Positions 1-64,000 of a DNA stretch of 64,000 nucleotides are shown piece by piece. Position 1 is the stretch's first letter. Each line of letters opens with the position of its first letter. Below the pieces are notes generated by a model. The model did no database searches. It was not told where the DNA came from and was given only the letters and a program-made list of their open reading frames with translations. Both the position numbers and the translations under genes were made by a program. This DNA comes from Opitutales bacterium. GTDB taxonomy: Bacteria; Verrucomicrobiota; Verrucomicrobiia; Opitutales; Seribacteraceae. Location: the NCBI GenBank assembly GCA_029252505.1, contig JAQXBH010000093.1:526-64525 (forward strand), in the 5' to 3' direction.

Positions 1-3000
1 TAAGGTCCAGGATCGCTTGGATTTTGCCCCCAAAGTATATCTGCTTCCATCTCTTGGCCATCAGATAACATGACCTTAGCCTTTTGGAATGAAGGAGGAA
101 CTTCACCACCACTAGAAGAACCGAAAAAATATCTCCCAGGTTCAATAATTTTCAATCCAACGACTTCGCCTTCAGAATCAACAATAGCCTCCGCTTTTGC
201 ATCTATCCCCGAACTGCCTGCTGGTTGAATTCCAACAGTAGGACGATTTGAATTTTCGACCTTAAATTTAAAAACATGATTGAGTGGCTTTTCGACTTGC
301 AACCAAACATCGTTCGCAACTAATTGACCACTGATTGTAGGTACATTCACATCACTTGGAGTAACAAGTGGAAGATCGCCAGAAAGACTCGGGATATTCA
401 GGTAGTTATTAAAATTATTTTTTTGGCACTGAAAATACTTTCCTTCATGATAAACAATTTGGCCATAATCGTAAGAAAGGTTAGGAGTCCAATCGTCTCC
501 TTGCTGAGCAGAGCGTGGACCGCTAAGCGTTGTTGAACTACCGACTTTACTAAAATATGCACCCTCTTGAAGTGAATAATCAGGCAAGGTTTGAGATGTC
601 CAATTCGATGCAAAATTAGCGACAGTATTATCAGCAGGAGAAATATCAGTGGCAGTAGTATAATATTTACCATCTTTGTAAGCGTGATCACCTGCGCTAA
701 ATGCAAAACCTTCCTTCCATGTTGTTGCCTCAGTCCAGTTGGTCCCAAAATTTCCCAAAGTATTACTCTCAGCTGTAATTGAGGAATTAGCAAAATAAAG
801 TAATCCGTTCGCAGTCGACATTTCACCAGAAGAAACTGGTACACCAGTTACCCAGGATGCGGGCTTGGTTATATCTTGCTTCGCAATATAAAAATCGTTG
901 TTATCTGGATCGTAAATGTAGTCACCAGACTTTGCCTCAAGCTGTCTAGTAGCCGAATAAATAGGTTCCTTACCTTCAGTAGGTAAAGTATCGCCTAATA
1001 AGAAAACATTCCCATCAGAGCGCTCAGTCAATCCGACAACATTTAATGAAGTACCGCTAAAGTGAGTAGCTTGTATATTTGCATCTGTTAAGGAAAATGA
1101 AAAATCTGACTTAACTGCAAAGTATTTGTTGTTTGCGGAGTCATGAACATACTGACCTTTCTTGAGCTTTACCTGCTCAGGACCGTACCCTACATCAAGT
1201 AAACCGGAAGGTAAAAATACGGAAACCGGATTGGTTGTCGTGCTAACATCTTTGAAGTACTTGTTATTCGCGGGGTTGGCAATCGAGGCGTCTTTAGTTG
1301 CTTCATTTTCAACTGTTGTGGATACATTCAACGCAGATGTACCGAAATTCAAACTTGCTAGTTGCGAGGCGCTAGGAGGATTCGGGGGAGTACCTAATTC
1401 TAGCCAATTGGTAGCAAAGTTGGACTCAGTATTGTTAACAGAAGAAGCGTTGTTAATGGCTTCGTATAATTTACCTTGGTAAGTTGTGGTATCACCTTGG
1501 GAAACCGCTTCACCAGTTTTCCATTCGCCAAGGTGCTTTGATTTTATTTCGTAATAAATACCTTTTGCGTTTGCATCTACTCCATCCCAAACCACATCTC
1601 CCACAGCATACTCTTTTTTAGGGTCAAAAGTACCCCTCATAGAATCAGATGCAACCATAACAGAAGTTCCTTCAGGCGAAATGAAATTACCAGCGAGAAA
1701 CGGAGAGGAATTAAACTTCTCAAGGCTGGCAGGATCCTTTGGCATTGTTGTTGCCGTTGCGGTAGCCTGAGAAAGTACTGAGTTAATGTCTGCAGCTGTT
1801 AAGGAAATTTTCTCATTAGCCAAGTAATATTTATTATTAGTATCATCATGAAGATACTGACCTGCATTAATATCAAAACTTGTTGCCGAAGAAAGTTTTA
1901 GCACCGGTCCGTTGTATGTATGAACATTTCCCTGCGGAGGGAAGCTTTCAACTATATGCTCTAAGTTGGAAGGGTCGACCTGGGTGGAGTCTTGGACCAA
2001 GAAATACCTTCCTTCATGCAAAATTACATCATTGTTTTGAAATTTACCCGTAGATGAAAAGACTTGGCCATTTTCTTTTACAAAACTTCCCTTGATTACA
2101 GAACCACCTTCGGCGGCAGCAACAAGTTTGTATTCTAAAGTTTCTGGATCAAAAAATACCGCTGAATCACTTTCAGATGAATTAATTGAAAATTCGTTTA
2201 CAGGAACTGCAATTCGTTTAACAACATTAGCTAAATCTGTGGCAAGAGCAGCACCTGGGTTGCTAGATTGCTGATATTCTTGAATCTTGCTGGCCACAAG
2301 AATCGATTGCGCATGTGCATTGGCACTTGTAACATCAGCAAATAACTTTCCATCGGGAGTTGAGTAATAAAAGCGATTAGTAGTTCCTGTAACCTCCAAG
2401 TTCCAGTCTTCTCTTGGAACATCGTAACCCGAACCAATTTCCGTCCAATAATCAGTTCCACTGTTTACAGGGGAATGATTTACATTATCCGAACCAATTG
2501 ACTCGAAAAATCTTCCTTCATGTTCAACAATATCTCCCTGTTTGTAAATCGTCAAACGCCTCCAATTCTCCGTGTGCTCGACAGCCAAATTTGATGCGCC
2601 ACTAACTTGGGCAGAAGTAACCGTTAGGTCCCTACTCCAATCACTTCCTTTTACGGAAGAATCAACAATTGCTTTTTCTGACTGAGTAAGTTCCGAATAT
2701 TTGACACCAGGAAACCTAGACGCAGTTTCTATGTTTAACTTTTCTTCCAGTTGCTCAGGGAAATAGTAATTGGGATTCCATTTCGTGGTGTAAGAAGAAG
2801 ATGCTTGATAAGATTCTCCAACACTTCCATGGATGAGTAAATTGCCGTTTGCTGCAATTTCAGCATTAAGAGAAGCTTTTGTGTTTCTGAAAGAATCTGA
2901 AGTTGTTGAACCTCTCACGAATGCCTTATACTCTGAGGTTTCATAGGAAAGAGAATCCGAAACTAACTCAGAATCGTTGTTAATCAGATCTTTCAATCGC

Positions 3001-3614
3001 AGGGCAATGTTGTCGGTGCTTAGGCCTTTGATTTTAGATTGAACCACATACTCTCGACCGTTTAACGAAAAATTGACCACTTCACCCTGATCGATTCTTC
3101 TTTTTCCGTCGTTACCAAGAGTGCCCACTTCATTAAAGGTAAAGGTCTTCTGTTCGCGTTTACCAAGCAATATTTCGGAGTTACCATAATCAGGTTTTAA
3201 CTTGGTTCCTCCAAAAAGTGCCTGTTTTCGATGTGTCGAGTTGACTCGATTAAGTGCTTCCTCGATTAACTGATTGAGCTCAAAACCATAGGTTTCCATT
3301 GCTGGGCCATTAAGACTCGAACCGGCAGTTCTGGCAATTTCTTGACCCCGTTGATTGAGTTCACGCAGTTTATCTAAATTTAGATAACCCGCATCCAAAT
3401 ATTCCTTAGCGTAGGAAGCATTCCTTTGGTATTGGGTTAATTGACCCTTTTGAGTCTCCATTTGGATGACACGACCTAAACGCATCCCGTCGTCTTCTGG
3501 TAAAGTCAGTTTTTGCCCACTTGTGATTTGTGCATCAAGCTTAAATCTTTGTTGATCAAGTTCTTTTATCTTTTGGATAATCGAATTACTTGAACTTATA
3601 TTGGGCAACCTCAT
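1..3614 (-). CDS. flgL: Giant flagellar hook-associated protein 3 (FlgL) with CBM5/12-like repeats; 3' end lies outside the window (>1204 aa)
   Basis: Not in the ORF track because there is no stop in the window. Hand translation from ATG 3614 gives MRLPNISSSNSIIQKIKELDQQRFKLDAQITSGQKLTLPEDDGMR...NSTHRKQALFGGTK (flagellin/FlgL N-domain motifs Q-x-x-SG-x-K-x3-P-x-DD and LFGG). The frame is open in every segment checked down to position 1. It starts 3 bp after the flgK stop. Confidence 0.88.
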   Translation of the reverse strand, partial: MRLPNISSSNSIIQKIKELDQQRFKLDAQITSGQKLTLPEDDGMRLGRVIQMETQKGQLTQYQRNASYAKEYLDAGYLNLDKLRELNQRGQEIARTAGSSLNGPAMETYGFELNQLIEEALNRVNSTHRKQALFGGTKLKPDYGNSEILLGKREQKTFTFNEVGTLGNDGKRRIDQGEVVNFSLNGREYVVQSKIKGLSTDNIALRLKDLINNDSELVSDSLSYETSEYKAFVRGSTTSDSFRNTKASLNAEIAANGNLLIHGSVGESYQASSSYTTKWNPNYYFPEQLEEKLNIETASRFPGVKYSELTQSEKAIVDSSVKGSDWSRDLTVTSAQVSGASNLAVEHTENWRRLTIYKQGDIVEHEGRFFESIGSDNVNHSPVNSGTDYWTEIGSGYDVPREDWNLEVTGTTNRFYYSTPDGKLFADVTSANAHAQSILVASKIQEYQQSSNPGAALATDLANVVKRIAVPVNEFSINSSESDSAVFFDPETLEYKLVAAAEGGSVIKGSFVKENGQVFSSTGKFQNNDVILHEGRYFLVQDSTQVDPSNLEHIVESFPPQGNVHTYNGPVLKLSSATSFDINAGQYLHDDTNNKYYLANEKISLTAADINSVLSQATATATTMPKDPASLEKFNSSPFLAGNFISPEGTSVMVASDSMRGTFDPKKEYAVGDVVWDGVDANAKGIYYEIKSKHLGEWKTGEAVSQGDTTTYQGKLYEAINNASSVNNTESNFATNWLELGTPPNPPSASQLASLNFGTSALNVSTTVENEATKDASIANPANNKYFKDVSTTTNPVSVFLPSGLLDVGYGPEQVKLKKGQYVHDSANNKYFAVKSDFSFSLTDANIQATHFSGTSLNVVGLTERSDGNVFLLGDTLPTEGKEPIYSATRQLEAKSGDYIYDPDNNDFYIAKQDITKPASWVTGVPVSSGEMSTANGLLYFANSSITAESNTLGNFGTNWTEATTWKEGFAFSAGDHAYKDGKYYTTATDISPADNTVANFASNWTSQTLPDYSLQEGAYFSKVGSSTTLSGPRSAQQGDDWTPNLSYDYGQIVYHEGKYFQCQKNNFNNYLNIPSLSGDLPLVTPSDVNVPTISGQLVANDVWLQVEKPLNHVFKFKVENSNRPTVGIQPAGSSGIDAKAEAIVDSEGEVVGLKIIEPGRYFFGSSSGGEVPPSFQKAKVMLSDGQEMEADILWGQNPSDPGP
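600..719 (-). repeat. 40-aa CBM5/12-like repeat in FlgL (WKEGFAFSAGDHAYKDGKYYTTATDISPADNTVANFASNW)
   Basis: Hand translation; same W-to-W spacing and NT-x-x-NF-x-x-NW ending as the copies at 735-854 and 1404-1523. Confidence 0.75.
735..854 (-). repeat. 40-aa CBM5/12-like repeat in FlgL (WVTGVPVSSGEMSTANGLLYFANSSITAESNTLGNFGTNW)
   Basis: Hand translation; tandem with the copy at 600-719. Confidence 0.7.
1404..1523 (-). repeat. 40-aa CBM5/12-like repeat in FlgL (WKTGEAVSQGDTTTYQGKLYEAINNASSVNNTESNFATNW)
   Basis: Hand translation; W-x8-GD-x3-Y-x-G-x-x-Y-x-A pattern. Confidence 0.75.
2445..2564 (-). repeat. 40-aa CBM5/12-like repeat in FlgL (WRRLTIYKQGDIVEHEGRFFESIGSDNVNHSPVNSGTDYW)
   Basis: Best match to the ChtBD3/CBM5/12 consensus W-x5-Y-x2-GD-x-V-x-(Y/H)-x-G-x2-(Y/F)...N...P...W. 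Confidence 0.78.
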
Positions 3615-3617
3615 AAA

Positions 3618-6600
3618 TTATTTTAAAAGACCCATTACAACAAGTTCGAGCATTTTGTCGAGCGTATTTAACACTCTAGAAGAGGCCTGGAACGACCGTT
3701 GAAATTGCATAAGGTCAGCAACTTCTTCATCAATTGATACTGAGCTAACTGAATTTCTTTGTTCTAGCAATAATGTTTCAATCGTATTTTGATGATCTAT
3801 ATTATCACTCAAGTCGGAAAGCGAATTGCCTATATCCGCGTTGATATCAGATATATCTTTTGCAAATTCGTTATTACCTAGCTCTGCAATAGCAAGCGCA
3901 ATTTCATTGGAACCCTGATCAAAATCCGCACTCGCAACAATGCTGTCAGCACTGAGATTATTATCAACAATGAGGGAGCTAGCCAAATTCCAACTATTTT
4001 CAAGAACTGTATCGAAAGAAAAATTATCTCCCAATAAAAACTCACTATCACCCTGCTCTAACCTAAAGGGCACATTTTCATAAGCAAGCATAACGGAACG
4101 TCCATCATCAGCGGTACCAATTAGTAAATCTGCACCCGCATAGGTGGAATCAGTTTCCATGGTAACATTTTGCATCTTCTTAGCACTTCCATAAAATGTG
4201 TAAAGCGATCCTGAACTTGAATCCTCTAACTGGATCTGCCCTTCGGTAGTGTCGCGAATAATATATCCAGTCCCTTCGAATTGTTCTCTTAATTCAACTG
4301 GAATCACTGGAGTCGTACTCGTTACAGTAAATGTGTCGTTTTCAGCGTAAGCAAGTGTCATTGAAACTTCATTCCTAAACAACTTCATCTCTCCGTTACC
4401 CTCAACTCCATATAAACCAAACTCTTCCTCCATAATCACATTTCGACCCATGGTAGGTCGGGTCAAATTTGCTTCAAAGCCAAACAGATATTCTCCTGGA
4501 GCGTCCTGAGGGTTATAGATTCCGTTCACTTGTGTTACAAATTTAGAAACCAAATCATTGAGAGAAACTCTGAAATCTTCCAGCTCAACCTGACGGGAGT
4601 GTTGATACCCGTGTAAGGAACCAGATTTTAAATCAATCTCCAATCCATTAACAAATAAGGCATCAGTCGAGGGCAAGTCTTTGGATTGTTGAAGAATGTG
4701 AAAACTCTTAATTTCTCCATCTTGAATAATGGCTTCGGCGACTCCGATATTGAGTTCCTGTAATGAACCATTGGAGATATTTAATCCGCCTGGGTTTGCT
4801 TTTCGTAGGACAGAAGTAACCGGAAGTCCAGAATCAGCATCAGGAGTAAAAATATGAAAATTATTTTTCCAATTAGCGTCGTTGGGATTAAATGTATTAA
4901 TTTCTGCATCACCAACGATGGGGTTTGGTTTTGCTTTGACCAAAAAATGAGTACTAGATGTCTCATCATAATAAATTCCACCCGAGTTAAAATTCATTTG
5001 AAGCTCGGTAGCCTCAACTCCATTTGTAACAATAGTTACATTTTCTGGCAAAGACTGAACAGTGGATATAGTATCATCAACAAAGGAGTTTACCTTGATA
5101 AAGTTAGCGGAGGAATGTGGTAGCTCAGTTGTTGCCGCTGATACATTTGAAACTGCCATATAAAAATCTCCACCCGTACCAGAAGGTGCATTCGGATCTA
5201 TAAATGAAATAACCGAACCTGCTGTAAGGTCGTTTCCATCAGGCCATGACATATTTAATTCTTCAGATTTCTTGGGTAGCGTTGCCCCAAGAGTGACGAT
5301 TCCAGATTGATCAACAGTACCCGCAGTAGTTACTAAGGAAGAAATCTCAGTAGCTCTGGGAATCGTTTTCGTTGCTTGGTAGTAATTATTCTCAAAGAGA
5401 AAAACTTCACCATTAGAATAGTTCCTTGAACTGAGAGTAGCGTTAGTCAAAGGATCGACGACACCAACTTCATTCGATACTGGACCAACCCCGGTAGTTG
5501 CTTGATAGACTTTGCCCTCGTAATAAATCTGTTTACCCTTAGGGATAAAATCAACATCGGAAAAAGTTCTCTTGGTCTCAATTACAATCCCATTGGGTGG
5601 ATTTGAAATAGCCAAAAACCTCGATTCGTCTGTTAGCAAATCTCCCTTTTGTGTATCGACTAAAGCTTGATAGTAACTCTCCCCTTCATAAAAAACTTCT
5701 CCAATCTTTCGAGCAGCAGAAGAAGGATCAACTGGTATAGTACTCGCAATATCGCCCCCCGCCTGAGCGGCAATCTCATTGCCCGCGTCAACTGCTTGGT
5801 TTGCCATTTGAATAGCTGCGACCTGTTCATTTGCTGCGGCATTTTCCTCCTGATTAACCAGATCTGCTTTTTCTTGTACAACAAGAGGTTCGTTTGGCTT
5901 CGGAGGCAACAGACTCACTAAGAAAGGACCATCAGAATCGTTGTACTTAGAACCGCCCTTTAGAACTTCAAGTCTGCCTAACTGTCCATTGGAATCAATT
6001 TTGGCACGGACAACCGCTGCTGTACCGGCAGCATCCTGAGGACCCGCAATTGTAAACTCCTGCCCCCATTGATTAGTAAGAGACTTTGAACCTTTAGAAT
6101 CTAAAATATTAATCTTTTCATCATTTTTTCCTTCGATGAAAAGGTTTACAAAACCAGAGGGTTTACCAGTAGTCGCGGAAACATCATCTTCTTGAGTAAA
6201 ATTAATGTAACTTCCCAATTCCTCAAATAACTTTTGTCTTTGGTCCCGGTAGGAAACTGCTTTTCCTTGATCAAGGAGCTCAAAACGCCGAACTTGGGTA
6301 TTTGCTTCGTGGATTTGACCTAATAAAATATTAATTTTTTCAGTTGATCTTGTAATCACTTCTGAAACATCCTCTTCAATCTGCTCAAGGCTTTGCCCAG
6401 CCTCATTAAAGCGCTTGGTTAAGGTTTCAATCTTATGATAAAGTTCTTGTTTGATAGTCGGTTCATAAGGAGAAGCCGAAAGTTCCTGGAAGGTGTTAAA
6501 AAAATCGTTTAACGCACGGGTTAAACTACCGGGGGCTAAATCGCTGTCATGCAAATCATCCAGTCCAACATTAACTCCTTGACGATTAATTTTCTCTCCC

Positions 6601-6902
6601 AATGCAGCCTGTAACAATTGCAAAATTTCCTGCTGTGCAGCCAATGATTCGGAGTCCCCTTTTTCGTTAATAACCCGGGCATCTAAGATTTGATTCCTGG
6701 CATGATCGACTCCACCAGTCTCTAATCCGGATGAAAGCAGACCCCCAAACGAAGTATGCATGACTCCTTCTCGAGCCAAGACCCTTTGTCGTGCATAATT
6801 TTCGTCATTAACATGAGCTAAATTTTGACCCGCTACTTCTGCTGTTCTTGCATGATAGCGAAGAGCTTCCGAGCTTTTGCTTATTTCTCCAAGTAATCCC
6901 AC
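3618..6902 (-). CDS. flgK: Enlarged flagellar hook-associated protein 1 (FlgK), 1094 aa
   Basis: N-terminal GQNLAHVNDENYARQRV and C-terminal SVSSVSIDEEVADLMQFQRSFQASSRVLNTLDKML are FlgK motifs; lies between flgN and flgL. Confidence 0.93.
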   Translation of the reverse strand: MGLLGEISKSSEALRYHARTAEVAGQNLAHVNDENYARQRVLAREGVMHTSFGGLLSSGLETGGVDHARNQILDARVINEKGDSESLAAQQEILQLLQAALGEKINRQGVNVGLDDLHDSDLAPGSLTRALNDFFNTFQELSASPYEPTIKQELYHKIETLTKRFNEAGQSLEQIEEDVSEVITRSTEKINILLGQIHEANTQVRRFELLDQGKAVSYRDQRQKLFEELGSYINFTQEDDVSATTGKPSGFVNLFIEGKNDEKINILDSKGSKSLTNQWGQEFTIAGPQDAAGTAAVVRAKIDSNGQLGRLEVLKGGSKYNDSDGPFLVSLLPPKPNEPLVVQEKADLVNQEENAAANEQVAAIQMANQAVDAGNEIAAQAGGDIASTIPVDPSSAARKIGEVFYEGESYYQALVDTQKGDLLTDESRFLAISNPPNGIVIETKRTFSDVDFIPKGKQIYYEGKVYQATTGVGPVSNEVGVVDPLTNATLSSRNYSNGEVFLFENNYYQATKTIPRATEISSLVTTAGTVDQSGIVTLGATLPKKSEELNMSWPDGNDLTAGSVISFIDPNAPSGTGGDFYMAVSNVSAATTELPHSSANFIKVNSFVDDTISTVQSLPENVTIVTNGVEATELQMNFNSGGIYYDETSSTHFLVKAKPNPIVGDAEINTFNPNDANWKNNFHIFTPDADSGLPVTSVLRKANPGGLNISNGSLQELNIGVAEAIIQDGEIKSFHILQQSKDLPSTDALFVNGLEIDLKSGSLHGYQHSRQVELEDFRVSLNDLVSKFVTQVNGIYNPQDAPGEYLFGFEANLTRPTMGRNVIMEEEFGLYGVEGNGEMKLFRNEVSMTLAYAENDTFTVTSTTPVIPVELREQFEGTGYIIRDTTEGQIQLEDSSSGSLYTFYGSAKKMQNVTMETDSTYAGADLLIGTADDGRSVMLAYENVPFRLEQGDSEFLLGDNFSFDTVLENSWNLASSLIVDNNLSADSIVASADFDQGSNEIALAIAELGNNEFAKDISDINADIGNSLSDLSDNIDHQNTIETLLLEQRNSVSSVSIDEEVADLMQFQRSFQASSRVLNTLDKMLELVVMGLLK

Positions 6903-6915
6903 AATATTCTATTTG

Positions 6916-7446
6916 TTAAGCAGACTCGTTGAGGGAGGAGCGATTGGTAGAAGACAATCTCCTTATATCCCCAGTACGGTTGTAAGTTTTAGAATGAGAC
7001 TTCGGGTCTGTTACCGAGAGTAACTGATCAGTAACTTCGGAAAGACGAGCAAGAATTTTTTGATTTTGAGCAATCCTATGTCTAATTTGAGAAATAAGTT
7101 TATTGATTTCTTCAATTATGCTTTGAAACATGGGCTGTGTAACTACTGGAAAATGTTCTACCAATTGGTTTAAACTCGAATCACTGGGTTCGCCCATGGA
7201 GTTGGCAAGTGAGATAACAAATCCGTGTCTTCTTTTTTGAAGTATCTGACTTGCTTCCATTTGTGTTTGAACCGACTGATTGATTTCCATTAAACTTTCT
7301 GTACGACGATCAAGAATACTCTGCTGCTGTGCACTCAGTAGTCCCACCAAGCCACCATATTCCTGCAATTCATCTCTAAGTAAAGTGAGTAAATCTTCCC
7401 ATGTAAAGGTTAGATTCGAGTGAGGCTTTTGTGCAAGTTGAACCAT
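6916..7446 (-). CDS. flgN: Flagellar export chaperone FlgN
   Basis: Helical 176-aa protein (LLSAQQQSIL, AQNQKIL, TYNRTG) immediately upstream of flgK. Confidence 0.8.
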   Translation of the reverse strand: MVQLAQKPHSNLTFTWEDLLTLLRDELQEYGGLVGLLSAQQQSILDRRTESLMEINQSVQTQMEASQILQKRRHGFVISLANSMGEPSDSSLNQLVEHFPVVTQPMFQSIIEEINKLISQIRHRIAQNQKILARLSEVTDQLLSVTDPKSHSKTYNRTGDIRRLSSTNRSSLNESA

Positions 7447-7453
7447 TTCTATA

Positions 7454-7798
7454 TTATTTAATTTCTTTATCTACTGGTTCAGAGGAATCATCACTAGTCT
7501 GGAGTTGTTGCTGGAGAATAGTCGAAACTCCAAAACCACCACCGCTGGCAATACTTTCTGAAATCGCATCAGTGAAAAAATGGCGGTACATGCGGTGAGC
7601 CCCACCATCTTCATTAAAAACACCCTTAAACATTGGTTTGAGCGCTTCCTTTAAAAACTGTTTTACCAATACAGATTCAAATTGGTCACTCACTGCTGCT
7701 ACTTTCTGATTATGGGTGGTATTTTTGGAGTGTGCCATCTCCATAAGCATGGAAGAATCCATACCTACATACTGCTTACCAATATCTTGTGCTTCCAT
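7454..7798 (-). CDS. flgJ: FlgJ rod-binding protein (no muramidase domain)
   Basis: QFESVLVKQFLKEA...ESIASGGGFGVSTILQQQL rod-binding motif; follows flgI; 114 aa. Confidence 0.85.
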   Translation of the reverse strand: MEAQDIGKQYVGMDSSMLMEMAHSKNTTHNQKVAAVSDQFESVLVKQFLKEALKPMFKGVFNEDGGAHRMYRHFFTDAISESIASGGGFGVSTILQQQLQTSDDSSEPVDKEIK

Positions 7799-7800
7799 GA

Positions 7801-8916
7801 TTAATTAATGATGAGTTCCGCTTGCAACGCTCCAGCATTCTTGATGGATTGTAAAATTGATGTCATCTCCCTTGTAGTTAATCCGAGTTTATTCAATGCA
7901 GAAGCAAGCTCGTTCACGGTCGATGCTCCAGGTGGATCAAGTTCGTCAAGTGCTTCAAAACGACCAACCTCTTCTATTAATTCAGCATTTTCACCCTGTA
8001 AAATTGTGGTTGCCCCTTGCGAGAAGGGTAAGGGTTGACTTACTCCAGTAGTGGGATTCAAGAAAATTGTTACATTACTACTACTCACCGCGACAGGTGA
8101 GATACGAACGCTTTGAGTGGCAACGATTGTCCCGGTTCGTTCATTAATGATAACACGAGCAGGCACATCTGGTTTTACATCGATACCACCAACTGCAGCG
8201 AGGAAATTAGTTGTCTGTCCACGAAAATCAACCGGTAACTGGACATTTACTACTCCACCATCTACCGCCAGCGAAGTTCCGGGATAGTACTTATTGACCG
8301 CATCAGCGATCTTAACTGCCGTTAAAGCATCCGGTGATCGTAGTATGAGTTCAATCTCGTTGCCAGAATTTAAAATTTTACTTTCAATTTCTCTCTCCAC
8401 TAGTCCTCCATTGCTCACTATCCCAACTGTCGGGTGGTTAACTTGAACATTTGCACCTCCTCCACCACCTGCTGAAAGTCCTCCTATTGAAACTGCACCT
8501 TGTGCAACCGTGTACACATTTCCATCTGCACCGTATAATGGAGTTTGTAATAAAATTCCGCCCTGCAAAGAATCAGCATTACCGATCGATGATACTGTAA
8601 CATCCATACGGGATCCTTCTTTTGCAAAAGGACCAATATCGGCGGTGACCATAACGGCAGCAATATTTCGAGATTTGTCGGCTTTATCGGCACGAATACC
8701 CAAAGTTTCCAATGCATTTAAAATTCCAAGTTCAGTATATTCAATGCGGGAATCTCCCTGCCCCGAAAGTCCAGTAACAATACCATAACCATATAATTGG
8801 TTGCTTCGACTTCCCCGAACATCGGTTAGATCTTTTATACGAGCACCATAAACTGAAAAAGATGCCAATAAAACGAGGCAACTAAATAAGGACTTTATTG
8901 GTAGTGTAATTCTCAT
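7801..8916 (-). CDS. flgI: Flagellar P-ring protein FlgI
   Basis: ARIKDL, NQLYGYGIVTGLSGQGD, NIAAVMVTA, INERTGTIV, GALQAELII. Start moved to ATG 8916 (signal peptide) to avoid overlap with flgH. Confidence 0.97.
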   Translation of the reverse strand: MRITLPIKSLFSCLVLLASFSVYGARIKDLTDVRGSRSNQLYGYGIVTGLSGQGDSRIEYTELGILNALETLGIRADKADKSRNIAAVMVTADIGPFAKEGSRMDVTVSSIGNADSLQGGILLQTPLYGADGNVYTVAQGAVSIGGLSAGGGGGANVQVNHPTVGIVSNGGLVEREIESKILNSGNEIELILRSPDALTAVKIADAVNKYYPGTSLAVDGGVVNVQLPVDFRGQTTNFLAAVGGIDVKPDVPARVIINERTGTIVATQSVRISPVAVSSSNVTIFLNPTTGVSQPLPFSQGATTILQGENAELIEEVGRFEALDELDPPGASTVNELASALNKLGLTTREMTSILQSIKNAGALQAELIIN

Positions 8917-8920
8917 TTGT

Positions 8921-9550
8921 CTAGAATGGATTAACCACCGAAGCGATTTTCTGGTACCAACTCTCTTTCTGAGCATCGTTTAAACTCCCCTTCGATACAA
9001 ATTCGATTTGAGCATCAGCAATATATTGGGAGGAAACGATATTACGGTATCTTAAACCCTCCCGAAATCCTGCACCTATATCTTCTTGCCTGACCATTCC
9101 TTTTAACACTGCGTAGTAACTTTCTCCGGAAAATGTAACCATCCGAGCTCCCTCCAAAACAAGAACACCATTTGGTAAAACATCAATTACAACAACACTA
9201 ACCCGTCCCTTCAAGTCCTGAGTATTAGCAATAGACCCACCGCCTTTATTACTGCTTTTTGATTCAATTTCAGTTCCGGGCAGTCCGCCATTGTGGGTAC
9301 CCATTTTACTATTAGCAAAAAGAAATTGTTTAACGGCGTTCTCGACCTGAGATTGTCGGTTACGAACAGAATTTTGAGAGGCGGCAAGGGAGGAACTTTC
9401 TCCCACATCAATAGTAATTAAATCACCAACAGAAAAAGAGCGCTTGTCACCGTACAAACCTCTTTGGTTGTTAGTGCTCTTCATCCACAAAGAAACGCCA
9501 AAAGTAATATTAACGAGAATTAAAAAGAGAAATGTAATAAAAAACTTCAT
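8921..9550 (-). CDS. flgH: Flagellar L-ring protein FlgH
   Basis: LYGDKRSFSVGDLITI, VIDVLPNGVLVLEG, GMVRQEDI, C-terminal NPF. Confidence 0.95.
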   Translation of the reverse strand: MKFFITFLFLILVNITFGVSLWMKSTNNQRGLYGDKRSFSVGDLITIDVGESSSLAASQNSVRNRQSQVENAVKQFLFANSKMGTHNGGLPGTEIESKSSNKGGGSIANTQDLKGRVSVVVIDVLPNGVLVLEGARMVTFSGESYYAVLKGMVRQEDIGAGFREGLRYRNIVSSQYIADAQIEFVSKGSLNDAQKESWYQKIASVVNPF

Positions 9551-9553
9551 AAA

Positions 9554-10381
9554 TTATAGATGTACCTTAACGCTGTTTTCGTTGAGAACTTTTGCTTGGA
9601 ATTCTTTCTTAGATGAAAGATTTTTGACAGTAACATTGCCCCCTGATACTCCATCCTCGAGCGCCATTCCTTTCATCGTAACATAAATTCCATTCCCTGA
9701 GGCAAACACATCAACTATTTGACCTTTCTTGACCAAGGTAACTTTTGATAAAAAATTCCATTTGATGGGAGTGTTGGATTTTACATTCGATGCAAGTTGG
9801 TAACCCTTTAAGTTAGCATTGGCAGGTACAGTACCTGCATGTTTTTTCAAAATATCGACCGGTCTTTTGTCAAACTGATTAGAATTAAGACGGGCTCCTC
9901 GCTGCAAGGGTGACTTAGAAAAGAAAACATCAACAAAATGACCAATTCTTAAAGGTTCAGCAAAATCACCAACTAGATTACCCCTATCCCAGACACTAAA
10001 ACGAGTAAATGTACTGGAACAAAGTTGATCGGGCGAGCAATCAGAGATTTTGATCAAATAAGTAGAGCTGACCTTTATGGGAGTCCACTCTCTAGTTAAA
10101 AAAGCTACCACTCTTCCAGAAGCTTGGTACCGATGTGCAATGCTCTCCCCCAATCTCTGCTCCAAGATTTCACGGGATAAAGTAATTGTAGAAGGTGAAA
10201 TTACTGTATCCTCAGCGTAAGATCTTAGAGAAGCGGGTCTAGAAGAAATAAAGGCAGACGACTTGGTGTACACTTTTATTTGGCTTCCTGCTCTCGGTAA
10301 ATCAAGAGAATCAATAAATCTACTTACATCAGCAAGTAGAAAGCTGATTGGTAAAAATAGAAACAAAAATGAAAATCTCAT
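9554..10381 (-). CDS. flgA: P-ring formation chaperone FlgA
   Basis: Signal peptide, SAF-like region, LVKKGQIV...GMALEDG...VKNLSSKK. Confidence 0.92.
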   Translation of the reverse strand: MRFSFLFLFLPISFLLADVSRFIDSLDLPRAGSQIKVYTKSSAFISSRPASLRSYAEDTVISPSTITLSREILEQRLGESIAHRYQASGRVVAFLTREWTPIKVSSTYLIKISDCSPDQLCSSTFTRFSVWDRGNLVGDFAEPLRIGHFVDVFFSKSPLQRGARLNSNQFDKRPVDILKKHAGTVPANANLKGYQLASNVKSNTPIKWNFLSKVTLVKKGQIVDVFASGNGIYVTMKGMALEDGVSGGNVTVKNLSSKKEFQAKVLNENSVKVHL

Positions 10382-10384
10382 CAA

Positions 10385-11167
10385 TTATCTTTTCAACTGA
10401 TTCACACGGGAAAGCATATCATCAGAAGTTTGAATAGATTTGGAATTTATTTCATATGCTCTTTGCGCAATGATCATATTTACCATTTCTTCGACAACAT
10501 TAACATTGGACATCTCTAAGTATCCTTGTTGTAAAACTCCAAAACCATTTTCACCAGGAGCACCAATCTCAGGGGCCCCACTGGCTTCGGTTTCAATAAA
10601 AAGATTACCACCAGTGGCCTTGAGTCCAGCGGAATTAGGAAAACGAACTAACTCCAGCTGGCCAATAATTTGAGTACCATCTGCCGTTTCCACAGAAACC
10701 TCTCCAGTCGGTGAGACAAAAACATTAGTTACTTCAGGATCAATTTGCAAGCCTGCGGCAAGTGGTAAAGCGTCCGCGGTCGTAATCTGACCGTCAGGAC
10801 CGACCTTGAAAGCACCATCACGAGTGTAGGCTTCGGTACCATCAGGTTTTTCTACTTGAAAGAAACCCGTTCCATCAATCGCAATATCCATTTTTTCGCC
10901 ACTTTGAGTAAGCTGGCCTTGTGTGAAAATTTTAGCAGTTGAAACTACCTTGGTACCATTTCCCATCTCAACACCGGTAGGCACCACATTACCCGCACCA
11001 GTCTGACCGCCGGATTGTCGTGGGTTTTGATAAAGAAGATCCTGGAACTCAATCTTGTTTTTCTTGTAACCCGTCGTGTTCACATTCGCGATATTATTTG
11101 AAATAACATTCAAGTTCATTTGTTGTGCCTGCATTCCTGTGGCACCTGAGTATAATGATAAGTTCAT
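10385..11167 (-). CDS. flgG: Distal rod protein FlgG
   Basis: SNNIANVNTTGYKK, FQDLLYQ, YTRDG, QGYLEMSNVNVVEEMVNMIIAQRAYEINSK; 260 aa. Confidence 0.97.
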   Translation of the reverse strand: MNLSLYSGATGMQAQQMNLNVISNNIANVNTTGYKKNKIEFQDLLYQNPRQSGGQTGAGNVVPTGVEMGNGTKVVSTAKIFTQGQLTQSGEKMDIAIDGTGFFQVEKPDGTEAYTRDGAFKVGPDGQITTADALPLAAGLQIDPEVTNVFVSPTGEVSVETADGTQIIGQLELVRFPNSAGLKATGGNLFIETEASGAPEIGAPGENGFGVLQQGYLEMSNVNVVEEMVNMIIAQRAYEINSKSIQTSDDMLSRVNQLKR

Positions 11168-11188
11168 AAATTATTTGATTAGTTTCAG

Positions 11189-11950
11189 TTATTGAGTCTG
11201 TCCTAAAGTTCCGATTGCTTTTCCTAAGTTTTGATCAAAAGTTTGTATCATTTTTTGGTTTGCTTCATGAGCACGAGACACCTCAATGAGACCGATCATT
11301 TCTTCAATTGCAGATACATTACTAGATTCTAGGTAGCCTTGCATGACAGTAAATTGTGTTGGGTCTGATACCTCTGGTTGTAACTCGGGATCTTTCGCGA
11401 CAAATCCACCTCCAACCTTCTGTAAATCCATCAAAGGGTCCTCAAATGTAAAGACTCCTACTTTTCCGATGTTTTGATTCCCTTGAAAGACTTGGCCTTC
11501 TTTATCAATAGTTAAATCGCCGCCACCCGGAATAGTTTGAATTGTAGCACCCCCATCATCTGAAAATTGATGCCCCATGCTGTTTACCATTACCCCCTGA
11601 GAATCAACATAAAATTGACCATCGCGTGTATAAACAGAATCACCGTTCTGATTAAGCAATGCAAAAAATCCATCTCCCCTTAATGCTAAGTCCATGGGGT
11701 TATTTGTTTCCTTCATCTCACCTTCGTTGTAATCAACTTGATTCTTCATTACAGGAAAAGAACCGGGCATCTCATTCCGAAGGCGATCATGAGTGCTTCT
11801 TGCGATTTCGCCGCCCTCCACTGCCTCGAAACTTACCGCTACCTTCTTAAAGCCCGCAACATGGCTAGCAGCAATATTATTTGCAATGACATTTTGGTAC
11901 TGCTCAAGTCCTCTTAAAGCAGAAGCGTTTTCGTAGAGAGATAAATTCAC
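11189..11950 (-). CDS. flgF: Proximal rod protein FlgF
   Basis: ANNIAA, YTRDGQF, QGYLESSNV; upstream of flgG. Confidence 0.92.
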   Translation of the reverse strand: MNLSLYENASALRGLEQYQNVIANNIAASHVAGFKKVAVSFEAVEGGEIARSTHDRLRNEMPGSFPVMKNQVDYNEGEMKETNNPMDLALRGDGFFALLNQNGDSVYTRDGQFYVDSQGVMVNSMGHQFSDDGGATIQTIPGGGDLTIDKEGQVFQGNQNIGKVGVFTFEDPLMDLQKVGGGFVAKDPELQPEVSDPTQFTVMQGYLESSNVSAIEEMIGLIEVSRAHEANQKMIQTFDQNLGKAIGTLGQTQ

Positions 11951-11961
11951 GCTTCCATGAA

Positions 11962-11977
11962 AGCAAAAAACATGCCA
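11962..11977 (-). promoter_or_regulatory. sigma54 (-24/-12) promoter of the flgF-flgL operon
   Basis: Minus strand TGGCAT-GTTTT-TTGCT against consensus TGGCAC-N5-TTGCW. Confidence 0.85.
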
Positions 11978-12020
11978 AGTGACATGTTTTTATCAAAGTC
12001 AGGAATGTAGAAAGAAAAAG

Positions 12021-12296
12021 TCAGTATTCACACTTGATGTCAATTACTCGACCGTCCGGTATGTGTACTAACAAATTGGAGGGAATCCCCTCCACCGAAA
12101 CAACTTCAATTTTTATACCGCTCTCGTCTGTATGAATAACGTCAGTTTGAGCATCAATCTCAGCTTGGGTCTCCTCAAGCGGTGGGACTGAAGAGTGCTG
12201 TTTACTTGGGTCAGCCAAATAAGGACTGAATGAGTCTGACTTTTCAGACTCGATATTATCGATGTTGGAACCTCGCCCAGATAAATAACTCTGCAT
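12021..12296 (-). CDS. Small acidic hypothetical protein in the flagellar cluster
   Basis: 91-aa ORF filling the motB-flgF gap, with its own sigma54-like promoter and a beta-rich C-terminus IEVVSVEGIPSNLLVHIPDGRVIDIKCEY. Confidence 0.75.
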   Translation of the reverse strand: MQSYLSGRGSNIDNIESEKSDSFSPYLADPSKQHSSVPPLEETQAEIDAQTDVIHTDESGIKIEVVSVEGIPSNLLVHIPDGRVIDIKCEY

Positions 12297-12307
12297 AATT
12301 AATTCTT

Positions 12308-12323
12308 AGCAGTTTGCATACCG
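12308..12323 (-). promoter_or_regulatory. sigma54-like promoter of the 91-aa gene
   Basis: Minus strand CGGTAT-GCAAA-CTGCT (GG-N10-GC), at the same distance from the start codon as the flgF promoter. Confidence 0.65.
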
Positions 12324-12333
12324 TTATTCAAAC

Positions 12334-13140
12334 CTATTGGTACTGGGCGAGATCTTCCTTGCTCATATCCAAGACGAGACTTAACTCAACTCGACGATTT
12401 TTTTCGGGTTGATTGGGATAACGGATATCATTTGGCTTTGTTGAACCATGCCCTGTAATCCTCTCCAACTTTCCATCCAACTCCCCTGCCGAATAATGAA
12501 CCAATGCATCAGTAACTTCAGCACCTTGCTCCAATGACATTGTCCATGCATTAGAGGTTGTTGTATTTCTTTTACCATCAGTTAAATGATTCGTGTGAGA
12601 ATCGACTCGGTACACTAAAACATGCTGTGCAAGCAACCATGACATTCGTTGCATTACTTTTCGACCGTGATTGGTAAGTTCAGAGGAGGAAGGAGCAAAA
12701 AGTGGTTTCTCATCACCATGAAATAATGTAACTTTTAATCCTTCTGATGTAGCTTCTATCTGCATAGTTGAATCATCAATCTCATGAAGTTTCAGCCTTT
12801 CAAACCAATCTTGGGCAATTCGATGTAGAACATCAATATCTATGGATGTAGTATCATCTGTATTCCTCATTGTGGTATCAGATCTTCCCACAATTTGATC
12901 AACCATACTTCCTGGACGAGCGTCTTTTTGCTCTACAGGGGTGGATTTAGGAACACCTGCTTTGTAAGGATCTCGAAAGAATCGAGTCGTTGCAATTATT
13001 ACCTCCTCGTCTTGGGACAAGATCCAAAGAACGAGAAACAAAGACATCATTCCGGTAACAAAGTCGGCGTAGGCAACTTTCCAGGCTCCTCCATGACTAC
13101 CTGACAAAAGAGGTTTCCGACGATTTTTGATTGTAAACAT
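12334..13140 (-). CDS. motB: Flagellar stator protein MotB
   Basis: WKVAYADFVTGMMSLFLVLW transmembrane motif with the catalytic Asp; OmpA-like C-domain ending NRRVEL. Confidence 0.95.
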   Translation of the reverse strand: MFTIKNRRKPLLSGSHGGAWKVAYADFVTGMMSLFLVLWILSQDEEVIIATTRFFRDPYKAGVPKSTPVEQKDARPGSMVDQIVGRSDTTMRNTDDTTSIDIDVLHRIAQDWFERLKLHEIDDSTMQIEATSEGLKVTLFHGDEKPLFAPSSSELTNHGRKVMQRMSWLLAQHVLVYRVDSHTNHLTDGKRNTTTSNAWTMSLEQGAEVTDALVHYSAGELDGKLERITGHGSTKPNDIRYPNQPEKNRRVELSLVLDMSKEDLAQYQ

Positions 13141-13161
13141 TTTACTGAGAAAAGTATAAAA

Positions 13162-14022
13162 TCAACCGCCTTTTGCGGCATCCTTACATTTTTCCTCTAA
13201 CTCATCAGCGGAAGGCTGTATTAGGTTATCTAAAGAACGTCGCCCTATTTCAACTGCCATGATTGGCGACAAACCAGTTGCAAAACCTGATACTGATCTT
13301 TCTACAATATGATAGTAAAGAAATTCTTGTGTTTGGTTTAACGATACTAATCGGCCAAGAGGTATCCCGATACCATATGCAAGAAAAATACCAAGGAAAG
13401 TACCGCTCAATGCGGCTGCAACCTTTGCCCCAACAGAAGAAGGATCTTCCAAGTTAGACATGGTATTAATAATTCCTAGTACAGCTGCTACAATGCCAAC
13501 TCCTGGTAATGCATCAGAGATCATTTCAATTGCTTTAATTGATCTTCCCGCCTCCGCTTCTCTACTATTTAATTCAGCCTTAAGGATGCCTCCAATTTCA
13601 GCTGGTTTACACCTACCATCGACTATTGGACGAAGTGAATTACATAAAAACTCGACTAATCCAGCATCATTCAAAAAGGAAGGATATTTTGTAAAAATAG
13701 AGCTGTTTTGTGGATCACTTACATGCTCGTCTAATGCAGGTGTACCTTTTCTTCGACCCAGCATAAATAATTCATACAACAAAACTAATAAATCAATAAA
13801 CTTCTCTTTACTTGCAATACCTCCCTTAAAAGCCTTCAGAATATCAATCTTGAGCCCAATCAACACACTTGTAGGACTAGAAACCACAAGTATTCCAAGA
13901 CCAATACCACAAATGATCATAATCTCACCAGCATGAACAAGTGAAATCGGATTTCCTCCAGAAACAACAAAACCTCCAATACAGGAGACGAAAACAATGA
14001 CCATTCCTAGGGCTAGTAACAT
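13162..14022 (-). CDS. motA: Flagellar stator protein MotA
   Basis: DALPGVGIVAAVLGIINTM, AALSGTFLGIFLAYG, AVEIGRR. Confidence 0.96.
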   Translation of the reverse strand: MLLALGMVIVFVSCIGGFVVSGGNPISLVHAGEIMIICGIGLGILVVSSPTSVLIGLKIDILKAFKGGIASKEKFIDLLVLLYELFMLGRRKGTPALDEHVSDPQNSSIFTKYPSFLNDAGLVEFLCNSLRPIVDGRCKPAEIGGILKAELNSREAEAGRSIKAIEMISDALPGVGIVAAVLGIINTMSNLEDPSSVGAKVAAALSGTFLGIFLAYGIGIPLGRLVSLNQTQEFLYYHIVERSVSGFATGLSPIMAVEIGRRSLDNLIQPSADELEEKCKDAAKGG

Positions 14023-14036
14023 AGTAAGTAGATATT

Positions 14037-14867
14037 TTAAAGTAGAGATTGAAAGTGCGCTCGGAGTGCTAACACTGAATGGGATAGAATTTGACTAATT
14101 CGTCCTTCTGACAACCCAAAAATATGAGCAATTTCAGAAAGTTTTAATTCTTCATAATAATATAACATGAGAATCTTTTTTTGGGGATCCGGTAACTCCT
14201 TAATTTTGTCCCTAAGCAGAAGGACTTTTTCTCGATACTCGGTCTTATCCAAAGCATCTTGCTCGGTAGGATCGGAGATGGTCTCCGATAATGGAGTAGA
14301 ATCACCATCTGGGGAGCTTGCATGAACCGGGCCGTCAATAGGAATAAAAGTGATGGGTTGAGTTTCCTTTAATAAAACCTCGTATTCAGACTGGGATAAT
14401 TTCAATTCAGTTTTCACTTCCTCCACACTAACAGGACGCTTTAACCGAGACTCCATTTCAGAAATGGTCGACTGCAAAGATCTTGCTTTAGCTCGGTTTG
14501 CACGAGGCAAACAATCAATTTTACGAAGCTCATCAAGAAGGGATCCCTTAATTCTAAGTGCTGCGTAATTCCCAAAAGATTTTCCTTTTGATGGATTAAA
14601 CTGGTTTACTGACACTATTAAAGCCTTAACCGCAATGCCATACATATCCTCAATTTCATAATGATCTGGAAAGTGAAAACGCATACGGGAAACGGTTGAT
14701 TTGACTAACGGTAAGTAGTCTTCAATCAACTGATCTCTTGATTTTTCATCTGACATCGCGACTCTATATTTTTCGGCAGCCTCTTTCATACGCACAGAAG
14801 AAGAGGCAGAGAATTCAGAATCTGACTTTATCTTTTTAATATTTTGTGCGCTCATCTTGTAATGCAA
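14037..14867 (-). CDS. fliA: Flagellar sigma factor FliA (sigma28)
   Basis: YLPLVK, YAALRIKGSLLDELRKID, LYYYEELKLSEIAHIFGLSEGRISQI; the true start may be a later ATG. Confidence 0.95.
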   Translation of the reverse strand: MHYKMSAQNIKKIKSDSEFSASSSVRMKEAAEKYRVAMSDEKSRDQLIEDYLPLVKSTVSRMRFHFPDHYEIEDMYGIAVKALIVSVNQFNPSKGKSFGNYAALRIKGSLLDELRKIDCLPRANRAKARSLQSTISEMESRLKRPVSVEEVKTELKLSQSEYEVLLKETQPITFIPIDGPVHASSPDGDSTPLSETISDPTEQDALDKTEYREKVLLLRDKIKELPDPQKKILMLYYYEELKLSEIAHIFGLSEGRISQILSHSVLALRAHFQSLL

Positions 14868-14872
14868 GTATG

Positions 14873-15190
14873 CTAAACTTGAGCGTCAACCATGCGGTTG
14901 GCAGTTGTTGAAGCCTCGTTCATTGCAGCGGTAGCCAAATTAGTAGGGTCATTTTCAGTAGATAATGATAAATCTCTCGGATCAATTGGGTTGGTATTTG
15001 AATCTACAATATTTCCATTTAAAATAAAGCTTAATAAAATCCTGCCACAAACTGCAAAAAAGAGACATCCGAAAGAACTTTGCACAAGAGCAGTTAAAAG
15101 ATCGTTAGTGATAATGATTCCAAGCATAAAAAAAAGAACGAATCCGATAAAACCGCTTAAACAAAAGAAAAACTTTGCATCATTATTCAT
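14873..15190 (-). CDS. Small two-TM membrane protein between flhF and fliA
   Basis: 105 aa, two hydrophobic helices then a polar tail; tightly packed in the operon. Confidence 0.75.
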   Translation of the reverse strand: MNNDAKFFFCLSGFIGFVLFFMLGIIITNDLLTALVQSSFGCLFFAVCGRILLSFILNGNIVDSNTNPIDPRDLSLSTENDPTNLATAAMNEASTTANRMVDAQV

Positions 15191-15192
15191 AA

Positions 15193-16359
15193 CTAAATGT
15201 TTCGGTAAGATGAGAAACCTCTCGCATAGAGTTCTTCAGGAAAGGTGCGAGAAATCATTTGATTGAGAACATTAGTGCTGAAATCACCAGTTACATTTTG
15301 TCCATTGCATATGCATAGTGGAGAAAGATTATTACGCAAAAGTAAAGGCCACAACTTGGTCGAATTGGAGAGCTCATCAAAATGAGTAAGGGCAAGATGA
15401 GTCGCCCCGATGTTATTACCGAGATTGATTGACTTACTCAAAACCTGTTTGTCATAGGCTGCGTTAAGAACCAACACTCGAGTTTTGACATTAAGATCAT
15501 CCAACACCTCCTGTGTCCTACTCCACTCATCTGCTTGCCCCAGAGATAAGCCAGGAAAATCGAGATACAGTGGAGAATCCATTGAACTATCTGGAGTTTT
15601 ATTGGACTCCCTGTAGAGAGTTACTCCAACGACTTCACAAAAAATTCTTAGGGCGTCATCAGGGTTGGGTACGCCGTTCTCAACCTTAAGTACATTGGGA
15701 GTCTTTTTATTCATGAAAACCTCATGAGCGAGAAATTTACATAAAGTTGTTGTTTTGCCAACGCCTGGAGCACCGATTAACGCGATTCGGTCATCGGTAG
15801 GTTCTACTTTCAAAGAACGAAAGCGATCAGAAAGTCCGATGGTAATTTCTTTGAGGGACTCGGCAAGAGAAAGGTCTTTAATCGAATTCCAATTTGACCA
15901 CGAGCTAATATCACTCAACAATTGGGAATCAAAACCGGTCTTTGCTAAAATTTTAAAAGAATCGCTTTCAACGGAGTCAGTAAGAATATCTTCTTCTGTC
16001 GCGGTTGGTATGCTAGATTCATTTGTACTAGGTTTAACTGAAGGTGATGCAGATGGAGCAACAGATGGAGAATTGACTTCAGAGTTTGCAATTTGATCTT
16101 TTGGGTTATCCAAGTTTTCGGTTTCAACCAATTGATCTTCGGGGGGAATTTCGGCAATAACTTCGAGCTTAGGCGAAGAAATAAATTTTTTCAACCCTTC
16201 TCCCCCAACTTGCCGAACTGACAAAACCCGAGCTTTATCCCCCAGTTTTTCTCTGATTACGCGAACTGCCTCTTCTGCAGATTTGACAGTTAATCGAAAT
16301 CGTTTACCTGCCTTTGTACCTGAATGATTATCGGTTAAGGTTTCCATTTTATGCGGCAA
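15193..16359 (-). CDS. flhF: SRP-family GTPase FlhF (divergent)
   Basis: N-terminal AEEAVRVIREKLGDKARVLSVRQV, P-loop GAPGVGKTTT, GQNV; follows flhA. Confidence 0.9.
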   Translation of the reverse strand: MPHKMETLTDNHSGTKAGKRFRLTVKSAEEAVRVIREKLGDKARVLSVRQVGGEGLKKFISSPKLEVIAEIPPEDQLVETENLDNPKDQIANSEVNSPSVAPSASPSVKPSTNESSIPTATEEDILTDSVESDSFKILAKTGFDSQLLSDISSWSNWNSIKDLSLAESLKEITIGLSDRFRSLKVEPTDDRIALIGAPGVGKTTTLCKFLAHEVFMNKKTPNVLKVENGVPNPDDALRIFCEVVGVTLYRESNKTPDSSMDSPLYLDFPGLSLGQADEWSRTQEVLDDLNVKTRVLVLNAAYDKQVLSKSINLGNNIGATHLALTHFDELSNSTKLWPLLLRNNLSPLCICNGQNVTGDFSTNVLNQMISRTFPEELYARGFSSYRNI

Positions 16360-18574
16360 CAGGAATATCCTGAGGATCTCTTGGTGTATTAGATTCTTCC
16401 ATTGCTGAAATTATGTCGGGGGGTAAAGATTGCGCTTCCAGTGCAATTGCTCCAAAAGGCTCGATTTGTGTTTCAGTAGGCAACTCTTGATAAGCGAGTA
16501 CTACTAGTTGGGGGTAAGACGGTTCCATGAACCTCCGGAAGGCAAGCCGTAATTCAGTAGTAGTAACAATAATTGGAGAAAGTCCACGCTCCGTCATTTC
16601 CTTAATTTTAGGCTCGATTTCGCGAATAATCCCCTCCGTTAAATTGGGGTCCATTACCAGTCCGATATCAAACTGACTACGCTTCACTCGACTGATGAGG
16701 GTTTGTTCGAGTCTAGGCTCAAATGTCATGGCCAGTAATTTATCCGTTTCCACCTCGTACTCTTTAACAAAATACATGCCTAATCTTTTCCTCGCTTGCT
16801 CGGATAGATCATCAGGATTTTTAGTAATGGCAGCCATGTCTGCAATTGTTTCCAATACAATAGTTAAGTTTTTAATTGGGATTCTCTCTCTCAGTAAGTT
16901 TTGTAATGTTCTTTGGATAATTCCAACATTTACCAAATCTGGCAGAAGTTCACTTACTAAAGTTGGGTTTTTATCTTTTATCAGATCAAGTAGCCTTTGC
17001 GTTCCTTCTCGTTCTAATATTAAATAGGCAATCCTCTTTAGAACATCAGCCAAATGAGTTACGAGAACCGATGAAGGATCCACTACCGTACAACCCTCGA
17101 TTTCCGCATTCCGCCTTTCCTCGTCCGGAATCCACATCGCTTGAATACCAAAAACAGGCTCAATAGTTGGAATACCATTTAATTTCCCGGCATCTCCTCC
17201 TCCCATACTCATCGCCAAAACACGATCGGGCATTATGGTGGAACGAATAATTTCTTTACCACGCAACAAAAACCGATATTCGTTTGGCTCTAATTCGATA
17301 TTATCTCTCACCCCAATGGTAGGGAGTAGCATTCCCATCTCTCTAGCAAAATTTGTTCTTGCACCGGTAATTCTGTCCAGTAAGTCGCCGCCCTTCTTCT
17401 TGTCTGCTAAGACAAGTAATCCATATCCCATTTCTAGCCCAAAGACTTCCTGCTCAATTGCATTCTCCATAGGAGATAATTTATTTTCTTGGCCATCCTC
17501 GGGATTGAGAGCAGAAGTTTGTTGCGGGGCACCACCAGGTGTTGGTTGAGAAGATCCAGCAGTTTGTCCAATTTCATCGAATTCAGATTCCTCAGATGAT
17601 GCAACTTTTGAGTAATGATAAGCGGCACCAAAACATACCATAGAGAGTATGAAAAATGGCCAAAATGTTTCGGAAAGGAAAAATGCGAACAACAGAAGCA
17701 TGCAACCTGCAATCCCAATGGCACGGGGATATACAGTTAATTGCTTTCCTACAAATTCTCCAAGATTCGCTTCTTCCGACGATCGGGTAACAAGAATACC
17801 TGCGGCAATAGAGATAATAATTGCCGGTACTTGACTGACCAAACCATCACCGATTGAAAGAATAGTGTATTTCTCAAGAGAGCCCACAATTGTCATTTCT
17901 TTCTGAAAATAACCAATCAGAATGCCACCAATAATGTTAACAACTGTAATAAATATACCTGCAACTGCATCTCCCCGTACAAATTTACTCGCTCCATCCA
18001 TTGAACCATAAAAATCAGCATCTTTCTGAATTTTTTCTCGCTTGGACAAAGCTTCGGCTTCTGTAATTACTCCGGAATTCATTTCCGCATCAATTGACAT
18101 CTGCTTACCTGGCATTGCATCCAAGGTAAATCTTGCAGTCACTTCAGCAATTCGGCCAGCACCTTTCGTAATTACAACGAAATTAATGATAACTAGAATT
18201 AGAAATATCACCGTACCGACCACATAATTTCCACCTACCACAAATGTTCCAAAAGATTCGATCACAGAACCTGCGTCTCCATCCAATAAAATCAACCGTG
18301 TGGATGCGACATTCAAACCTAGCCTGTAAAGTGTTACCGATAGTAACAACGTCGGGAAAACGGAAAATTCAGGCGGATCTTTGACATAGATCACGGTAAG
18401 CAGTATGAGCAGAGAAATTGCGATGCTTACAACGAGGAGAATACTTAATATATCTTTGTGTACTGGGACGACTAAAAGTAAGACAGCCCCAAAAAGTCCA
18501 AAAACAAAGCCTAAATCTGAATTACCGCTAAAACGGCCAAGATTTGATTTAAATTTCTGAAACAAATCGTTCAT
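16349..18574 (-). CDS. flhA: Flagellar export apparatus protein FlhA
   Basis: RLGLNVASTRLIL, RIAEVTARFTLDAMPGKQM, FYGSMDGASKFVRGDA. Confidence 0.98.
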   Translation of the reverse strand: MNDLFQKFKSNLGRFSGNSDLGFVFGLFGAVLLLVVPVHKDILSILLVVSIAISLLILLTVIYVKDPPEFSVFPTLLLSVTLYRLGLNVASTRLILLDGDAGSVIESFGTFVVGGNYVVGTVIFLILVIINFVVITKGAGRIAEVTARFTLDAMPGKQMSIDAEMNSGVITEAEALSKREKIQKDADFYGSMDGASKFVRGDAVAGIFITVVNIIGGILIGYFQKEMTIVGSLEKYTILSIGDGLVSQVPAIIISIAAGILVTRSSEEANLGEFVGKQLTVYPRAIGIAGCMLLLFAFFLSETFWPFFILSMVCFGAAYHYSKVASSEESEFDEIGQTAGSSQPTPGGAPQQTSALNPEDGQENKLSPMENAIEQEVFGLEMGYGLLVLADKKKGGDLLDRITGARTNFAREMGMLLPTIGVRDNIELEPNEYRFLLRGKEIIRSTIMPDRVLAMSMGGGDAGKLNGIPTIEPVFGIQAMWIPDEERRNAEIEGCTVVDPSSVLVTHLADVLKRIAYLILEREGTQRLLDLIKDKNPTLVSELLPDLVNVGIIQRTLQNLLRERIPIKNLTIVLETIADMAAITKNPDDLSEQARKRLGMYFVKEYEVETDKLLAMTFEPRLEQTLISRVKRSQFDIGLVMDPNLTEGIIREIEPKIKEMTERGLSPIIVTTTELRLAFRRFMEPSYPQLVVLAYQELPTETQIEPFGAIALEAQSLPPDIISAMEESNTPRDPQDIPVAA

Positions 18575-18580
18575 TACAAA

Positions 18581-19690
18581 TTAAGCAATTGGTTTCGCAA
18601 GCAACCTTCTCGCCTTTAATCTATGGTAGTAATAAGCGTGGGACTTGTAAACTTGTGCTAAAATTTCAGCGACTACCTGATAAAAATCAAGTGGAATCGG
18701 TTCTCCAATACGCCCGAGCAAAAAGAGTGCACGTGCCACTGGTTTGTTCTCAATGGTGGGTACATCGTTCTCTGCAGCAATTAATTTTATCCTTCTAGCC
18801 AATATGTTTTCTCCTTTCGCGATTACGACAGGAGCAAGATCCATGCCCTTTTCATAGCGAAGGGCAATTGCATAGTGAGTGGGATTAGTCACTACTACAT
18901 CAGCCGTGCCAACATCCATTAAGTTCTGACCAGATAGCAACTCCATCGCCTTTTTTCGTTGTGCTGATTTTATCTCAGGTGCAACTTCTTTACTTTTTGT
19001 CTCCTCCTTCACCTCATCTTTCGTCATCTTCATCTCTTCATCATTTTCTTTCTTCTTAATCATGTAATTGATGATTGCGATAATCAGTAAAAGAAGGACT
19101 AAAATTGCAAACATTGTTACAAATAAATCATAAATAAAAATAGGTAAGTGCTGAATGGGTATTGGGGCATAGAAAATAGGGTCATCAAAAAAAATAATTA
19201 ACGTTAGCCAAACCACTGTTCCAATTATCGAAAACTTCAAAAAATCAATCATGAAAGTCTTCAGTCCTTTTAATCCAAAGATTCTTTTGAATCCGCTGAT
19301 AGGATTAAATTTACTCAATTTAGGCTCAATCGCTTTGGGAGTAAGACGAAAACCTGTCTGTAAACCCTCCGCCACAAATGCAGCAATAAAAGTCAAAGCT
19401 AACATAGGGAACACAATTACTCCAAGAAATATAAATGCACCTTGTAATGTAGTAGCCATACCCTCTTGGGTAGCTTTTATCGTATGAAGATTTTGCATTA
19501 TTGACTTCGTAAAAGCCATAACATCCAAAGCCTTACTCGGGCCATAAAACAAAATCACAACTAGACCAGCAAGCATCGTCAAGGTCATCCCAATTTCAGG
19601 AGCTTTCGCAAACTGCCCTTTCGATCGAGAATCTGATAATTTCTTGGCAGTAGGTGGTTCCGTCTTCGAGCTTTTATCTACATCTGACAT
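18581..19690 (-). CDS. flhB: Flagellar export switch protein FlhB
   Basis: KTEPPTAKKL and the NPTH autocleavage motif. Confidence 0.97.
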   Translation of the reverse strand: MSDVDKSSKTEPPTAKKLSDSRSKGQFAKAPEIGMTLTMLAGLVVILFYGPSKALDVMAFTKSIMQNLHTIKATQEGMATTLQGAFIFLGVIVFPMLALTFIAAFVAEGLQTGFRLTPKAIEPKLSKFNPISGFKRIFGLKGLKTFMIDFLKFSIIGTVVWLTLIIFFDDPIFYAPIPIQHLPIFIYDLFVTMFAILVLLLLIIAIINYMIKKKENDEEMKMTKDEVKEETKSKEVAPEIKSAQRKKAMELLSGQNLMDVGTADVVVTNPTHYAIALRYEKGMDLAPVVIAKGENILARRIKLIAAENDVPTIENKPVARALFLLGRIGEPIPLDFYQVVAEILAQVYKSHAYYYHRLKARRLLAKPIA

Positions 19691-19694
19691 TAGA

Positions 19695-20459
19695 CTATCC
19701 TGGTTGAATTATTTTCAACATAATCTCAACCGATCGCTTGCTGTTATCTACAATGTATGAAGTAATCAAAAGGATTGAAGAAACAAGTAATACGAGCCCA
19801 GATAAGATTCGTATCGCAAAACTTGTCATAAAAACATTCATTTTGGGAACGGCTTTTCCAAGAACTGCAAATGATATGTTAATTAAAAAATTTAATGCAA
19901 TGAAGGGAGCAGCGATAAGCGTCCCCAGAACAAATACATGAGATACTTCTGAAACAAAATCAGCAGTTGGGTTCGCGGTTAAAAAGAATGTGCCAATGGG
20001 GAATATCTCAAATGTTAAAACAAAAGCCTTAAGTACATCATAGTGAATACCATTAATAAAAAAAACAAGGAGACTGAAGTAGTATAAAAGAGTAGTCACA
20101 GTTGAATCAGTAGATCCCAGTAAGGGGTTTACACTATTGCTTGCCATTAGTCCTATCTCATAGGAAATCAAGTGACCTGCCAGTTCAACGGCAAAAAATA
20201 CCATTCGAACCACCATGGCTAGCAATAAGCCAATACATATCTCGTTGATAGACAGAATAATTGCCCCTGCGAAATGATTGGCAATCTCAAGGTTTGCTGG
20301 GACCATTGGGTTGATTAACAAGGAAAGAAGCAAGCCAAATGCAGTTCTTATTTTTGCGGGTATCATTTTTCCGGCAAATAAAGGGATCCCCAAAAAAAAT
20401 GCTCCAGTCCGTAAAAAAACAAGTACCCAAACAACAATTTGACTAGCTTCAATAGTCAC
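19695..20459 (-). CDS. fliR: Export gate protein FliR
   Basis: Hydrophobic; ELAGHLISYEIGL, LGKAVPKMNVF. Confidence 0.95.
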   Translation of the reverse strand: MTIEASQIVVWVLVFLRTGAFFLGIPLFAGKMIPAKIRTAFGLLLSLLINPMVPANLEIANHFAGAIILSINEICIGLLLAMVVRMVFFAVELAGHLISYEIGLMASNSVNPLLGSTDSTVTTLLYYFSLLVFFINGIHYDVLKAFVLTFEIFPIGTFFLTANPTADFVSEVSHVFVLGTLIAAPFIALNFLINISFAVLGKAVPKMNVFMTSFAIRILSGLVLLVSSILLITSYIVDNSKRSVEIMLKIIQPG

Positions 20460-20725
20460 TGTGCCATAGTTGGAAGCATATTAATCATGGAAATACAAAA
20501 TTCAGTTAAAGTCTTTAATATAAAATTAGCTGAAAGTACAATTGCCAGAGAAACACAAACTAACTTAGGCACAAAAGTTAATGTCTGCTCCTGAAGACTT
20601 GTAATACCTTGAATAAAACTTACTAAAAGTCCAACAACTGTAGCAGTGCCAAGGATCGGGATTGCTAAAATAAGTCCTGTCTGCAACAGGTTTCTCATTA
20701 TATCCACTGCTAGTTCCATTGTCAT
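20456..20725 (-). CDS. fliQ: Export gate protein FliQ
   Basis: QGITSLQEQTLTFVPKL. Confidence 0.97.
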   Translation of the reverse strand: MTMELAVDIMRNLLQTGLILAIPILGTATVVGLLVSFIQGITSLQEQTLTFVPKLVCVSLAIVLSANFILKTLTEFCISMINMLPTMAQ

Positions 20726-20740
20726 ACCCTAATCCCCCCT

Positions 20741-21532
20741 CTACGCGATATTAAAACTATTAACAAGTGATTGAATTACTAGATACCATCCATCTACCAG
20801 TACGAAAAGTAACAACTTAAACGGCATCGATATTACGACCGGCGGCATCATCATCATCCCCATAGACATAAGGGTGGATGCAACAATGAAATCCACAATA
20901 ATAAATGGTATGAAAATTAGAAATCCCATCTGAAATGCAGTACGTAGTTCGCTCAGCACAAAAGAAGGGACGACAATACTTAAAGGAAGTTGATCTCGGG
21001 TCATCGCACCTTGCTTTGAAATTTCTAGAAAAAACTGCACATCCTGTTGGCGAGTCTGATTCATCATAAAGTCCTTCATATGAGCAGTCGCTACCATGAG
21101 TGCATCACTTGATTTCATTGTGGCCGACATGTATGGGGTTACTGCGTCATCGTAAATTTTATTCCAAACGGGTCCCATCACGAAAAAGGTTAGAAATAAT
21201 GCAAGTCCTACAATTATCTGGCTAGAAGGGGCAGAATTAACGCCAATCGCATTTCTGACAAAACCGAGCACAATAATCATCCTGGTAAAACAAGTCATCA
21301 TCATGATGACTGAGGGACCGAGAGACAAAATTGTCATTGCTACAACAAGTTGTATCGCAACCCCAAAATCCCCCTCGTCATTTGAACCAGTTACATCAAT
21401 TCGAAGACCAGGGGCTCCAGCACCAGTGGTTTGAGCGTCCAAGCATGTATGTGAGAAGCTAAAAAAAAGAAAGCCCAATAAAATCAAGGCAAAAAGTCTT
21501 ACCCTTTTTAAAATTAACAATACTTTCTTCAA
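20741..21532 (-). CDS. fliP: Export gate protein FliP
   Basis: MTCFTRMIIVL, SELRTAFQMGF, MGMMMMPP, PFKLLLFVLVDGW. Confidence 0.98.
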   Translation of the reverse strand: MKKVLLILKRVRLFALILLGFLFFSFSHTCLDAQTTGAGAPGLRIDVTGSNDEGDFGVAIQLVVAMTILSLGPSVIMMMTCFTRMIIVLGFVRNAIGVNSAPSSQIIVGLALFLTFFVMGPVWNKIYDDAVTPYMSATMKSSDALMVATAHMKDFMMNQTRQQDVQFFLEISKQGAMTRDQLPLSIVVPSFVLSELRTAFQMGFLIFIPFIIVDFIVASTLMSMGMMMMPPVVISMPFKLLLFVLVDGWYLVIQSLVNSFNIA

Positions 21533-21882
21533 CCAGTCACCTTTCCTATATCATTAGTTAAATCGTTACTTAACGAAGATTGGTTATCTAATTTCGCCAA
21601 GTGATTAATCGAACTAGAACTCACTCCTAAAAGGTGTTTTTCATCCCCATATTGCGCCACCATTAAAAACTGCCGATTGCCAAGAGAACAGGTATCAGCA
21701 ATAACGATTTCGCCCTCTTTGATAGAACTTAACCTCGTTCTTTTTTTCTTAGTATAAATGGAGAGAAAATAAGCACTTGCACCTAAAACTCCAATAAATC
21801 CAATTACCCGAATCCATAAGTATAGCATTTCGGCATCAGAGCTAACAAATGATGAAGAAACTGCAAAGTAATCTAGCATCAT
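21529..21882 (-). CDS. fliO: FliO export-gate assembly chaperone
   Basis: One TM helix plus SLGNRQFLMVAQYGDEKHLLGVS; upstream of fliP. Confidence 0.88.
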   Translation of the reverse strand: MMLDYFAVSSSFVSSDAEMLYLWIRVIGFIGVLGASAYFLSIYTKKKRTRLSSIKEGEIVIADTCSLGNRQFLMVAQYGDEKHLLGVSSSSINHLAKLDNQSSLSNDLTNDIGKVTG

Positions 21883-21893
21883 TTCAATGATTT

Positions 21894-21930
21894 AAAAAAT
21901 GCATTCAACTGCGGTTCGCAGGTGAAGGCA
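21894..21930 (-). terminator. Intra-operonic intrinsic terminator/attenuator between fliN and fliO
   Basis: Minus strand TGCCTTCACCTGCG-AAC-CGCAGTTGAATGCA (14-bp stem, two mismatches) followed by TTTTTT. Confidence 0.6.
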
Positions 21931-21942
21931 AAGAAGGGAGAT

Positions 21943-22191
21943 TCACGATGCCGAATCAACTATCTCGGTAATCTTAAGTCCAAAACGGTCGTCAATTACA
22001 ACAACTTCACCGTGGGCAATAAGTTTTCCATTAACCAGTAAGCTAACAGGATCTTTGGCATTTTGCTTCAATTGAATTTGAGCACCAGGGCTGAGTTCTA
22101 CCACTTCTTTCATTGGAAGTTCTGCCGTTCCTAATTGGACTGTGACACTTACCTTCACATCCATCACAATATCCATTTTTTTACTATCCAT
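21943..22191 (-). CDS. fliN: C-ring protein FliN
   Basis: SpoA domain: VMDVKVSVTVQLG...LIAHGEVVVIDDRFGLKITEI. Confidence 0.96.
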   Translation of the reverse strand: MDSKKMDIVMDVKVSVTVQLGTAELPMKEVVELSPGAQIQLKQNAKDPVSLLVNGKLIAHGEVVVIDDRFGLKITEIVDSAS

Positions 22192-23197
22192 GTTTTTTTC
22201 CGATTAATTTTACAGCTTCAACAATACTTTCACTTACCTGAAAAGCCACCTGGTCCGATTCTATTCCGATCTCACCGATGAAGCAGGTTCTTCCTTCAAT
22301 CCTTAAGTTTGTCTTTTCAATTAAGGCAGGTGACATTTCGATCACATCATCGACCTCTAAATTCGACAGATCTCTTAAACTCAATTCAAACGCATCCCAT
22401 TCTGCTGAAACTGAGACTGGAATTTCGTCATAAATTTCATGCCATCTCGGTGGTTTAACTGTCTGTTTCTCAGTTGAAGAAACCGCATTTAACAAGCGAC
22501 TCACAACTGGTTCTAGTGTGTAGTATGGAACCGCAATCCTCATCGGTCCAGATACATCACCAAAAGATGCCTCCATACTCATAATTAACATCATCGCATC
22601 GGTTGGAGAGGTTTGCAGGAATTTCCCAGAACTTTCTGTACCAATAATACTGGGAGTAAGCGACATTGTATTTTGCCATTGCTTACACCATTCTTCCAAA
22701 ATGATTTGATTAAAATCTTCCACAAGGGCTTTTTCTATGTCAGTCAATCCTCGCTCTTCAGGGTTAGTAGAACCCCGTCCGCCAAGAATTCGATCGACAA
22801 CTGTTGCGGATAAATGAGAGTTAACATCCAACAAACAAACTCCATTTAATTCTTGGAGTTTAAACATAGTTATACAGGATGGGTTCTTTATAGACTGAGT
22901 AAAATTGGCGTACAAATCAGCAGTTAGATCTTCTAATTCAAGATTAAACTCCGTCCTCAAAAACATCGAGAGATGACCCGCTAAATAATAAACAAATTGT
23001 TCTGACTTTGTTTTCAATTTACTCAAATCCGCATCCGATAGTACTATGGGATTTGTAAAGTCATACTTTTTAATTTTGACCGCCGATAGATCAGTGATTT
23101 TCTCACCTTCACAGTTAAATACAGGTTGCCCATCAGCAGAACCTTGTAATTCGCTTATATCGAAGCTTTCGTCTTTAAAATTTGGATCGGAAGACAT
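22184..23197 (-). CDS. fliM: C-ring switch protein FliM
   Basis: IKKYDF, VDRILGGRG, LTDIE, IAVPYYTLEP and a C-terminal SpoA domain. Confidence 0.94.
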   Translation of the reverse strand: MSSDPNFKDESFDISELQGSADGQPVFNCEGEKITDLSAVKIKKYDFTNPIVLSDADLSKLKTKSEQFVYYLAGHLSMFLRTEFNLELEDLTADLYANFTQSIKNPSCITMFKLQELNGVCLLDVNSHLSATVVDRILGGRGSTNPEERGLTDIEKALVEDFNQIILEEWCKQWQNTMSLTPSIIGTESSGKFLQTSPTDAMMLIMSMEASFGDVSGPMRIAVPYYTLEPVVSRLLNAVSSTEKQTVKPPRWHEIYDEIPVSVSAEWDAFELSLRDLSNLEVDDVIEMSPALIEKTNLRIEGRTCFIGEIGIESDQVAFQVSESIVEAVKLIGKKHG

Positions 23198-23208
23198 TTA
23201 AAATCAGA

Positions 23209-23748
23209 TTATTGGACTACAAAGTTTGTGAAGTAAATTTGTCTAATCAAATCACTTTCACCATCTCTATACTTCCGTAGAATTGAAGAAAAGCCTTTTT
23301 TTAAATCAACTCGGACTCTTTCCTGGAAACCATCAAGTTGAGCATCTTCGTAGGTATACCCACCCATAATGGCGAGTGCTTTATCACGAATCCTGTGCTG
23401 ATACATATCGAGTACTTTCTCAAAGTCACCTGCCTGACCCTCTAATTTTAAATCTAGATTGATATAACGAGATTTAATCGGGCCTCCCAAATTAGTGATT
23501 AAAGAATTAAGTTCATAAATTTTCTCCTCACCTGATGGCTCCATATCCAGGGGTTGCCCACCTTCAGTTATTTGAGGCTTTATGGTTTCCTCTGGTTTAT
23601 TCATCTTAATCAACAAAAACATAGCACCTACTGTCAAAGCAGGGGCAAGAATAATTGCTATAAGAGCAGGAATTAAGTTACCACCACCTGCTTTGGGGGC
23701 AGGAACCTCAGTGGTTTCAGGAAGTTCGTCAAGTTGAGCGGCACACAT
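23209..23748 (-). CDS. fliL: Basal-body associated protein FliL
   Basis: TM helix, ITNLGG, IRD, IYFTNFVVQ. Confidence 0.93.
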   Translation of the reverse strand: MCAAQLDELPETTEVPAPKAGGGNLIPALIAIILAPALTVGAMFLLIKMNKPEETIKPQITEGGQPLDMEPSGEEKIYELNSLITNLGGPIKSRYINLDLKLEGQAGDFEKVLDMYQHRIRDKALAIMGGYTYEDAQLDGFQERVRVDLKKGFSSILRKYRDGESDLIRQIYFTNFVVQ

Positions 23749-23773
23749 ATCGTTAGGGAATAAAGGTTAAAGT

Positions 23774-24625
23774 CTATCGTTTAAGGTTAACGGCTTCAGA
23801 GAGAATCATATCAGAAGTTGTCACGACACGAGACCCGGCCTGAAAAGAACGCTGGTGAGAAATCATGGCAGCAAACTCATTAGTCAGATCCACATTAGAC
23901 AATTCTAAAGCATATTGCTTGAGCTTACCGTTGGAGCCTGTTGCTGGAATTGTGTTATCACTAATACCAGCAATGTTTTGACCGGCTTGTCCATTCGAAT
24001 AAAATCCATTCCCTACCCTTCTTAGATATTGAGGAGAGAGAAAATTGTTAAGTTTAATTTGACCTGAACCTCTGATTTCATCTACTCCGTCTTTATTTAC
24101 AACTAAATTGATTTTACCATCTTCCTCGATCCTACGCGCCAGGAGAGTTTCTCCCTCTTGCGTTCCTACAACCAAAGGACCATCTAACCCCTGTAATTGA
24201 TATCGGTATTGGTCTCGAGTAACAACAAATCCTTCCACAGTTGATTCAAATGCACCCGCTCTTGTGTAAAACAATTCGCCAGTTACGGGATCTGCTATTT
24301 CAAAAAAACCACCCCCGTTAGGCAGTGCTTCACCTTGAATTGCCAAATCCAAATCTAAACCTGTGATTTCTACAGTACCTTGTGTGAAATCGGAAGATAT
24401 TGAACCAACATGAACGCCCGTACCATGTTGTTGAATGTTGTTGCTGGGCACACCACCCGCACCAGACTCCGCGTCATTCATGTGTAAATAAAAATTGTCA
24501 GAGTAATTTGCCCTAGAAGACTTGTACCCGAGAGAATTTACATTGGAAATGTTGTTTCCAAGAACCTGTAATCCTTGGGTAAGACTTTTAAGGGCGGTAA
24601 CACCGTTATGTAATGAAGCAATCAT
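23774..24625 (-). CDS. flgE: Flagellar hook protein FlgE (short, 283 aa)
   Basis: GNNISNVNSLGYKSSR, YTRAGAF, LELSNVDLTNEFAAMISHQRSFQAGSR; directly after flgD. Confidence 0.9.
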   Translation of the reverse strand: MIASLHNGVTALKSLTQGLQVLGNNISNVNSLGYKSSRANYSDNFYLHMNDAESGAGGVPSNNIQQHGTGVHVGSISSDFTQGTVEITGLDLDLAIQGEALPNGGGFFEIADPVTGELFYTRAGAFESTVEGFVVTRDQYRYQLQGLDGPLVVGTQEGETLLARRIEEDGKINLVVNKDGVDEIRGSGQIKLNNFLSPQYLRRVGNGFYSNGQAGQNIAGISDNTIPATGSNGKLKQYALELSNVDLTNEFAAMISHQRSFQAGSRVVTTSDMILSEAVNLKR

Positions 24626-25057
24626 TTACAGTTTTGGATTGCTCACACGAGTAATATTTGCAGGAAGATAATTCTTATCCCCAACAGTTACAAAAACTTC
24701 TCCATCATCGTTCTTTTCGACGGAATCGACAAGGCCAGTAACATCTTGTCCTTCCTCAGAAATATTGACCATTTTTCCAAGATAAGCTTGTGCAACCATA
24801 TCTTTCTGAGAATCAGCAAATGTCTCAAAACCTTTAGTAAATTGCTGCATTTGTTCCAATGAAGCAATGTTTGCCATTTGAGAAATGAACTCGGTATCTT
24901 TCATTGGCTCAAGTGGATCTTGGTTACTAATCTGACTAGTGAGCAACTGAAGGAAATCTTCCATCTGCATAGCAGAGTTAGAAGAATTGGACGCATCTGA
25001 TAAAGTAGATGCTCGAGGATTTTGGTTTGCTTGGGATGCTGCTAGTGCGTCTATCAT
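24626..25057 (-). CDS. flgD: Hook capping protein FlgD
   Basis: DFLQLLTSQISNQDPLEPMKDTEFISQMA. Confidence 0.97.
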   Translation of the reverse strand: MIDALAASQANQNPRASTLSDASNSSNSAMQMEDFLQLLTSQISNQDPLEPMKDTEFISQMANIASLEQMQQFTKGFETFADSQKDMVAQAYLGKMVNISEEGQDVTGLVDSVEKNDDGEVFVTVGDKNYLPANITRVSNPKL

Positions 25058-25082
25058 GATATTATATTGTAAAAATTAAAAT

Positions 25083-26033
25083 TTAAGCTGCTTTTAGAAA
25101 AAAGGTGTCCATCTCTTGGTAATCAGAAAAGACATGAATATTGACCTCAACTTCCTGGTCTGAGTCTATTTTCTGCTTAATACCCTTTTGGCAATCATTA
25201 AGCATAATTCGAGTTTTCTCGTCAGGAGCGATAAAGCATAGGGAAACTCCGTTTTCAGATTTTTCTAATCGAACTCCAAGTTTTCCGCCATGGGGTAAAT
25301 CAATTGCAAAACGGACCACTTTCTTTGAAAATTTATTGGTATACGATACTCGAGGAGAAACAGCCTTGCTAATTAAGCTTACTAGTTTATGGACAGTCGA
25401 AGAATCAGTAGTGTAAGAATTGGTAGCACCAACCTCCAAACTAGAGGTTTCTTTATCATTATAATTCATCTTACTTATTGAACGAGCATTTTTTGCGCCA
25501 TGATCCTTATCCTTTTTGCCGCGATCTTGATTTTGGTTATCTCTATTAATTGACCTATGCGTTGGTTCATTAAATACAGGGAGTTTCGAAGGTTCCCTTG
25601 GAGTTAATATTACTGCAGGACGGGCATTGAGAGCAGATACATTAACGCTCTTCGCTGTTGTCGGTGGTTGAAGAAAATTAGATTTAAGTAAAACTTGCTT
25701 CGTCGGGCTTGTGTTTGGATTAGAGGAAAGTTTGTTGGATGGCGATACCCGGGGAGTAATTTTACTAGATTCAGACAAAATTGCTCTTTCAAAACTAATA
25801 TTGGACCGGTTGGAAGAATTAGGGTTGGAGTTTTGTTTCGCTGAATAAGAATTGTTGGTTTTGGAAGAAACAGGAGAACCATTCTTACTCGATTTTGGAG
25901 TCAATGTGCTCGGCTTTTTGATATCAGGAGAATCTTGAGGCATCCAAAATGAACCATTCCTCCCAATTGTCTGATGCTTGGGAATAGAATTGCCATTCGA
26001 AAAACTTTGAATCTGCGGCGAATCTGTCATCAA
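25083..26033 (-). CDS. fliK: Hook-length control protein FliK-like
   Basis: Low-complexity S/N/P/K-rich N-terminus, C-terminal IDLPHGGKLGVRL...VSLCFIA beta domain; directly before flgD. Confidence 0.72.
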   Translation of the reverse strand: MMTDSPQIQSFSNGNSIPKHQTIGRNGSFWMPQDSPDIKKPSTLTPKSSKNGSPVSSKTNNSYSAKQNSNPNSSNRSNISFERAILSESSKITPRVSPSNKLSSNPNTSPTKQVLLKSNFLQPPTTAKSVNVSALNARPAVILTPREPSKLPVFNEPTHRSINRDNQNQDRGKKDKDHGAKNARSISKMNYNDKETSSLEVGATNSYTTDSSTVHKLVSLISKAVSPRVSYTNKFSKKVVRFAIDLPHGGKLGVRLEKSENGVSLCFIAPDEKTRIMLNDCQKGIKQKIDSDQEVEVNIHVFSDYQEMDTFFLKAA

Positions 26034-26039
26034 TAAAAT

Positions 26040-26711
26040 TTAGTTCGCAGGAATTCCGGTTGGGGCTAGGTCGCCCAAATCCAAACTAGGTAACAGTCCA
26101 CGGTCTCTCATTGAAAGAGCATCAGCAAGCTCGATCAAAGAATCCTCATCGCTGTTATACATAAAGGAAATAATGGGAGCTTTGTCTTCCGCTTTGAGAA
26201 GTTCAAATATCGTCAGTGCTTCTTCAAACCTACGTTTTTGTCTCCAATTTTGAATTTCAACAGTCGCAACTTCCGGTCCCATTTCAACCCACCTCTTGGA
26301 GGTATCTTTGTACTCTTTTAATTTTTCCTCACTTAAATCCTGCCCTTGTCTTGCTTCAAAATCAGCTAATCGAGCAGACAGATCATCCTGGATTTGATTC
26401 ATTTCTTTCTTCTGCTTTTCGAGTGCTTCTAAGTCCATTGCGATCGCAGATTCCCGGGAGTCGAGCTCAGTTTCTCTTTCTAGCAATTTTTCTTTCAATG
26501 CAGCCAACTCTTTGGATAGTTGGTTCATCGAATGAGTTTCCGCAGGGGAATAACTGGTATCATCGGCATCGAATTCAACACTGGTAAATTCTGCCTTGAT
26601 CTCTGGTTTAGGTTTAAACAAATCATCGTAGCTCAATACTACCATAAAACCAGCGGATCCGACTGATAGCAATACAGCTAATATAACAATAATAATGGGT
26701 GATATTTTCAT
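26040..26711 (-). CDS. MotE/FlbB/YlxF-like membrane-anchored coiled-coil flagellar protein
   Basis: N-terminal TM, long coiled coil, MgtE_N-like C-terminus (RWVEMGPEVA); position fliJ-X-fliK as for Bacillus ylxF. Confidence 0.65.
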   Translation of the reverse strand: MKISPIIIVILAVLLSVGSAGFMVVLSYDDLFKPKPEIKAEFTSVEFDADDTSYSPAETHSMNQLSKELAALKEKLLERETELDSRESAIAMDLEALEKQKKEMNQIQDDLSARLADFEARQGQDLSEEKLKEYKDTSKRWVEMGPEVATVEIQNWRQKRRFEEALTIFELLKAEDKAPIISFMYNSDEDSLIELADALSMRDRGLLPSLDLGDLAPTGIPAN

Positions 26712-26713
26712 AA

Positions 26714-27166
26714 TTAATAACTCGTGTTGTTGAAAACAAAACGAGCACCAATGATATCCTCAAGTTCTGTTTCCTCCTTTTTTTCTTCTGTTTTTAAATG
26801 CTCGCTTCTTTTCTTATTTTTAAGCTTCAGTAAACTCTTGCAGTTGGAATCTGCTTCCAAGTAGATTTTACGTTTAGCAGATTCTATATTTTTTGAATCC
26901 GCAAGCTTTGAATTGAAATCAATAATCTCTCCTTTTTTTCGATTAATTGATTGGTTGAAATTCTCTTGTTCATGCCCAGAAAACCCAGATGTTCTTTTAA
27001 TCACAATATCCTGGTTAAGAATTTCTAAACTTTTTACTGCATTTCTAAGTTCAACCTCAGCATTTTCACGATTTGAAATCGCGAGTGCATAATTTTTCAT
27101 TGCTTTATCTTTAGACATTTCACGAAGTTGCAAAAGAGTCTCCAAGCGAAAAGTAAATGCCTTCAT
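26714..27166 (-). CDS. fliJ: Flagellar export protein FliJ
   Basis: MKAFTFRLETLLQLRE, coiled coil; follows fliI. Confidence 0.92.
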   Translation of the reverse strand: MKAFTFRLETLLQLREMSKDKAMKNYALAISNRENAEVELRNAVKSLEILNQDIVIKRTSGFSGHEQENFNQSINRKKGEIIDFNSKLADSKNIESAKRKIYLEADSNCKSLLKLKNKKRSEHLKTEEKKEETELEDIIGARFVFNNTSY

Positions 27167-28488
27167 GAACCAAAAATTTCTGCAAGTTGTTGAAATGAGG
27201 ATTCTCGAGTCGAAACTTGATCATACCTTTGCTTAAGAAATGAATCAACCCTATCAAATTTTTCAATCGCCCGATCTATTTTAGGATTACTATTTTTGAC
27301 ATAAGCACCGACATTAATTAGGTCTTCATTTTGCTTGTAAACGGAAAGTAAATCGCGAGCCTCAGAAATAATCTGAATTTCCGACTCAGTGCATACTGCA
27401 CGATCCAAACGACTTACGCTTTGCAATACATCCACAGCAGGAAAATGATTTGCATTTGCAAGTTTACGACTAAGAACGATATGCCCATCGAGAAAACCTC
27501 TGACTGCATCTGCAACGGGTTCATTCATATCATCTCCCTCGACTAGAACAGTATAAATAGCGGTAATTGCACCCGAATCACTCGTTCCAGTTCTTTCAAG
27601 TAATTTTGGTAATAAAGAGAAAACCGAGGGTACATAGCCCCGGGATGCAGGGGGTTCTCCTGCGGCGAGGCCAATCTCGCGTTGTGCCATCGCAAAACGA
27701 GTTAAGGAATCCATTAACAGAAGAACTTTTGAACCTTCGTTACGAAATCCCTCCGCAATTGCAGTTGCTAAGATAGAAGCCCGTATTCTCATCGGCGCAG
27801 GTTGATCGGAAGTAGAAACTACAATTACAGTCTTCTTCATTCCTTCTGGCCCAAGATCTTTTTCCACAAATTCTCTTAATTCTCGACCACGCTCCCCTAC
27901 CAGAGAGATTACATTGATATCAGAATCAGAGCCTCGGGCAATCATACCAAGCAGGATGGATTTCCCGACTCCACTACCTGAAAATATTCCAACCCTTTGG
28001 CCGACACCTAATGGTATAAAAGTATCAATTGATTTAATTCCTGTACTAAAGGCTTCTGAGATCATTGAGCGACTCAATGGGTTAGGCGGTTCTGCATAGA
28101 AACCCTCTCGCCGAGGGGTAAGAAGTGGACCTTTGCCATCAATAGGCCTTCCCATTCCATCGATAATTCTACCTAGTAAAGCAGGTCCGGAAGGCACAAA
28201 ATTATTGTTACGCTGAGAAGACACCTTACAACCTGGATGAATTAGATGTACGCTATCCAAAGCCATTAAAAGGACAAAATTATCCCTAAACCCGACTACC
28301 TGTGCTTCAATTTTTTCCTTATGTCTATCCGAAACAATTGAGCAAACTTGACCGATACTTACCTCCGGGCCTTCGGATTCAATAATGAGTCCAGTTACCC
28401 GACGTACCGTTCCCACTTTATCATAAGTTCTTACTCCCTTAATTCCATTCTCCATGAAGGCGAATCTCTCATCAAGTGACTCAATCAT
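27163..28488 (-). CDS. fliI: Flagellar export ATPase FliI
   Basis: GSGVGKS, GERGRE, DSLTRFAMAQREIG, LDGHIVLSR. Confidence 0.98.
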   Translation of the reverse strand: MIESLDERFAFMENGIKGVRTYDKVGTVRRVTGLIIESEGPEVSIGQVCSIVSDRHKEKIEAQVVGFRDNFVLLMALDSVHLIHPGCKVSSQRNNNFVPSGPALLGRIIDGMGRPIDGKGPLLTPRREGFYAEPPNPLSRSMISEAFSTGIKSIDTFIPLGVGQRVGIFSGSGVGKSILLGMIARGSDSDINVISLVGERGRELREFVEKDLGPEGMKKTVIVVSTSDQPAPMRIRASILATAIAEGFRNEGSKVLLLMDSLTRFAMAQREIGLAAGEPPASRGYVPSVFSLLPKLLERTGTSDSGAITAIYTVLVEGDDMNEPVADAVRGFLDGHIVLSRKLANANHFPAVDVLQSVSRLDRAVCTESEIQIISEARDLLSVYKQNEDLINVGAYVKNSNPKIDRAIEKFDRVDSFLKQRYDQVSTRESSFQQLAEIFGS

Positions 28489-29161
28489 TTCGCTTAAGTT
28501 CTTCCTCTACCTTTCTTATTTTTGTAGAAACCCGACCATCTAGAAGTCCAAACCGACTCTTGATTTGGCAATCTCCAGACTGTAAGGAAGAATCTTCAAA
28601 AAATTTCACATTTGGGTAACCCTCAAGAAGCGCATCATCCCCATCTAATCCGTCAAAAATACCAGCAATAGCAGACGCAAAACCCTCTTCCTCTTCGTTT
28701 TTATCCTTTTCAACTGCTGGCTTTTCAGGATCGGCCATCGCCTTTAGTAAAGATAAATCTTGGGGGCAAAGATATACCTCAAGTTTCTCGTCTTCTCCTG
28801 AAAATTCAGAAACCATGCTTCGTACGATCTCTTCTATTGCATCACGGTCCAAAGTGATCTGACCCAGAACGCGTTCAGCAAGTCCGATGACTAAATCTGG
28901 AAGTCGGTGGTCCAGTTTTGCAATAACCTCGTTTGTTTTAGTATCAATATTCGCTAATAAATGAGACTGCGACTCTGCATAAGTTGTTCTTAATTTTGAG
29001 ATTTCAGCTTGGTAAAAGGCTGTTGCCTCTTCTTTACCTCGGTTATACTCATTTAATGCATTTTCATTGGATTGAGCCGCTGTAACAGAGGGTTCCCCAA
29101 CATGACTTACCTTGAAACCACTGAGTGGTTTCGGGAAATTGATGGATCTATTGTACGACAA
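28481..29161 (-). CDS. fliH: Flagellar assembly protein FliH
   Basis: EYNRGKEE, VYLCPQD, DSSLQSGDCQIKSRFGLLDG. Start moved to TTG 29161, which has a GGAGG SD and overlaps the fliG stop. Confidence 0.9.
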   Translation of the reverse strand: MSYNRSINFPKPLSGFKVSHVGEPSVTAAQSNENALNEYNRGKEEATAFYQAEISKLRTTYAESQSHLLANIDTKTNEVIAKLDHRLPDLVIGLAERVLGQITLDRDAIEEIVRSMVSEFSGEDEKLEVYLCPQDLSLLKAMADPEKPAVEKDKNEEEEGFASAIAGIFDGLDGDDALLEGYPNVKFFEDSSLQSGDCQIKSRFGLLDGRVSTKIRKVEEELKRND

Positions 29162-30191
29162 CGTCGCTTCCTCCAGTATCGAGAATAATTTCCTCGTCCT
29201 CCTCGAGTTCGCGTACAATTTGTATCACTCGGTCTTGGGCAGATTCCACTTCAGATAAGCGTTTAGGTCCAAGAAAGGTAAGTTGTTCTTCAAGTGCCTC
29301 AACTGCTCTCTTGGACATAGTCGAATAAATTATTTTCTTGAGTTCCGGTGAAGCGTTCTTGAGAGCAATTACTAAATCATCTTGGTCCACTTCCTTCGTA
29401 ATTTTACTCACATCTCCAGGGCTGAGTCGTACCAAGTCCTCGAAGCGGAACATCCTTTGTCGGATCGAACCTCCCAATTTAGGGTTTCTTTTCTCAATAC
29501 TTTTGAGTAACTCTTTCCCCTCCTCCTTATCAAACCAGTTCAGTAAATCGGCAGCGGATTTAACTCCGCCAGTTTTGACCCGTGGAGATTGTCCTTTTTT
29601 ACCCATTCTTGCTCCCAGCGTACTGGCAACAACCTCAATTTGATCAATGGGGGTAGTTTCCATAGAACCGACTCTTTCAACAACTTGCTCCTGTACATTT
29701 GGAGGCATCATTTGAAGAACCTCGGAACCTTTGTCCGCATCCACATTTGCAAGTACAAATGCAATTGTTTGGGGTTGTTCAAAGCGGAGGACATTGTAAA
29801 TTTGACCGGAATCCATCTCTTTGATGTCGTCCATGAAATCAAGTGAATCTCGAACCGGTGCAATACGATTCATCATATTGTTTGCCTTGTAGTCGCCGTG
29901 AGCAAGTTCCAAAGTTTTTTGAGCAAATGTCAAACCTCCCAGGTTTGAATTCACGCTAGATTCGATGATTTCTGAAAACTCATCTAATACGCAATCCTTG
30001 AGTTCTTGATCAACAATTGGAAAGTTTCCGATTTCTTTGCAGATCCCTTCAGAATCCTTTGAATCGAAACGCTTTAAAAGTGTTGCAGAAGCTTCAGGAC
30101 CAAGTGCGATCATAAGAAGACCTAATTTTTGATGCCTAGACATACGGGAGTACCGGTCATAAACGGAATCTTCTTCGGTTACTTCATCCAT
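29148..30191 (-). CDS. fliG: Rotor protein FliG
   Basis: EQPQTIA, GGVKSAADLLN, MFRFEDL, MSKRA. Confidence 0.97.
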   Translation of the reverse strand: MDEVTEEDSVYDRYSRMSRHQKLGLLMIALGPEASATLLKRFDSKDSEGICKEIGNFPIVDQELKDCVLDEFSEIIESSVNSNLGGLTFAQKTLELAHGDYKANNMMNRIAPVRDSLDFMDDIKEMDSGQIYNVLRFEQPQTIAFVLANVDADKGSEVLQMMPPNVQEQVVERVGSMETTPIDQIEVVASTLGARMGKKGQSPRVKTGGVKSAADLLNWFDKEEGKELLKSIEKRNPKLGGSIRQRMFRFEDLVRLSPGDVSKITKEVDQDDLVIALKNASPELKKIIYSTMSKRAVEALEEQLTFLGPKRLSEVESAQDRVIQIVRELEEDEEIILDTGGSDVVVQ

Positions 30192-30208
30192 CGGTCAAAA
30201 ATTAGCGG

Positions 30209-31777
30209 TTACGAGGAAGAACCCGTTTCTAAATACCTCCTGAGAGCAGTTCCTACATTGTCAGGTTTTTCCTGAATTAAGTCGTTGAGAAGTTCTGGAG
30301 TTAACCCACTACCTAAACTCCTTGTTCCAGCAAGTAACTGCTGGTCATCTTCGTCCAAAACCTGAACTTCAGCCTCGTTCGGTTTAAATCTCTTTAGCAT
30401 TGTGATGAAGACAATAAACAATGCAATTGCTAAGATAACACCAACTAAAGTTTTTACGTGGGGTCCATATTTATCAACGAAATTCTGAAATTGATCCAAT
30501 GTTTCGCCCCCAATACCCCCAATCGCAGGGTCTTGAAAAACAACTTCTTTGACAGATACATGAGTTAGAAGTTCGCTTTCTTCAAGGTTGAATCTCGCCC
30601 CCACGGCATTGATTACAGCCTCTCGTATAACATCAATATCCTCAGCAGTTCGTGGTGACTCCCCTTTCGCAATAAGAACCGCTACACTTCGACTGATAAT
30701 TGAACCTGGTTCTTGAACTGTCTCTTTTAGATTCCTACTAATCTCAAAATCTGTAGTCTTGGACTCGCGAGACTCATCGCTTTTAGCCATGATAGGATCC
30801 TGTTGAGTAGCATCCTGACTTACATTAGGCACATTAGCACCCATTCCTGTCGCGTTATTTTGAGGCTGTGTCTCTACAGTTGTAGCCATGTCTTTGTCAG
30901 TAGTCGAAGTTCGAGGAACTTGTCCATCAGGATCAAACTTCTCATCTAATTCCGTCATTGATTTGGTGTCTAAATTTACTGAAACTCGAGCGATTACATT
31001 TTGTCTACCGACCGTTTTGGCAAGCATAGTTTCGATCTTAGTTTCCAATCGTCGTTCCTGTGCTTCATAAGCTTTCATCATCTGACCCGCAACACCAGCG
31101 GCACCACTGGATTCTCCCTGCTCAGAAAGAAGGTTTCCTTGGTTGTCCATTACTGCCACATTCGATTTGTTGATTCCTTTGTTAGCATTGGAGACAAGAA
31201 ACTGAATTGCATTTACATTAGCTTTATCAAGTGTACTCCCTCCGGTATCGACATATACTGAAGCGCTGGGCCTATCATTCGGATCTTCGCTAAGCAAAAG
31301 GTTATTTTCAGGCTTAACAATAAAAACCTTTGCTGACTTGATTGAATCCATCATTGCAATTGTTCTCTGTAACTCTCCCTGAATTGCCCGTGTGTGATTA
31401 GTTCGTTGCACGAAATCACTAATCCCAAAATTTCCTTCATCAAAAATCTCAAACCCTACATCACCGCTTCTTGGCAAACCTTTCATGGCAAGTTCCATCC
31501 TCATCGCTGCACGTTTATCCTCAGGCACTAAAATGGTGTCTCCGCTCTCACTATATTCAAATTCGACTTGATTTGATCGCAACACATCCACCACATCGCT
31601 CAGGTCATCGGCATCAGCTCCGCTTACCAAAACGCGCATTGAAGTGCTCCCACCTGACCAGCTAAGAATCCCGACACTTAAAATTAAAATCCCGCCTAAG
31701 GCGACGACTAGGGTTAATTTTCTACTTGAATTCAAACCGTCCCAAAGTTCGGCAAGCTTACTAAATCGTTCTTTCAT
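30209..31777 (-). CDS. fliF: MS-ring protein FliF
   Basis: GFEIFDEGNFGISDF, RAIQGELQRTI, PSASV; two TM helices. Confidence 0.97.
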   Translation of the reverse strand: MKERFSKLAELWDGLNSSRKLTLVVALGGILILSVGILSWSGGSTSMRVLVSGADADDLSDVVDVLRSNQVEFEYSESGDTILVPEDKRAAMRMELAMKGLPRSGDVGFEIFDEGNFGISDFVQRTNHTRAIQGELQRTIAMMDSIKSAKVFIVKPENNLLLSEDPNDRPSASVYVDTGGSTLDKANVNAIQFLVSNANKGINKSNVAVMDNQGNLLSEQGESSGAAGVAGQMMKAYEAQERRLETKIETMLAKTVGRQNVIARVSVNLDTKSMTELDEKFDPDGQVPRTSTTDKDMATTVETQPQNNATGMGANVPNVSQDATQQDPIMAKSDESRESKTTDFEISRNLKETVQEPGSIISRSVAVLIAKGESPRTAEDIDVIREAVINAVGARFNLEESELLTHVSVKEVVFQDPAIGGIGGETLDQFQNFVDKYGPHVKTLVGVILAIALFIVFITMLKRFKPNEAEVQVLDEDDQQLLAGTRSLGSGLTPELLNDLIQEKPDNVGTALRRYLETGSSS

Positions 31778-31801
31778 ATAATTTAACTAAAGTTTTGAAG
31801 A

Positions 31802-32218
31802 CTAAACTTGCATCCTCATTAACTCTTTGTAGGACTCAACTAGTTTATTGCGCACCTCGATCATCAAATTAAATGCCACGCCCGCTTCTTGTGATTTAAC
31901 GACCGCTTCGTGGATGTTATCAGATTTCCCAAGTATAAGATCTTGAGTTTCACGAGCTGAAATTTTCTTCTTTTGATCAACTCCCTTCACAAAGCTTTCG
32001 AACATTTGAGAAAAACCGGGTGCAGTAACTCGGTCGGTGGGCGAAGTTTTATCAATTGGAACAAAATCAACCGCATTAGTTTGCTGGGCTTCTTTTGCCC
32101 CAAAGCCTTGACCTAATTCGCTCGTTTTCGCAAAACGATCGAGTTGCTTGTTCGCTTGAAGATTAGAGTTTTGTGTGAGCAAATCGCTCAGACTAGGAAG
32201 TGATGATATTTCGTTCAC
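31802..32218 (-). CDS. fliE: Hook-basal body protein FliE
   Basis: EVRNKLVESYKELMRMQV. Confidence 0.96.
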   Translation of the reverse strand: MNEISSLPSLSDLLTQNSNLQANKQLDRFAKTSELGQGFGAKEAQQTNAVDFVPIDKTSPTDRVTAPGFSQMFESFVKGVDQKKKISARETQDLILGKSDNIHEAVVKSQEAGVAFNLMIEVRNKLVESYKELMRMQV

Positions 32219-32226
32219 AATATAAA

Positions 32227-32667
32227 TTATCTACCGATAGCGAGCGCTTGCTGAGCTAATCGACGGGAAGTTTTGACTACAGTTAAATTAGCTTCGTAAG
32301 CACGAGAAGCACTTATTAAATCAATCATTTCGCGGGATACATCCACATTGGGCATTTCAACCATACCGTCTTCATTTGCATGAGGATGACCAGGGTTGAA
32401 GATCATGCGACCAGGTGTTTGGTCATCAAATACATCAGTAACCCGAACGCCTTGGTAAAGATTTTCGTCCACATAACCGGGAACTCTGCGCTCCGGAGTT
32501 TTTATAAATTCCTCAAAAGAAACTTCTTTTCTTTTGTAAACATTTCCAGATGCATCCTGAGTAGTGTTCGAGTTTGCAATGTTTTGAGCGATAATTTCAA
32601 GTCTGATCTTCTCTGCAGATAATGCACTGCCAGTAGACTCGATTCCAGGGATAAGGTTCATACTCAT
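32227..32667 (-). CDS. flgC: Rod protein FlgC
   Basis: NIANSNTT, YKRK, PGHPHANEDGMVEMPNV, ASRAYEAN. Confidence 0.97.
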   Translation of the reverse strand: MSMNLIPGIESTGSALSAEKIRLEIIAQNIANSNTTQDASGNVYKRKEVSFEEFIKTPERRVPGYVDENLYQGVRVTDVFDDQTPGRMIFNPGHPHANEDGMVEMPNVDVSREMIDLISASRAYEANLTVVKTSRRLAQQALAIGR

Positions 32668-32678
32668 AATGAAATATT

Positions 32679-33068
32679 TTAGACGCGACCCCTAATTGCT
32701 TTGTTCAGTTCCTTTATTGAACCTCCTACTGCGCCAGTAAGATACTCATAATTTAAAGCGTTACGATTCATTGCAAGCATTTCTTCGTCGATTTGTACCG
32801 TGTTACCATCCATACGGACAGGTTTCGCTTGTCGATCTTCTTCGCTTCGAGGAAGAAGTCCTTTCACCCTACGAAAATCGCTTCTGTCGACTGCCCTTCT
32901 AAGTTCCACAGAAAAAGTCTTAGGTAAGTCTCTTCTTTTAAAACCAGGCGTTTCTACATTCGCAATATTGTTAGAGAGTGCCTCGTGACGCAAATGAGTT
33001 GCATCAAGGAGTTTTTTAGAGATTAGGTAATTCTCTTGACTGTATAAGTTATCGAGTACGACTGCCAT
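32679..33068 (-). CDS. flgB: Rod protein FlgB
   Basis: NNIANVETPGFKRRD, RMDGNTV. Start moved to ATG 33068 because the longer start in the track lies inside the sigma54 promoter. Confidence 0.95.
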   Translation of the reverse strand: MAVVLDNLYSQENYLISKKLLDATHLRHEALSNNIANVETPGFKRRDLPKTFSVELRRAVDRSDFRRVKGLLPRSEEDRQAKPVRMDGNTVQIDEEMLAMNRNALNYEYLTGAVGGSIKELNKAIRGRV

Positions 33069-33069
33069 G

Positions 33070-33085
33070 TGGCACACACAATGCA
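33070..33085 (+). promoter_or_regulatory. Possible opposed sigma54 promoter facing the histidine kinase
   Basis: Plus strand TGGCAC-ACACA-ATGCA (one mismatch), overlapping the flgB promoter by 4 bp. Confidence 0.45.
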
Positions 33086-33097
33086 ATACTTGTGCCA
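33082..33097 (-). promoter_or_regulatory. sigma54 promoter of the flgB operon
   Basis: Minus strand TGGCAC-AAGTA-TTGCA, a perfect consensus match. Confidence 0.92.
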
Positions 33098-33282
33098 AAT
33101 AGTCTTTCGGGCTTAAACTAAGTGTCTTAGTTAGATGATGCTTAGAACCACGGGTCTTAAGTATAGCAAAATTAATTCATACCTAGCATTTTTTTCCCAG
33201 ATAGGAATAAATTTCTTCTTTTGTTGCCATTGGTCGTTCTCTCTTTTCTAAACCAGTAATTTAATATTTAATTGAAACTCTT

Positions 33283-34863
33283 GTGAAATCACCAAATTTT
33301 GAAAATTGTCAAGTAGGCTTAACTCCTGAAGGAAAGATTGAAAAAGTTTCGGATGCATTTGCATCTTGGGTCGGGAAGGGAGCAAAAGACTTAATAGGAG
33401 AAAACTTCCGACCATTCTTTCTTTCTCTTGAAAAGAGTTGGTCACTTCTTCTACCAAAAGATTTTTTTCGGAAGGACTTCGAATGTTTTTTCCCGTTGTC
33501 ACCAGAAAGTCACCGTTCCTCCGTTGGTATTCATTTTCAAAATGTAAGTTATTCCCACAACTCTGTCATTTCTTTGTCCCCTGCCCTAGCTCCGCACGAT
33601 TCATTAAAAAAGGCATTCATGGGCGATTTAATGAATGATCCACGGGCGCTAGCAAACACTCTGATAAGACTTCAGAAAGCAGAAAGCAGACTGTCAGACT
33701 ATATCAGTAACTTTCCGGGGATTTTCTTTACGCAAAGACCTGATATGACGTTTAGTTATTTGTCGCGGGGGATCCAAAAAATATTTCCGTCCGAACATTC
33801 TGAGTTGGCTCGAAATGGTGGCTTGTTTTTAAGCAAAATATTCGAAAAGGACAGAGAACACTTTTTAAAAGAATTAAATACCAACGGAAAAAACCCAGAA
33901 ACCTTTAGCTTTACCTACCGGGTTACCATTCCACCGACCGGTCAGATTATTTATTTATTAGATGTTCGTACTCCTATCATTACTGCGACCAACAAACTTC
34001 TTGGATACGATGGGGTTTTTGTCGATATAACAAGGCAAGCGATAGCTGAGCACAGGTTGTCACACTCCGTTTGGCGGGAAGGCCTTGCCACTCTCACAAA
34101 TGGACTGGTGCATGACTTTAGTAATTTGATGGCAGGAATTTATTCAATTAGCGAATTATATCATGGCATGATGGCAAAGGACGATCCTATGGCCAAAGGA
34201 CTGGGCCAAATTAAAAAAAGTGCGATGCAGGCCCAAAAGTTAGTGCGTAGGATTATTGATTTACACCGTGAAAAAGCTGCTTCACGAACCGTTCACGATC
34301 TTAGATTACTACTAAAAGATCAAATGGACTTGGTTGATATTATCATTCCCAGAAGTGCTAAAATAACCACCGATTTCGGCACTCAAACTATGCCGGCATT
34401 TATTGAAGAAACTGGATTTAGGCAGATGATTCTCAATTTAGTAATTAATGCAAGGGATGCAATCGACCGAACGGGTAAAATTAAAATATCGTTAAGAAAA
34501 GTCAAAAAAGGACAGATAATAATGAAAGGGGCTGTTGGAAATAAAACAACCGCACCAGCAGAAGGTGCGGAACTAGCGCTCACTGATAATGGAAAAGGAA
34601 TTCCCTCTGAACTTGAAGAAAACTTGTTTGATCCATTCATTACTTCAAAGTCATCAGGGAGCGGTTCAGGATTCGGACTATATAATGCCAAAATTTTCAT
34701 CGAGGATCACAATGGATTAATTGGATTTTCAACAATGAAGGGTAAAGGGACTACATTTTTCTTATTTATCCCATTAGAAACCGATGATGAAGACAAGCCA
34801 TCTCAAAATGTGAAACGTGCGAAACGGGCTACAAGGGCATTTATTAAAACGACTAATCAATAA
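33283..34863 (+). CDS. Cytoplasmic PAS-domain sensor histidine kinase
   Basis: PAS/PAC region (GYDGVFVDIT), H-box LVHDFSNL, NLVINARDA, DNGKGI, FDPFITSK, GSGFGL; no TM or receiver domain. Confidence 0.92.
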   Translation: MKSPNFENCQVGLTPEGKIEKVSDAFASWVGKGAKDLIGENFRPFFLSLEKSWSLLLPKDFFRKDFECFFPLSPESHRSSVGIHFQNVSYSHNSVISLSPALAPHDSLKKAFMGDLMNDPRALANTLIRLQKAESRLSDYISNFPGIFFTQRPDMTFSYLSRGIQKIFPSEHSELARNGGLFLSKIFEKDREHFLKELNTNGKNPETFSFTYRVTIPPTGQIIYLLDVRTPIITATNKLLGYDGVFVDITRQAIAEHRLSHSVWREGLATLTNGLVHDFSNLMAGIYSISELYHGMMAKDDPMAKGLGQIKKSAMQAQKLVRRIIDLHREKAASRTVHDLRLLLKDQMDLVDIIIPRSAKITTDFGTQTMPAFIEETGFRQMILNLVINARDAIDRTGKIKISLRKVKKGQIIMKGAVGNKTTAPAEGAELALTDNGKGIPSELEENLFDPFITSKSSGSGSGFGLYNAKIFIEDHNGLIGFSTMKGKGTTFFLFIPLETDDEDKPSQNVKRAKRATRAFIKTTNQ

Positions 34864-34884
34864 TATTGTGTATAAAACAACAAT

Positions 34885-35301
34885 TCACTTTGTCAAAACT
34901 CCCTGCTCATAACGCAGTATGGATCTTACTTTTCCATTTTTTCCATAGAAAATCATATCTCCATGAAGTCGTCCGTCTAAATAATTTGCTTCCACCCAAG
35001 AACCATCTTTTGACTTTTTAATACTCTTTCCGTTTAACCGACCATCGTTAAAAGTTTGGATTGTATTTAATTTAGATCCGTTTCTTTCTAACTTTCCTGC
35101 GAACGGCGCTGCACTTTCCCGATGCAAAAGAATCGAAATGTTATCATCAGGTTCGACTATGAACTCCTTTTGAAAATCTTCTTCTTTTCCTATCCATTCA
35201 GTTGGGAGTTCTCGGGGAGATTCATCTGTCAAATCCTCTCCGCACGAAAGCAGCAAAGAAATACAGGAAAGTGGGAGTAATCGAGTACAGAATTCTCTCA
35301 A
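34885..35301 (-). CDS. Lipoprotein with MORN-variant (YwqK-like) repeats
   Basis: Lipobox LLSC; FNDGRLNG, YLDGRLHG, YGKNGK repeats. Confidence 0.75.
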   Translation of the reverse strand: MREFCTRLLPLSCISLLLSCGEDLTDESPRELPTEWIGKEEDFQKEFIVEPDDNISILLHRESAAPFAGKLERNGSKLNTIQTFNDGRLNGKSIKKSKDGSWVEANYLDGRLHGDMIFYGKNGKVRSILRYEQGVLTK

Positions 35302-35882
35302 TTTTTTAAGTAGTCTGAAAATTCATAAAGTTCAGGATCGCGAATGATTTTTTTCTTCATAAACTTCTTAATCTTGGACTTAACTGTTTCTTGAGAGGCG
35401 CCTTCTTCTCCCTCTTGCATCCCGGAAGGCTGTTCTTCATCTCCTAAAAAGTCTCCCATTTGACTTTCTAGTTCATCCGGATCGGCGCCTTCCTCGAGTT
35501 TGCGTACAACTTCCTCCATAGGTTCATCCATTGTTTCCCCTGTCATCTCACACATTTTGCGCATCAATTGCCCCATTTGCTTGGGATCTGGGTTATCTTC
35601 GTCCATCCCCCCCATAGCACCCTCCAACTCCTTCATTACCTTTTCTGCTTGATTGGGATCCATGCCCGCAAATGGATCATTGGCATCATCTCCAGAACCT
35701 TGCTCGGGCATTTCAACAGGTTCTTCCTTTTTTCCGGTAATCGAAAATCCAGACATCACTTTTTCCATTTTATACTTTTTGCCGTCCGGGCATTCAGGCG
35801 TTTTATCCGAGTATGAAGTGGAATGGGCAAAGAATGAATAGATCTTTCCCTTCTCTCGACTCATGAATTCATAGATTGGCAT
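35298..35882 (-). CDS. FmdB-like protein with a degenerate zinc ribbon and an acidic Met-rich tail
   Basis: MPIYEF...PECPDG...MEKVMSGFS N-terminus; DPKQMGQLMRKM, RKLEEGADP. Confidence 0.75.
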   Translation of the reverse strand: MPIYEFMSREKGKIYSFFAHSTSYSDKTPECPDGKKYKMEKVMSGFSITGKKEEPVEMPEQGSGDDANDPFAGMDPNQAEKVMKELEGAMGGMDEDNPDPKQMGQLMRKMCEMTGETMDEPMEEVVRKLEEGADPDELESQMGDFLGDEEQPSGMQEGEEGASQETVKSKIKKFMKKKIIRDPELYEFSDYLKN

Positions 35883-35968
35883 AATGTAAAAGTTTTACTA
35901 GTAAATTAATAACTTAAAAGATTTCAATGACGTAAAGTTTTTAAGCTAGCAATCTTTTCAAATCCGCA

Positions 35969-36424
35969 ATGAAGACAATTTTTCACTTTTGGAGCAACTC
36001 ACCAACTAGTAGGCTTTGGATTTCCCTGCCCTTGGGCTACACTTTTTTTCTTCAAGTGCTCACCGGTTTCCCCAAGCCAGACAGTCTCAAGGACCTGAAT
36101 GCAAATGAACTTTTTGTCCGCTTTTCCGAGGAACTCTTTGACTACCCCTTTTGGCTGCAGGATCTCAGTCACTTGCCACTCTTTTATGGACTTGCTTGGT
36201 TATGGTCCTGGTACCTCGGACCGATTCGTTCCTTATCTTCAGCTTTTAAATGCAAGGCATTTTATATCGCCACACTCTACGGAATTATTAATGAAATGGC
36301 ACAGGCTTTTATCCCCGATCGTTTTCCCTCCCCTGGCGATTTAATCATGAATTTGGCTGGAGTACTTCTTGGCTTAATCACGCACTCCGTATTGTGCCGA
36401 AAATTCGGCACACCTACAAAGTAG
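35969..36424 (+). CDS. VanZ-like membrane protein
   Basis: SHLPLFYGL, YGIINEMAQAFIPDRFPSPGDLIMNLAG. Confidence 0.85.
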   Translation: MKTIFHFWSNSPTSRLWISLPLGYTFFLQVLTGFPKPDSLKDLNANELFVRFSEELFDYPFWLQDLSHLPLFYGLAWLWSWYLGPIRSLSSAFKCKAFYIATLYGIINEMAQAFIPDRFPSPGDLIMNLAGVLLGLITHSVLCRKFGTPTK

Positions 36425-36430
36425 TACGAT

Positions 36431-37699
36431 CTAGTTTGCCCTCATCGCACCTTCTCTTTCCAACAGAGTCGGATGAGAATAATGAAATCCTGCCATTAAT
36501 GGGTGAGGCAATGGATGAGATAAATTTTCGACATACAGTTTTCTCAGAGCAGAAATTAACGGCTCTTCCCCTCCTACAGCAATTTTGGCAAAATGATCCG
36601 CTTCAAATTCGTGTTTCCTCGAAAATAAATTACTGACGGGAGTGAGCCAGTAGGTAAAAAAGCCAAGTGTCAGGGACAATCCAATAATCAACGGACTCAA
36701 AGAAGAAATCAAACTAACATCTAGACCCAGTCCACTATAAAACCAGGCACTTTCGAGTAAGTACCCCATTAAACCGAAGCCCGCTAACCCCATCACAAAA
36801 GACATCACCAGGCGCTTAGGAATATGCCCCATTTTATAATGTCCGACCTCATGGGCAAGTACCGCTTCAATCTCTTCAATGGACATCTGCTTGATCAGTG
36901 TATCATACAATACAATTCGTCGAAATCGTCCAAAGCCGGTAAAATAGGCATTTGAATGTCCCGAGCGCTTACTGCCATCGATCACTTCAATTGTATTTGC
37001 TTTAAATCCGGTCTTATCCGACAGGGCCATTAGTCGATCCTTCAATTCACCATCTTCCAACGGAGTCAACTTATTAAAAAGAGGAAGAATTAATTTGGGG
37101 TACAGAACCATCATTAAAAGTTGTATACCAAAAAACACAACAAATGCCATGGCCCACCAATACGCAGGAGAAGCCTCCGAAATTGTCCGGTACAACCAAA
37201 TCAATAATGCCAAAAGAAGGTAGGAAAGAACAAAGCCCAGAATCATTCCTTTTACCTTGTCCATAACCCAAAGCTTTTTGGTAGATTTATTAAAGCCAAA
37301 TTTTTCTTCCAAGGTAAACTGATTATACCAGTCAAAAAAGAGACCTGGTATTTGCAGAACATTGAGCAATGCAGTTGCCACAAAAGCACCCCACCAAACT
37401 GAATCAAAAAGAGTCACCGGCCAAATTTCAAATACCGTGGGCAAGACATATAAAAACACGGGAAAGAAGATCACAAAACCAAAAATCTCTTCTACTCTTG
37501 AAAACCGGCTCTTACTGATTGAATAATTACTCGCTTTTCTCCAGGTCTCGTCATCCATCAATGACTTTGATTCTTCCGGTTGAGCTCCGATCAAATTAGC
37601 CACATGCTTCTCGTTCAGAACCTTAAGAAAATACTCGAATAAAAATTGGCACACTGCCAACACCACCACAATCATTTGCAAATCTGTCATAGATTTCAT
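36431..37699 (-). CDS. Peptidase M48 (Ste24/HtpX-like) zinc metalloprotease
   Basis: DGSKRSGHSNAYFTG, RIVLYDTL, AVLAHEVGH, EFEAD, YSHP. Confidence 0.95.
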   Translation of the reverse strand: MKSMTDLQMIVVVLAVCQFLFEYFLKVLNEKHVANLIGAQPEESKSLMDDETWRKASNYSISKSRFSRVEEIFGFVIFFPVFLYVLPTVFEIWPVTLFDSVWWGAFVATALLNVLQIPGLFFDWYNQFTLEEKFGFNKSTKKLWVMDKVKGMILGFVLSYLLLALLIWLYRTISEASPAYWWAMAFVVFFGIQLLMMVLYPKLILPLFNKLTPLEDGELKDRLMALSDKTGFKANTIEVIDGSKRSGHSNAYFTGFGRFRRIVLYDTLIKQMSIEEIEAVLAHEVGHYKMGHIPKRLVMSFVMGLAGFGLMGYLLESAWFYSGLGLDVSLISSLSPLIIGLSLTLGFFTYWLTPVSNLFSRKHEFEADHFAKIAVGGEEPLISALRKLYVENLSHPLPHPLMAGFHYSHPTLLEREGAMRAN

Positions 37700-37929
37700 C
37701 CTATCAATTCAATTTCAAGTTGTCGACTAAAGAGGCTCCACAAAACTGATACACAGCTTCATCGTGAATACAGTAATCGTAAATGATATCACATGTCGGA
37801 AATTCAAAGATAGGAAAATGATATAACTTTGCGTCAAAATACTCTTTTTTGCTAAAGACATGACGATGTTCAATTAATTCAATTTGAATTGCGATTAAGT
37901 AAAAATGCTATAGAAAATATCTTTATTAA

Positions 37930-38184
37930 ATGGGAACTTCTGAAAAACAAACCGCAGGACAAAATGATCTCACTTTTGAGCAAGCCTTGGCCAATCTTGA
38001 AGAAATCATTCAACGAATGGAGTCTGGTGAGGCTCCCCTCGACTCTTTAATTACTCACTACCAAACTGGCGTGAAAATGTTAAAACTTTGCCGAGAAAAA
38101 ATAGAGGCTGCGGAAATAAACATCAAAGAGGTTCAGGAAAGGGATGAAGAATTGATAAAAAAAGATTTTGAAGATATTGTGTGA
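37930..38184 (+). CDS. xseB: Exodeoxyribonuclease VII small subunit
   Basis: TFEQALANLEEIIQRMESGEAPLD...YQTG. Confidence 0.95.
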   Translation: MGTSEKQTAGQNDLTFEQALANLEEIIQRMESGEAPLDSLITHYQTGVKMLKLCREKIEAAEINIKEVQERDEELIKKDFEDIV

Positions 38185-40106
38185 TGGGAAATAATACCGA
38201 GATATTGAAAGAAATAACTGGTCCAGCTGATTTAAAAAAGCTCGATCACGAACAGATCGAGATTCTTTGCCAGGAAATTCGTAACAGAATAATTGATGCT
38301 ACTTCTCAAAACGGTGGCCATGTCGGTCCCAACCTTGGCGTGGTCGAGTTAACCGTTGCCTTGCATATTGCCTTTGATACTCCGCAGGATTCTTTCTTCT
38401 GGGATGTTTCCCACCAAGGGTATGTACATAAGTTGCTTACCGGTCGAAATGACGAGCGGTTTGAAAAAATTCGTCAATCAAACGGATTAAGTGGATTTCT
38501 TTCTCGCGAAGAAAGCAAACACGATGCGTTTGGAGCCGGTCATGCAGGCACAGCCCTTTCTGCCGCTCTCGGTCGCTGTATTGCACGTGACCTTAATAAG
38601 AAGGATGAGCATGTGGTTGCGGTTGCCGGGGATGCCGCATTTACCTGTGGCATTACTTTGGAGGCCCTGAACAATATTGCCAGTTCGACAAAGCGGTTCA
38701 TATTAATTTTGAATGATAATGAGTGGTCAATCGCCAAAAATGTGGGTGCGTTTTCCAAGTATTTTAACGAGTTGATCACCAATCCCGCATACACTCGTTT
38801 ACACAAAGACGCGGAAAGTTTCCTCACTCAAGTTCCCGGTGGTCCTTCACTGATGAAATTTCTATCGAAGGCAAAGCGAGATACAAAGGAATTAATTGCA
38901 CCCTCTAGCATTTTTGAAAAACTGGGCATCCGTTACCTCGGTCCAATTGATGGACACGATGTGCAATCATTAGTGCGCTTTTTTGAATTTGCCAAAACCT
39001 CCGATGAACCGATTGTCCTACACCTTCTTACCCAAAAAGGAAAAGGGTTTCCGGTGGCTTTGGAAGAACCGGAAAAGTGGCATGGATCAGGGCCTTTTGA
39101 CAAGCAGACAGGTCAAAGCAAACCGTCTTCTACAACTTCCCCGCCCAAATATCAGGATGTATTTGGAGAATGCCTATCCAAATTGGCCGCAGAGAATGAA
39201 AACATTGTCGGTATTACTGCGGCAATGCCAAGTGGTACTGGATTGGACGCCCTACATAAGGTAATCCCAGAACGCTTCTTTGATGTGGGCATTGCCGAAG
39301 AGCATGCCGTTCTTTTGGCTGCTGGTATGGCAACTGGTGGGAAACTTCCGGTATGTGCAATTTACTCCACTTTTTTACAAAGGGCTTATGACCCAATCAT
39401 TCATGATGTCTGCTTACAAAACCTTCCGGTTACTTTCTGCTTAGACCGTGCTGGACTCTCTCCTAATGATGGTCCCACCCACCATGGTTTATTCGATATA
39501 TCCTATCTGCGATGCGTACCAAACGGAATCATTATGCAACCGAAGGACGAGGATGAATTACAAGACATGATGGCAACCGGTATAACCTCAGGATCTCCCT
39601 CTTTTATCCGATATCCTCGTGGAGAAGGCGTTGGCGTACAAAGAAAACATATCCCCGTCCCCCTTGAAATTGGAAAAGCTGAAATCATAAGAGAAGGTTC
39701 TACCTGCTCGATTTGGGCAATTGGGGATTTTGTTCAATCTGCACTTCATATTGCCGATCACTTGTTAGAGAAATACGGAATAAAAATCTCAGTTGTAAAT
39801 GCAAGATTTATTAAACCCATAGACGAAGAATGTTTACTTAAACATGCTGAATCACACGAGTACATCGTTACGCTTGAAGATAATGTTCTCATGGGTGGAT
39901 TTGGATCTAGTATTCTTGAGGTATTCGAAAAGAATAATACTACAATAGCAGTTAAGCGTTTTGGTTGGCCTGATCAATTCATCGAGCACGGAAACTCGGT
40001 AGATGAATTAAGAAGTAAAGTCGGTCTAGATCAAGAAAGTCTAACGAAATCGATTGAGTCATTTCTCTTAATCGAAGATCAGTTGGCTGCTCCAATATTT
40101 GCTTAA
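38181..40106 (+). CDS. dxs: 1-deoxy-D-xylulose-5-phosphate synthase
   Basis: GGHVGPNLGVVEL, WDVSHQGY, GDAA...EALNN, DVGIAEEHA, IYSTFLQRAYD, DGPTHHG. Confidence 0.98.
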   Translation: MMGNNTEILKEITGPADLKKLDHEQIEILCQEIRNRIIDATSQNGGHVGPNLGVVELTVALHIAFDTPQDSFFWDVSHQGYVHKLLTGRNDERFEKIRQSNGLSGFLSREESKHDAFGAGHAGTALSAALGRCIARDLNKKDEHVVAVAGDAAFTCGITLEALNNIASSTKRFILILNDNEWSIAKNVGAFSKYFNELITNPAYTRLHKDAESFLTQVPGGPSLMKFLSKAKRDTKELIAPSSIFEKLGIRYLGPIDGHDVQSLVRFFEFAKTSDEPIVLHLLTQKGKGFPVALEEPEKWHGSGPFDKQTGQSKPSSTTSPPKYQDVFGECLSKLAAENENIVGITAAMPSGTGLDALHKVIPERFFDVGIAEEHAVLLAAGMATGGKLPVCAIYSTFLQRAYDPIIHDVCLQNLPVTFCLDRAGLSPNDGPTHHGLFDISYLRCVPNGIIMQPKDEDELQDMMATGITSGSPSFIRYPRGEGVGVQRKHIPVPLEIGKAEIIREGSTCSIWAIGDFVQSALHIADHLLEKYGIKISVVNARFIKPIDEECLLKHAESHEYIVTLEDNVLMGGFGSSILEVFEKNNTTIAVKRFGWPDQFIEHGNSVDELRSKVGLDQESLTKSIESFLLIEDQLAAPIFA

Positions 40107-40141
40107 AATTACAAATTACTTAATAAGGCATCACTTAGCTT

Positions 40142-43100
40142 TTATTCATAGCGATGCCATTTCTTTAAACTGTAGTGGTAAATTGCAGAAGGTACATCAC
40201 CTTGTTTCCTTCTGAAAAACAACCAGTCCGAAATTAAAGAGTTGTATAAATAGCCCTCCCCCTTATCAGCGTCCCAATTTTCTGTATTAGTCCAAGACCA
40301 TCCCCATCTTTCGGTCCAAAACCAGATATTATCGGTTTGAGAATTAGCGACTAAATAAATCCATAGAAAATCTTCATGATAAGTCCATGAATTATCAAAT
40401 GTATTAAAATAACCTAGCCAATTGGTTTTCCAATCCCCCAAATTAGTCTCGGTTGCTTCTTGAGACATTTTAGTCTGAACAGTTAAAGAATATTCAAGAG
40501 TTTCTTGATAACTAAAGTTTTGATCGATGAACTGGTCCGCAAATATTTGAATCGGAAAAGTTCCAGTGTCCCTTTCTAATGGAGTTCCTTCGACAACAAA
40601 TCGATTCTTGGATATGCGGTTTAATCGTAACCATTTCGGAAAACCTTCGGGTATTAATAAGATATTATCAAACGATGAACCAGTAAGTAGGAATTCGGAT
40701 CGATATAGCTTAAACTGAACTCCGCTTGAAACTGGGTTTCCAAGAATGGAGAAAGCACTTCCATTCACTAGAATCTTAACTTTCCATTGAGCAGTAAGTC
40801 CTGGAAGGTCGGTCGAATTGATATCAAACCTCACCGTTTCATCAGGACTAATTGTAGTTGGACTTTTCCCCCAAACTAAACCACTGCCATCCGAAAAGAG
40901 GTCTATATTTAACCAATTCGGCTTTTGCACATTATTGAGTGTTAACTCGGTTCCACTCGGCCAAGGTCCAGAATTGAATTCATAACGGTACATACTGGAT
41001 GTAGGGATACTTGTTTTGGGCGCAGGAGAAAGAATGGGAGTAAACTGTTTGGGTCCCCATAGTGCTATATACGCATTAAAAGATCCGTTATTTGCAGTGG
41101 ATAAGGATCCACTTGAATCCATTATTCCTGAAGTGATTCCTGTAGTCAGTTTATGCCCTGGAAATGAACTGGTAATAGATTTCATTAAGTCATCTCCTGC
41201 CCCTCCAATCTGCACGGCATCAATTACGCTGGTACCCTCTTGGTTAAGCTTTGCTAAAAAAGAATCTTTCTTACCGGATGTTGAAAATATTTTTTCGCCT
41301 AATTTGATGTCATTGGAGAAAGAACCAACAAAATATGTGTGAATCGAATTTTTGTGAATTGAGTCAATTGAATCATTTCCAGTACCCCCGTAGGCATTGA
41401 AGGAAATACAATTTCCTTTATCAGTAAGAACAGCAATAAAACCATCCTGCTTTCCGTTACTTTCCACTTTTCGATTTCCCCAACTCATAGAGTTTCGAAA
41501 ATTTCCAGCAATCACTAATCGGTTTTCTTGTTCAAGATAGAGGCCATTAACCTTATCTGCCCCTTCTCCGCCACCGGAGTAAATATTTTGCCAAATTCCC
41601 TTATTATTAAGTTCTGCGACAAAGCAATCGGACAGACCAAGTGATTGATGGGTAATATCTCCAAAAGAAGATATTCCTTGATAAGATCCAGCGAGGAAAA
41701 TTTTTCCCATTGATGAAATAGCAAGAGCATCGACCCTGTCGTCTTCAATTCCTCCAAAACTTTGTAACCAAGAAGCAGAAGAGATATCAATCGAGGGGAC
41801 TTCTAAAATAAAGCCGTCTTCTCCTCCCTTGGAATTAACCGTGTACATACCGTGGGAAAAAGTTCCGTCGAATTGTCCTGTCAAAAAAAGACTATTTTGA
41901 TAAAAGCAAGCGTCCTGAAAGTACTCATTGGAAGAACTTCCAATTGAGCTAAGATTTTTCAAAGATCCATCTTCTGACCATTCAACCACATATAAGTCAT
42001 GACCACCTGAAGACTGAATACTAAATGGGCCAATTTGAAGATCTCCGCTAAAGTCCCCAATGATATAAATTTCGCCATCGAGTCCAAGAATCGTTGACCC
42101 TACAGATAAATCACCTGAACTTATCAATTGCACCGAACGGTCTATGGTTCCACTCAAAGAAAGCTTTGCTACGAAACCATTTGTCTGACCTTGGCTGCGA
42201 AGGATAGTTTGTCCTAAATTCACTGATTGAGAAAAGGTTCCACCAATCAAGTAGTTTCCATCTGATGAAGGGGCAGTAGAAGAAATATTGACTTCTTTTC
42301 CAAAATTAAGTGCAGAAGAAAAAGATGCTAATTTTGGATTAGAAATTATTACTTGGGGATTACTTGTAACAGAGTAATTAAAATCTAAATCAGAAATACC
42401 CCCATCTCCATTGTATGCACGAACCTTTATATTTCCCGTACTGGAAATTGTATTGGATGGAACACCACCAAGCATACCAGTACCATTTAGGTTATCTTGA
42501 AAGCTCATCCAAGGAGGAGATTTAATTAACTCCATCCGAACAAATGGTTGATTGAGAACTCTAATTTCCTGATGAAAGAAAGTATTTTCCTGGAGATTCA
42601 AATTAGAAAAAGGAGCAAAAGCCGGTTTCCCCAGAATAGACTCAAGTTGTACCAAAAATTGATTTCCCACAGAATATGAAAATTCGTTCAAGTTAAAAGG
42701 CGTTGAGAGAGAAGTCCCTAATAAGATTGTTCCAAACGGACCGATTTGAAACTCTGTGGCGAAATCATTCGCCACTGTGCTGATTGGTTCATTCCAAATA
42801 ATTGCTCCAGTAATAGGATCTAGTTTAACAAGCATCAAATCATTCAATCCTAACGATTCATGAATGAGCGAACTACTAGGAACCGACAAATTCCCATCGT
42901 AATTTAAAACAACAATCGGATAACCAAATCGATCTGCTTGGACTTCCTGTACTGTAGTACTTCCAGTGGAAGAAAAGGATTTCATCCAATTTAATTCGAG
43001 AGCAGAATCAAAGGATAAAGTAAACCCACTCGAAGGGGAGCCGGAAGAAATTGCCATAGAATCGATGATTAACTGGGTTTCAAATTGCCCAACAACCAAT

Positions 43101-46100
43101 ATTGAATCATTTATACACTCAAGTCCGGTCGACTGATTAAAGTTCACATTTGGGAAGGATTTCCCTCCAGTCACGACTCCGTCTTTGTTGAATTTAACTA
43201 AAGTAGAATAGGAGGGAGAGTTTTCTTTCACTGAGTTGCTTACTGCAACAAAAGACCCATTTGATAATTCTCCCATCCCGACCATTTCCTCTGTTCCTTC
43301 TCCTCCATAAGTCTTGAGCCATATCAACTCTCCGGTATCTGTTAATTTCATGGCGAAATTATCGCTCTCACCCTGTGCATTCCAGTTTTGAGAATTGAGT
43401 TTAAGTTGTTCTCGAAAGTTTCCAGCAATTTGAATGGATTGATCCATCATCTCCATTTGTTCTAAGTTGGACAAGGTAGAAGAGCAGGAAATAGTCTTTA
43501 ACCAAACATGTTGGAAATTATTATCTAGTCTCGCAATAAAAGCATTATGATTTCCTTTTGCTGAAACTAAATTCTTACCAAATTCTAAATTCCCCCGAAA
43601 CACGCCACATACCGAAAAACCTCCATCTTTCAGCTCTAAAACTTGTTCAATCGAAATTTTCTGTGCTTTAAATCTTAGTGTATGAATTGGATTGGAGAGC
43701 TCTACATGATTCTCATATTTTGATACTATTGCTTCCGACTCAGACGATGAACCAAGTAAAAACGATCCGTTTTTTAAAACTGAAAAAGTATCAAGTCCTA
43801 CCGGGACAATTGAAGTAATATTCGATATACGAACGCTGTCATTTCGATCCACAACTTGAATAGTTCTTTTCAATTCCGAGAAATTCCCTGATGAATCTGC
43901 CGACCGGTAAGTAATTTGATAAATACCCTTTTGACTCATATCGACACTACCATTTATATCCACACTGTCATTTAAATCACTTCCGTCTTGAGCAGTGGAA
44001 AGATAACCCGGTTCAGAAAATATCTGCCCCACGCTTAATTGAATAAATTGATCTCCTTTAAGAATGAGTTGGGGAGGAGAAATATTTAAAACTTTCAAAC
44101 TATACTCTTTTAGAGCTTTCCGTTCATTATTTTCCAAAAAGGAGAGTTTGATTGCAAAGTCTCCGGTAACATTCTCTGGAACCATACCCTCTAACTTAAA
44201 TAAATCATAAGCCACTTTTTTGACTTTTAACCATGGCGGGCCTTGCAATATTATTGCCTGAGTAACCGAGTTGCGGGTCAGATTAGATATCTTAAAATGA
44301 TCAGTGATGCTAAGCCCTGCCGTTGTAGAAGTGATCGTGGGTTCAGTAACATCAAATGAATCGAAGTTTTCGACGACAATGGCAATAATTTCAATTTCAT
44401 CAAAACTTACTCCATCGGATACCCTTATTCCAAAGCGATCCTTTTGCGCAGAAGAATATGGAAGGTATTTAATCAGAGGGTTTGAAGTTCCATCTCCTGA
44501 TACAGATACCGTACCAAAGGAGGGTAAAGAATTGGGAGAAAGACTCCATACAAGATTTTCTCCCTCGGTATCGCTTGCATATAATCGAGCGATGTCAGAA
44601 GGATGTGCCTGACCAGTACTATCGAAACGAATGGTGATGATCGAACTTGGATTAATTACCGGGCTTATATTCTTTCCATCCACAATAAGTTGACAATTGA
44701 GCACAGAAAATAGACCTGTATCATCGGTAACAACAAAGGCAAGTTGATAACGATCACCACTACTTTGAGAAGGGGCAACACCAAATAAGCGAGCGCTCCC
44801 ACTGCTACTATTTTGGTCCCCCAGTTTGAGCCATGATTCCCCCCCTGATGGTAGTCCAAAAACCTTGATAGTCCGAGGACTGTTATCAGGGTCAGCAGTT
44901 GAAATATCCAAGCTGAACTGAGCTCCTTCTTTTGCGACTAATACAGATTCAAACGATGTGGTAAAAGTGGGTGCATCAGGAAGAGCTCTTACTTTTACCC
45001 GTACAGGAAGGATTGAACTTCGATTACCATCGCTCACTTTGAGCTTTATGATGTCGTCTCCAAAAAAATTCTCCCGAGGGGAATAAGAAAATAAATAAGG
45101 TCGTTGCCTGTCAATTTCACCGGAATTGGGAGAATCCTGAACTACTACGCTCGCCCCACTTTTAGGATTTTCTGCCAATGTCCAAGTCAGGGGGATTGCT
45201 GATGGCTTTGTCGGATCAGGGTCTTCAGCGATATAGTCTGATGGGGCAACCCATCCGCCCCGGGCACTACTTAGATTAGAGTCCTCATCAACATATACAA
45301 GTAATTCAGAAATTGTTTTGTTCGATTCGCTGACTGACTTAAAAACTGGCGGATAATTATCGATTCTGATTTCCAGCGTGAAGTTCTGTATCGTTGAAGT
45401 TTGATTAGAATCAAAAACTTCAAAAGAAATAGTATAATTTCCTTCCTCTTGAACTGTGGCTAATCCATAAAGAAGTCCGGTACCATTTCCCTCATCTTTA
45501 AAGGTTAACCATTCCGGTAGATTTCCACTGACATTGAGATCAATGGAATGCCATTCATAATTCCAGTCTGCGTCATAGGTATTGACGTTGTAAACATAGA
45601 CTGATTCATCATTCCAACTGTAAGATGGGGTGGAAATAAAAACCGGAGGGTCGTTGACAGGAGATACCTCCACATTTACTACAATCGTATCATATTTAGA
45701 AGGTGATCCCTCAATCCCTCCCCCATCGGTTACCTTAACTGTAAAGGAATCTGAGCCAGAAAAATTTCCGTCAGGAGAATAATCAAAAGTAGCCGGACTG
45801 GATCCATTTCCAGATATTATAACGGTTCCATGGCTAGGATGTGAAAAAACAGACCAAACCAAATTAGATGAGGGAGTTTCCATATCGATTCCCACTAAAA
45901 CAGGTGCAATCCAAGTAGAGTTCTGATCTTCAACCATAGTAACCGAAACGGAAGCCAAACCTGAATTGATAATCGGGGCATAATTAAGAACGCGTACCTG
46001 AACGTCGAACTCAGCGGAATTATATAAACCTGTTGAATCGGTAATACGTATAGAAAAGGATGAATTGCCTTCGTCGCTTTCTCCTGGAACTCCTTCCAGT

Positions 46101-49100
46101 AGAATAACACCATTAGAACGATCAAAAGAGGAAACTCCGAGCCATGATGGTCCAGTCAATTGAATTTCGCTTCCAACTAGACTATCTGCATCATACACCT
46201 TTGGAGAAATGGTAAAATTTTGGTTATCGATCGTAATCTGATCGGTGGGAAGAATCGAAAAAACGGGAGCATCATCAACATTTTGAATATTCAAATTAAT
46301 AGTAATTAAATCACTTCCGATTCCATCGCTCACTTCAACCTGAAAGGAATCAAAACCTGAAAAATTAGAATCAGGAGTATAGTCTAAAACAGGAGGCGAT
46401 GAACCCTGACCAGAAACCTGAGCACTTCCATTGGATGGGCTTGATTTAAGAGTCCAATTTAAGAATTGTCCGTCTATATCGGTTGCTGAAATGAGCGAAC
46501 TTCCATTCCAAGTCAGGTCCTCGGTATGAACAAAGGTCGTAGTTTCACCCTGAGCGATGACCGGATTGTTATTTTCGTCTAATACAACAAGCATAAAAGC
46601 CTGAACAGCAAATCGATTGGTTTGGTCACGAACTTCCAGCACGATTAAATTATTGCCAAGATCGTATTGATTAGGTGAGCCGCTCAATCGTGCCGAACCA
46701 TTACCGAAATCACTTAAGTTTAACCAACCAGGCAGTGGGACAAGGGAAGAAATTGTCACATTTGCGCCAAGATCTGCATCGAAAGTTGTAATATTATAGT
46801 CAAAAAGGAAATCCTGAATGGCCACGCCTGAGGTCGAACTCTTAAAAACCGGATCATCCTCAACTGGCAAAACATTTAAATTAATTCGAATTACATCCGA
46901 AGCATTTGGGTCCAAAGATTCAAAAACTTGTACTAAAAAGTAATCTGTTCCCGAAAAATTACCATCAGGTTGATAGCTCAGGGAAGAGGGTGTGGTTCCG
47001 GTTCCTGTGACCGATGCAATTCCATTTTGAGCCTGCTGCGAAATTACCCAAGTCAAAGTACCCAAGGTCTGGTCTAATCCTGTAACGGATAAATCAAGAC
47101 CACTCCATGTATTGATAATTGAATCCTCATTCAGGGAAGTTGAAAAAGTGGCCCCTTGTGATATTACAGGGGGATAGTTATTTGGGATCACTTGAAGAGT
47201 AAAAGCTTGAGTATCCTCCAACCCGGCTTGATCCACCACCTTAATCACGATCAACCTCGGTCCCACTTCCTCATAGTCCGACCAAGATGGCGTACCCGAT
47301 AATATCTGAGTCGTAGAATTGTATTCTAACCATCCGTTGGAAGGAAGGTTTTCAACCGTCACATTGAGCAACTCTGTACTTCCCACATCGTTAAGGTCTG
47401 GGTCCAATAACACCAGTGGGTAATGAAACATACTACCTTCATTTACGTCAGTGAAGGCAGGCACGGACGAAATTTCAGGTGGGTCATTAACCGGAGAAAT
47501 AACCAAGTTAAAAGTTAATAGAGTAGATTTATTACCCTCCCCATCAATATCCCTTAGGATCATAGTAAAGGAATCGGTTCCATTAAAATGAGGCACAAGA
47601 GGAGTGTAGGAAATACTTCTGTTCAAATCGGTTGCATTAATGTCCCAAGTAAGATTTCCGTGGGTTGGATAAACTGTGACATTTAGATCAACTCGATGAC
47701 CGTCTGAGTCATTGTAGTCTAAAAGTGGTAAAGAGGCATACCATGAAGTCTCATTAAAATCCTCACTTAAAATAATATCTGGTAAAACTGATAGATTAGA
47801 ATCTCCATTCACCCAAATTTGTGGAGGGTTATTGCGCTTGAGAATCTGAAGATTGAATGATTTTTGGACAATATCAGTCCCGTCATTAAGCGACAGAGTT
47901 ACATTGTAATCCTGATATGCTTGTCCATTGGCACTTCCTCCGCCCGGAATGCCAGCAATAGTAAAGCCGGTAAGACCTAAACCCACTAAAGTGGAGTTAT
48001 AACTTAATGATAGGTTGTCACCATCAGCATCAAAAACTGAGATAGTTTGATTATAATCATCTCCCTCCATGCCAGACGGAATAGAACTGGTAATAAATAT
48101 TGGCGCATCCTGAACCGGGGTGACGGTTACATTAAAATCAACGATATCGAAGTAATTCTCATTTGAAAGAGTCGCTCGAAATGAATGAATTCCACTAAAA
48201 TTCCCATCCGGAGTATAAGAAAACATTCCAGTGGTAGAATTTAAATCAAAAGTTGCATTGCCATCTGGATGTAGGAAGAGAGACCAAATCAAATCTGAAT
48301 CAAATGGGTGTGAACCGTTGAAGTCATATTGATAGATTCCACTATCTTCGGCGATGGTATGATTGATCGATGCATTATAATCAATAATCGGAGCCAAATC
48401 AGGTAAAACCTTCATTTGCCAGGCATCATTATGAAACGCTAAAGCACCTCCCCCGACATCTGCAAAAGTACTATCCCCAGGAATTCCAACTATCGCGGTT
48501 CCATTTTTCAACGCGATAGAAAGAAAACCCTGATCCGTGGAATTGGATTCATCAAGACTAAGGCTCGAAATCAATGAAATATTCGAACCATTACTTTCCA
48601 CACGATATAAATGTACATATCCCTCACCCTGACTGGGTGATGAGACAGCAAGAATGTCCGTGTTTACTTTCAAGTCGGAAGAAAAAAACTGATTGGATTG
48701 ATCTTGGGGTGGATAAATTATTGAAACTTGTTCCCAATTCAGGCCATTAAGATGAAAAATGTAAACCGCACCCGCATTAGTTCCATTTCCATCTTTTTGC
48801 CTCGCTCCCACGAAGGCTAGATTATTTGCGAGGGATACTGAATAACCGAACTCATCGCCAGCAGATAAGCCAATCGGAGATAACTTTGCAGTTTGAAACC
48901 ATCCCGATGCATTTTGCTCAAAAATGTAGGCTGCACCCGAATCAGTACCATTCGCGTCCGCTTTCGGTGCACCTACAAGTAGGCGAGGGCCAGAAAGGTT
49001 TAATGAGTAGCCAAATTCGTCATTACTTTGATTGTCGTCTGCACGCAAAACAGTATCAATCCCCCAATTCGTACCATTATTTTCAAAAATTGAGATTTTA

Positions 49101-49993
49101 CCTCCACCATTATTGATTGATTGAAGTGAGCTAACTGCCAAATAATTGTCAGCGGCCGAAATATCCCAACCAAAACTGTCCAAATTCTCCCCAACAGTAT
49201 TTAGACTTTCCGTAAATCCATAACTTCCATTTGATTCACGAGTAAAAATATCAACTAAACCGGAGGAGGTCGAACTATCAGGGGAACTCACAAAAAGAAA
49301 TTGGTTTTCTACTTCCATTGCATGGCCAAATTGACCATTTTGTCCAGAGACAGAAGGAATTATTTTTTCAAGGTAAGAGTAACTCCCATTTACTTCCTTG
49401 TTGAAAACATGGATTGCACCGTCATGTGATATTGTCTCTCCCGGAGAACCGATAATAGTTTGGTTCCAATCGTTAATCACAACGGATTGACCAAACTTTA
49501 AAGAAGTTTCATTTACTTGGGGATGAAAAAATTGTGAATCATGAGGAGAAATATTAATTTGACCAACTGAAGCATTATCTTCGGGATTGAAGTAGTAAAG
49601 AACGCGGGAAGAATTTAATTCAGGCGAGAACAATGAATATTCGTCATCGCTATGGGACCCATTGTTCCAAATATCGAAGCCTTGGTATTGTGTATTGTTA
49701 TCTTCACCAATAGATAAGCGGACAGCGATTGTGCTGTTATTGTTAAAAACATAATAATTGTTTTCGTATAGTGATAAAGTAGGAAAAGAAGAATGTAACA
49801 ACCCATCCCCACTCAGTAAGAAGTCGGTACCATTCCAGTCCACCGAGAATGCCTGACTCATATTACCATCTTGGTTATTGGAAAATCCTCTGAGCGAAGT
49901 CAAAAAAAGCAAAAACAGACAAACCAGCAACCCTTTACAAAAAGCAAGGATGCAATTACTCAAACGAGTAAATATAGGTAAGCGCACGAGCAT
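40142..49993 (-). CDS. Giant secreted/surface protein (~3280 aa): FG-GAP propeller, tandem cadherin/Ig-like domains, DUF5011-like domain, two SBBP-like propeller regions, Trp-rich C-terminal domain
   Basis: Signal peptide; DEFGYS...LVGAP...GAAYIF repeats; VNDPP/YTPDGNFSG/LSGTP repeats; PPQLILKGD; GGEG/GGAGDD propeller repeats. AGGAGG SD at 50003-50008 favours ATG 49993. Confidence 0.9.
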   Translation of the reverse strand: MLVRLPIFTRLSNCILAFCKGLLVCLFLLFLTSLRGFSNNQDGNMSQAFSVDWNGTDFLLSGDGLLHSSFPTLSLYENNYYVFNNNSTIAVRLSIGEDNNTQYQGFDIWNNGSHSDDEYSLFSPELNSSRVLYYFNPEDNASVGQINISPHDSQFFHPQVNETSLKFGQSVVINDWNQTIIGSPGETISHDGAIHVFNKEVNGSYSYLEKIIPSVSGQNGQFGHAMEVENQFLFVSSPDSSTSSGLVDIFTRESNGSYGFTESLNTVGENLDSFGWDISAADNYLAVSSLQSINNGGGKISIFENNGTNWGIDTVLRADDNQSNDEFGYSLNLSGPRLLVGAPKADANGTDSGAAYIFEQNASGWFQTAKLSPIGLSAGDEFGYSVSLANNLAFVGARQKDGNGTNAGAVYIFHLNGLNWEQVSIIYPPQDQSNQFFSSDLKVNTDILAVSSPSQGEGYVHLYRVESNGSNISLISSLSLDESNSTDQGFLSIALKNGTAIVGIPGDSTFADVGGGALAFHNDAWQMKVLPDLAPIIDYNASINHTIAEDSGIYQYDFNGSHPFDSDLIWSLFLHPDGNATFDLNSTTGMFSYTPDGNFSGIHSFRATLSNENYFDIVDFNVTVTPVQDAPIFITSSIPSGMEGDDYNQTISVFDADGDNLSLSYNSTLVGLGLTGFTIAGIPGGGSANGQAYQDYNVTLSLNDGTDIVQKSFNLQILKRNNPPQIWVNGDSNLSVLPDIILSEDFNETSWYASLPLLDYNDSDGHRVDLNVTVYPTHGNLTWDINATDLNRSISYTPLVPHFNGTDSFTMILRDIDGEGNKSTLLTFNLVISPVNDPPEISSVPAFTDVNEGSMFHYPLVLLDPDLNDVGSTELLNVTVENLPSNGWLEYNSTTQILSGTPSWSDYEEVGPRLIVIKVVDQAGLEDTQAFTLQVIPNNYPPVISQGATFSTSLNEDSIINTWSGLDLSVTGLDQTLGTLTWVISQQAQNGIASVTGTGTTPSSLSYQPDGNFSGTDYFLVQVFESLDPNASDVIRINLNVLPVEDDPVFKSSTSGVAIQDFLFDYNITTFDADLGANVTISSLVPLPGWLNLSDFGNGSARLSGSPNQYDLGNNLIVLEVRDQTNRFAVQAFMLVVLDENNNPVIAQGETTTFVHTEDLTWNGSSLISATDIDGQFLNWTLKSSPSNGSAQVSGQGSSPPVLDYTPDSNFSGFDSFQVEVSDGIGSDLITINLNIQNVDDAPVFSILPTDQITIDNQNFTISPKVYDADSLVGSEIQLTGPSWLGVSSFDRSNGVILLEGVPGESDEGNSSFSIRITDSTGLYNSAEFDVQVRVLNYAPIINSGLASVSVTMVEDQNSTWIAPVLVGIDMETPSSNLVWSVFSHPSHGTVIISGNGSSPATFDYSPDGNFSGSDSFTVKVTDGGGIEGSPSKYDTIVVNVEVSPVNDPPVFISTPSYSWNDESVYVYNVNTYDADWNYEWHSIDLNVSGNLPEWLTFKDEGNGTGLLYGLATVQEEGNYTISFEVFDSNQTSTIQNFTLEIRIDNYPPVFKSVSESNKTISELLVYVDEDSNLSSARGGWVAPSDYIAEDPDPTKPSAIPLTWTLAENPKSGASVVVQDSPNSGEIDRQRPYLFSYSPRENFFGDDIIKLKVSDGNRSSILPVRVKVRALPDAPTFTTSFESVLVAKEGAQFSLDISTADPDNSPRTIKVFGLPSGGESWLKLGDQNSSSGSARLFGVAPSQSSGDRYQLAFVVTDDTGLFSVLNCQLIVDGKNISPVINPSSIITIRFDSTGQAHPSDIARLYASDTEGENLVWSLSPNSLPSFGTVSVSGDGTSNPLIKYLPYSSAQKDRFGIRVSDGVSFDEIEIIAIVVENFDSFDVTEPTITSTTAGLSITDHFKISNLTRNSVTQAIILQGPPWLKVKKVAYDLFKLEGMVPENVTGDFAIKLSFLENNERKALKEYSLKVLNISPPQLILKGDQFIQLSVGQIFSEPGYLSTAQDGSDLNDSVDINGSVDMSQKGIYQITYRSADSSGNFSELKRTIQVVDRNDSVRISNITSIVPVGLDTFSVLKNGSFLLGSSSESEAIVSKYENHVELSNPIHTLRFKAQKISIEQVLELKDGGFSVCGVFRGNLEFGKNLVSAKGNHNAFIARLDNNFQHVWLKTISCSSTLSNLEQMEMMDQSIQIAGNFREQLKLNSQNWNAQGESDNFAMKLTDTGELIWLKTYGGEGTEEMVGMGELSNGSFVAVSNSVKENSPSYSTLVKFNKDGVVTGGKSFPNVNFNQSTGLECINDSILVVGQFETQLIIDSMAISSGSPSSGFTLSFDSALELNWMKSFSSTGSTTVQEVQADRFGYPIVVLNYDGNLSVPSSSLIHESLGLNDLMLVKLDPITGAIIWNEPISTVANDFATEFQIGPFGTILLGTSLSTPFNLNEFSYSVGNQFLVQLESILGKPAFAPFSNLNLQENTFFHQEIRVLNQPFVRMELIKSPPWMSFQDNLNGTGMLGGVPSNTISSTGNIKVRAYNGDGGISDLDFNYSVTSNPQVIISNPKLASFSSALNFGKEVNISSTAPSSDGNYLIGGTFSQSVNLGQTILRSQGQTNGFVAKLSLSGTIDRSVQLISSGDLSVGSTILGLDGEIYIIGDFSGDLQIGPFSIQSSGGHDLYVVEWSEDGSLKNLSSIGSSSNEYFQDACFYQNSLFLTGQFDGTFSHGMYTVNSKGGEDGFILEVPSIDISSASWLQSFGGIEDDRVDALAISSMGKIFLAGSYQGISSFGDITHQSLGLSDCFVAELNNKGIWQNIYSGGGEGADKVNGLYLEQENRLVIAGNFRNSMSWGNRKVESNGKQDGFIAVLTDKGNCISFNAYGGTGNDSIDSIHKNSIHTYFVGSFSNDIKLGEKIFSTSGKKDSFLAKLNQEGTSVIDAVQIGGAGDDLMKSITSSFPGHKLTTGITSGIMDSSGSLSTANNGSFNAYIALWGPKQFTPILSPAPKTSIPTSSMYRYEFNSGPWPSGTELTLNNVQKPNWLNIDLFSDGSGLVWGKSPTTISPDETVRFDINSTDLPGLTAQWKVKILVNGSAFSILGNPVSSGVQFKLYRSEFLLTGSSFDNILLIPEGFPKWLRLNRISKNRFVVEGTPLERDTGTFPIQIFADQFIDQNFSYQETLEYSLTVQTKMSQEATETNLGDWKTNWLGYFNTFDNSWTYHEDFLWIYLVANSQTDNIWFWTERWGWSWTNTENWDADKGEGYLYNSLISDWLFFRRKQGDVPSAIYHYSLKKWHRYE

Positions 49994-50076
49994 TAACAAT
50001 AACCTCCTAAATATAAGCTAGTATTGCAAAGCTTTTAGGGAAATTTTTTACCCGAGTACAATCGGGGAGATCATAC

Positions 50077-50427
50077 TCAAGACCTCTTCGGTGCTCGTCT
50101 TACGAAAGGGACTATTTTGGATGAAGGCACACGTTGTACAAGTGGAGTACTTCTGACTGGCTTAGGTCGTTTGACTAAAGGCGTGCGCTTGACACGCTTT
50201 GGATATCTTGCAGTAGGTGAACGAGGAGCACTTGGCGACTTACGGGCAATTCGAGCGGAGGACACAAAAGGAGCACGCTTGGGAAAACCAAAGCTTGGAA
50301 CCGAACGAACTTTACTAACAGAGGGGGCTCGAGGAGCAGAAGGTGCTTGTCGAAAACCGAAAACAGAAAATGTGAGCAGGAAAAATCCTGTTAAGTATGA
50401 TAGATAAAATAATCTGTTAGGAAACAC
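50077..50427 (-). CDS. Small secreted Pro/Arg/Ser-rich polycationic protein
   Basis: Signal-peptide-like N-terminus, then R-x-P repeats with no Asp/Glu; GTG start overlaps the stop of the upstream peptidase gene. Confidence 0.55.
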   Translation of the reverse strand: MFPNRLFYLSYLTGFFLLTFSVFGFRQAPSAPRAPSVSKVRSVPSFGFPKRAPFVSSARIARKSPSAPRSPTARYPKRVKRTPLVKRPKPVRSTPLVQRVPSSKIVPFVRRAPKRS

Positions 50428-51610
50428 TTGTTAGAAATTTTTCTACCGGATACTCAGAGGAGAGATGATCCAGTAAAAAAGCAGTTGGTTGAAAGTTCTG
50501 TAGAATACTAATACTCTCACCATTTTTGCTCATTCTGACTTCCGAAACATTAATTTCAGGGGTCTTTGGCGGTGCATATAAAATATCATCATGCGATGCA
50601 TTCATCCGGGAATTAAAAAGGTCAGGAGTTAATGAACCTCCTAAATGATCGCTCCTTCCGGTGGCAACATGACAAGTACCTAATATTTTTTCATCTTGAA
50701 TATCCTTGCCAGAAAAAGGTAGTAACTGTGTACCAAAGCCAAGTTCACCGATAATACCGGTTGCAGGATCTTCCTTGAGTTGCAGGTTGCGGTCATCCAC
50801 TTTCTGTTGATCCCCTCGGATGAGCGACGCATTTATGATCGCTCCATTATCAACCTCCATCTGAGCGAGGGTACCGTCCGAAAAGCGAAATGGAAATGAA
50901 CCGGAAGCAGAAGTAGGAACAAAATAAACTTCTCCGGCAGGAAGGTTTGCAACATCGGGAATCCCCCCCGGGCACAGACCATGACTTTTCTGTGCCGATT
51001 GGTTTTGGCAGTTAATAGTGAGGGTGGACTTTGTTCCCAACACTTCAAAATCGAGCTCAAAGGAATCAGACTGATCTAAAACACTTCTAAAAAGTTCGGA
51101 TTGCTTGCTTATTTCGTTATAATCAACCGCTAAACCTGAATTCAAAATTATATCGTTCACACCATGCAATGTAGCACCACGAAAACCATGTATCTTTGCC
51201 GAAGCAGTCAGTGGTGCGGTTAGTGAATAGTCAGTAATCGCAAGTATGATATCATATTTTGGATAAATATCATTTTCTAATGAAAGAGAATCACCATCGA
51301 AATTAGTAGCTGCATCTTCCGGATCTAAGTTACTGCCGCCAGTTGTTTTGAATGCAAATATGTCGTTACCCGAGTAATTGAGATCCTGCGATACTCCGTT
51401 TTTTAAATCATTTAGAAACACGTCGTGTGCATACTTCTGAACAGAAAAATCACTTGAATCCAGAAATTTGTGACCGTGCATTAAAGCGAGGTCAGGAAGA
51501 TCAATTAATATACAAATTCGTTTACCTCCGGAATCATTGTTGCCAAAACAAGTACTGAGAAGACGCTTTAAAGAAAACTTTGGGAATTCGTTGATGTTTG
51601 GTAAATACAT
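50417..51610 (-). CDS. M29 (aminopeptidase T-like) metallopeptidase homologue
   Basis: NLPAGEVY, IGELGFG, DEKILGTCHVATG, HDDI. Confidence 0.8.
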   Translation of the reverse strand: MYLPNINEFPKFSLKRLLSTCFGNNDSGGKRICILIDLPDLALMHGHKFLDSSDFSVQKYAHDVFLNDLKNGVSQDLNYSGNDIFAFKTTGGSNLDPEDAATNFDGDSLSLENDIYPKYDIILAITDYSLTAPLTASAKIHGFRGATLHGVNDIILNSGLAVDYNEISKQSELFRSVLDQSDSFELDFEVLGTKSTLTINCQNQSAQKSHGLCPGGIPDVANLPAGEVYFVPTSASGSFPFRFSDGTLAQMEVDNGAIINASLIRGDQQKVDDRNLQLKEDPATGIIGELGFGTQLLPFSGKDIQDEKILGTCHVATGRSDHLGGSLTPDLFNSRMNASHDDILYAPPKTPEINVSEVRMSKNGESISILQNFQPTAFLLDHLSSEYPVEKFLTSVS

Positions 51611-51682
51611 GATCTTTTTATATAAGCTTTTTGGAATTGTACAATACCACGCTTAAAAAAAACAATTTTTTTTGTAAATCTA

Positions 51683-52408
51683 TTATTTTGAATTTCGTCC
51701 TCCACATATTCTACAATCAATACCTTGTGGTTTTGAGGTCAAACTACCCCGCCCTCTTTGATAAAATGAACACCCTGGTCGGTGAATCTTACCAAAAGTA
51801 GTCACCCAGAAACTAAGTGAAGGTACGAAAGATCGTTGATTATTGTACATTCCAGGGAGGCGAGGTGTGGGAATGGACGAAGGGGATTGAATTTGCTTGT
51901 AGTTGAAATTATTAGCCCAAATTCCTAAATTTAATCGCTTAGCTTTTAACTGAGCTATTACAAATGGACCGTATCGATTCGATTCTTTTTCTGAATGCCA
52001 ACCAATTCCAAGTGAAATTGCCTCCCTGCTAAAATTCATTTGACCGTTCATGATGACAACTTCCACAACTTTCAAATTTTGCAAATCAAATTCTTGCCTT
52101 ATTTGAATTTTGGGGGAGGCAGATAGTAGTTTTTGTTCACTAAATGTAATTGCTTCATTGTATCCTGGTTGTTCCCGCTTGGGAAACTCTACTCCCCATA
52201 CTCTCATCCGAACCATAAAATCACGGGATTGAAAGTCAAAAACTCCAGGTTTTATTACTCTAATAATCTCTTCTTTTAACTGTGTGCTATTTGCTTCGTT
52301 TCCGGATAGGGGAACTTTTGATTTGTCTAATTCTCCAAAGGAATAAGTTAAAGAAATCAGCAGTAATAAAAAAATACTAAAGAAAAATTTAACATTTATG
52401 ATTCTCAT
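51683..52408 (-). CDS. Secreted thermonuclease (SNase)-fold protein with a C-terminal Cys/His zinc-finger-like domain
   Basis: Signal peptide; RVWGVEFPKREQPG, LGIGWH, AKRLNLGIW; KIHRPGC...CRICGG. Confidence 0.7.
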   Translation of the reverse strand: MRIINVKFFFSIFLLLLISLTYSFGELDKSKVPLSGNEANSTQLKEEIIRVIKPGVFDFQSRDFMVRMRVWGVEFPKREQPGYNEAITFSEQKLLSASPKIQIRQEFDLQNLKVVEVVIMNGQMNFSREAISLGIGWHSEKESNRYGPFVIAQLKAKRLNLGIWANNFNYKQIQSPSSIPTPRLPGMYNNQRSFVPSLSFWVTTFGKIHRPGCSFYQRGRGSLTSKPQGIDCRICGGRNSK

Positions 52409-52484
52409 AAGGTATTGAATTCAAACACTGTTCCGCATTCAATGCAACAATATGAAAAGTTTAAACTTCCTGAGATAATATAGA

Positions 52485-52513
52485 TTGAAAGTGTTCTTAC
52501 ATTATCTTATTCT
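52485..52513 (+). promoter_or_regulatory. sigma70-type promoter placing +1 at about the ATG (leaderless)
   Basis: TTGAAA-N17-TATTCT-N6-ATG(52520). Confidence 0.55.
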
Positions 52514-52519
52514 CTAAGA

Positions 52520-53413
52520 ATGCCTAGATTTGAAAGACCGAGAGCATCGACGATTGGAACTCCTGTTTATCATAGAAGGAGAAGAGACTGGAAAGATGAT
52601 CGAGACTTAATTGAAGAAGTTGCCGCATCGGTAAATAAATTGGATGGACCGTATGAGTACTATGATAAGGGCGTATTTGCATTTAGGGAAAAAGTAAAAG
52701 GATATAGAGAAGCTGGATATGAAAATAATAAAAGTGTTTTCTACCTTGGTATATGGCTTCGAGAGAAGCTGAGCGAAATGTCAAGAAACCAAGCAAGTTA
52801 CGATCTTCGCGTGCACACGATTCCTTTTCCAGAAGATCTTGAAACAGCTATCTTAAAAATTGAAAATAAAACATTTAATCCAGCGCAGAATAAAAACGAA
52901 AAGCTCTCTTTGGACACTCTGTTTCCAGATGCTCACTTGCGCAGTTTTGCGAGAGAAAGAATGCAGATGCTTCATAATGGAGACTTGATCGCCTACCTTT
53001 CATCACTGGTGCTCAAAGAAAAAGAATCATTATTAACTAATTCTGCTTCGATTATGGATTTGATTCACATTTGCGAATACAAGTTATCAGCCCTTAAGTT
53101 GGATGTAAGAAAGAGATACTCAGTCGGCGAAACAGATTTGTGGATTCCTTCCTTATCACTTGGAGTTGAAATTAGAAATACTTGGGAAAAAAGTGACGAA
53201 ATTTCTTTAATTCAAACTCTCAGCGATACCAATTTCAGACTCCAGTCTCGTCATCTCGTAGTAGTAGTGCCGGACGACATAAGCGACGAATCATTCGAAT
53301 TACTTCGTGCAATTGAAAGAAGGCAGGTGTTTGAAAACCTATCCATTATCCGAATCGGAGACTTTTCCGAGTATGTATCAAGAATTAAGGAAAGCGAAAA
53401 AACAAGAAGCTAA
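52520..53413 (+). CDS. Hypothetical protein with a possible C-terminal PD-(D/E)xK-like fold
   Basis: 297-aa ORF; ETDLWIPSLSLGVEIR motif followed by LVVVVP. Confidence 0.7.
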   Translation: MPRFERPRASTIGTPVYHRRRRDWKDDRDLIEEVAASVNKLDGPYEYYDKGVFAFREKVKGYREAGYENNKSVFYLGIWLREKLSEMSRNQASYDLRVHTIPFPEDLETAILKIENKTFNPAQNKNEKLSLDTLFPDAHLRSFARERMQMLHNGDLIAYLSSLVLKEKESLLTNSASIMDLIHICEYKLSALKLDVRKRYSVGETDLWIPSLSLGVEIRNTWEKSDEISLIQTLSDTNFRLQSRHLVVVVPDDISDESFELLRAIERRQVFENLSIIRIGDFSEYVSRIKESEKTRS

Positions 53414-53979
53414 CTTTGAGGTGTAATTTCCTCTTTTATTAATCGTCCAGTTCGATCCCATAAACGACGACCAATATACCTCCCTTCACTCCAATAAGCC
53501 TCTTCCCTTACTACCCCATTGGGCCACCATCTCGATTTAACCCCAACCAGCACACCTTGATCAAAGTTTGCTTCAAGGGCTCTTTGCCCACCCGAAAAAT
53601 TCCTGACTTGTTGCCCATGGGGTAACCCTCTGTAGTAAGAAGTTTTTAATGAAAGCGATCCATCGGAGAAATTCTCAATCACAGTACCGGTAAAAGGTTC
53701 GTCCCATAAATCTTTACGATATAGACGACCATTTTTTTGAGTAACTGCTTCGCTTTGCTCAATCGTGGGAAAAGTTGCGAGTGGTTTTTCAAAATCGGCC
53801 AAAATTTTATCGACTTCACGGTCTTTTGAATTAAAACGATCATCGATCACCAAATCTTCGATCGTCTCTACTTCATTGAAAGCGGTCTCTGTAAGTTGAG
53901 TAACAGATTCGGGCTCCTTTTCACTACATCCCCCAAAATAAAAACTGATCCATACGAACGAAAGAATAATTGATCTCAT
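53410..53979 (-). CDS. Lipoprotein with MORN-variant (YwqK-like) repeats
   Basis: FGGC lipobox; EPFTG, YYRGLPHG, FDQGVLVG, WWPNG repeats. Confidence 0.8.
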   Translation of the reverse strand: MRSIILSFVWISFYFGGCSEKEPESVTQLTETAFNEVETIEDLVIDDRFNSKDREVDKILADFEKPLATFPTIEQSEAVTQKNGRLYRKDLWDEPFTGTVIENFSDGSLSLKTSYYRGLPHGQQVRNFSGGQRALEANFDQGVLVGVKSRWWPNGVVREEAYWSEGRYIGRRLWDRTGRLIKEEITPQS

Positions 53980-54034
53980 GATGGTTATGGTGAAGATTAG
54001 TTGGACTCGTGCAATACGAAAAAAAATTACTGAA

Positions 54035-54523
54035 ATGAAAAACTTATTCTTAATTCGACATGCAAAGTCTTCTTGGGAAAGCAGCCAAATTGAAGATCAC
54101 GAACGAACATTAAATGCAAGAGGCTTAAAAGATGCCTCCAATATGGGCAAAACGCTAAAAGCACGTTATACTTCTCCGCAAAAAATAATTTCTTCGACTG
54201 CATGCCGAGCAAAAGAAACAATCGCATTAATCAAAGCTCAATGGTGTCCTTTGCAAAGTGTAGAATATGATAAACTACTATACGAAGGATCCCCATCTAC
54301 AATTTTGGATAAAATTCAAAGATTCCCCCCGGAAATAAGCTCCGTTGCATTAGTATTTCACAACCCTATGGTTACACATCTTGCAAACCTATTGGGATCG
54401 AGTTCAATCCTAAGTATTCCAACATGTGGAGTGGTAATTTTAAGTAGTAAAAACGAGAAATGGAATTTACTCGAAGTAGGAAGCTGTGTGGTCGAAAATT
54501 TTGAATATCCCAAAAAGAGTTAA
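54035..54523 (+). CDS. sixA: Phosphohistidine phosphatase SixA
   Basis: LIRHAKSSW, DHERTLNARG, SSTACRA, FHNP; start at ATG 54035. Confidence 0.9.
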   Translation: MKNLFLIRHAKSSWESSQIEDHERTLNARGLKDASNMGKTLKARYTSPQKIISSTACRAKETIALIKAQWCPLQSVEYDKLLYEGSPSTILDKIQRFPPEISSVALVFHNPMVTHLANLLGSSSILSIPTCGVVILSSKNEKWNLLEVGSCVVENFEYPKKS

Positions 54524-54526
54524 ACG

Positions 54527-54814
54527 CTACAGATAATTTTCTTCGGAAAGAATTCTTTCCGCAACACAACTCAAGGGATCATCGAATTGCTCAAATCCCA
54601 TATTCATAAAATCAGAATCAGAATTTTCTGCTTCTGGCATTTCCATTAGCAGGTCAACCCATTTGCCAATTTCTTCCTTGGAGATTTTTTCAGCAGGTTC
54701 AGAGGGAAATATAATAATATCACTCTGATTGATGTAGCTTGAATTCAAAGGAGTTGATTCATCACTCCTCATCAAGTTTTTTTCCTTCTTTAGATAGTCT
54801 TGAATATATATCAC
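54527..54814 (-). CDS. Small acidic protein, copy 1; divergent FlgM (anti-sigma28)-like
   Basis: Paralogue of 55030-55317 (KEEIGKWVD.LMEMPE and DDPL.CVAERILSEE shared). Alternative start ATG 54772 with an AAGGA SD. Coding status is well supported; the FlgM call is an inference. Confidence 0.6.
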   Translation of the reverse strand: MIYIQDYLKKEKNLMRSDESTPLNSSYINQSDIIIFPSEPAEKISKEEIGKWVDLLMEMPEAENSDSDFMNMGFEQFDDPLSCVAERILSEENYL

Positions 54815-54853
54815 AACAAATTAATAAAATGCCTGTTCGGCAAAATTGGTGGT

Positions 54854-54918
54854 TGTGATTCTAATCGACCTCCTGTGGATTGAACCAAATTTTAATGAGG
54901 CTACATCCATGTAGCTAA
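54854..54918 (-). promoter_or_regulatory. Structured 5' leader with GGA-loop (CsrA/RsmA-type) hairpins, copy 1
   Basis: GCTACA-TGGA-TGTAGC hairpin plus TTCAATCCACAGGAGGTCGATTAGAATCACA (31 bp identical in copy 2). Confidence 0.7.
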
Positions 54919-54923
54919 CAATA

Positions 54924-54950
54924 TGATCGACCATTTTATCTAAATCTTTA
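54924..54950 (-). promoter_or_regulatory. sigma28 (FliA) promoter, copy 1
   Basis: TAAA-N15-GTCGATCA against consensus TAAA-N15-GCCGATAA. Confidence 0.75.
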
Positions 54951-55029
54951 ACGAAAAGTTGATATTCAACCTCTTACTAAACTTCGTCGATTTCATAATA
55001 AGATACCTAGTTCGTCAGAATATTGCTTA

Positions 55030-55317
55030 CTAAAAGTAGCTTTCTTCCGAAAGAATTCTTTCTGCAACACAGGTCAATGGATCATCAAGTTCGTTGTATC
55101 CTTCGTCTACGAACATAGAAGGCGAAGTTTTAGGTTCAGGCATCTCCATTAATTGATCTACCCATTTACCAATTTCTTCTTTGGTTACATCCTCCTCTGC
55201 TTCAGCGGGGAATGAAATCACATCCCGTTGGGTACTAAAATCAGATGCAGTTTGGCTTGATTCATCACTCATAGTTAACAATTCCTTTTTTTCCAGATAG
55301 TCTTGAATAAATATCAC
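55030..55317 (-). CDS. Small acidic protein, copy 2; divergent FlgM (anti-sigma28)-like
   Basis: Paralogue of 54527-54814; alternative start ATG 55272 with an AAGGA SD. Confidence 0.6.
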   Translation of the reverse strand: MIFIQDYLEKKELLTMSDESSQTASDFSTQRDVISFPAEAEEDVTKEEIGKWVDQLMEMPEPKTSPSMFVDEGYNELDDPLTCVAERILSEESYF

Positions 55318-55355
55318 AACAATTTGAATTTAATGTCCTAGACATTATTATTGGC

Positions 55356-55420
55356 TGTGATTCTAATCGACCTCCTGTGGATTGAATCAGTAATAAATGA
55401 GGCTGCATCCTTGCGGCTAA
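55356..55420 (-). promoter_or_regulatory. Structured 5' leader with GGA-loop (CsrA/RsmA-type) hairpins, copy 2
   Basis: GCCGCA-AGGA-TGCAGC hairpin plus the same 31-bp block as copy 1. Confidence 0.7.
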
Positions 55421-55426
55421 TTAACA

Positions 55427-55453
55427 TAATCGGTCGTCAAACTCGCAACTTTA
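55427..55453 (-). promoter_or_regulatory. sigma28 (FliA) promoter, copy 2
   Basis: TAAA-N15-ACCGATTA; the spacer sequence differs from copy 1 but its length is conserved. Confidence 0.75.
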
Positions 55454-55523
55454 GTAAAATAGTCATTTTTTATTTTTTCTGAATGAACTTTTCATTTACC
55501 TAAGAAAAAGCGACACTATCAAT

Positions 55524-56339
55524 ATGACAAAAAAATTATCCAAAGCATATTCGAATAAAGAGTTTCTTAACAGCCATGAAGCACGACCAATCCGAGTACA
55601 ATGTGAATTAATTGAACCAGAAGTTCGGTTACGTGAACAGGGAGTTGAAAACTCAATCGTTTTTTTTGGATCTGCTCGCTCAAAACCTCTGGAGAAAGCT
55701 CAGGATGAACTATCATTATTCAAAAAAAGCCTGTCTTCAAAAATAACGATTTCAGATCAGGATCAAGCGGAGCTAGCCCAAAAAGAAAGTATCGTTTTAT
55801 TATCAAAATACTATGATGAAGCCGTATTACTTTCGCGTCGCCTAACCGAGTGGTCCGATACTAAAGAAGTGCCAGGAAATAAATATTATGTTTGTTCAGG
55901 AGGTGGACCAGGCATGATGGAAGCGGCAAATAAAGGTGCCAATGACGCCAAAGGTAAATCAATCGCATTAGGCATAAGCCTTCCTTTCGAACAAGGAGTG
56001 AATCAATATGCGACCCCAGAATTATCCTTTGAATTTCATTATTTCTTTGTCCGTAAATTCTATTTTCTTTACCACGCAAAAGCAGTGGTAGTCTTCCCTG
56101 GTGGATTTGGGACAATGGATGAACTTTTTGAAACATTAACATTAATCCAAACCAAAAAACTGGGTAAACAAATGCCTATCGTTTTATACGGGCGCGAATT
56201 TTGGGAAGGACTAATCAATTTTGAACAATTTATTAAATGGGGTGTTATCTCACCCAAAGATATAGAATTATTTAAAATTGTAGATGATGTGGATGAGGCA
56301 TTCTCGCTCATTACCAAAAACCTAAAAGAAATTAGTTAA
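55524..56339 (+). CDS. LOG-family (TIGR00730) nucleotide phosphoribohydrolase
   Basis: FFGSAR, SGGGPGMMEAANKGA, FHYFFVRK, PGGFGTMDE. Confidence 0.93.
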   Translation: MTKKLSKAYSNKEFLNSHEARPIRVQCELIEPEVRLREQGVENSIVFFGSARSKPLEKAQDELSLFKKSLSSKITISDQDQAELAQKESIVLLSKYYDEAVLLSRRLTEWSDTKEVPGNKYYVCSGGGPGMMEAANKGANDAKGKSIALGISLPFEQGVNQYATPELSFEFHYFFVRKFYFLYHAKAVVVFPGGFGTMDELFETLTLIQTKKLGKQMPIVLYGREFWEGLINFEQFIKWGVISPKDIELFKIVDDVDEAFSLITKNLKEIS

Positions 56340-56377
56340 ATCTAGATTACCCATCCATTTGACAAATCAAGATCTCC

Positions 56378-57286
56378 CTATAATGACTGTAAACAGGTAT
56401 TAAAATCTAGTGGTAGTTCGGCTCTAAAAGTAAGCTCTTCAGCACTTACGGGATGAGTCAGCTTCAAACAATGTGCGTGGAGCATCACTCGATTAAAATT
56501 AGGGTGTTTCTTTGCTCCATAAGTTGAGTCACCGGCCAATGGATGTCCAAGAAATGACAGATGGACACGAATTTGATGCGTTCTGCCAGTGTGAATCTTA
56601 ACACGCAAAAAACTAAAGGATTCTTGATATGTTCGGATGGTCTCCCATTCAGTCAATGCAGACTTTCCATATTCAACCACTGCCATCCTAGTCCGATTTT
56701 TGGGATGCCTACCAATTGGTTTATCCACTTTTCCCTTCTCCGAGGGAAGTTCCCCAAAAACTAAGGCTAAATACTCTTTATCAGTTTTCCTTTGTGAAAA
56801 TTGATCAACCAGCGAATAGTAAGCCCTTTCTGATTTTGCAATTACCATAACGCCACTTGTCTCCTTGTCTAACCGGTGAACTATGCCGGGTCTTTCAGGT
56901 GCTCCTACTGGGCATAAACCAGTAGGATAATGATGGAGCAAAGCATGAACGAGGGTGTCATCTTTAGTTCCGTCTCCCGGATGAACCACCATTCCACTTA
57001 CTTTATTAATTACTACTATTTCTTCATCTTCGTATAAAATAGTAAGGGGAATATCTCTTGCAACCAAGGGAACAATGTCATCTCTAGACAAATCTATTAC
57101 CAATTTCTCTCCAGCATAGATCTTTGTTTTTGCCACAACCAATGCCCCTTCTTGTCGCCTAACTTTTTTCCCCTCAATTGCCTTTTGAATTAAAGAACGA
57201 CTTATATCTGGAAATACCTTCGCAAGAATTTTATCGACCCTTCCCGATAATCCATCCGGGCAAATAAAAAGTTCCTCAGCCATCAA
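56378..57286 (-). CDS. rluD: RluA/RluD-family 23S rRNA pseudouridine synthase
   Basis: S4-like N-terminus, NKVSGMVVHP, RPGIVHRLDKETSG, TGRTHQIRVH. Confidence 0.92.
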   Translation of the reverse strand: MMAEELFICPDGLSGRVDKILAKVFPDISRSLIQKAIEGKKVRRQEGALVVAKTKIYAGEKLVIDLSRDDIVPLVARDIPLTILYEDEEIVVINKVSGMVVHPGDGTKDDTLVHALLHHYPTGLCPVGAPERPGIVHRLDKETSGVMVIAKSERAYYSLVDQFSQRKTDKEYLALVFGELPSEKGKVDKPIGRHPKNRTRMAVVEYGKSALTEWETIRTYQESFSFLRVKIHTGRTHQIRVHLSFLGHPLAGDSTYGAKKHPNFNRVMLHAHCLKLTHPVSAEELTFRAELPLDFNTCLQSL

Positions 57287-58283
57287 CTGTGTTCATTTTG
57301 GATGTTTCCTCTTTAATTTGATTAAGAAAACTTCTTTTAGTCGTCTCGGGTAAATCGGCAACCTTGAAGCCATTGGATATTAAATGGGCAATTTCATGGT
57401 ACGAGAGAGATAAGTGATTCGCCAAAGAAATATATTCATCATTTAATGAATTATTAAAAGATAAAGGATCATCCGTACTGACAGTACATCGAATTCCTCT
57501 CTTCATAAAATCTTTAATGGGATGGTTTTCCATTCGATCCACTACTCTTAATTTAACATTGCTAATGGGGCACATATCAAGAGTAACCTGTTCATCAACT
57601 AAGAGTTGCATTACCTCGTCATCTTCAAATGCACGGGTACCATGTTGAATACGCTTCACCTTTAACTCCTGAACGGCTTGTGACACATTGGATGCAGGAC
57701 CAAATTCACCCGCATGAGCCTTTATCATTTTCCCGTGCTCCTTCGCACGTTTCCATAAGGGAGAAATCCAAGCCTCGAATGGTAAGGACTCCAGACCATG
57801 TAAATCGATACCGGACAAGTTACCCCAACCAATCGCCTGCTCCAGTATGGGTCCCAAATAGGAGGTGTAAGCATTACGACTGATACCAAGAAAAACACGA
57901 ACTTCAAGCCCCTCAGGGACAGCATCCAAAATTGCATTAACAATTTCTTCGCCAGGAAGTTTAAGGAACTCAATCATACCAGCGTGAAAACTGGTTTCTA
58001 CATACTTAACATTTTGCTGAATATGTTTTGAAAAAATTGCTTTTGCCGCTTCATGATAACTTTCTGCTGAATCAAACCAACCCATCGCATGCTCGATAAG
58101 AATAGATTCAAACTGCTCAAAACTCTTGTACTTAAAGTTCGGCTCATGAAAAAAGGGTACCGGATTAAATTTTCCAGGATCTTTTTCAATTAAAAGTTCC
58201 CACGGCAGAGCACCTTCAATATGTAAATGGGTCTCTGTTTTGGGCAAAGTGGCAAGGAATTGATTCAATGCCGACGGAATCAT
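57276..58283 (-). CDS. add: Adenosine/adenine deaminase
   Basis: PKTETHLHIEG, HAGE, RIQHG, CPISN, STDDP. Confidence 0.9.
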   Translation of the reverse strand: MIPSALNQFLATLPKTETHLHIEGALPWELLIEKDPGKFNPVPFFHEPNFKYKSFEQFESILIEHAMGWFDSAESYHEAAKAIFSKHIQQNVKYVETSFHAGMIEFLKLPGEEIVNAILDAVPEGLEVRVFLGISRNAYTSYLGPILEQAIGWGNLSGIDLHGLESLPFEAWISPLWKRAKEHGKMIKAHAGEFGPASNVSQAVQELKVKRIQHGTRAFEDDEVMQLLVDEQVTLDMCPISNVKLRVVDRMENHPIKDFMKRGIRCTVSTDDPLSFNNSLNDEYISLANHLSLSYHEIAHLISNGFKVADLPETTKRSFLNQIKEETSKMNTVDG

Positions 58284-58298
58284 TTCAATCAGGTCGTG

Positions 58299-59417
58299 TT
58301 ATGAATTTTGCAAAAGATAATCAGGATTTAATTTATGTAAATCCTCAGGAACAAATTCACCATCTTTCCGAATCATTTCACCATCGAACCAAATCTCACC
58401 ACCACCATATTCAGGCCTTTGTATGTTTACCATATCCCAATGAACTTGTGATTTGTTTCCATTATTAGCTTCTTCATAAGCCTGTCCAGGCGTGAAATGA
58501 AATGACCCTGCAATTTTTTCATCGAACAAAATATCAAGCATGGGTTCACGAATCATAGGATTAAACGCAATCGCGAATTCGCCAATAAATCTAGCTCCAT
58601 CATCAGAATCTAAGATCTCAGTTAATTTCTTGGAATTAGCAGATGAACTTGATTCAACAATTCTTCCTTTTTCAAAATGAAGAACCACATTTGAAAAGGA
58701 AGTACCTTGATAGATCGTATCGGCATTAAAAGTTATTGTACCCTCTACGCTATCGCGGACAGGACAGGAAAAAACTTCTCCGTCGGGGATATTGTGTGTT
58801 CCTCCACATGCAACAGCATCGATCCCTTTAATTGAAAATTTCAAATCTGTTCCCGGGCCAACAATCTTTACTTGATCCGCATTTCGCATACGATTTTCTA
58901 GAGCAACCATACCTTCACTCATTCGACCATAATCCATACAACAGGCATCAAAATAAAAATTTTCGAATGCCTCACTACTCATTTTTGCTTGTTGTGCCAT
59001 CGAGGGGGAAGGCCAGCGTAAAACACACCATTTTGTTTTCTGCACCCGCCAATCGAGAACTGGTTTCAGTAATTTCATTGCCCGCTTTAGATCTTCTTGC
59101 GGGAGGTCTGAATTTTCAAAAACATTCAAAGATCCGCGAATCGCAATGTAGGCATCCATGCTCTTCATTCTCTCCATTTCCCAGTTGAGAGAAGTTTCAA
59201 ACTGAATATCCTCCCCTCCTAATATACACTCGCGATCAATCCGTCCATTTTGAACCTGTACAAAAGGGATCGCCTTACATTCTCGGGTCGCACGAATTAA
59301 CGCCAATGTCATATCTTGAGGGATATCAATTGCGTGAATTAATACCTTCTCTCCAGGATTTAACTTGGTGGAATGATAAACGAGAGTGTCCGCTAATTTT
59401 TCGTATCTATGATCCAT
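58299..59417 (-). CDS. Aminopeptidase, M29 family (AmpS/aminopeptidase T)
   Basis: [35 protein letters not shown]. Confidence 0.93.
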
Positions 59418-59450
59418 GAATTATTTTAAAGAAATAGCTGTGTGGAATTT

Positions 59451-60737
59451 TTACAAACCTCGTCGAATTGTAGAACCAGGAAATTTAATTCTTACTCGGT
59501 AGACTTTTTTGACCCGATTAATAATTTCATAGGTCTTAGGATCAATTCGGGACGGAACTTCCATTCTTCGAATATCCACAACGGCGGTGAAACCTCTTTC
59601 CGTAAAGATATCAATTAACATCGCTACTGCGAGTGGATCATCAAAAACGGAAGCTTCAGAATTAATGTAAGCTAAACCAGAAATAGAGTGTTTCTCTACA
59701 ATAGGAATAAATTTGCTTTTGATCAAACCCACGACCTGTTCAAAAAGCTCCGGATGAAATTTCTGATAAGAATCAAGCCTCTGAACTAAAAGTTGCCTGG
59801 CATGTAAGGAAAGTTTTTGCGCCAGAGGAATCGAGGAAATTTGGTCATGAGTTAATTCATCCAGTTCAAGTGAACTTTGATATTTAAGTTCTTGAATAAT
59901 CCTTTGTTGAACTTCAATAACCGAGCCGTGTGCATTGATGAAATGATAATGAAATACATCACGTAAAGTAGTAAGAGAGTCATAGGTTGATTCCTTAAAA
60001 GTTTTGTACCGACTATGGGCCGCTGCTTCATCCAGGTCAGTTTTTCGTACCTCCCTTCTTCTCCCAACTCCAGAAGCATCCACTTCTGCATTATGATCCA
60101 ATGACCTTTGCCCACGAATAAATTGTCTTCGGACACTCTCCTCTTCATCAATAAATAGCATGATGATATGAAAGCGAGGTTTTGGAAATTGTGCCTCCTG
60201 AAAAGTTCCAAGATATTTGCTCCTCAATTCAGTCAATCGACGATGAAAAAGTTTCAAACATTCAACCTGGGTCTTTGTTCTAGGGTATCCATCTACAATG
60301 GCACCACTCTGATAATTGGGTTCAAGTAAGTTGCGCAGTACCAACTTGGTGACCTCACGGTCTCCCGCTAGCAAGCCCGCATCAATCTTCTTGCGTGCTT
60401 CCGGAGAGTTCAACAACTCACTGACAATTATTGGTTTCTCAGTCAGATCACGAAATTCCATGATAAATGCAGTCTGAGTACCTTTACCCGCCCCCGGAGA
60501 TCCATTAAGCCAGAATATCTCAGCCGGGAAATGAAGGTTCTCTACTCCGACCTCTTGTTCGAGTTCATGCCAAATCGAGTGAAAAATTAATTGAGCATCT
60601 TTTACTTCAAGATCTTCCACTTTCTTTTTTCCTTTATTTTCGAAATCAGAAGAAACAATGGTCTCGTCTAATTTATCCTCAGTGCTGGAAGAACTGTTGG
60701 AAGAAATAGGTTGTTCGGGTTTAGATTTGGGGAACAT
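59451..60737 (-). CDS. Adenylate/nucleoside monophosphate kinase family protein with long extensions
   Basis: NGSPGAGKGTQ P-loop, IVDGYPRT; 428 aa. Confidence 0.85.
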   Translation of the reverse strand: MFPKSKPEQPISSNSSSSTEDKLDETIVSSDFENKGKKKVEDLEVKDAQLIFHSIWHELEQEVGVENLHFPAEIFWLNGSPGAGKGTQTAFIMEFRDLTEKPIIVSELLNSPEARKKIDAGLLAGDREVTKLVLRNLLEPNYQSGAIVDGYPRTKTQVECLKLFHRRLTELRSKYLGTFQEAQFPKPRFHIIMLFIDEEESVRRQFIRGQRSLDHNAEVDASGVGRRREVRKTDLDEAAAHSRYKTFKESTYDSLTTLRDVFHYHFINAHGSVIEVQQRIIQELKYQSSLELDELTHDQISSIPLAQKLSLHARQLLVQRLDSYQKFHPELFEQVVGLIKSKFIPIVEKHSISGLAYINSEASVFDDPLAVAMLIDIFTERGFTAVVDIRRMEVPSRIDPKTYEIINRVKKVYRVRIKFPGSTIRRGL

Positions 60738-60791
60738 TAAATTTTTGTCTATATTAAGGGAGTAGTTTCGTCAATAAAAGGACATTTTAAA

Positions 60792-61601
60792 TTAAATCCC
60801 TCCCCCACTCTCATATTCTCGCATCTCCAATAAATTATGATCCATTCCCATAGCAGGAGATACAGTTTTAATCGTGCCAATTTCTTTGGCCGGAACTCCT
60901 GCAACCGAAATATGGGCAGGAACATCATCGAGCACTACACTACTTGCACCAACTCTAGACCCTTCTCCAATCTCAACATTACCGAGAATCTTGGCACCAG
61001 CCCCTATTAAGACACCGGATCTAATTTTAGGATGTCGATCGCCACGATCTTTTCCGGTTCCCCCTAGAGTCACTTCGTGTAAAATCGAGACATTATCTTC
61101 AATAACAGTCGTTTCTCCGGCCACAAAACCAGTCGCATGGTCAAGGAGAATTCCTTTTCCAATGGTTGCGGCAGGGTGAATGTCCACGGAATAAACAACT
61201 GCAACTAAGCTTTGCAAATAAAGAGCTAAATCTTTTCTATTTTTTTGCCAAAGAAAATGGGCGACTCGATAACAACATAGTGCCTGAAATCCTTTAAAAT
61301 ATAAAAAGGGACTAATAAAATCATTACAGGCAGGATCTCTCTCGGTAACGGCAATCAAATCAGATTCAACGCTTTTGAGCATTTCAGCATCTTCCTCAAA
61401 CGCCTTTTTGATCAAGTCCCGAATATCACTTTCTGGCACACTATTTTTGACTAAACGGGACGCTAATCTCCACCCCAAAGCATCGCTTAGACTTTCTCTT
61501 TCCAAAATAAACTCAGTCAAAACCTTTGAGAGAATTCTTTCTTTGGAGGCAACTTCTCTCGCCTCGTCCACTAAAGTGTTCCAAACAGTCAAATCATTCA
61601 T
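60792..61601 (-). CDS. cysE: Serine O-acetyltransferase
   Basis: RDPAC, YFKGFQAL, VDIHPAA, LDHATG, VTLGGTGK...RHPK. Confidence 0.97.
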   Translation of the reverse strand: MNDLTVWNTLVDEAREVASKERILSKVLTEFILERESLSDALGWRLASRLVKNSVPESDIRDLIKKAFEEDAEMLKSVESDLIAVTERDPACNDFISPFLYFKGFQALCCYRVAHFLWQKNRKDLALYLQSLVAVVYSVDIHPAATIGKGILLDHATGFVAGETTVIEDNVSILHEVTLGGTGKDRGDRHPKIRSGVLIGAGAKILGNVEIGEGSRVGASSVVLDDVPAHISVAGVPAKEIGTIKTVSPAMGMDHNLLEMREYESGGGI

Positions 61602-61619
61602 GGTAATAAAATTTTAAAG

Positions 61620-62279
61620 TTAAGCGCCCGGCTCTACTCCGTAAAAGGTTTCCCCAATATTTACCTTGTTACGCCCCTGAGAAACTCTCCATTTATTAGT
61701 ATCCCGCAAGGAGTAAACACAACCACAGTATTCTTGCTGATAAAAATTTTCCCGTTTTGAAATCTCAATCATTCTCTGCGAACCACCAGCTTTTCTCCAA
61801 TTATAAGTCCAATAATCTAGCTTCTCATAGCGAGCGGCCGCACGCTCTCCACAACCATTAATCTGTTTCATATTCTTCCAGCGGGAAATACCCAGGCTGC
61901 TGGAAAATAAATTAAAACCATGTTCATGAGCATACAGAGCAGTCCTTTCAAAACGCATATCAAAGCAAACGGTACACCGTGCTCCCCTCTCAGGTTCCCA
62001 TTCCAGTCCCTTAACGCGCTCAAACCAATTTCTCACATCATAATCAGCGTCAATATGCTCCACCCCCATTTTATCGCAAAATTTCTTATCCTCGGCTTTA
62101 CGAATCTCGTATTCTTTTTTGGGGTGGATATTCGGGTTATAAAAAAAGACAGTGGGTTGAATTTTTGAATTCAGCAAAGTCTCCAACACCTCCCCCTCAC
62201 AGGGAGCACAGCATGAATGTAGTAACAAACGATCTTCTTTATTGGGTGCTTCTAAAATTGGTACTTCCGCTGAGTTCAT
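61620..62279 (-). CDS. queH: Epoxyqueuosine reductase QueH (DUF208)
   Basis: [38 protein letters not shown]. Confidence 0.95.
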
Positions 62280-62300
62280 AATAATTAAAATGAAAGTTGA

Positions 62301-63314
62301 TTATTCCCGCAACGACTCCGCCTTAAGTCCACGGCTCATGAGATCGGAGAGTGCAAGATAAGGATCTTTCCCTTCATATAAAATACCATAAATCTCACGA
62401 AGAATTGGCATTTCAACGCCCTGAGAACCACATTTCTCAAAAAAACACCCAGTTGCCCAATACCCCTCAACAACGGTTTTTTGAGTACTAATAATATCCT
62501 TTGGCGTCCCCCCTTTTGCTAACGCAAGTCCAAATCTTCGGTTGCGGCTCCATTCGCCCATACAAGTTCCAATTAAGTCGCCAAATCCGCTCAGTCCAAA
62601 AAATGTTTCACTCTCACCTCCAAGTGAAATCCCGAGGTCAATCATTTCATTCATACTCCTTGTCAGAAGTGCGGCTCTTGCATTATCTCCTAAACCCAGT
62701 CCATCTGACAAGCCGGTTGCAATGGCATATACATTTTTTAAACAACTTCCTAATGCCACTCCGACACGATCTTCGGATCTATAAATCCTCATTGTCTTAG
62801 AACTTAAATTACTCTGCAGTTGAATCAGTTCAGTCTCTGCACAGTCCATCGTAAGTACCATTGCAGTGGGCTTATTTACAGCCACATCATGAGCGTGACT
62901 CGGTCCGGTTAAATAACCGGAACCTATATCACTTCCAAGTTCCTCCTGAATTACTTCATGAGCAAATAAATTACTTTTCGGTTCCAGTCCCTTACATAGA
63001 GCGATACCACCTTTTAAATTCCATGAATCCTCTCGGAATAGACTGACCTGCTTGCAAGTTTCACGCAGGGCATGAGATGGACAAGCAAAAAAGAGATATT
63101 CGGACTCCATGAGAACGGGGCGTAAGGAACAACCAATCTGCAAGTCCTCGTCAAAACTAATACCGGGCAAGTAATCTTGATTCTGTCTTTCCGAAGAAAG
63201 GGTAAGGGCATGTTCAACTCGTCGAGGAATCAGCGAAACCGAGTGACCGCACTTGGAAAGGTAGACCGCCATTGCAGTCCCCCAGGCACCAGCACCAAGC
63301 ACGCAAAAATTCAT
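62301..63314 (-). CDS. gpsA: NAD(P)H-dependent glycerol-3-phosphate dehydrogenase
   Basis: GAGAWGTA, KGLE, LKNVYAIA, GLSGFGDL, SRNRRFG, VEG. Confidence 0.97.
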   Translation of the reverse strand: MNFCVLGAGAWGTAMAVYLSKCGHSVSLIPRRVEHALTLSSERQNQDYLPGISFDEDLQIGCSLRPVLMESEYLFFACPSHALRETCKQVSLFREDSWNLKGGIALCKGLEPKSNLFAHEVIQEELGSDIGSGYLTGPSHAHDVAVNKPTAMVLTMDCAETELIQLQSNLSSKTMRIYRSEDRVGVALGSCLKNVYAIATGLSDGLGLGDNARAALLTRSMNEMIDLGISLGGESETFFGLSGFGDLIGTCMGEWSRNRRFGLALAKGGTPKDIISTQKTVVEGYWATGCFFEKCGSQGVEMPILREIYGILYEGKDPYLALSDLMSRGLKAESLRE

Positions 63315-64000
63315 TTTTTCGCGATTGGATTACTCCTCGTTTTTTGGACATAGCCAGTAAGAGCGTTTAACCCGTCGAGCCCTAAACTTGCACATGGCTT
63401 AACAAAAGAAGGCAGCGGGCTCGGGGTTAGTCCAATTAAATCATGAGTAACAAGAATTTGACCATCACACTTATCACCACTCCCTATACCAATTAAAGGA
63501 GGAAGAATTTGAGTGGCTAATTGAGTGGCAACACGCTCGTCCATCATCTCTGCGATAACTGCAAAACAACCCGCTTCCTCCAAGCTAATCGCGTCGGTAT
63601 ACAAACTATCAGCCTCCTCTCGACTGGATCCAAACTTACGATAACCGCCGATCGCCTTTACTGTTTGGGGTAACAATCCAATGTGTCCCATGACCGGAAT
63701 ACCGGTGGCAACCAGTTTTTCAATATCATCTGCCACATCTTTCCCACCTTCGATCTTTACTGCATCTGCCCCATTTTGCATAAGCCGACGCGAAGATTCA
63801 AGTAATCGATCAAACGAAAGGCTCGCTTCTCCAAATGGTAAATCTGCTACAACTAGGCAACCAGGTTGTCCACGACGAACGGCTGCAGTATGATGGACCA
63901 TATCATCAATCGTTACCGGGATTGTGGTATCATACCCTAGAAGAGTAGTACCAACAGAATCGCCGACCAAAATAAAATCAACTCCCGCCTTGGATACAAG
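63311..64000 (-). CDS. panB: 3-methyl-2-oxobutanoate hydroxymethyltransferase (5' end outside the window)
   Basis: LVGDSVG, VADLPF, AVKIEGG, GHIGLLPQ, IGIGSG..CDGQILV. Confidence 0.96.
   Translation of the reverse strand, partial: LVSKAGVDFILVGDSVGTTLLGYDTTIPVTIDDMVHHTAAVRRGQPGCLVVADLPFGEASLSFDRLLESSRRLMQNGADAVKIEGGKDVADDIEKLVATGIPVMGHIGLLPQTVKAIGGYRKFGSSREEADSLYTDAISLEEAGCFAVIAEMMDERVATQLATQILPPLIGIGSGDKCDGQILVTHDLIGLTPSPLPSFVKPCASLGLDGLNALTGYVQKTRSNPIAKK

Follow-up and report, generated by a model that had tools for sequence, protein, structure and literature searches.

The window analysed here, a 64,000-nucleotide stretch of the genome of a marine Opitutales bacterium, encodes a giant exported protein as well as the flagellar proteins FlgK and FlgL (Table 1). 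The giant protein's reading frame offers two candidate starts, a TTG at 49999, which comes first, and an ATG at 49993. On the basis of a hydrophobicity classifier, and with no dedicated predictor, we infer that the N-terminus is a Sec signal peptide or anchor. The protein qualifies as a Big_9/tandem-95 protein by its matches to NF012211 (E 2e-54, six stretches) and PF17963 (E 1e-43). Its Trp-rich domain recurs in at least 14 further proteins from this genome, where it is mostly C-terminal (blastp, E 1e-11 to 5e-4), and could possibly act in sorting or anchoring. Orthologues of 3230–3550 aa are found in 36 of 43 congeneric genomes. Judged from sequence alone, the giant protein is likely to be a conserved, Sec-exported, adhesin-like surface protein.

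Table 1. Features of the window discussed in the text. Extended sequons are D/E-X-N-X-S/T sites.
Feature	Position	Strand	Description
FlgL	3..3614	-	1379 aa in the full contig, runs off the window; TIGR02550, E 2e-18; 1/18 sequons extended
FlgK	3618..6902	-	1094 aa; TIGR02492, E 3e-44; 3/14 sequons extended
Giant exported protein gene	40142..49999	-	3285 aa; stop codon 40142-40144
C-terminal Trp-rich domain	40145..40429	-	about 95 aa; no sequons
Beta-propeller-like repeat region, residues 2051-3000	41000..43849	-	weak DUF5122 beta-propeller match; visible repeat pattern
Bact_surface_Ig-like domain, residues 1981-2050	43850..44059	-	Pfam PF16403, E 7e-19; 2 extended sequons
Tandem Ig-like region, residues 531-1980	44060..48409	-	Big_9, He_PIG, Cadherin_4/5; 'tandem-95' repeats
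FG-GAP repeat region, residues 46-530	48410..49864	-	Pfam FG-GAP_2, E 1e-30
N-terminal 45 residues	49865..49999	-	basic residues, then a hydrophobic stretch; no sequons

The giant protein contains 92 N-X-S/T sequons (X not Pro). In 53 of these the residue at −2 is acidic, giving the extended form D/E-X-N-X-S/T (neither X being Pro), and 39 lack an acidic −2 residue. Since 49 of the 53 pentapeptides are distinct, the number of extended sequons cannot be ascribed to copied repeats; 16 different residues are seen at −1 and 17 at +1. Most of the sites lie towards the N-terminus, with 43 in residues 1–1642 and 45 in residues 1–1750. The FG-GAP region accounts for 23 sequons, 15 of them extended (3.1 per 100 aa), and the tandem Ig-like region for 50, of which 30 are extended. 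The beta-propeller-like region is sequon-poor (13 sites, four extended; 0.4 per 100 aa). N, S, T and D are abundant residues in the giant protein.

Shuffling the residues of the giant protein 2000 times yielded 46.6 ± 5.8 N-X-S/T sites (maximum 67) and only 5.0 ± 2.2 extended sequons (maximum 14). Asp and Glu together make up 11.3% of its residues, and a binomial test of 53 out of 92 gives p = 9e-27. Moreover, an acidic residue precedes 59% of sequon Asn at −2, compared with 9% (15/165) of non-sequon Asn. The shuffles and the non-sequon Asn control rule out composition as the cause of the excess. An earlier note on this stretch, made by reading the letters, had counted about 53 extended and 40 plain sequons, and both figures held; all 13 pentapeptides that it listed are present. 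Its placement of about 45 extended sites in the N-terminal half held closely, its claim of a strong enrichment over a small D+E share was confirmed, and its choice of the ATG start stands beside the earlier TTG.

The bias extends to the exported proteome. Gene calls and export classes for this comparison came from crude heuristics of our own, applied to our own ORF calls. Cytoplasmic-like proteins carry an acidic −2 residue at 271 of 2362 sequons (11.5%), against 11.6% at non-sequon Asn (odds ratio (OR) 0.99). In signal-peptide-like proteins the figure rises to 529 of 2325 (22.8%; OR 2.25, p 1.5e-43), and in those longer than 1000 aa to 38% (OR 4.2). Polytopic membrane proteins (OR 2.4) and 5'-truncated giant fragments (33%; OR 3.9) are likewise enriched. 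Around sequons, the frequency of D/E is 0.27 at −2 and 0.09–0.12 at all remaining positions between −6 and +6; this profile is flat in cytoplasmic proteins, and the spike requires Ser or Thr at +2. Thr is preferred over Ser and Asp over Glu, matching Campylobacter PglB. FlgK and FlgL served as internal negative controls, FlgK being a large, surface-exposed protein that is exported through the flagellar channel and so bypasses the periplasm. The compartment-dependent bias matches the acceptor rule of a general N-glycosylation system, although this evidence is statistical and does not show that the sites are occupied. The comparison of exported with cytoplasmic proteins, which the earlier note had proposed as a check, came out in its favour (OR 2.3–4.2 against 0.99), and its estimate of about three extended sites among 12 in FlgK was correct to within two.

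One exported giant departs from this pattern. A subtilase of 3220 aa with five Big_9 domains, encoded on contig C247 of our genome, shows the extended form at just 5 of 50 sequons. We identified no reason for the missing bias, and the observation counts against the glycosylation reading. Contamination was considered as an explanation and rejected, as the GC content and tetranucleotide profile of the contig are typical of the genome.

Conservation among orthologues follows the motif position by position. Across ten orthologues of 44–67% identity, the acidic residue at −2, the Asn itself and the Ser/Thr at +2 are each kept at 83%, while positions −1 and +1 are kept at 57% and 62%, compared with an overall identity of 55.6%. 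Asn retention is only 39% for plain N-X-S/T sites and 53% for non-sequon Asn. The genomes compared are related to one another, and p-values calculated over their orthologues therefore overstate the significance. Our genome (G000) and its closest congener (G089), whose giant proteins share 88% identity, have 30 of 31 extended sequons in common without change, and orthologues at 54–67% identity retain 26–28 of the 31, with no visible decay.

The earlier note had proposed searching for an STT3/PglB homologue with the WWDxG motif. No such enzyme was found in the assembled metagenome-assembled genome (MAG) of our organism (see below), but profile matches to an oligosaccharyltransferase (OST; PF02516 and PF21436, above the curated cut-offs) are present in 57 of 75 genomes of its family, in all five genera, and in 23 of the 26 genomes of high quality. 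In one genome scored as negative, the C-terminal half of the OST is encoded at the end of a contig. The reading frames are 1040–1125 aa long, and that of genome G006, at L008:7566-10709, matches PF02516 with E 8.5e-20 and PF21436 with E 5.2e-23. Weak PF02516 matches in two genomes from other families of the order (G204 and G114) were rejected as N-OSTs, as they lack WWDxG.

Among PDB entries, the OST profile matched only PglB of C. lari and C. jejuni (E 1.6e-60). All eight full-length sequences examined, from four genera, contain the WWDYG motif (as T-W-W-D-Y-G-S-G), which is invariant in the alignment and in PglB binds Ser/Thr at +2. Invariant T-H-D-S-F, Y-Y-D-T-D-M and T-I-R-E motifs align to the catalytic residues D56, D154/D156 and E319 of C. 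lari PglB, and the equivalent of R147 is conserved. The EL5 stretch aligns only weakly on its own (i-E 79), with a motif match that holds residue for residue. An invariant Arg (R434 in the G006 enzyme) aligns to C. lari R331, and I323, E326, V327 and I332 are identical; an additional Arg sits two positions ahead of R434. In PglB, R331 and its hydrophobic surroundings underlie the −2 rule, R331 forming a salt bridge with the −2 Asp (PMC4894442, PMC12229607), although R331 alone does not guarantee a strict rule (PMC4894442). Beside the +2 pocket, the family enzyme has an MI-type (M-x-x-I) rather than a DK-type motif, reading P-Y-E-I-L-R-I where PglB has P-Y-R-M-L-R-I, with Ile in place of M569 and an invariant I572. 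AlphaFold2 prediction from only eight sequences was too poor for a fold search (mean pLDDT 54, pTM 0.39); a GT-C fold of 13 transmembrane helices would fit both the helix pattern and the sequence alignment to PglB. In a quick unrooted tree, the Opitutales OSTs are monophyletic (SH-aLRT 100) and sit on a long branch.

Enzyme and bias co-occur across relatives. We tested four OST-bearing genomes spanning four genera. The acidic −2 OR is 4.2 in G006 (p 3e-26), 4.0 in G063 and 10.5 in G057, in which one protein has 90 of 142 sequons extended; in G091, one protein has 28 of 44. By contrast, no bias is seen in two OST-less genomes of the same order (G204, OR 1.09; G035, OR 0.59), nor in five giant Big_9 proteins from relatives without the OST, where just 14 of 114 sequons are extended. 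Beyond this co-occurrence, which is shown, nothing ties the enzyme directly to the sites.

At every family locus with enough upstream sequence (44/44), the OST gene is the last of a trio, preceded by genes for proteins of 761 and 568 aa. The former is a polytopic and the latter an anchored membrane protein; in a protein atlas, both match only hypothetical clusters of Verrucomicrobiota. The 568-aa partner also has a trypsin-like match, which is below threshold. In G006 and G024, the OST gene has as neighbours the genes of these two uncharacterised proteins, def and fur, and genes for a TonB-dependent receptor and a FecR-domain protein. Recognisable glycan-assembly genes, which in a pgl-type locus encode PglA/C/H/I/J, PglDEF and PglK, are absent. 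As no glycan-assembly neighbours are recognised, the donor glycan remains unidentified and its nature is only inferred. Our own genome contains four Bac_transf initiating transferases, all away from the OST locus. One of them is small and PglC-sized; on its contig (C212), a WecG-family transferase gene comes next, with housekeeping genes after it. No glycan locus could be assigned there, as the contig ends upstream.

Neither an STT3 homologue nor a fragment of one was found in our 3.1-Mb, 87%-complete MAG using PF02516, a six-frame ORF scan for WWDxG, and tblastn with eight congeneric enzymes. The only ORF with a WWD-x-G sequence (contig C98, 447 aa) was rejected as an STT3, without a family search; we take its motif to be of the Gfo/Idh/MocA type. 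Contig C108 of this genome breaks inside fur, at the edge of the OST locus. A metagenome contig (L157) that is 99.74% identical to it over 1949 bp runs on through fur and def and covers the 761-aa gene as far as codon 160. We infer that the OST gene lies in an unassembled stretch of the genome. G089, which is 86% complete, also contains no piece of the OST gene or its two partner genes, and a loss in the sub-lineage of G000 and G089 remains possible and is not strictly excluded.

The analysis has shown an excess of extended sequons that is confined to exported proteins and conserved position by position, a family-wide enzyme with the appropriate residues, and the co-occurrence of enzyme and bias across relatives. 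The reading we favour is that the extended sequons are kept by selection as acceptor sites of the family's PglB-type, single-subunit N-OST. We consider this likely; glycosylation and site occupancy are inferred, without biochemical or proteomic evidence of glycans. The earlier note's inference of a general N-glycosylation system and a heavily glycosylated adhesin-like protein is supported to the same extent, with glycosylation itself unproven.

Under this reading, the OST would be a GT-C protein of the inner membrane whose catalytic site faces the periplasm and which moves a pre-assembled glycan en bloc from undecaprenyl-pyrophosphate to the sequon Asn, acting on unfolded or loop-exposed chain as it emerges in the periplasm. 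Ser/Thr at +2 would be read by WWDYG together with the MI-type motif of PglB, here in an Ile-x-x-Ile form, and Asp/Glu at −2 by the conserved Arg equivalent to R331. The giant protein could then carry up to about 50 glycans, concentrated on its N-terminal 1750 residues (the FG-GAP and Ig-like regions), with this glycosylated part projecting away from the C-terminal anchor. Across the exported proteome, the roughly 560 sites above neutral expectation would be glycosylated. The glycans may shield against proteases, phages or grazers, or help to keep a very long fibre soluble.

Three other explanations were weighed. According to the first, the sequons are relics: the sites were glycosylated in the ancestor of the family, our species and G089 have lost the OST, and the protein is unglycosylated today. 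The absence of the OST and its two upstream partners from both assemblies speaks for this, but both MAGs are only 86–87% complete, and the metagenome contig shows that, in the population of our organism, the 761-aa gene is intact for 160 codons right after def, and this gene leads on to the OST in all 44 related loci. Nor do the sequons shared with G089 and the more distant orthologues show any visible decay. We hold this explanation to be very unlikely.

The second explanation, for which we see just as little prospect, is that selection maintains the sites for some other process in the periplasm, for instance a different Asn modification or recognition by a chaperone or sorting receptor, and that the STT3 homologue acts on a few dedicated targets or on a non-protein acceptor. 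In its favour, enzyme and sites are linked by co-occurrence only, and the OST is about 50% longer than PglB and is invariably grouped with two membrane proteins of unassigned role rather than with a glycan locus. Against it, the selected motif is the exact acceptor of the closest characterised enzymes, and conservation extends to the residues that recognise +2 and −2. A cytoplasmic N-glycosyltransferase of the GT41/HMW1C type was looked for and not found, and would explain neither the −2 rule nor the restriction to exported proteins.

The third, a by-product of composition or a structural motif unrelated to glycosylation (a Ca-binding or Asx-turn in FG-GAP, cadherin-like or Big_9 domains), which the earlier note had named as composition or Ca-binding DxN turns among its possible refuters, can draw on the N-, S-, T- and D-rich composition and on a few sites in family-typical motifs (a D-x-N-G-T/S loop before the FG-GAP 'AYIF' strand; P-D-G-N-F-S-G in Big_9), but is all but excluded by the shuffles, the non-sequon Asn, the variety of pentapeptides, the unbiased cytoplasmic proteins, FlgK/FlgL, Big_9 subtilase and OST-less giants, and a spike and conservation comb that leave −1 and +1 free.

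Returning to glycosylation by the family OST, a bolder version would treat the fixed module of three membrane proteins (761 aa, 568 aa and the enlarged OST) as a bacterial counterpart of a multi-subunit OST, which would give the cell's giant surface proteins a coat in the manner of a glycocalyx. This would be the densest bacterial N-glycoproteome yet inferred, with hundreds of selected sites and 50–90 per giant fibre protein. We regard this version as unlikely.

The findings point to N-glycosylation of proteins at an unusual density, by an undescribed system, in bacteria that are common in the ocean. Characterised PglB-type N-glycosylation in bacteria is essentially that of Campylobacterota, with a few homologues in Desulfobacterota and Aquificae (PMC4894442), and we found no link of N-glycosylation to Verrucomicrobiota or Opitutales in the literature searched. 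The proteome here serves as a read-out of enzyme specificity, a rare case of sequence-only evidence for active, selected general N-glycosylation in an uncultured lineage. According to database records, the family comprises MAGs and single-cell genomes from the marine surface ocean and includes Candidatus Chordibacter, a described degrader of sulfated glycans, and is ecologically relevant. If our reading is correct, the family would provide a natural example of Ig-like and FG-GAP domains that bear glycans at dozens of positions. It would also supply glyco-engineering with a new clade of OSTs that obey a strict −2 rule, and offer a test case for the reshaping of surface proteins by OST gain.

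Comparison with known systems places the family enzyme closest to PglB of C. jejuni and C. lari (PDB 3RCE, 5OGL, 6GXC), its only solved sequence relative. Like the Campylobacter pgl system, it is associated with D/E-X-N-X-S/T acceptors in exported targets and the same preferences for Asp and Thr. However, the two enzymes share only 27–29% identity and differ in size (1040–1125 aa versus 713–724 aa), with 219 rather than 126 residues between the aligned transmembrane blocks and about 190 extra C-terminal residues. The family OST gene is not part of a pgl-type glycan locus but belongs to the fixed trio that also encodes the 761-aa and 568-aa membrane proteins, and the phylum, Verrucomicrobiota, is a different one. 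Whereas Campylobacter glycoproteins carry only few sites, the Opitutales substrates have tens (53 here, 90 in the G057 protein). The Campylobacter glycan is a bacillosamine-based heptasaccharide.

DgPglB and DmPglB of Desulfovibrio are likewise single-subunit bacterial OSTs from outside Campylobacterota. Their sequon is relaxed, a non-acidic −2 residue being tolerated or preferred (PMC4894442, PMC12229607), whereas the Opitutales proteome records a strong acidic −2 preference and the enzyme keeps I323 and V327, which correlate with the strict rule. HMW1 of Haemophilus influenzae is a large adhesin N-glycosylated at many N-X-S/T Asn, and its enzyme HMW1C is a cytoplasmic GT41 protein that adds single hexoses without a −2 rule. 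In contrast, no GT41 homologue was detected here, and the bias is confined to exported proteins. Archaeal N-glycosylation of S-layer and surface proteins by AglB is similar in that large surface proteins are densely modified by an STT3-family enzyme, but AglB recognises the sequon N-X-S/T in its plain form and has a DK-type motif, and among solved structures the Opitutales OST matches PglB only.

The nearest relatives outside the PVC group in our genome collection are PglB homologues of deep-sea-vent Campylobacterota (Nitratiruptor, Sulfurovum and Sulfurimonas). These form a separate, well-supported clade from the Opitutales OSTs in the quick unrooted tree and share with them a near-identical EL5 motif, T-[IV]-R-E-A-x-x-I-P-x-E-V-V-x-N-R-I.

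The giant protein of the window, a 3285-residue adhesin-like product, contains 92 plain sequons (N-X-S/T, X not Pro), and Asp or Glu occupies the –2 position in 53 of them, giving the extended sequon D/E-X-N-X-S/T. An earlier note had listed example pentapeptides and a split of 53 extended against about 40 other sites, both of which proved exact on recount; its estimate of about 45 extended sequons in the N-terminal half also held closely, with the first half containing 43 and residues 1–1750 containing 45. Asp and Glu together make up 11.3% of the residues (binomial p for 53/92 = 9e-27), and in 2000 residue shuffles of the protein, plain sequons averaged 46.6 ± 5.8 and extended ones 5.0 ± 2.2, the latter never exceeding 14. 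Within the protein, an acidic –2 residue precedes 59% of sequon Asn versus 9% of the 165 other Asn. Copying of a single repeat does not account for the 53 extended sequons: they comprise 49 distinct pentapeptides, and 16 different residues appear at –1 and 17 at +1. We consider it likely that PglB-type N-glycosylation selects these sites, although there is no biochemical evidence and the oligosaccharyltransferase (OST) remains unseen in this genome.

Forty-five of the 53 extended sequons lie in residues 46–1980, the FG-GAP and Ig-like part, at 2.1–3.1 per 100 aa. Their density is 0.4 per 100 aa in the propeller-like part, and the C-terminal shared domain has none. The N-terminus, basic residues followed by a hydrophobic stretch, is a predicted signal peptide, judged from sequence alone. 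The Trp-rich terminal domain has no family match. At least 14 further proteins of the genome holding the window (G000), many of them large, exported and sequon-rich, share it, mostly at the C-terminus, and it might be a sorting or cell-surface anchoring signal of the lineage. Orthologues of 3230–3550 aa occur in 36 of 43 congeneric genomes (33–88% identity over the first 1000 residues), so the giant gene is not a strain-specific oddity.

Coordinates of the features discussed (G000, genome holding the window; G006 and G057, related genomes; C, contigs; L, fetched stretches)
Feature	Sequence	Position	Strand	Remarks
Giant protein ORF	window	40142-49999	-	3285 codons; first TTG 49999, ATG 49993
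FG-GAP_2 repeats	giant protein	residues ~180-420		Pfam/NCBIfam
Ig-like domain run (Big_9, He_PIG, Cadherin_4/5; "tandem-95" repeats)	giant protein	residues ~540-1980		Pfam/NCBIfam
Bact_surface_Ig-like domain	giant protein	residues 1980-2049		Pfam/NCBIfam
Beta-propeller-like repeats	giant protein	~950 residues after Bact_surface_Ig-like domain		weak family matches only
Trp-rich C-terminal domain	window	40145-40429	-	~95 aa; end of giant protein
Gene adjoining giant gene	window	50417-51610	-	397 aa; no NCBIfam match
Gene adjoining giant gene	window	51683-52408	-	241 aa; no NCBIfam match
Gene adjoining giant gene	window	52520-53413	+	297 aa; no NCBIfam match
Trp-rich domain carrier	G000 C223	2-3904		
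Trp-rich domain carrier	G000 C243	3779-6751		
Trp-rich domain carrier	G000 C86	1273-9651		
Exported subtilase	G000 C247 (L172)	593-10255		3220 aa
PglC-sized transferase next to WecG/TagA-family gene	G000 C212 (L170)	9173-10545		
Two genes preceding OST	G006 (L008)	10792-14746		same strand as OST
FecR-domain protein	G006 (L008)	3069-7445		1458 aa; same strand as OST
Sequon-rich protein	G006 C43 (L040)	64665-68447		1260 aa; 40/48 sequons extended
Sequon-rich protein	G057 C8 (L186-L187)	19854-31640		3928 aa; 90/142 sequons extended

The bias depends on the cellular compartment. We sorted crude ORF calls of our own from all 291 contigs of the MAG (3.1 Mb; 87% complete) into export classes by a heuristic based on N-terminal and internal hydrophobic segments. 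In cytoplasmic-like proteins with complete 5' ends, an acidic –2 residue was found at 11.5% of sequons (background 11.6%; odds ratio (OR) against non-sequon Asn 0.99). The corresponding values were 22.8% for signal-peptide-like proteins (OR 2.25, p 1.5e-43), 38% for those above 1000 aa (OR 4.2), 20.8% for polytopic membrane proteins (OR 2.4) and 33% for fragments of giant genes truncated at contig ends (OR 3.9). The proposed enrichment in exported over cytoplasmic proteins thus held, as did, nearly exactly, the estimate of about 3 of some 12 sites for FlgK. Of the window's two giant flagellar junction proteins, which exit the cell via the flagellar channel and whose identities were checked, FlgK has 3/14 and FlgL 1/18 extended sequons. 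Acidic frequency around sequons forms a single spike of 0.27 at –2 versus 0.09–0.12 elsewhere from –6 to +6, accompanied by preferences for Thr over Ser and Asp over Glu; the profile of cytoplasmic proteins is flat, without this spike. With plain sequons as the neutral pool, the excess in this genome amounts to about 560 extended sequons.

The same statistic was applied to fetched stretches of relatives, of which only parts of the genomes were sampled. Among OST-bearing genomes, 400 kb of G006 gave an OR of 4.2 for exported (p 3e-26) and 1.07 for cytoplasmic proteins, and two members of other genera, G063 and G057, gave 4.0 and 10.5. In G091, of another genus and also OST-bearing, the pooled exported class did not reach significance (OR 1.71, p 0.075); one 1699-aa protein binned as cytoplasmic-like has 28/44 extended sequons. 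Where no OST was found, the OR was 1.09 (G204, 400 kb) and 0.59 (G035, 300 kb), and five giant Big_9 proteins of G040 and G035 (2258–4047 aa) showed an acidic –2 residue at 14/114 sequons (12.3%) versus 14.0% at other Asn.

A structural turn could in principle favour such a motif. We aligned the first 1000 residues of the giant protein with eleven orthologues. Seven of these, at 54–67% overall identity, retain 26–28 of 31 extended sequons as full D/E-X-N-X-S/T and only 2–5 of 14 plain sites. Across ten orthologues pooled (44–67% identity), conservation reaches 83% at each of positions –2 (as D/E), 0 and +2 (as S/T), versus 57% and 62% at –1 and +1 and an overall identity of 55.6%; Asn is retained at 39% of plain sequons and 53% of other Asn. 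This comb would be predicted for an enzyme reading those three positions and would not arise from a structural turn. The orthologues are mutually related, which makes the p-values (~1e-18) too strong as evidence but leaves the effect size unaffected. Nor does the domain fold as such create the motif, since an exported protein with two subtilase (S8) and five Big_9 domains, on contig C247 of typical composition for this genome, has an acidic –2 residue at only 5/50 sites. Its escape from the bias is unexplained; it may be exported by another route, or glycosylation may be selected against. Base composition is not the cause, as the bias is present in OST-bearing genera at 50–52% GC. A search for a GT41-type cytoplasmic N-glycosyltransferase found none.

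An STT3 homologue is present in 57 of 75 genomes of the family Seribacteraceae, including 23/26 high-quality ones and all five genera, and in 19 of 24 sampled genomes of the same genus; at least one "negative" genome retains the gene's C-terminal half where a contig ends. Across 301 genomes drawn evenly from the order, only this family gave strong matches; weak matches examined outside it lacked WWDxG. The enzyme (1040–1125 aa) has Pfam STT3 and STT3-PglB_core domains and an invariant WWDYG, and its sole match among solved structures is Campylobacter PglB (profile E 1.6e-60). Invariant residues align to D56, R147, D154/D156, the TIxE Glu319, I323, V327, R331 and I572 of C. lari PglB, in which R331 salt-bridges the –2 Asp and, with hydrophobic neighbours, correlates with a strict "minus two rule" (PMC4894442, PMC12229607). 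The enzyme has every sequence feature defining a PglB-type OST; the structure model was too poor for use.

The proposed search for an STT3/PglB homologue found none in the 87% complete MAG assembly itself. In the congener G006, the order is FAD/NAD-binding oxidoreductase (FAD_binding_1), TonB-dependent receptor, fur, def, a 761-aa membrane protein, a 568-aa anchored protein and the OST; contig C108 of G000 stops after the reductase, the receptor and a truncated fur. An exact-word scan of metagenome contigs identified ERZ1048068 NODE_17983 (L157), 99.74% identical to the final 1949 bp of C108, which reads on across fur and def into the 761-aa gene, covering its first 160 codons, with order and orientation as in G006. 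As the 761-aa gene, the 568-aa gene and the OST follow one another on one strand in 44/44 family loci with enough upstream sequence (among L077-L132 and L144; also L007), we infer that the OST is missing through an assembly break at the locus edge, with the population's own enzyme still unseen. Contigs C108 and C133 each carry a TonB-dependent receptor gene and stop inside the following fur. Together with the absence of the locus from the nearest relative, G089, this suggests that the post-fur region systematically resists assembly or binning in this sub-lineage.

The two family-specific proteins preceding the OST measure 761–808 aa (one N-terminal and five C-terminal hydrophobic segments) and 568–573 aa (N-terminally anchored). 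Pfam and NCBIfam matched neither of them, and a protein atlas returned only Verrucomicrobiota hypothetical clusters. Both genes are absent beside OSTs of other lineages, and they may possibly encode OST partners. Downstream of the OST, 42/57 family loci encode a large FecR-domain protein in the same orientation.

In the proposed mechanism, a PglB-like OST facing the periplasm would move a lipid-linked glycan onto D/E-X-N-X-S/T of Sec-exported proteins. On the giant protein, most glycans would sit on the distal FG-GAP and Ig-like part, with few on the proximal propeller-like part and none on the C-terminal shared domain. The donor glycan is unidentified, and none of the four Bac_transf initiating transferases of the genome is attributable to the OST. 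One of them, a PglC-sized phosphoglycosyl transferase on C212, adjoins a WecG/TagA-family glycosyltransferase and could conceivably start the lipid-linked pathway; the contig ends upstream of it, and housekeeping genes lie on the other side.

The family system shares the logic of the Campylobacter pgl system. However, it belongs to a different phylum (Verrucomicrobiota), its enzyme is half as long again, and its gene belongs to a fixed module that also encodes two uncharacterised membrane proteins, where Campylobacter has a glycan locus. Both single proteins and the proteome carry far more sequons than is known from Campylobacter. The published range of PglB covers epsilon-proteobacteria, a few delta-proteobacteria and Aquificae (PMC4894442), and our literature search found no paper tying PglB, oligosaccharyltransferases or N-glycosylation to Verrucomicrobiota or Opitutales. 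In a quick unrooted tree, the family OSTs form one clade (support 100) apart from Campylobacterota PglBs, to which they are 27–29% identical. Further PglB-like OSTs with WWDYG or WWDWG (L133, L135, L152, L153, L156, L142), 26–29% identical to the Opitutales enzyme, sit on long branches of unsure placement; the MAGs that encode them are labelled Pirellulales, Akkermansia muciniphila, Verrucomicrobiota (ETNP), Parcubacteria, Phycisphaerae and Acidobacteria. The related genomes of the family are labelled marine Opitutales, Opitutia and Puniceicoccaceae MAGs or single-cell genomes, including Candidatus Chordibacter forsetii.

Follow-up and report, generated by a model that had tools for sequence, protein, structure and literature searches.

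Tandem sigma-28-type leaders with conserved GGA-loop hairpins precede putative FlgM-like genes in marine Verrucomicrobiota and are candidate targets of CsrA

Two paralogous genes lie in tandem on the minus strand of a 64,000-nt stretch of DNA (the window) from the Opitutales bacterium assembly GCA_029252505.1 (contig JAQXBH010000093.1, here C142). Copy A (54527..54814) encodes a 95-aa acidic protein that may be FlgM-like; it starts with a GTG codon (54814-54812) and has an in-frame ATG at codon 15. Copy B (55030..55317, GTG start at 55317-55315) encodes a 95-aa paralogue with 58% protein identity to the former. Each ORF is preceded by about 140 nt of alignable upstream sequence. The two leaders are 74% identical, a value that reaches 80% in their first 72 nt and 100% in a 31-nt block which has no other occurrence in the genome, and the coding sequences are 68% identical. 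An earlier reading of this DNA, made from the sequence alone (the sequence-only reading), had described the leader as more conserved than the gene that it precedes, which is true but modest (74% vs 68%), and had reported the identical block, which is indeed exact in both copies and exposes AGGAG in a hairpin loop. A second conserved block seen in that reading corresponds to the protein N-terminus, MI(Y/H/F)(I/L/F)xDYL. Two further candidates were rejected: conserved small upstream ORFs in the leader, as their reading frames differ between copies A and B, and a stretch conserved past the stop codon, which is the C-terminus of a convergent histidine-phosphatase gene and not an RNA motif. Near the 3' end of both genes, the minus strand also carries a perfect palindrome, GGAAAGAATTCTTTCC, of 16 nt in copy A (54545-54560) and 14 nt in copy B (55049-55062); it falls within the codons of a conserved ERILSE motif and tracks codon choice in the relatives.

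Both transcription units begin with a sigma-28-type promoter on the minus strand. That of copy A (54923..54951) reads TTAAAG, with TAAA at 54950-54947, then 15 nt and GTCGATCAT (54931-54923); that of copy B (55426..55454) reads CTAAAG, with TAAA at 55453-55450, then 15 nt and ACCGATTAT (55434-55426). The promoter motif is invariant across the leaders of 32 relatives. At the scale of the genome, a strict pattern ([CT]TAAAG-N14-16-CGAYYAT) has 17 matches, compared to three for the reversed pattern used as a control, and three of these matches precede giant flagellin genes (788-967 aa). A looser sigma-28 pattern was uninformative (60 matches vs 58 in the control), hence only the strict one discriminates. 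The window also contains fliA, the gene of sigma-28 (14052..14729, C142:14577-15254, minus strand; TIGR02479, 191.6 bits, above the cut-off; FliA/WhiG family), and its product is predicted to be the factor that reads both promoters. The proposal of sigma-28-type promoters is thus supported: TAAA-N15-GTCGAT and TAAA-N15-ACCGAT are in place, the strict motif is common to flagellin genes and fliA is present. In most relatives, the -35 element is immediately preceded by an A-run and then a T-run (minus strand, window 55455-55480 and 54952-54975), perhaps a UP-like element or what is left of a terminator.

The leader contains three helices and a variable hairpin, all on the minus strand. The first helix, HP1, is GCTACA-TGGA-TGTAGC in copy A (54900..54915), with GGA in the tetraloop and a CANGGAUG core, and GCCGCA-AGGA-TGCAGC in copy B (55402..55417); the compensatory A-U to G-C change between them had been recognized in the sequence-only reading, and copy B adds one C.A mismatch. 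The second, HP2, lies in the 31-nt block (54854-54884 in copy A, 55355-55385 in copy B). In copy A (54859..54884) it is TTCAATC-CAC-AGGAG-GTC-GATT(A)GAA, shows the invariant ACAGGAGGT and has its AGGAGG at 54874-54869; in copy B (55360..55385) the AGGAGG is at 55376-55371. The third helix, P3, had been overlooked. It is an 8-bp stem that pairs the GTG start: in copy A (54810..54859), ATCACAAC (54859-54852) pairs with GTTGTGAT (54817-54810) and the start codon is paired inside, and in copy B (55313..55361) ATCACAGC (55361-55354) pairs with GTTGTGAT (55320-55313), with the GTG likewise paired. P3 encloses hairpin 3, already noted in both copies, whose sequence is variable (TGCC-GAACA-GGCA at 54842-54830 in copy A, AATGTC-TAG-GACATT at 55346-55332 in copy B).

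The conservation of this fold was studied in 32 homologous leaders from about 30 same-genus genomes. Over the three helices (22 pairs), 96.4% of the positions are paired and nine pairs changed on both sides. The observed pairing and covariation were reached by 0 of 500 shuffled controls, and sliding the 3' partners reduced pairing to 20-47%. HP1 (consensus GYYRCA-NGGA-UGYRRC) has changes on both sides at three of its six pairs and an invariant GGA; HP2 (UUCRRUC-CAC-AGGAG-GUM-GAYY(N)GAA; 97.9% paired) has them at four of nine pairs, shows AGGAG in its loop, as had been proposed, and has an invariant GGA; and P3 (AUCACARY with RYUGUGAU; 99.1% paired) has two such pairs. Hairpin 3 is found at the same place, with at least 4 bp and differing sequences, in 30 of the 32 leaders. 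RNAalifold independently recovered the same three helices from the leader alignment. The GGA and the ACAGGAGGT / ACAGGAGGU motifs are invariant or nearly so, and the full AGGAGG hexamer is present in 31 leaders, the sole variant being an AGGATG (L020) that keeps the GGA. In 27 of the 32 leaders, both GGA are separated by 33-35 nt; the remaining five differ, which is read as extra GGA triplets caught by the script. The second GGA lies 57-63 nt upstream of the conserved GTG. The leader pattern is therefore more than chance. Single-sequence folding is unexceptional (z -1.4 and -1.0) and its minimum-energy structure favours a long-range helix over HP2; this structure was set aside because the comparative data favour HP2 and the z-scores are weak. 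A pairing between AGGAGGTC and codons 6-8 (GACTATCT), as a pseudoknot or an anti-SD interaction, was also rejected (77.7% paired vs 77.1% in shuffled sequences, with no both-side changes). When searched with the covariance models of Rfam 15 (E up to 10), the leader gave chance-level matches (E > 1), far below the gathering scores.

Leader DNA is present in 31 of 44 same-genus genomes, among them all 14 high-quality ones, and in most of them as a single copy. A sister genus with csrA in its genomes has the module too; searches of two genomes from other families that do encode CsrA, and of 97 other genomes of the order, did not find it. This distribution bears on the simplest account of the similarity of both leaders, namely that it reflects nothing more than a recent tandem duplication, or gene conversion, and plays no part in regulation. 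The identical 31-nt block common to both copies would fit such an account, as would the case of L018, in which both copies have the same lineage-specific variants of the block, suggesting concerted evolution. Yet a leader with compensatory changes has been kept across the genus, where it is mostly single-copy, and in the sister genus; the cross-genus covariation refutes this account in practice and leaves it a very small probability.

The position of the start codon was evaluated in the same set of sequences. All 32 have an ORF of 86-97 aa that starts with the GTG in the 3' arm of P3. Since an in-frame ATG before codon 50 is missing in 17 of these ORFs, and 26 sequences have no other in-frame start upstream of the GTG, the true start is the GTG paired in P3. 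The subclade of the source genome has an extra in-frame ATG at codon 14-15, preceded by GAGGA or AAGGA, motifs that are found ahead of an internal ATG in about half of the sequences only. The database gene calls for this protein are divided between 81 aa and 95 aa. The AGGAGG of HP2 lies 54 nt before the GTG, in agreement with the distance of about 55 nt from the first start codon given by the sequence-only reading, and there is no purine-rich motif near the GTG itself. In the source genome, an SD-like tetramer is found at -16 to -7 in 8.9% of long ORFs, compared to 6.2% in a background window; the 16S 3' end, which would give the anti-SD, is unassembled in this MAG. As this genome seldom uses Shine-Dalgarno sequences, the lack of one near the GTG is normal there, and the AGGAGG, which the sequence-only reading had excluded as an SD, may or may not act as one.

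These observations introduce the main rival to a CsrA-based interpretation, a structured 5' UTR that works independently of CsrA. In that case, P3 would mask the start and the AGGAGG in the HP2 loop would be a displaced SD or a standby site that the HP2-P3 junction keeps close to the start, or another factor (the encoded protein, FliW or temperature) would act on the fold; the GGA would be conserved for the ribosome. The conservation of the complete hexamer, which is more than CsrA needs, a GTG devoid of a nearby SD and the pairing of the start codon by P3 in every sequence agree with this possibility. So does the strong AAGGAGGA near the flagellin starts, from which it follows that the ribosomes probably can read an SD. 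Nevertheless, the low SD usage of the genome implies that an SD is not needed for initiation, and the only variant of the hexamer, AGGATG, is one that retains GGA and breaks the SD. Moreover, even if P3 melted in part, a hairpin and no fewer than 14 nt would still separate AGGAGG from GUG, and this hypothesis has no role for HP1, yet HP1 covaries, keeps its GGA and maintains a fixed 34-35 nt to HP2. We consider this explanation unlikely, although it is the one that competes most seriously with control by CsrA.

The interpretation that involves CsrA depends on the presence of this protein and of its partner FliW in the host. Neither csrA nor fliW was found in the source assembly, which is 87% complete; for csrA, this is the outcome that the sequence-only reading had named as refuting its proposal. 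The absence can be specifically accounted for. The suggestion made in that reading that both genes often lie after flgL is correct for the relative G012, in which the gene order is flgN, flgK, a 1394-aa flgL-like gene, fliW and csrA. At its very start, contig C142 cuts a flgL-like hook-associated ORF of 1379 aa (window 1-3614; C142:3-4139; minus strand); this ORF is a homologue of the G012 flgL-like gene (80% identical), and the contig starts inside it, about 20 codons from the end of the gene. The expected site of fliW-csrA therefore coincides with the contig break and would fall just off the contig. From this synteny with G012, we infer that the source species does carry fliW-csrA. Within the genus, 15 of 18 genomes have CsrA; FliW was detected in 26 of 30, among them all the good ones (10/10), and fliW always adjoins csrA. 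The best matches of the genus CsrA are the FliW-type proteins of Geobacillus (5DMB) and Bacillus (1T3O), and its residues for RNA binding are conserved. As for the RNA, the CA-N-GGA-UG of HP1 matches the CsrA/RsmE optimum, CANGGANG, and the SELEX consensus RUACARGGAUGU.

A comparison with flagellin leaders, which had also been proposed, revealed GGA loops there too. In the source genome, these leaders have CAAGGAG and CAAGGAC in hairpin loops as well as AAGGAGGA at the start. The genome has 33 Flagellin_N matches, some of which are giant flagellins (788-967 aa; e.g. on C124, C135, C147), whose sigma-28 promoters feed leaders with three CAAGGA hairpins. GGA-loop hairpins at most 150 nt from strict promoters show a modest excess (6 vs 1.9 expected), and the main flagellin leaders use hairpins other than those of the module described here.

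The nature of the encoded protein is more difficult to evaluate. Searches in Pfam, by sequence in the PDB and in the ESM Atlas returned no usable match; the Pfam FlgM model (PF04316) hit none of 25 family members, with E values up to 10 allowed, and a canonical Pfam FlgM was not found in 31 genomes of the genus. Over its C-terminal 49 columns, the family matches aligned Opitutales FlgM proteins from end to end, albeit weakly (hhalign probability 43%, E 2.5e-4), and a pairwise BLASTP gave an E-value of 0.007. In the AlphaFold (AF2) model, the N-terminal half is disordered and helices span 46-58, 69-73 and 80-94; its pLDDT of 63 is too low for a fold search. The family is restricted to one lineage (50 representative clusters in 1.84 billion proteins) and comes from marine Opitutia/Puniceicoccaceae MAGs, including records titled 'Candidatus Seribacter sulfatis'. 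It resembles FlgM (PF04316) in its length of about 95 aa, its predicted disordered N-terminal half followed by C-terminal helices and its sigma-28-type promoter; it differs in that the Pfam model misses it, in its narrow distribution and in that its binding to sigma-28 is putative. The designation of these genes as FlgM-like by the sequence-only reading is thus plausible given the end-to-end C-terminal alignment, but the Pfam FlgM model lends it no match; we consider that it has roughly even odds and is not established. An anti-sigma-28 role of the protein is accordingly used below as a supposition.

Taken together, the promoter, the covarying GGA hairpins and the conserved CsrA-FliW pair of the genus point to each copy being a sigma-28-driven, CsrA-gated 5' leader, to which we assign a probability of roughly 60%. 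Each copy would be a late (class-3) flagellar transcription unit, transcribed by sigma-28 (FliA) from a start a few bases before HP1. The resulting leader of about 105 nt would comprise four elements (HP1, HP2, P3 and the variable hairpin within P3), with the HP2 loop ACAGGAGGU at a fixed 34-35 nt past the first GGA and P3 directly abutting HP2 and pairing the GUG start. A dimer of the FliW-partnered CsrA would bind both GGA loops and, once bound, would hold the leader closed and/or keep the 30S subunit off the only strong purine-rich site, so that free CsrA would prevent the synthesis of the small FlgM-like protein. When flagellin is exported, FliW would be released and would capture CsrA, and translation would go ahead. 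Both the binding of CsrA to the leader and the direction of the control, repression, are thus conjectural, and the block of initiation in particular is an extrapolation because the second GGA lies far upstream of the start, whereas the corresponding site of hag and flaA extends over the ribosome-binding site. A more specific version, that a FliW-type CsrA gates the synthesis of an anti-sigma-28 factor by means of two loops that act remotely, stacking on the stem that hides an SD-less GUG, is tentative and in our opinion rather doubtful. If it were true, the flagellin-level checkpoint (FliW-CsrA) would be wired directly into the hook-completion checkpoint (FlgM-sigma-28) in an organism with about 30 flagellin genes.

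Work on control by CsrA-FliW has dealt with Firmicutes, Campylobacterota and spirochaetes, and nearly always with flagellin as the target. The leaders described here have in common with those systems a sigma-28/SigD-type promoter and at least two GGA motifs, both in hairpin loops, but no GGA site overlaps the ribosome-binding site or the start codon. The flaA leader of Campylobacter jejuni belongs to a sigma-28-dependent late transcript and has two ANGGA stem-loops backed by compensatory changes, in the context of a regulon with a FliW-partnered CsrA and no CsrB-type sRNA, all of which recalls what is seen or predicted in the present case (PMC4894983, Dugar et al. 2016). Unlike here, the flaA leader is 45 nt long and its second loop lies over the ribosome-binding site (PMC4894983), compared to about 105 nt and a second loop 57-63 nt before the start; the separate start-codon stem, the small FlgM-like protein as a target and the phylum, Verrucomicrobiota, also set the present leaders apart. 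The hag leader of Bacillus subtilis similarly has a SigD/sigma-28 promoter and a bipartite CsrA site with an upstream hairpin site, the CsrA sites in our leaders being predicted, and fliW-csrA follows flgK-flgL in that species as in G012 (PMC6529632, citing Yakhnin 2007 and Mukherjee 2011). Contrary to our leaders, the second site of hag overlaps the SD, hag itself is regarded as the main target and there is no stem sequestering the start codon (PMC6529632). To judge from this comparison of sequences, the leader is different from hag and flaA: it lacks the overlap of a CsrA site with the ribosome-binding site and has a start-codon stem instead. It is probably a variant of the known flagellin-type translation switch, placed on a putative anti-sigma-28 protein.

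Split ribosome-binding sites, of the type of phage T4 gene 38, have a strong SD-like element separated from the start by a stable hairpin. The arrangement in our leaders is similar in this respect, but here the start is inside a stem, the SD-like element occupies the loop of a hairpin of its own and the host seldom uses SD sequences.

The sequence-only reading had presented such a feedback loop as undescribed in this group. None was found for Verrucomicrobiota in the literature that was searched, but the binding of CsrA to flgM mRNA is known in C. jejuni, where CsrA binds class 2 and 3 flagellar mRNAs (PMC4894983). The FlgM and CsrA of B. subtilis work in parallel, neither controlling the other (PMC6529632). 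Were CsrA binding true, a covariation-supported motif from outside Rfam would put the CsrA-FliW logic on a putative substitute for FlgM in marine Verrucomicrobiota, with a different geometry (a remote GGA loop and a start-codon stem) in a genome where Shine-Dalgarno sequences are hardly used. Its confirmation would indicate that two flagellar checkpoints can be coupled post-transcriptionally, provide a test case for a CsrA that represses initiation without covering the ribosome-binding site, and give a name to an orphan protein family in a clade otherwise devoid of FlgM.

The module is also present outside the tandem locus. Searches with two covariance models, one for the whole leader (R1) and one for HP1-HP2 alone (R2), found two or three copies per genome: those of the small gene and a divergent one, which precedes by about 380 nt a flagellin paralogue bearing a lectin-like insert. 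The position of this divergent copy speaks for control by CsrA; the small number of copies speaks against it, as do the different hairpins of the main flagellin leaders. In the source genome (G000), this third copy (sigma-28 promoter, HP1 and AGGAGG) lies outside the window on the minus strand (C118:1795-1908; L050:1501-1614). The same arrangement before the flagellin paralogue exists in four genomes (the source genome, G012, G006 and G052), and the 530-nt stretch that contains it is 93% identical to that of G012.

Several of these features could suggest that the leaders are FliA-induced CsrA decoys, either short terminated RNAs or mRNA leaders, that would draw CsrA off the flagellin mRNAs by titration. 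HP1 is a near-optimal predicted CsrA site at the very 5' end, the module is duplicated in tandem with its 31-nt block kept identical, and the third copy is far from the next gene; besides, in C. jejuni the flaA mRNA not only responds to CsrA but also titrates it (PMC4894983). Yet each RNA would have just two GGA hairpins, unlike the sponge sRNAs of the CsrB/RsmZ type, which combine many GGA stem-loops with a terminator of their own. No terminator-like site exists in 54300-55600, nor is there a conserved U-tract after hairpin 3 in the 32-leader alignment. The fold takes in the start codon of a conserved ORF, with which the leader is continuous, and a leader that is single-copy in most genomes would have to compete with some 30 flagellin genes. 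The sponge-RNA alternative of the sequence-only reading is thus unsupported and we regard it as improbable, more so than CsrA-independent control.

Metatranscriptome contigs from three studies (runs X15-X18) cover 54733-55401, bridging copy B into the leader of copy A, and the neighbouring genes are covered too. The ends of these contigs coincide with the 31-nt repeat, where a k-mer assembly breaks, so that neither a 5' end nor an expression level can be read from them; they attest to presence in RNA libraries, nothing more. Their extension across the spacer (window 54854-55401) points to transcription reading through from unit to unit, or to DNA carried over into the RNA libraries.

An extra GACA-AGGA-TGTC hairpin lies about 110 nt before the ATG of the flagellin paralogue with the lectin insert. 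In the sister genus (G099), one locus (L054:557-630, on C62) has HP1-HP2 followed directly by AAGGAGGA-N7-GTG of an unrelated ORF, and in another (L052:785-908, on C120) the homologous small ORF starts about 170 nt past P3. The run and record labels give the habitat of the source as 'marine/seawater'.
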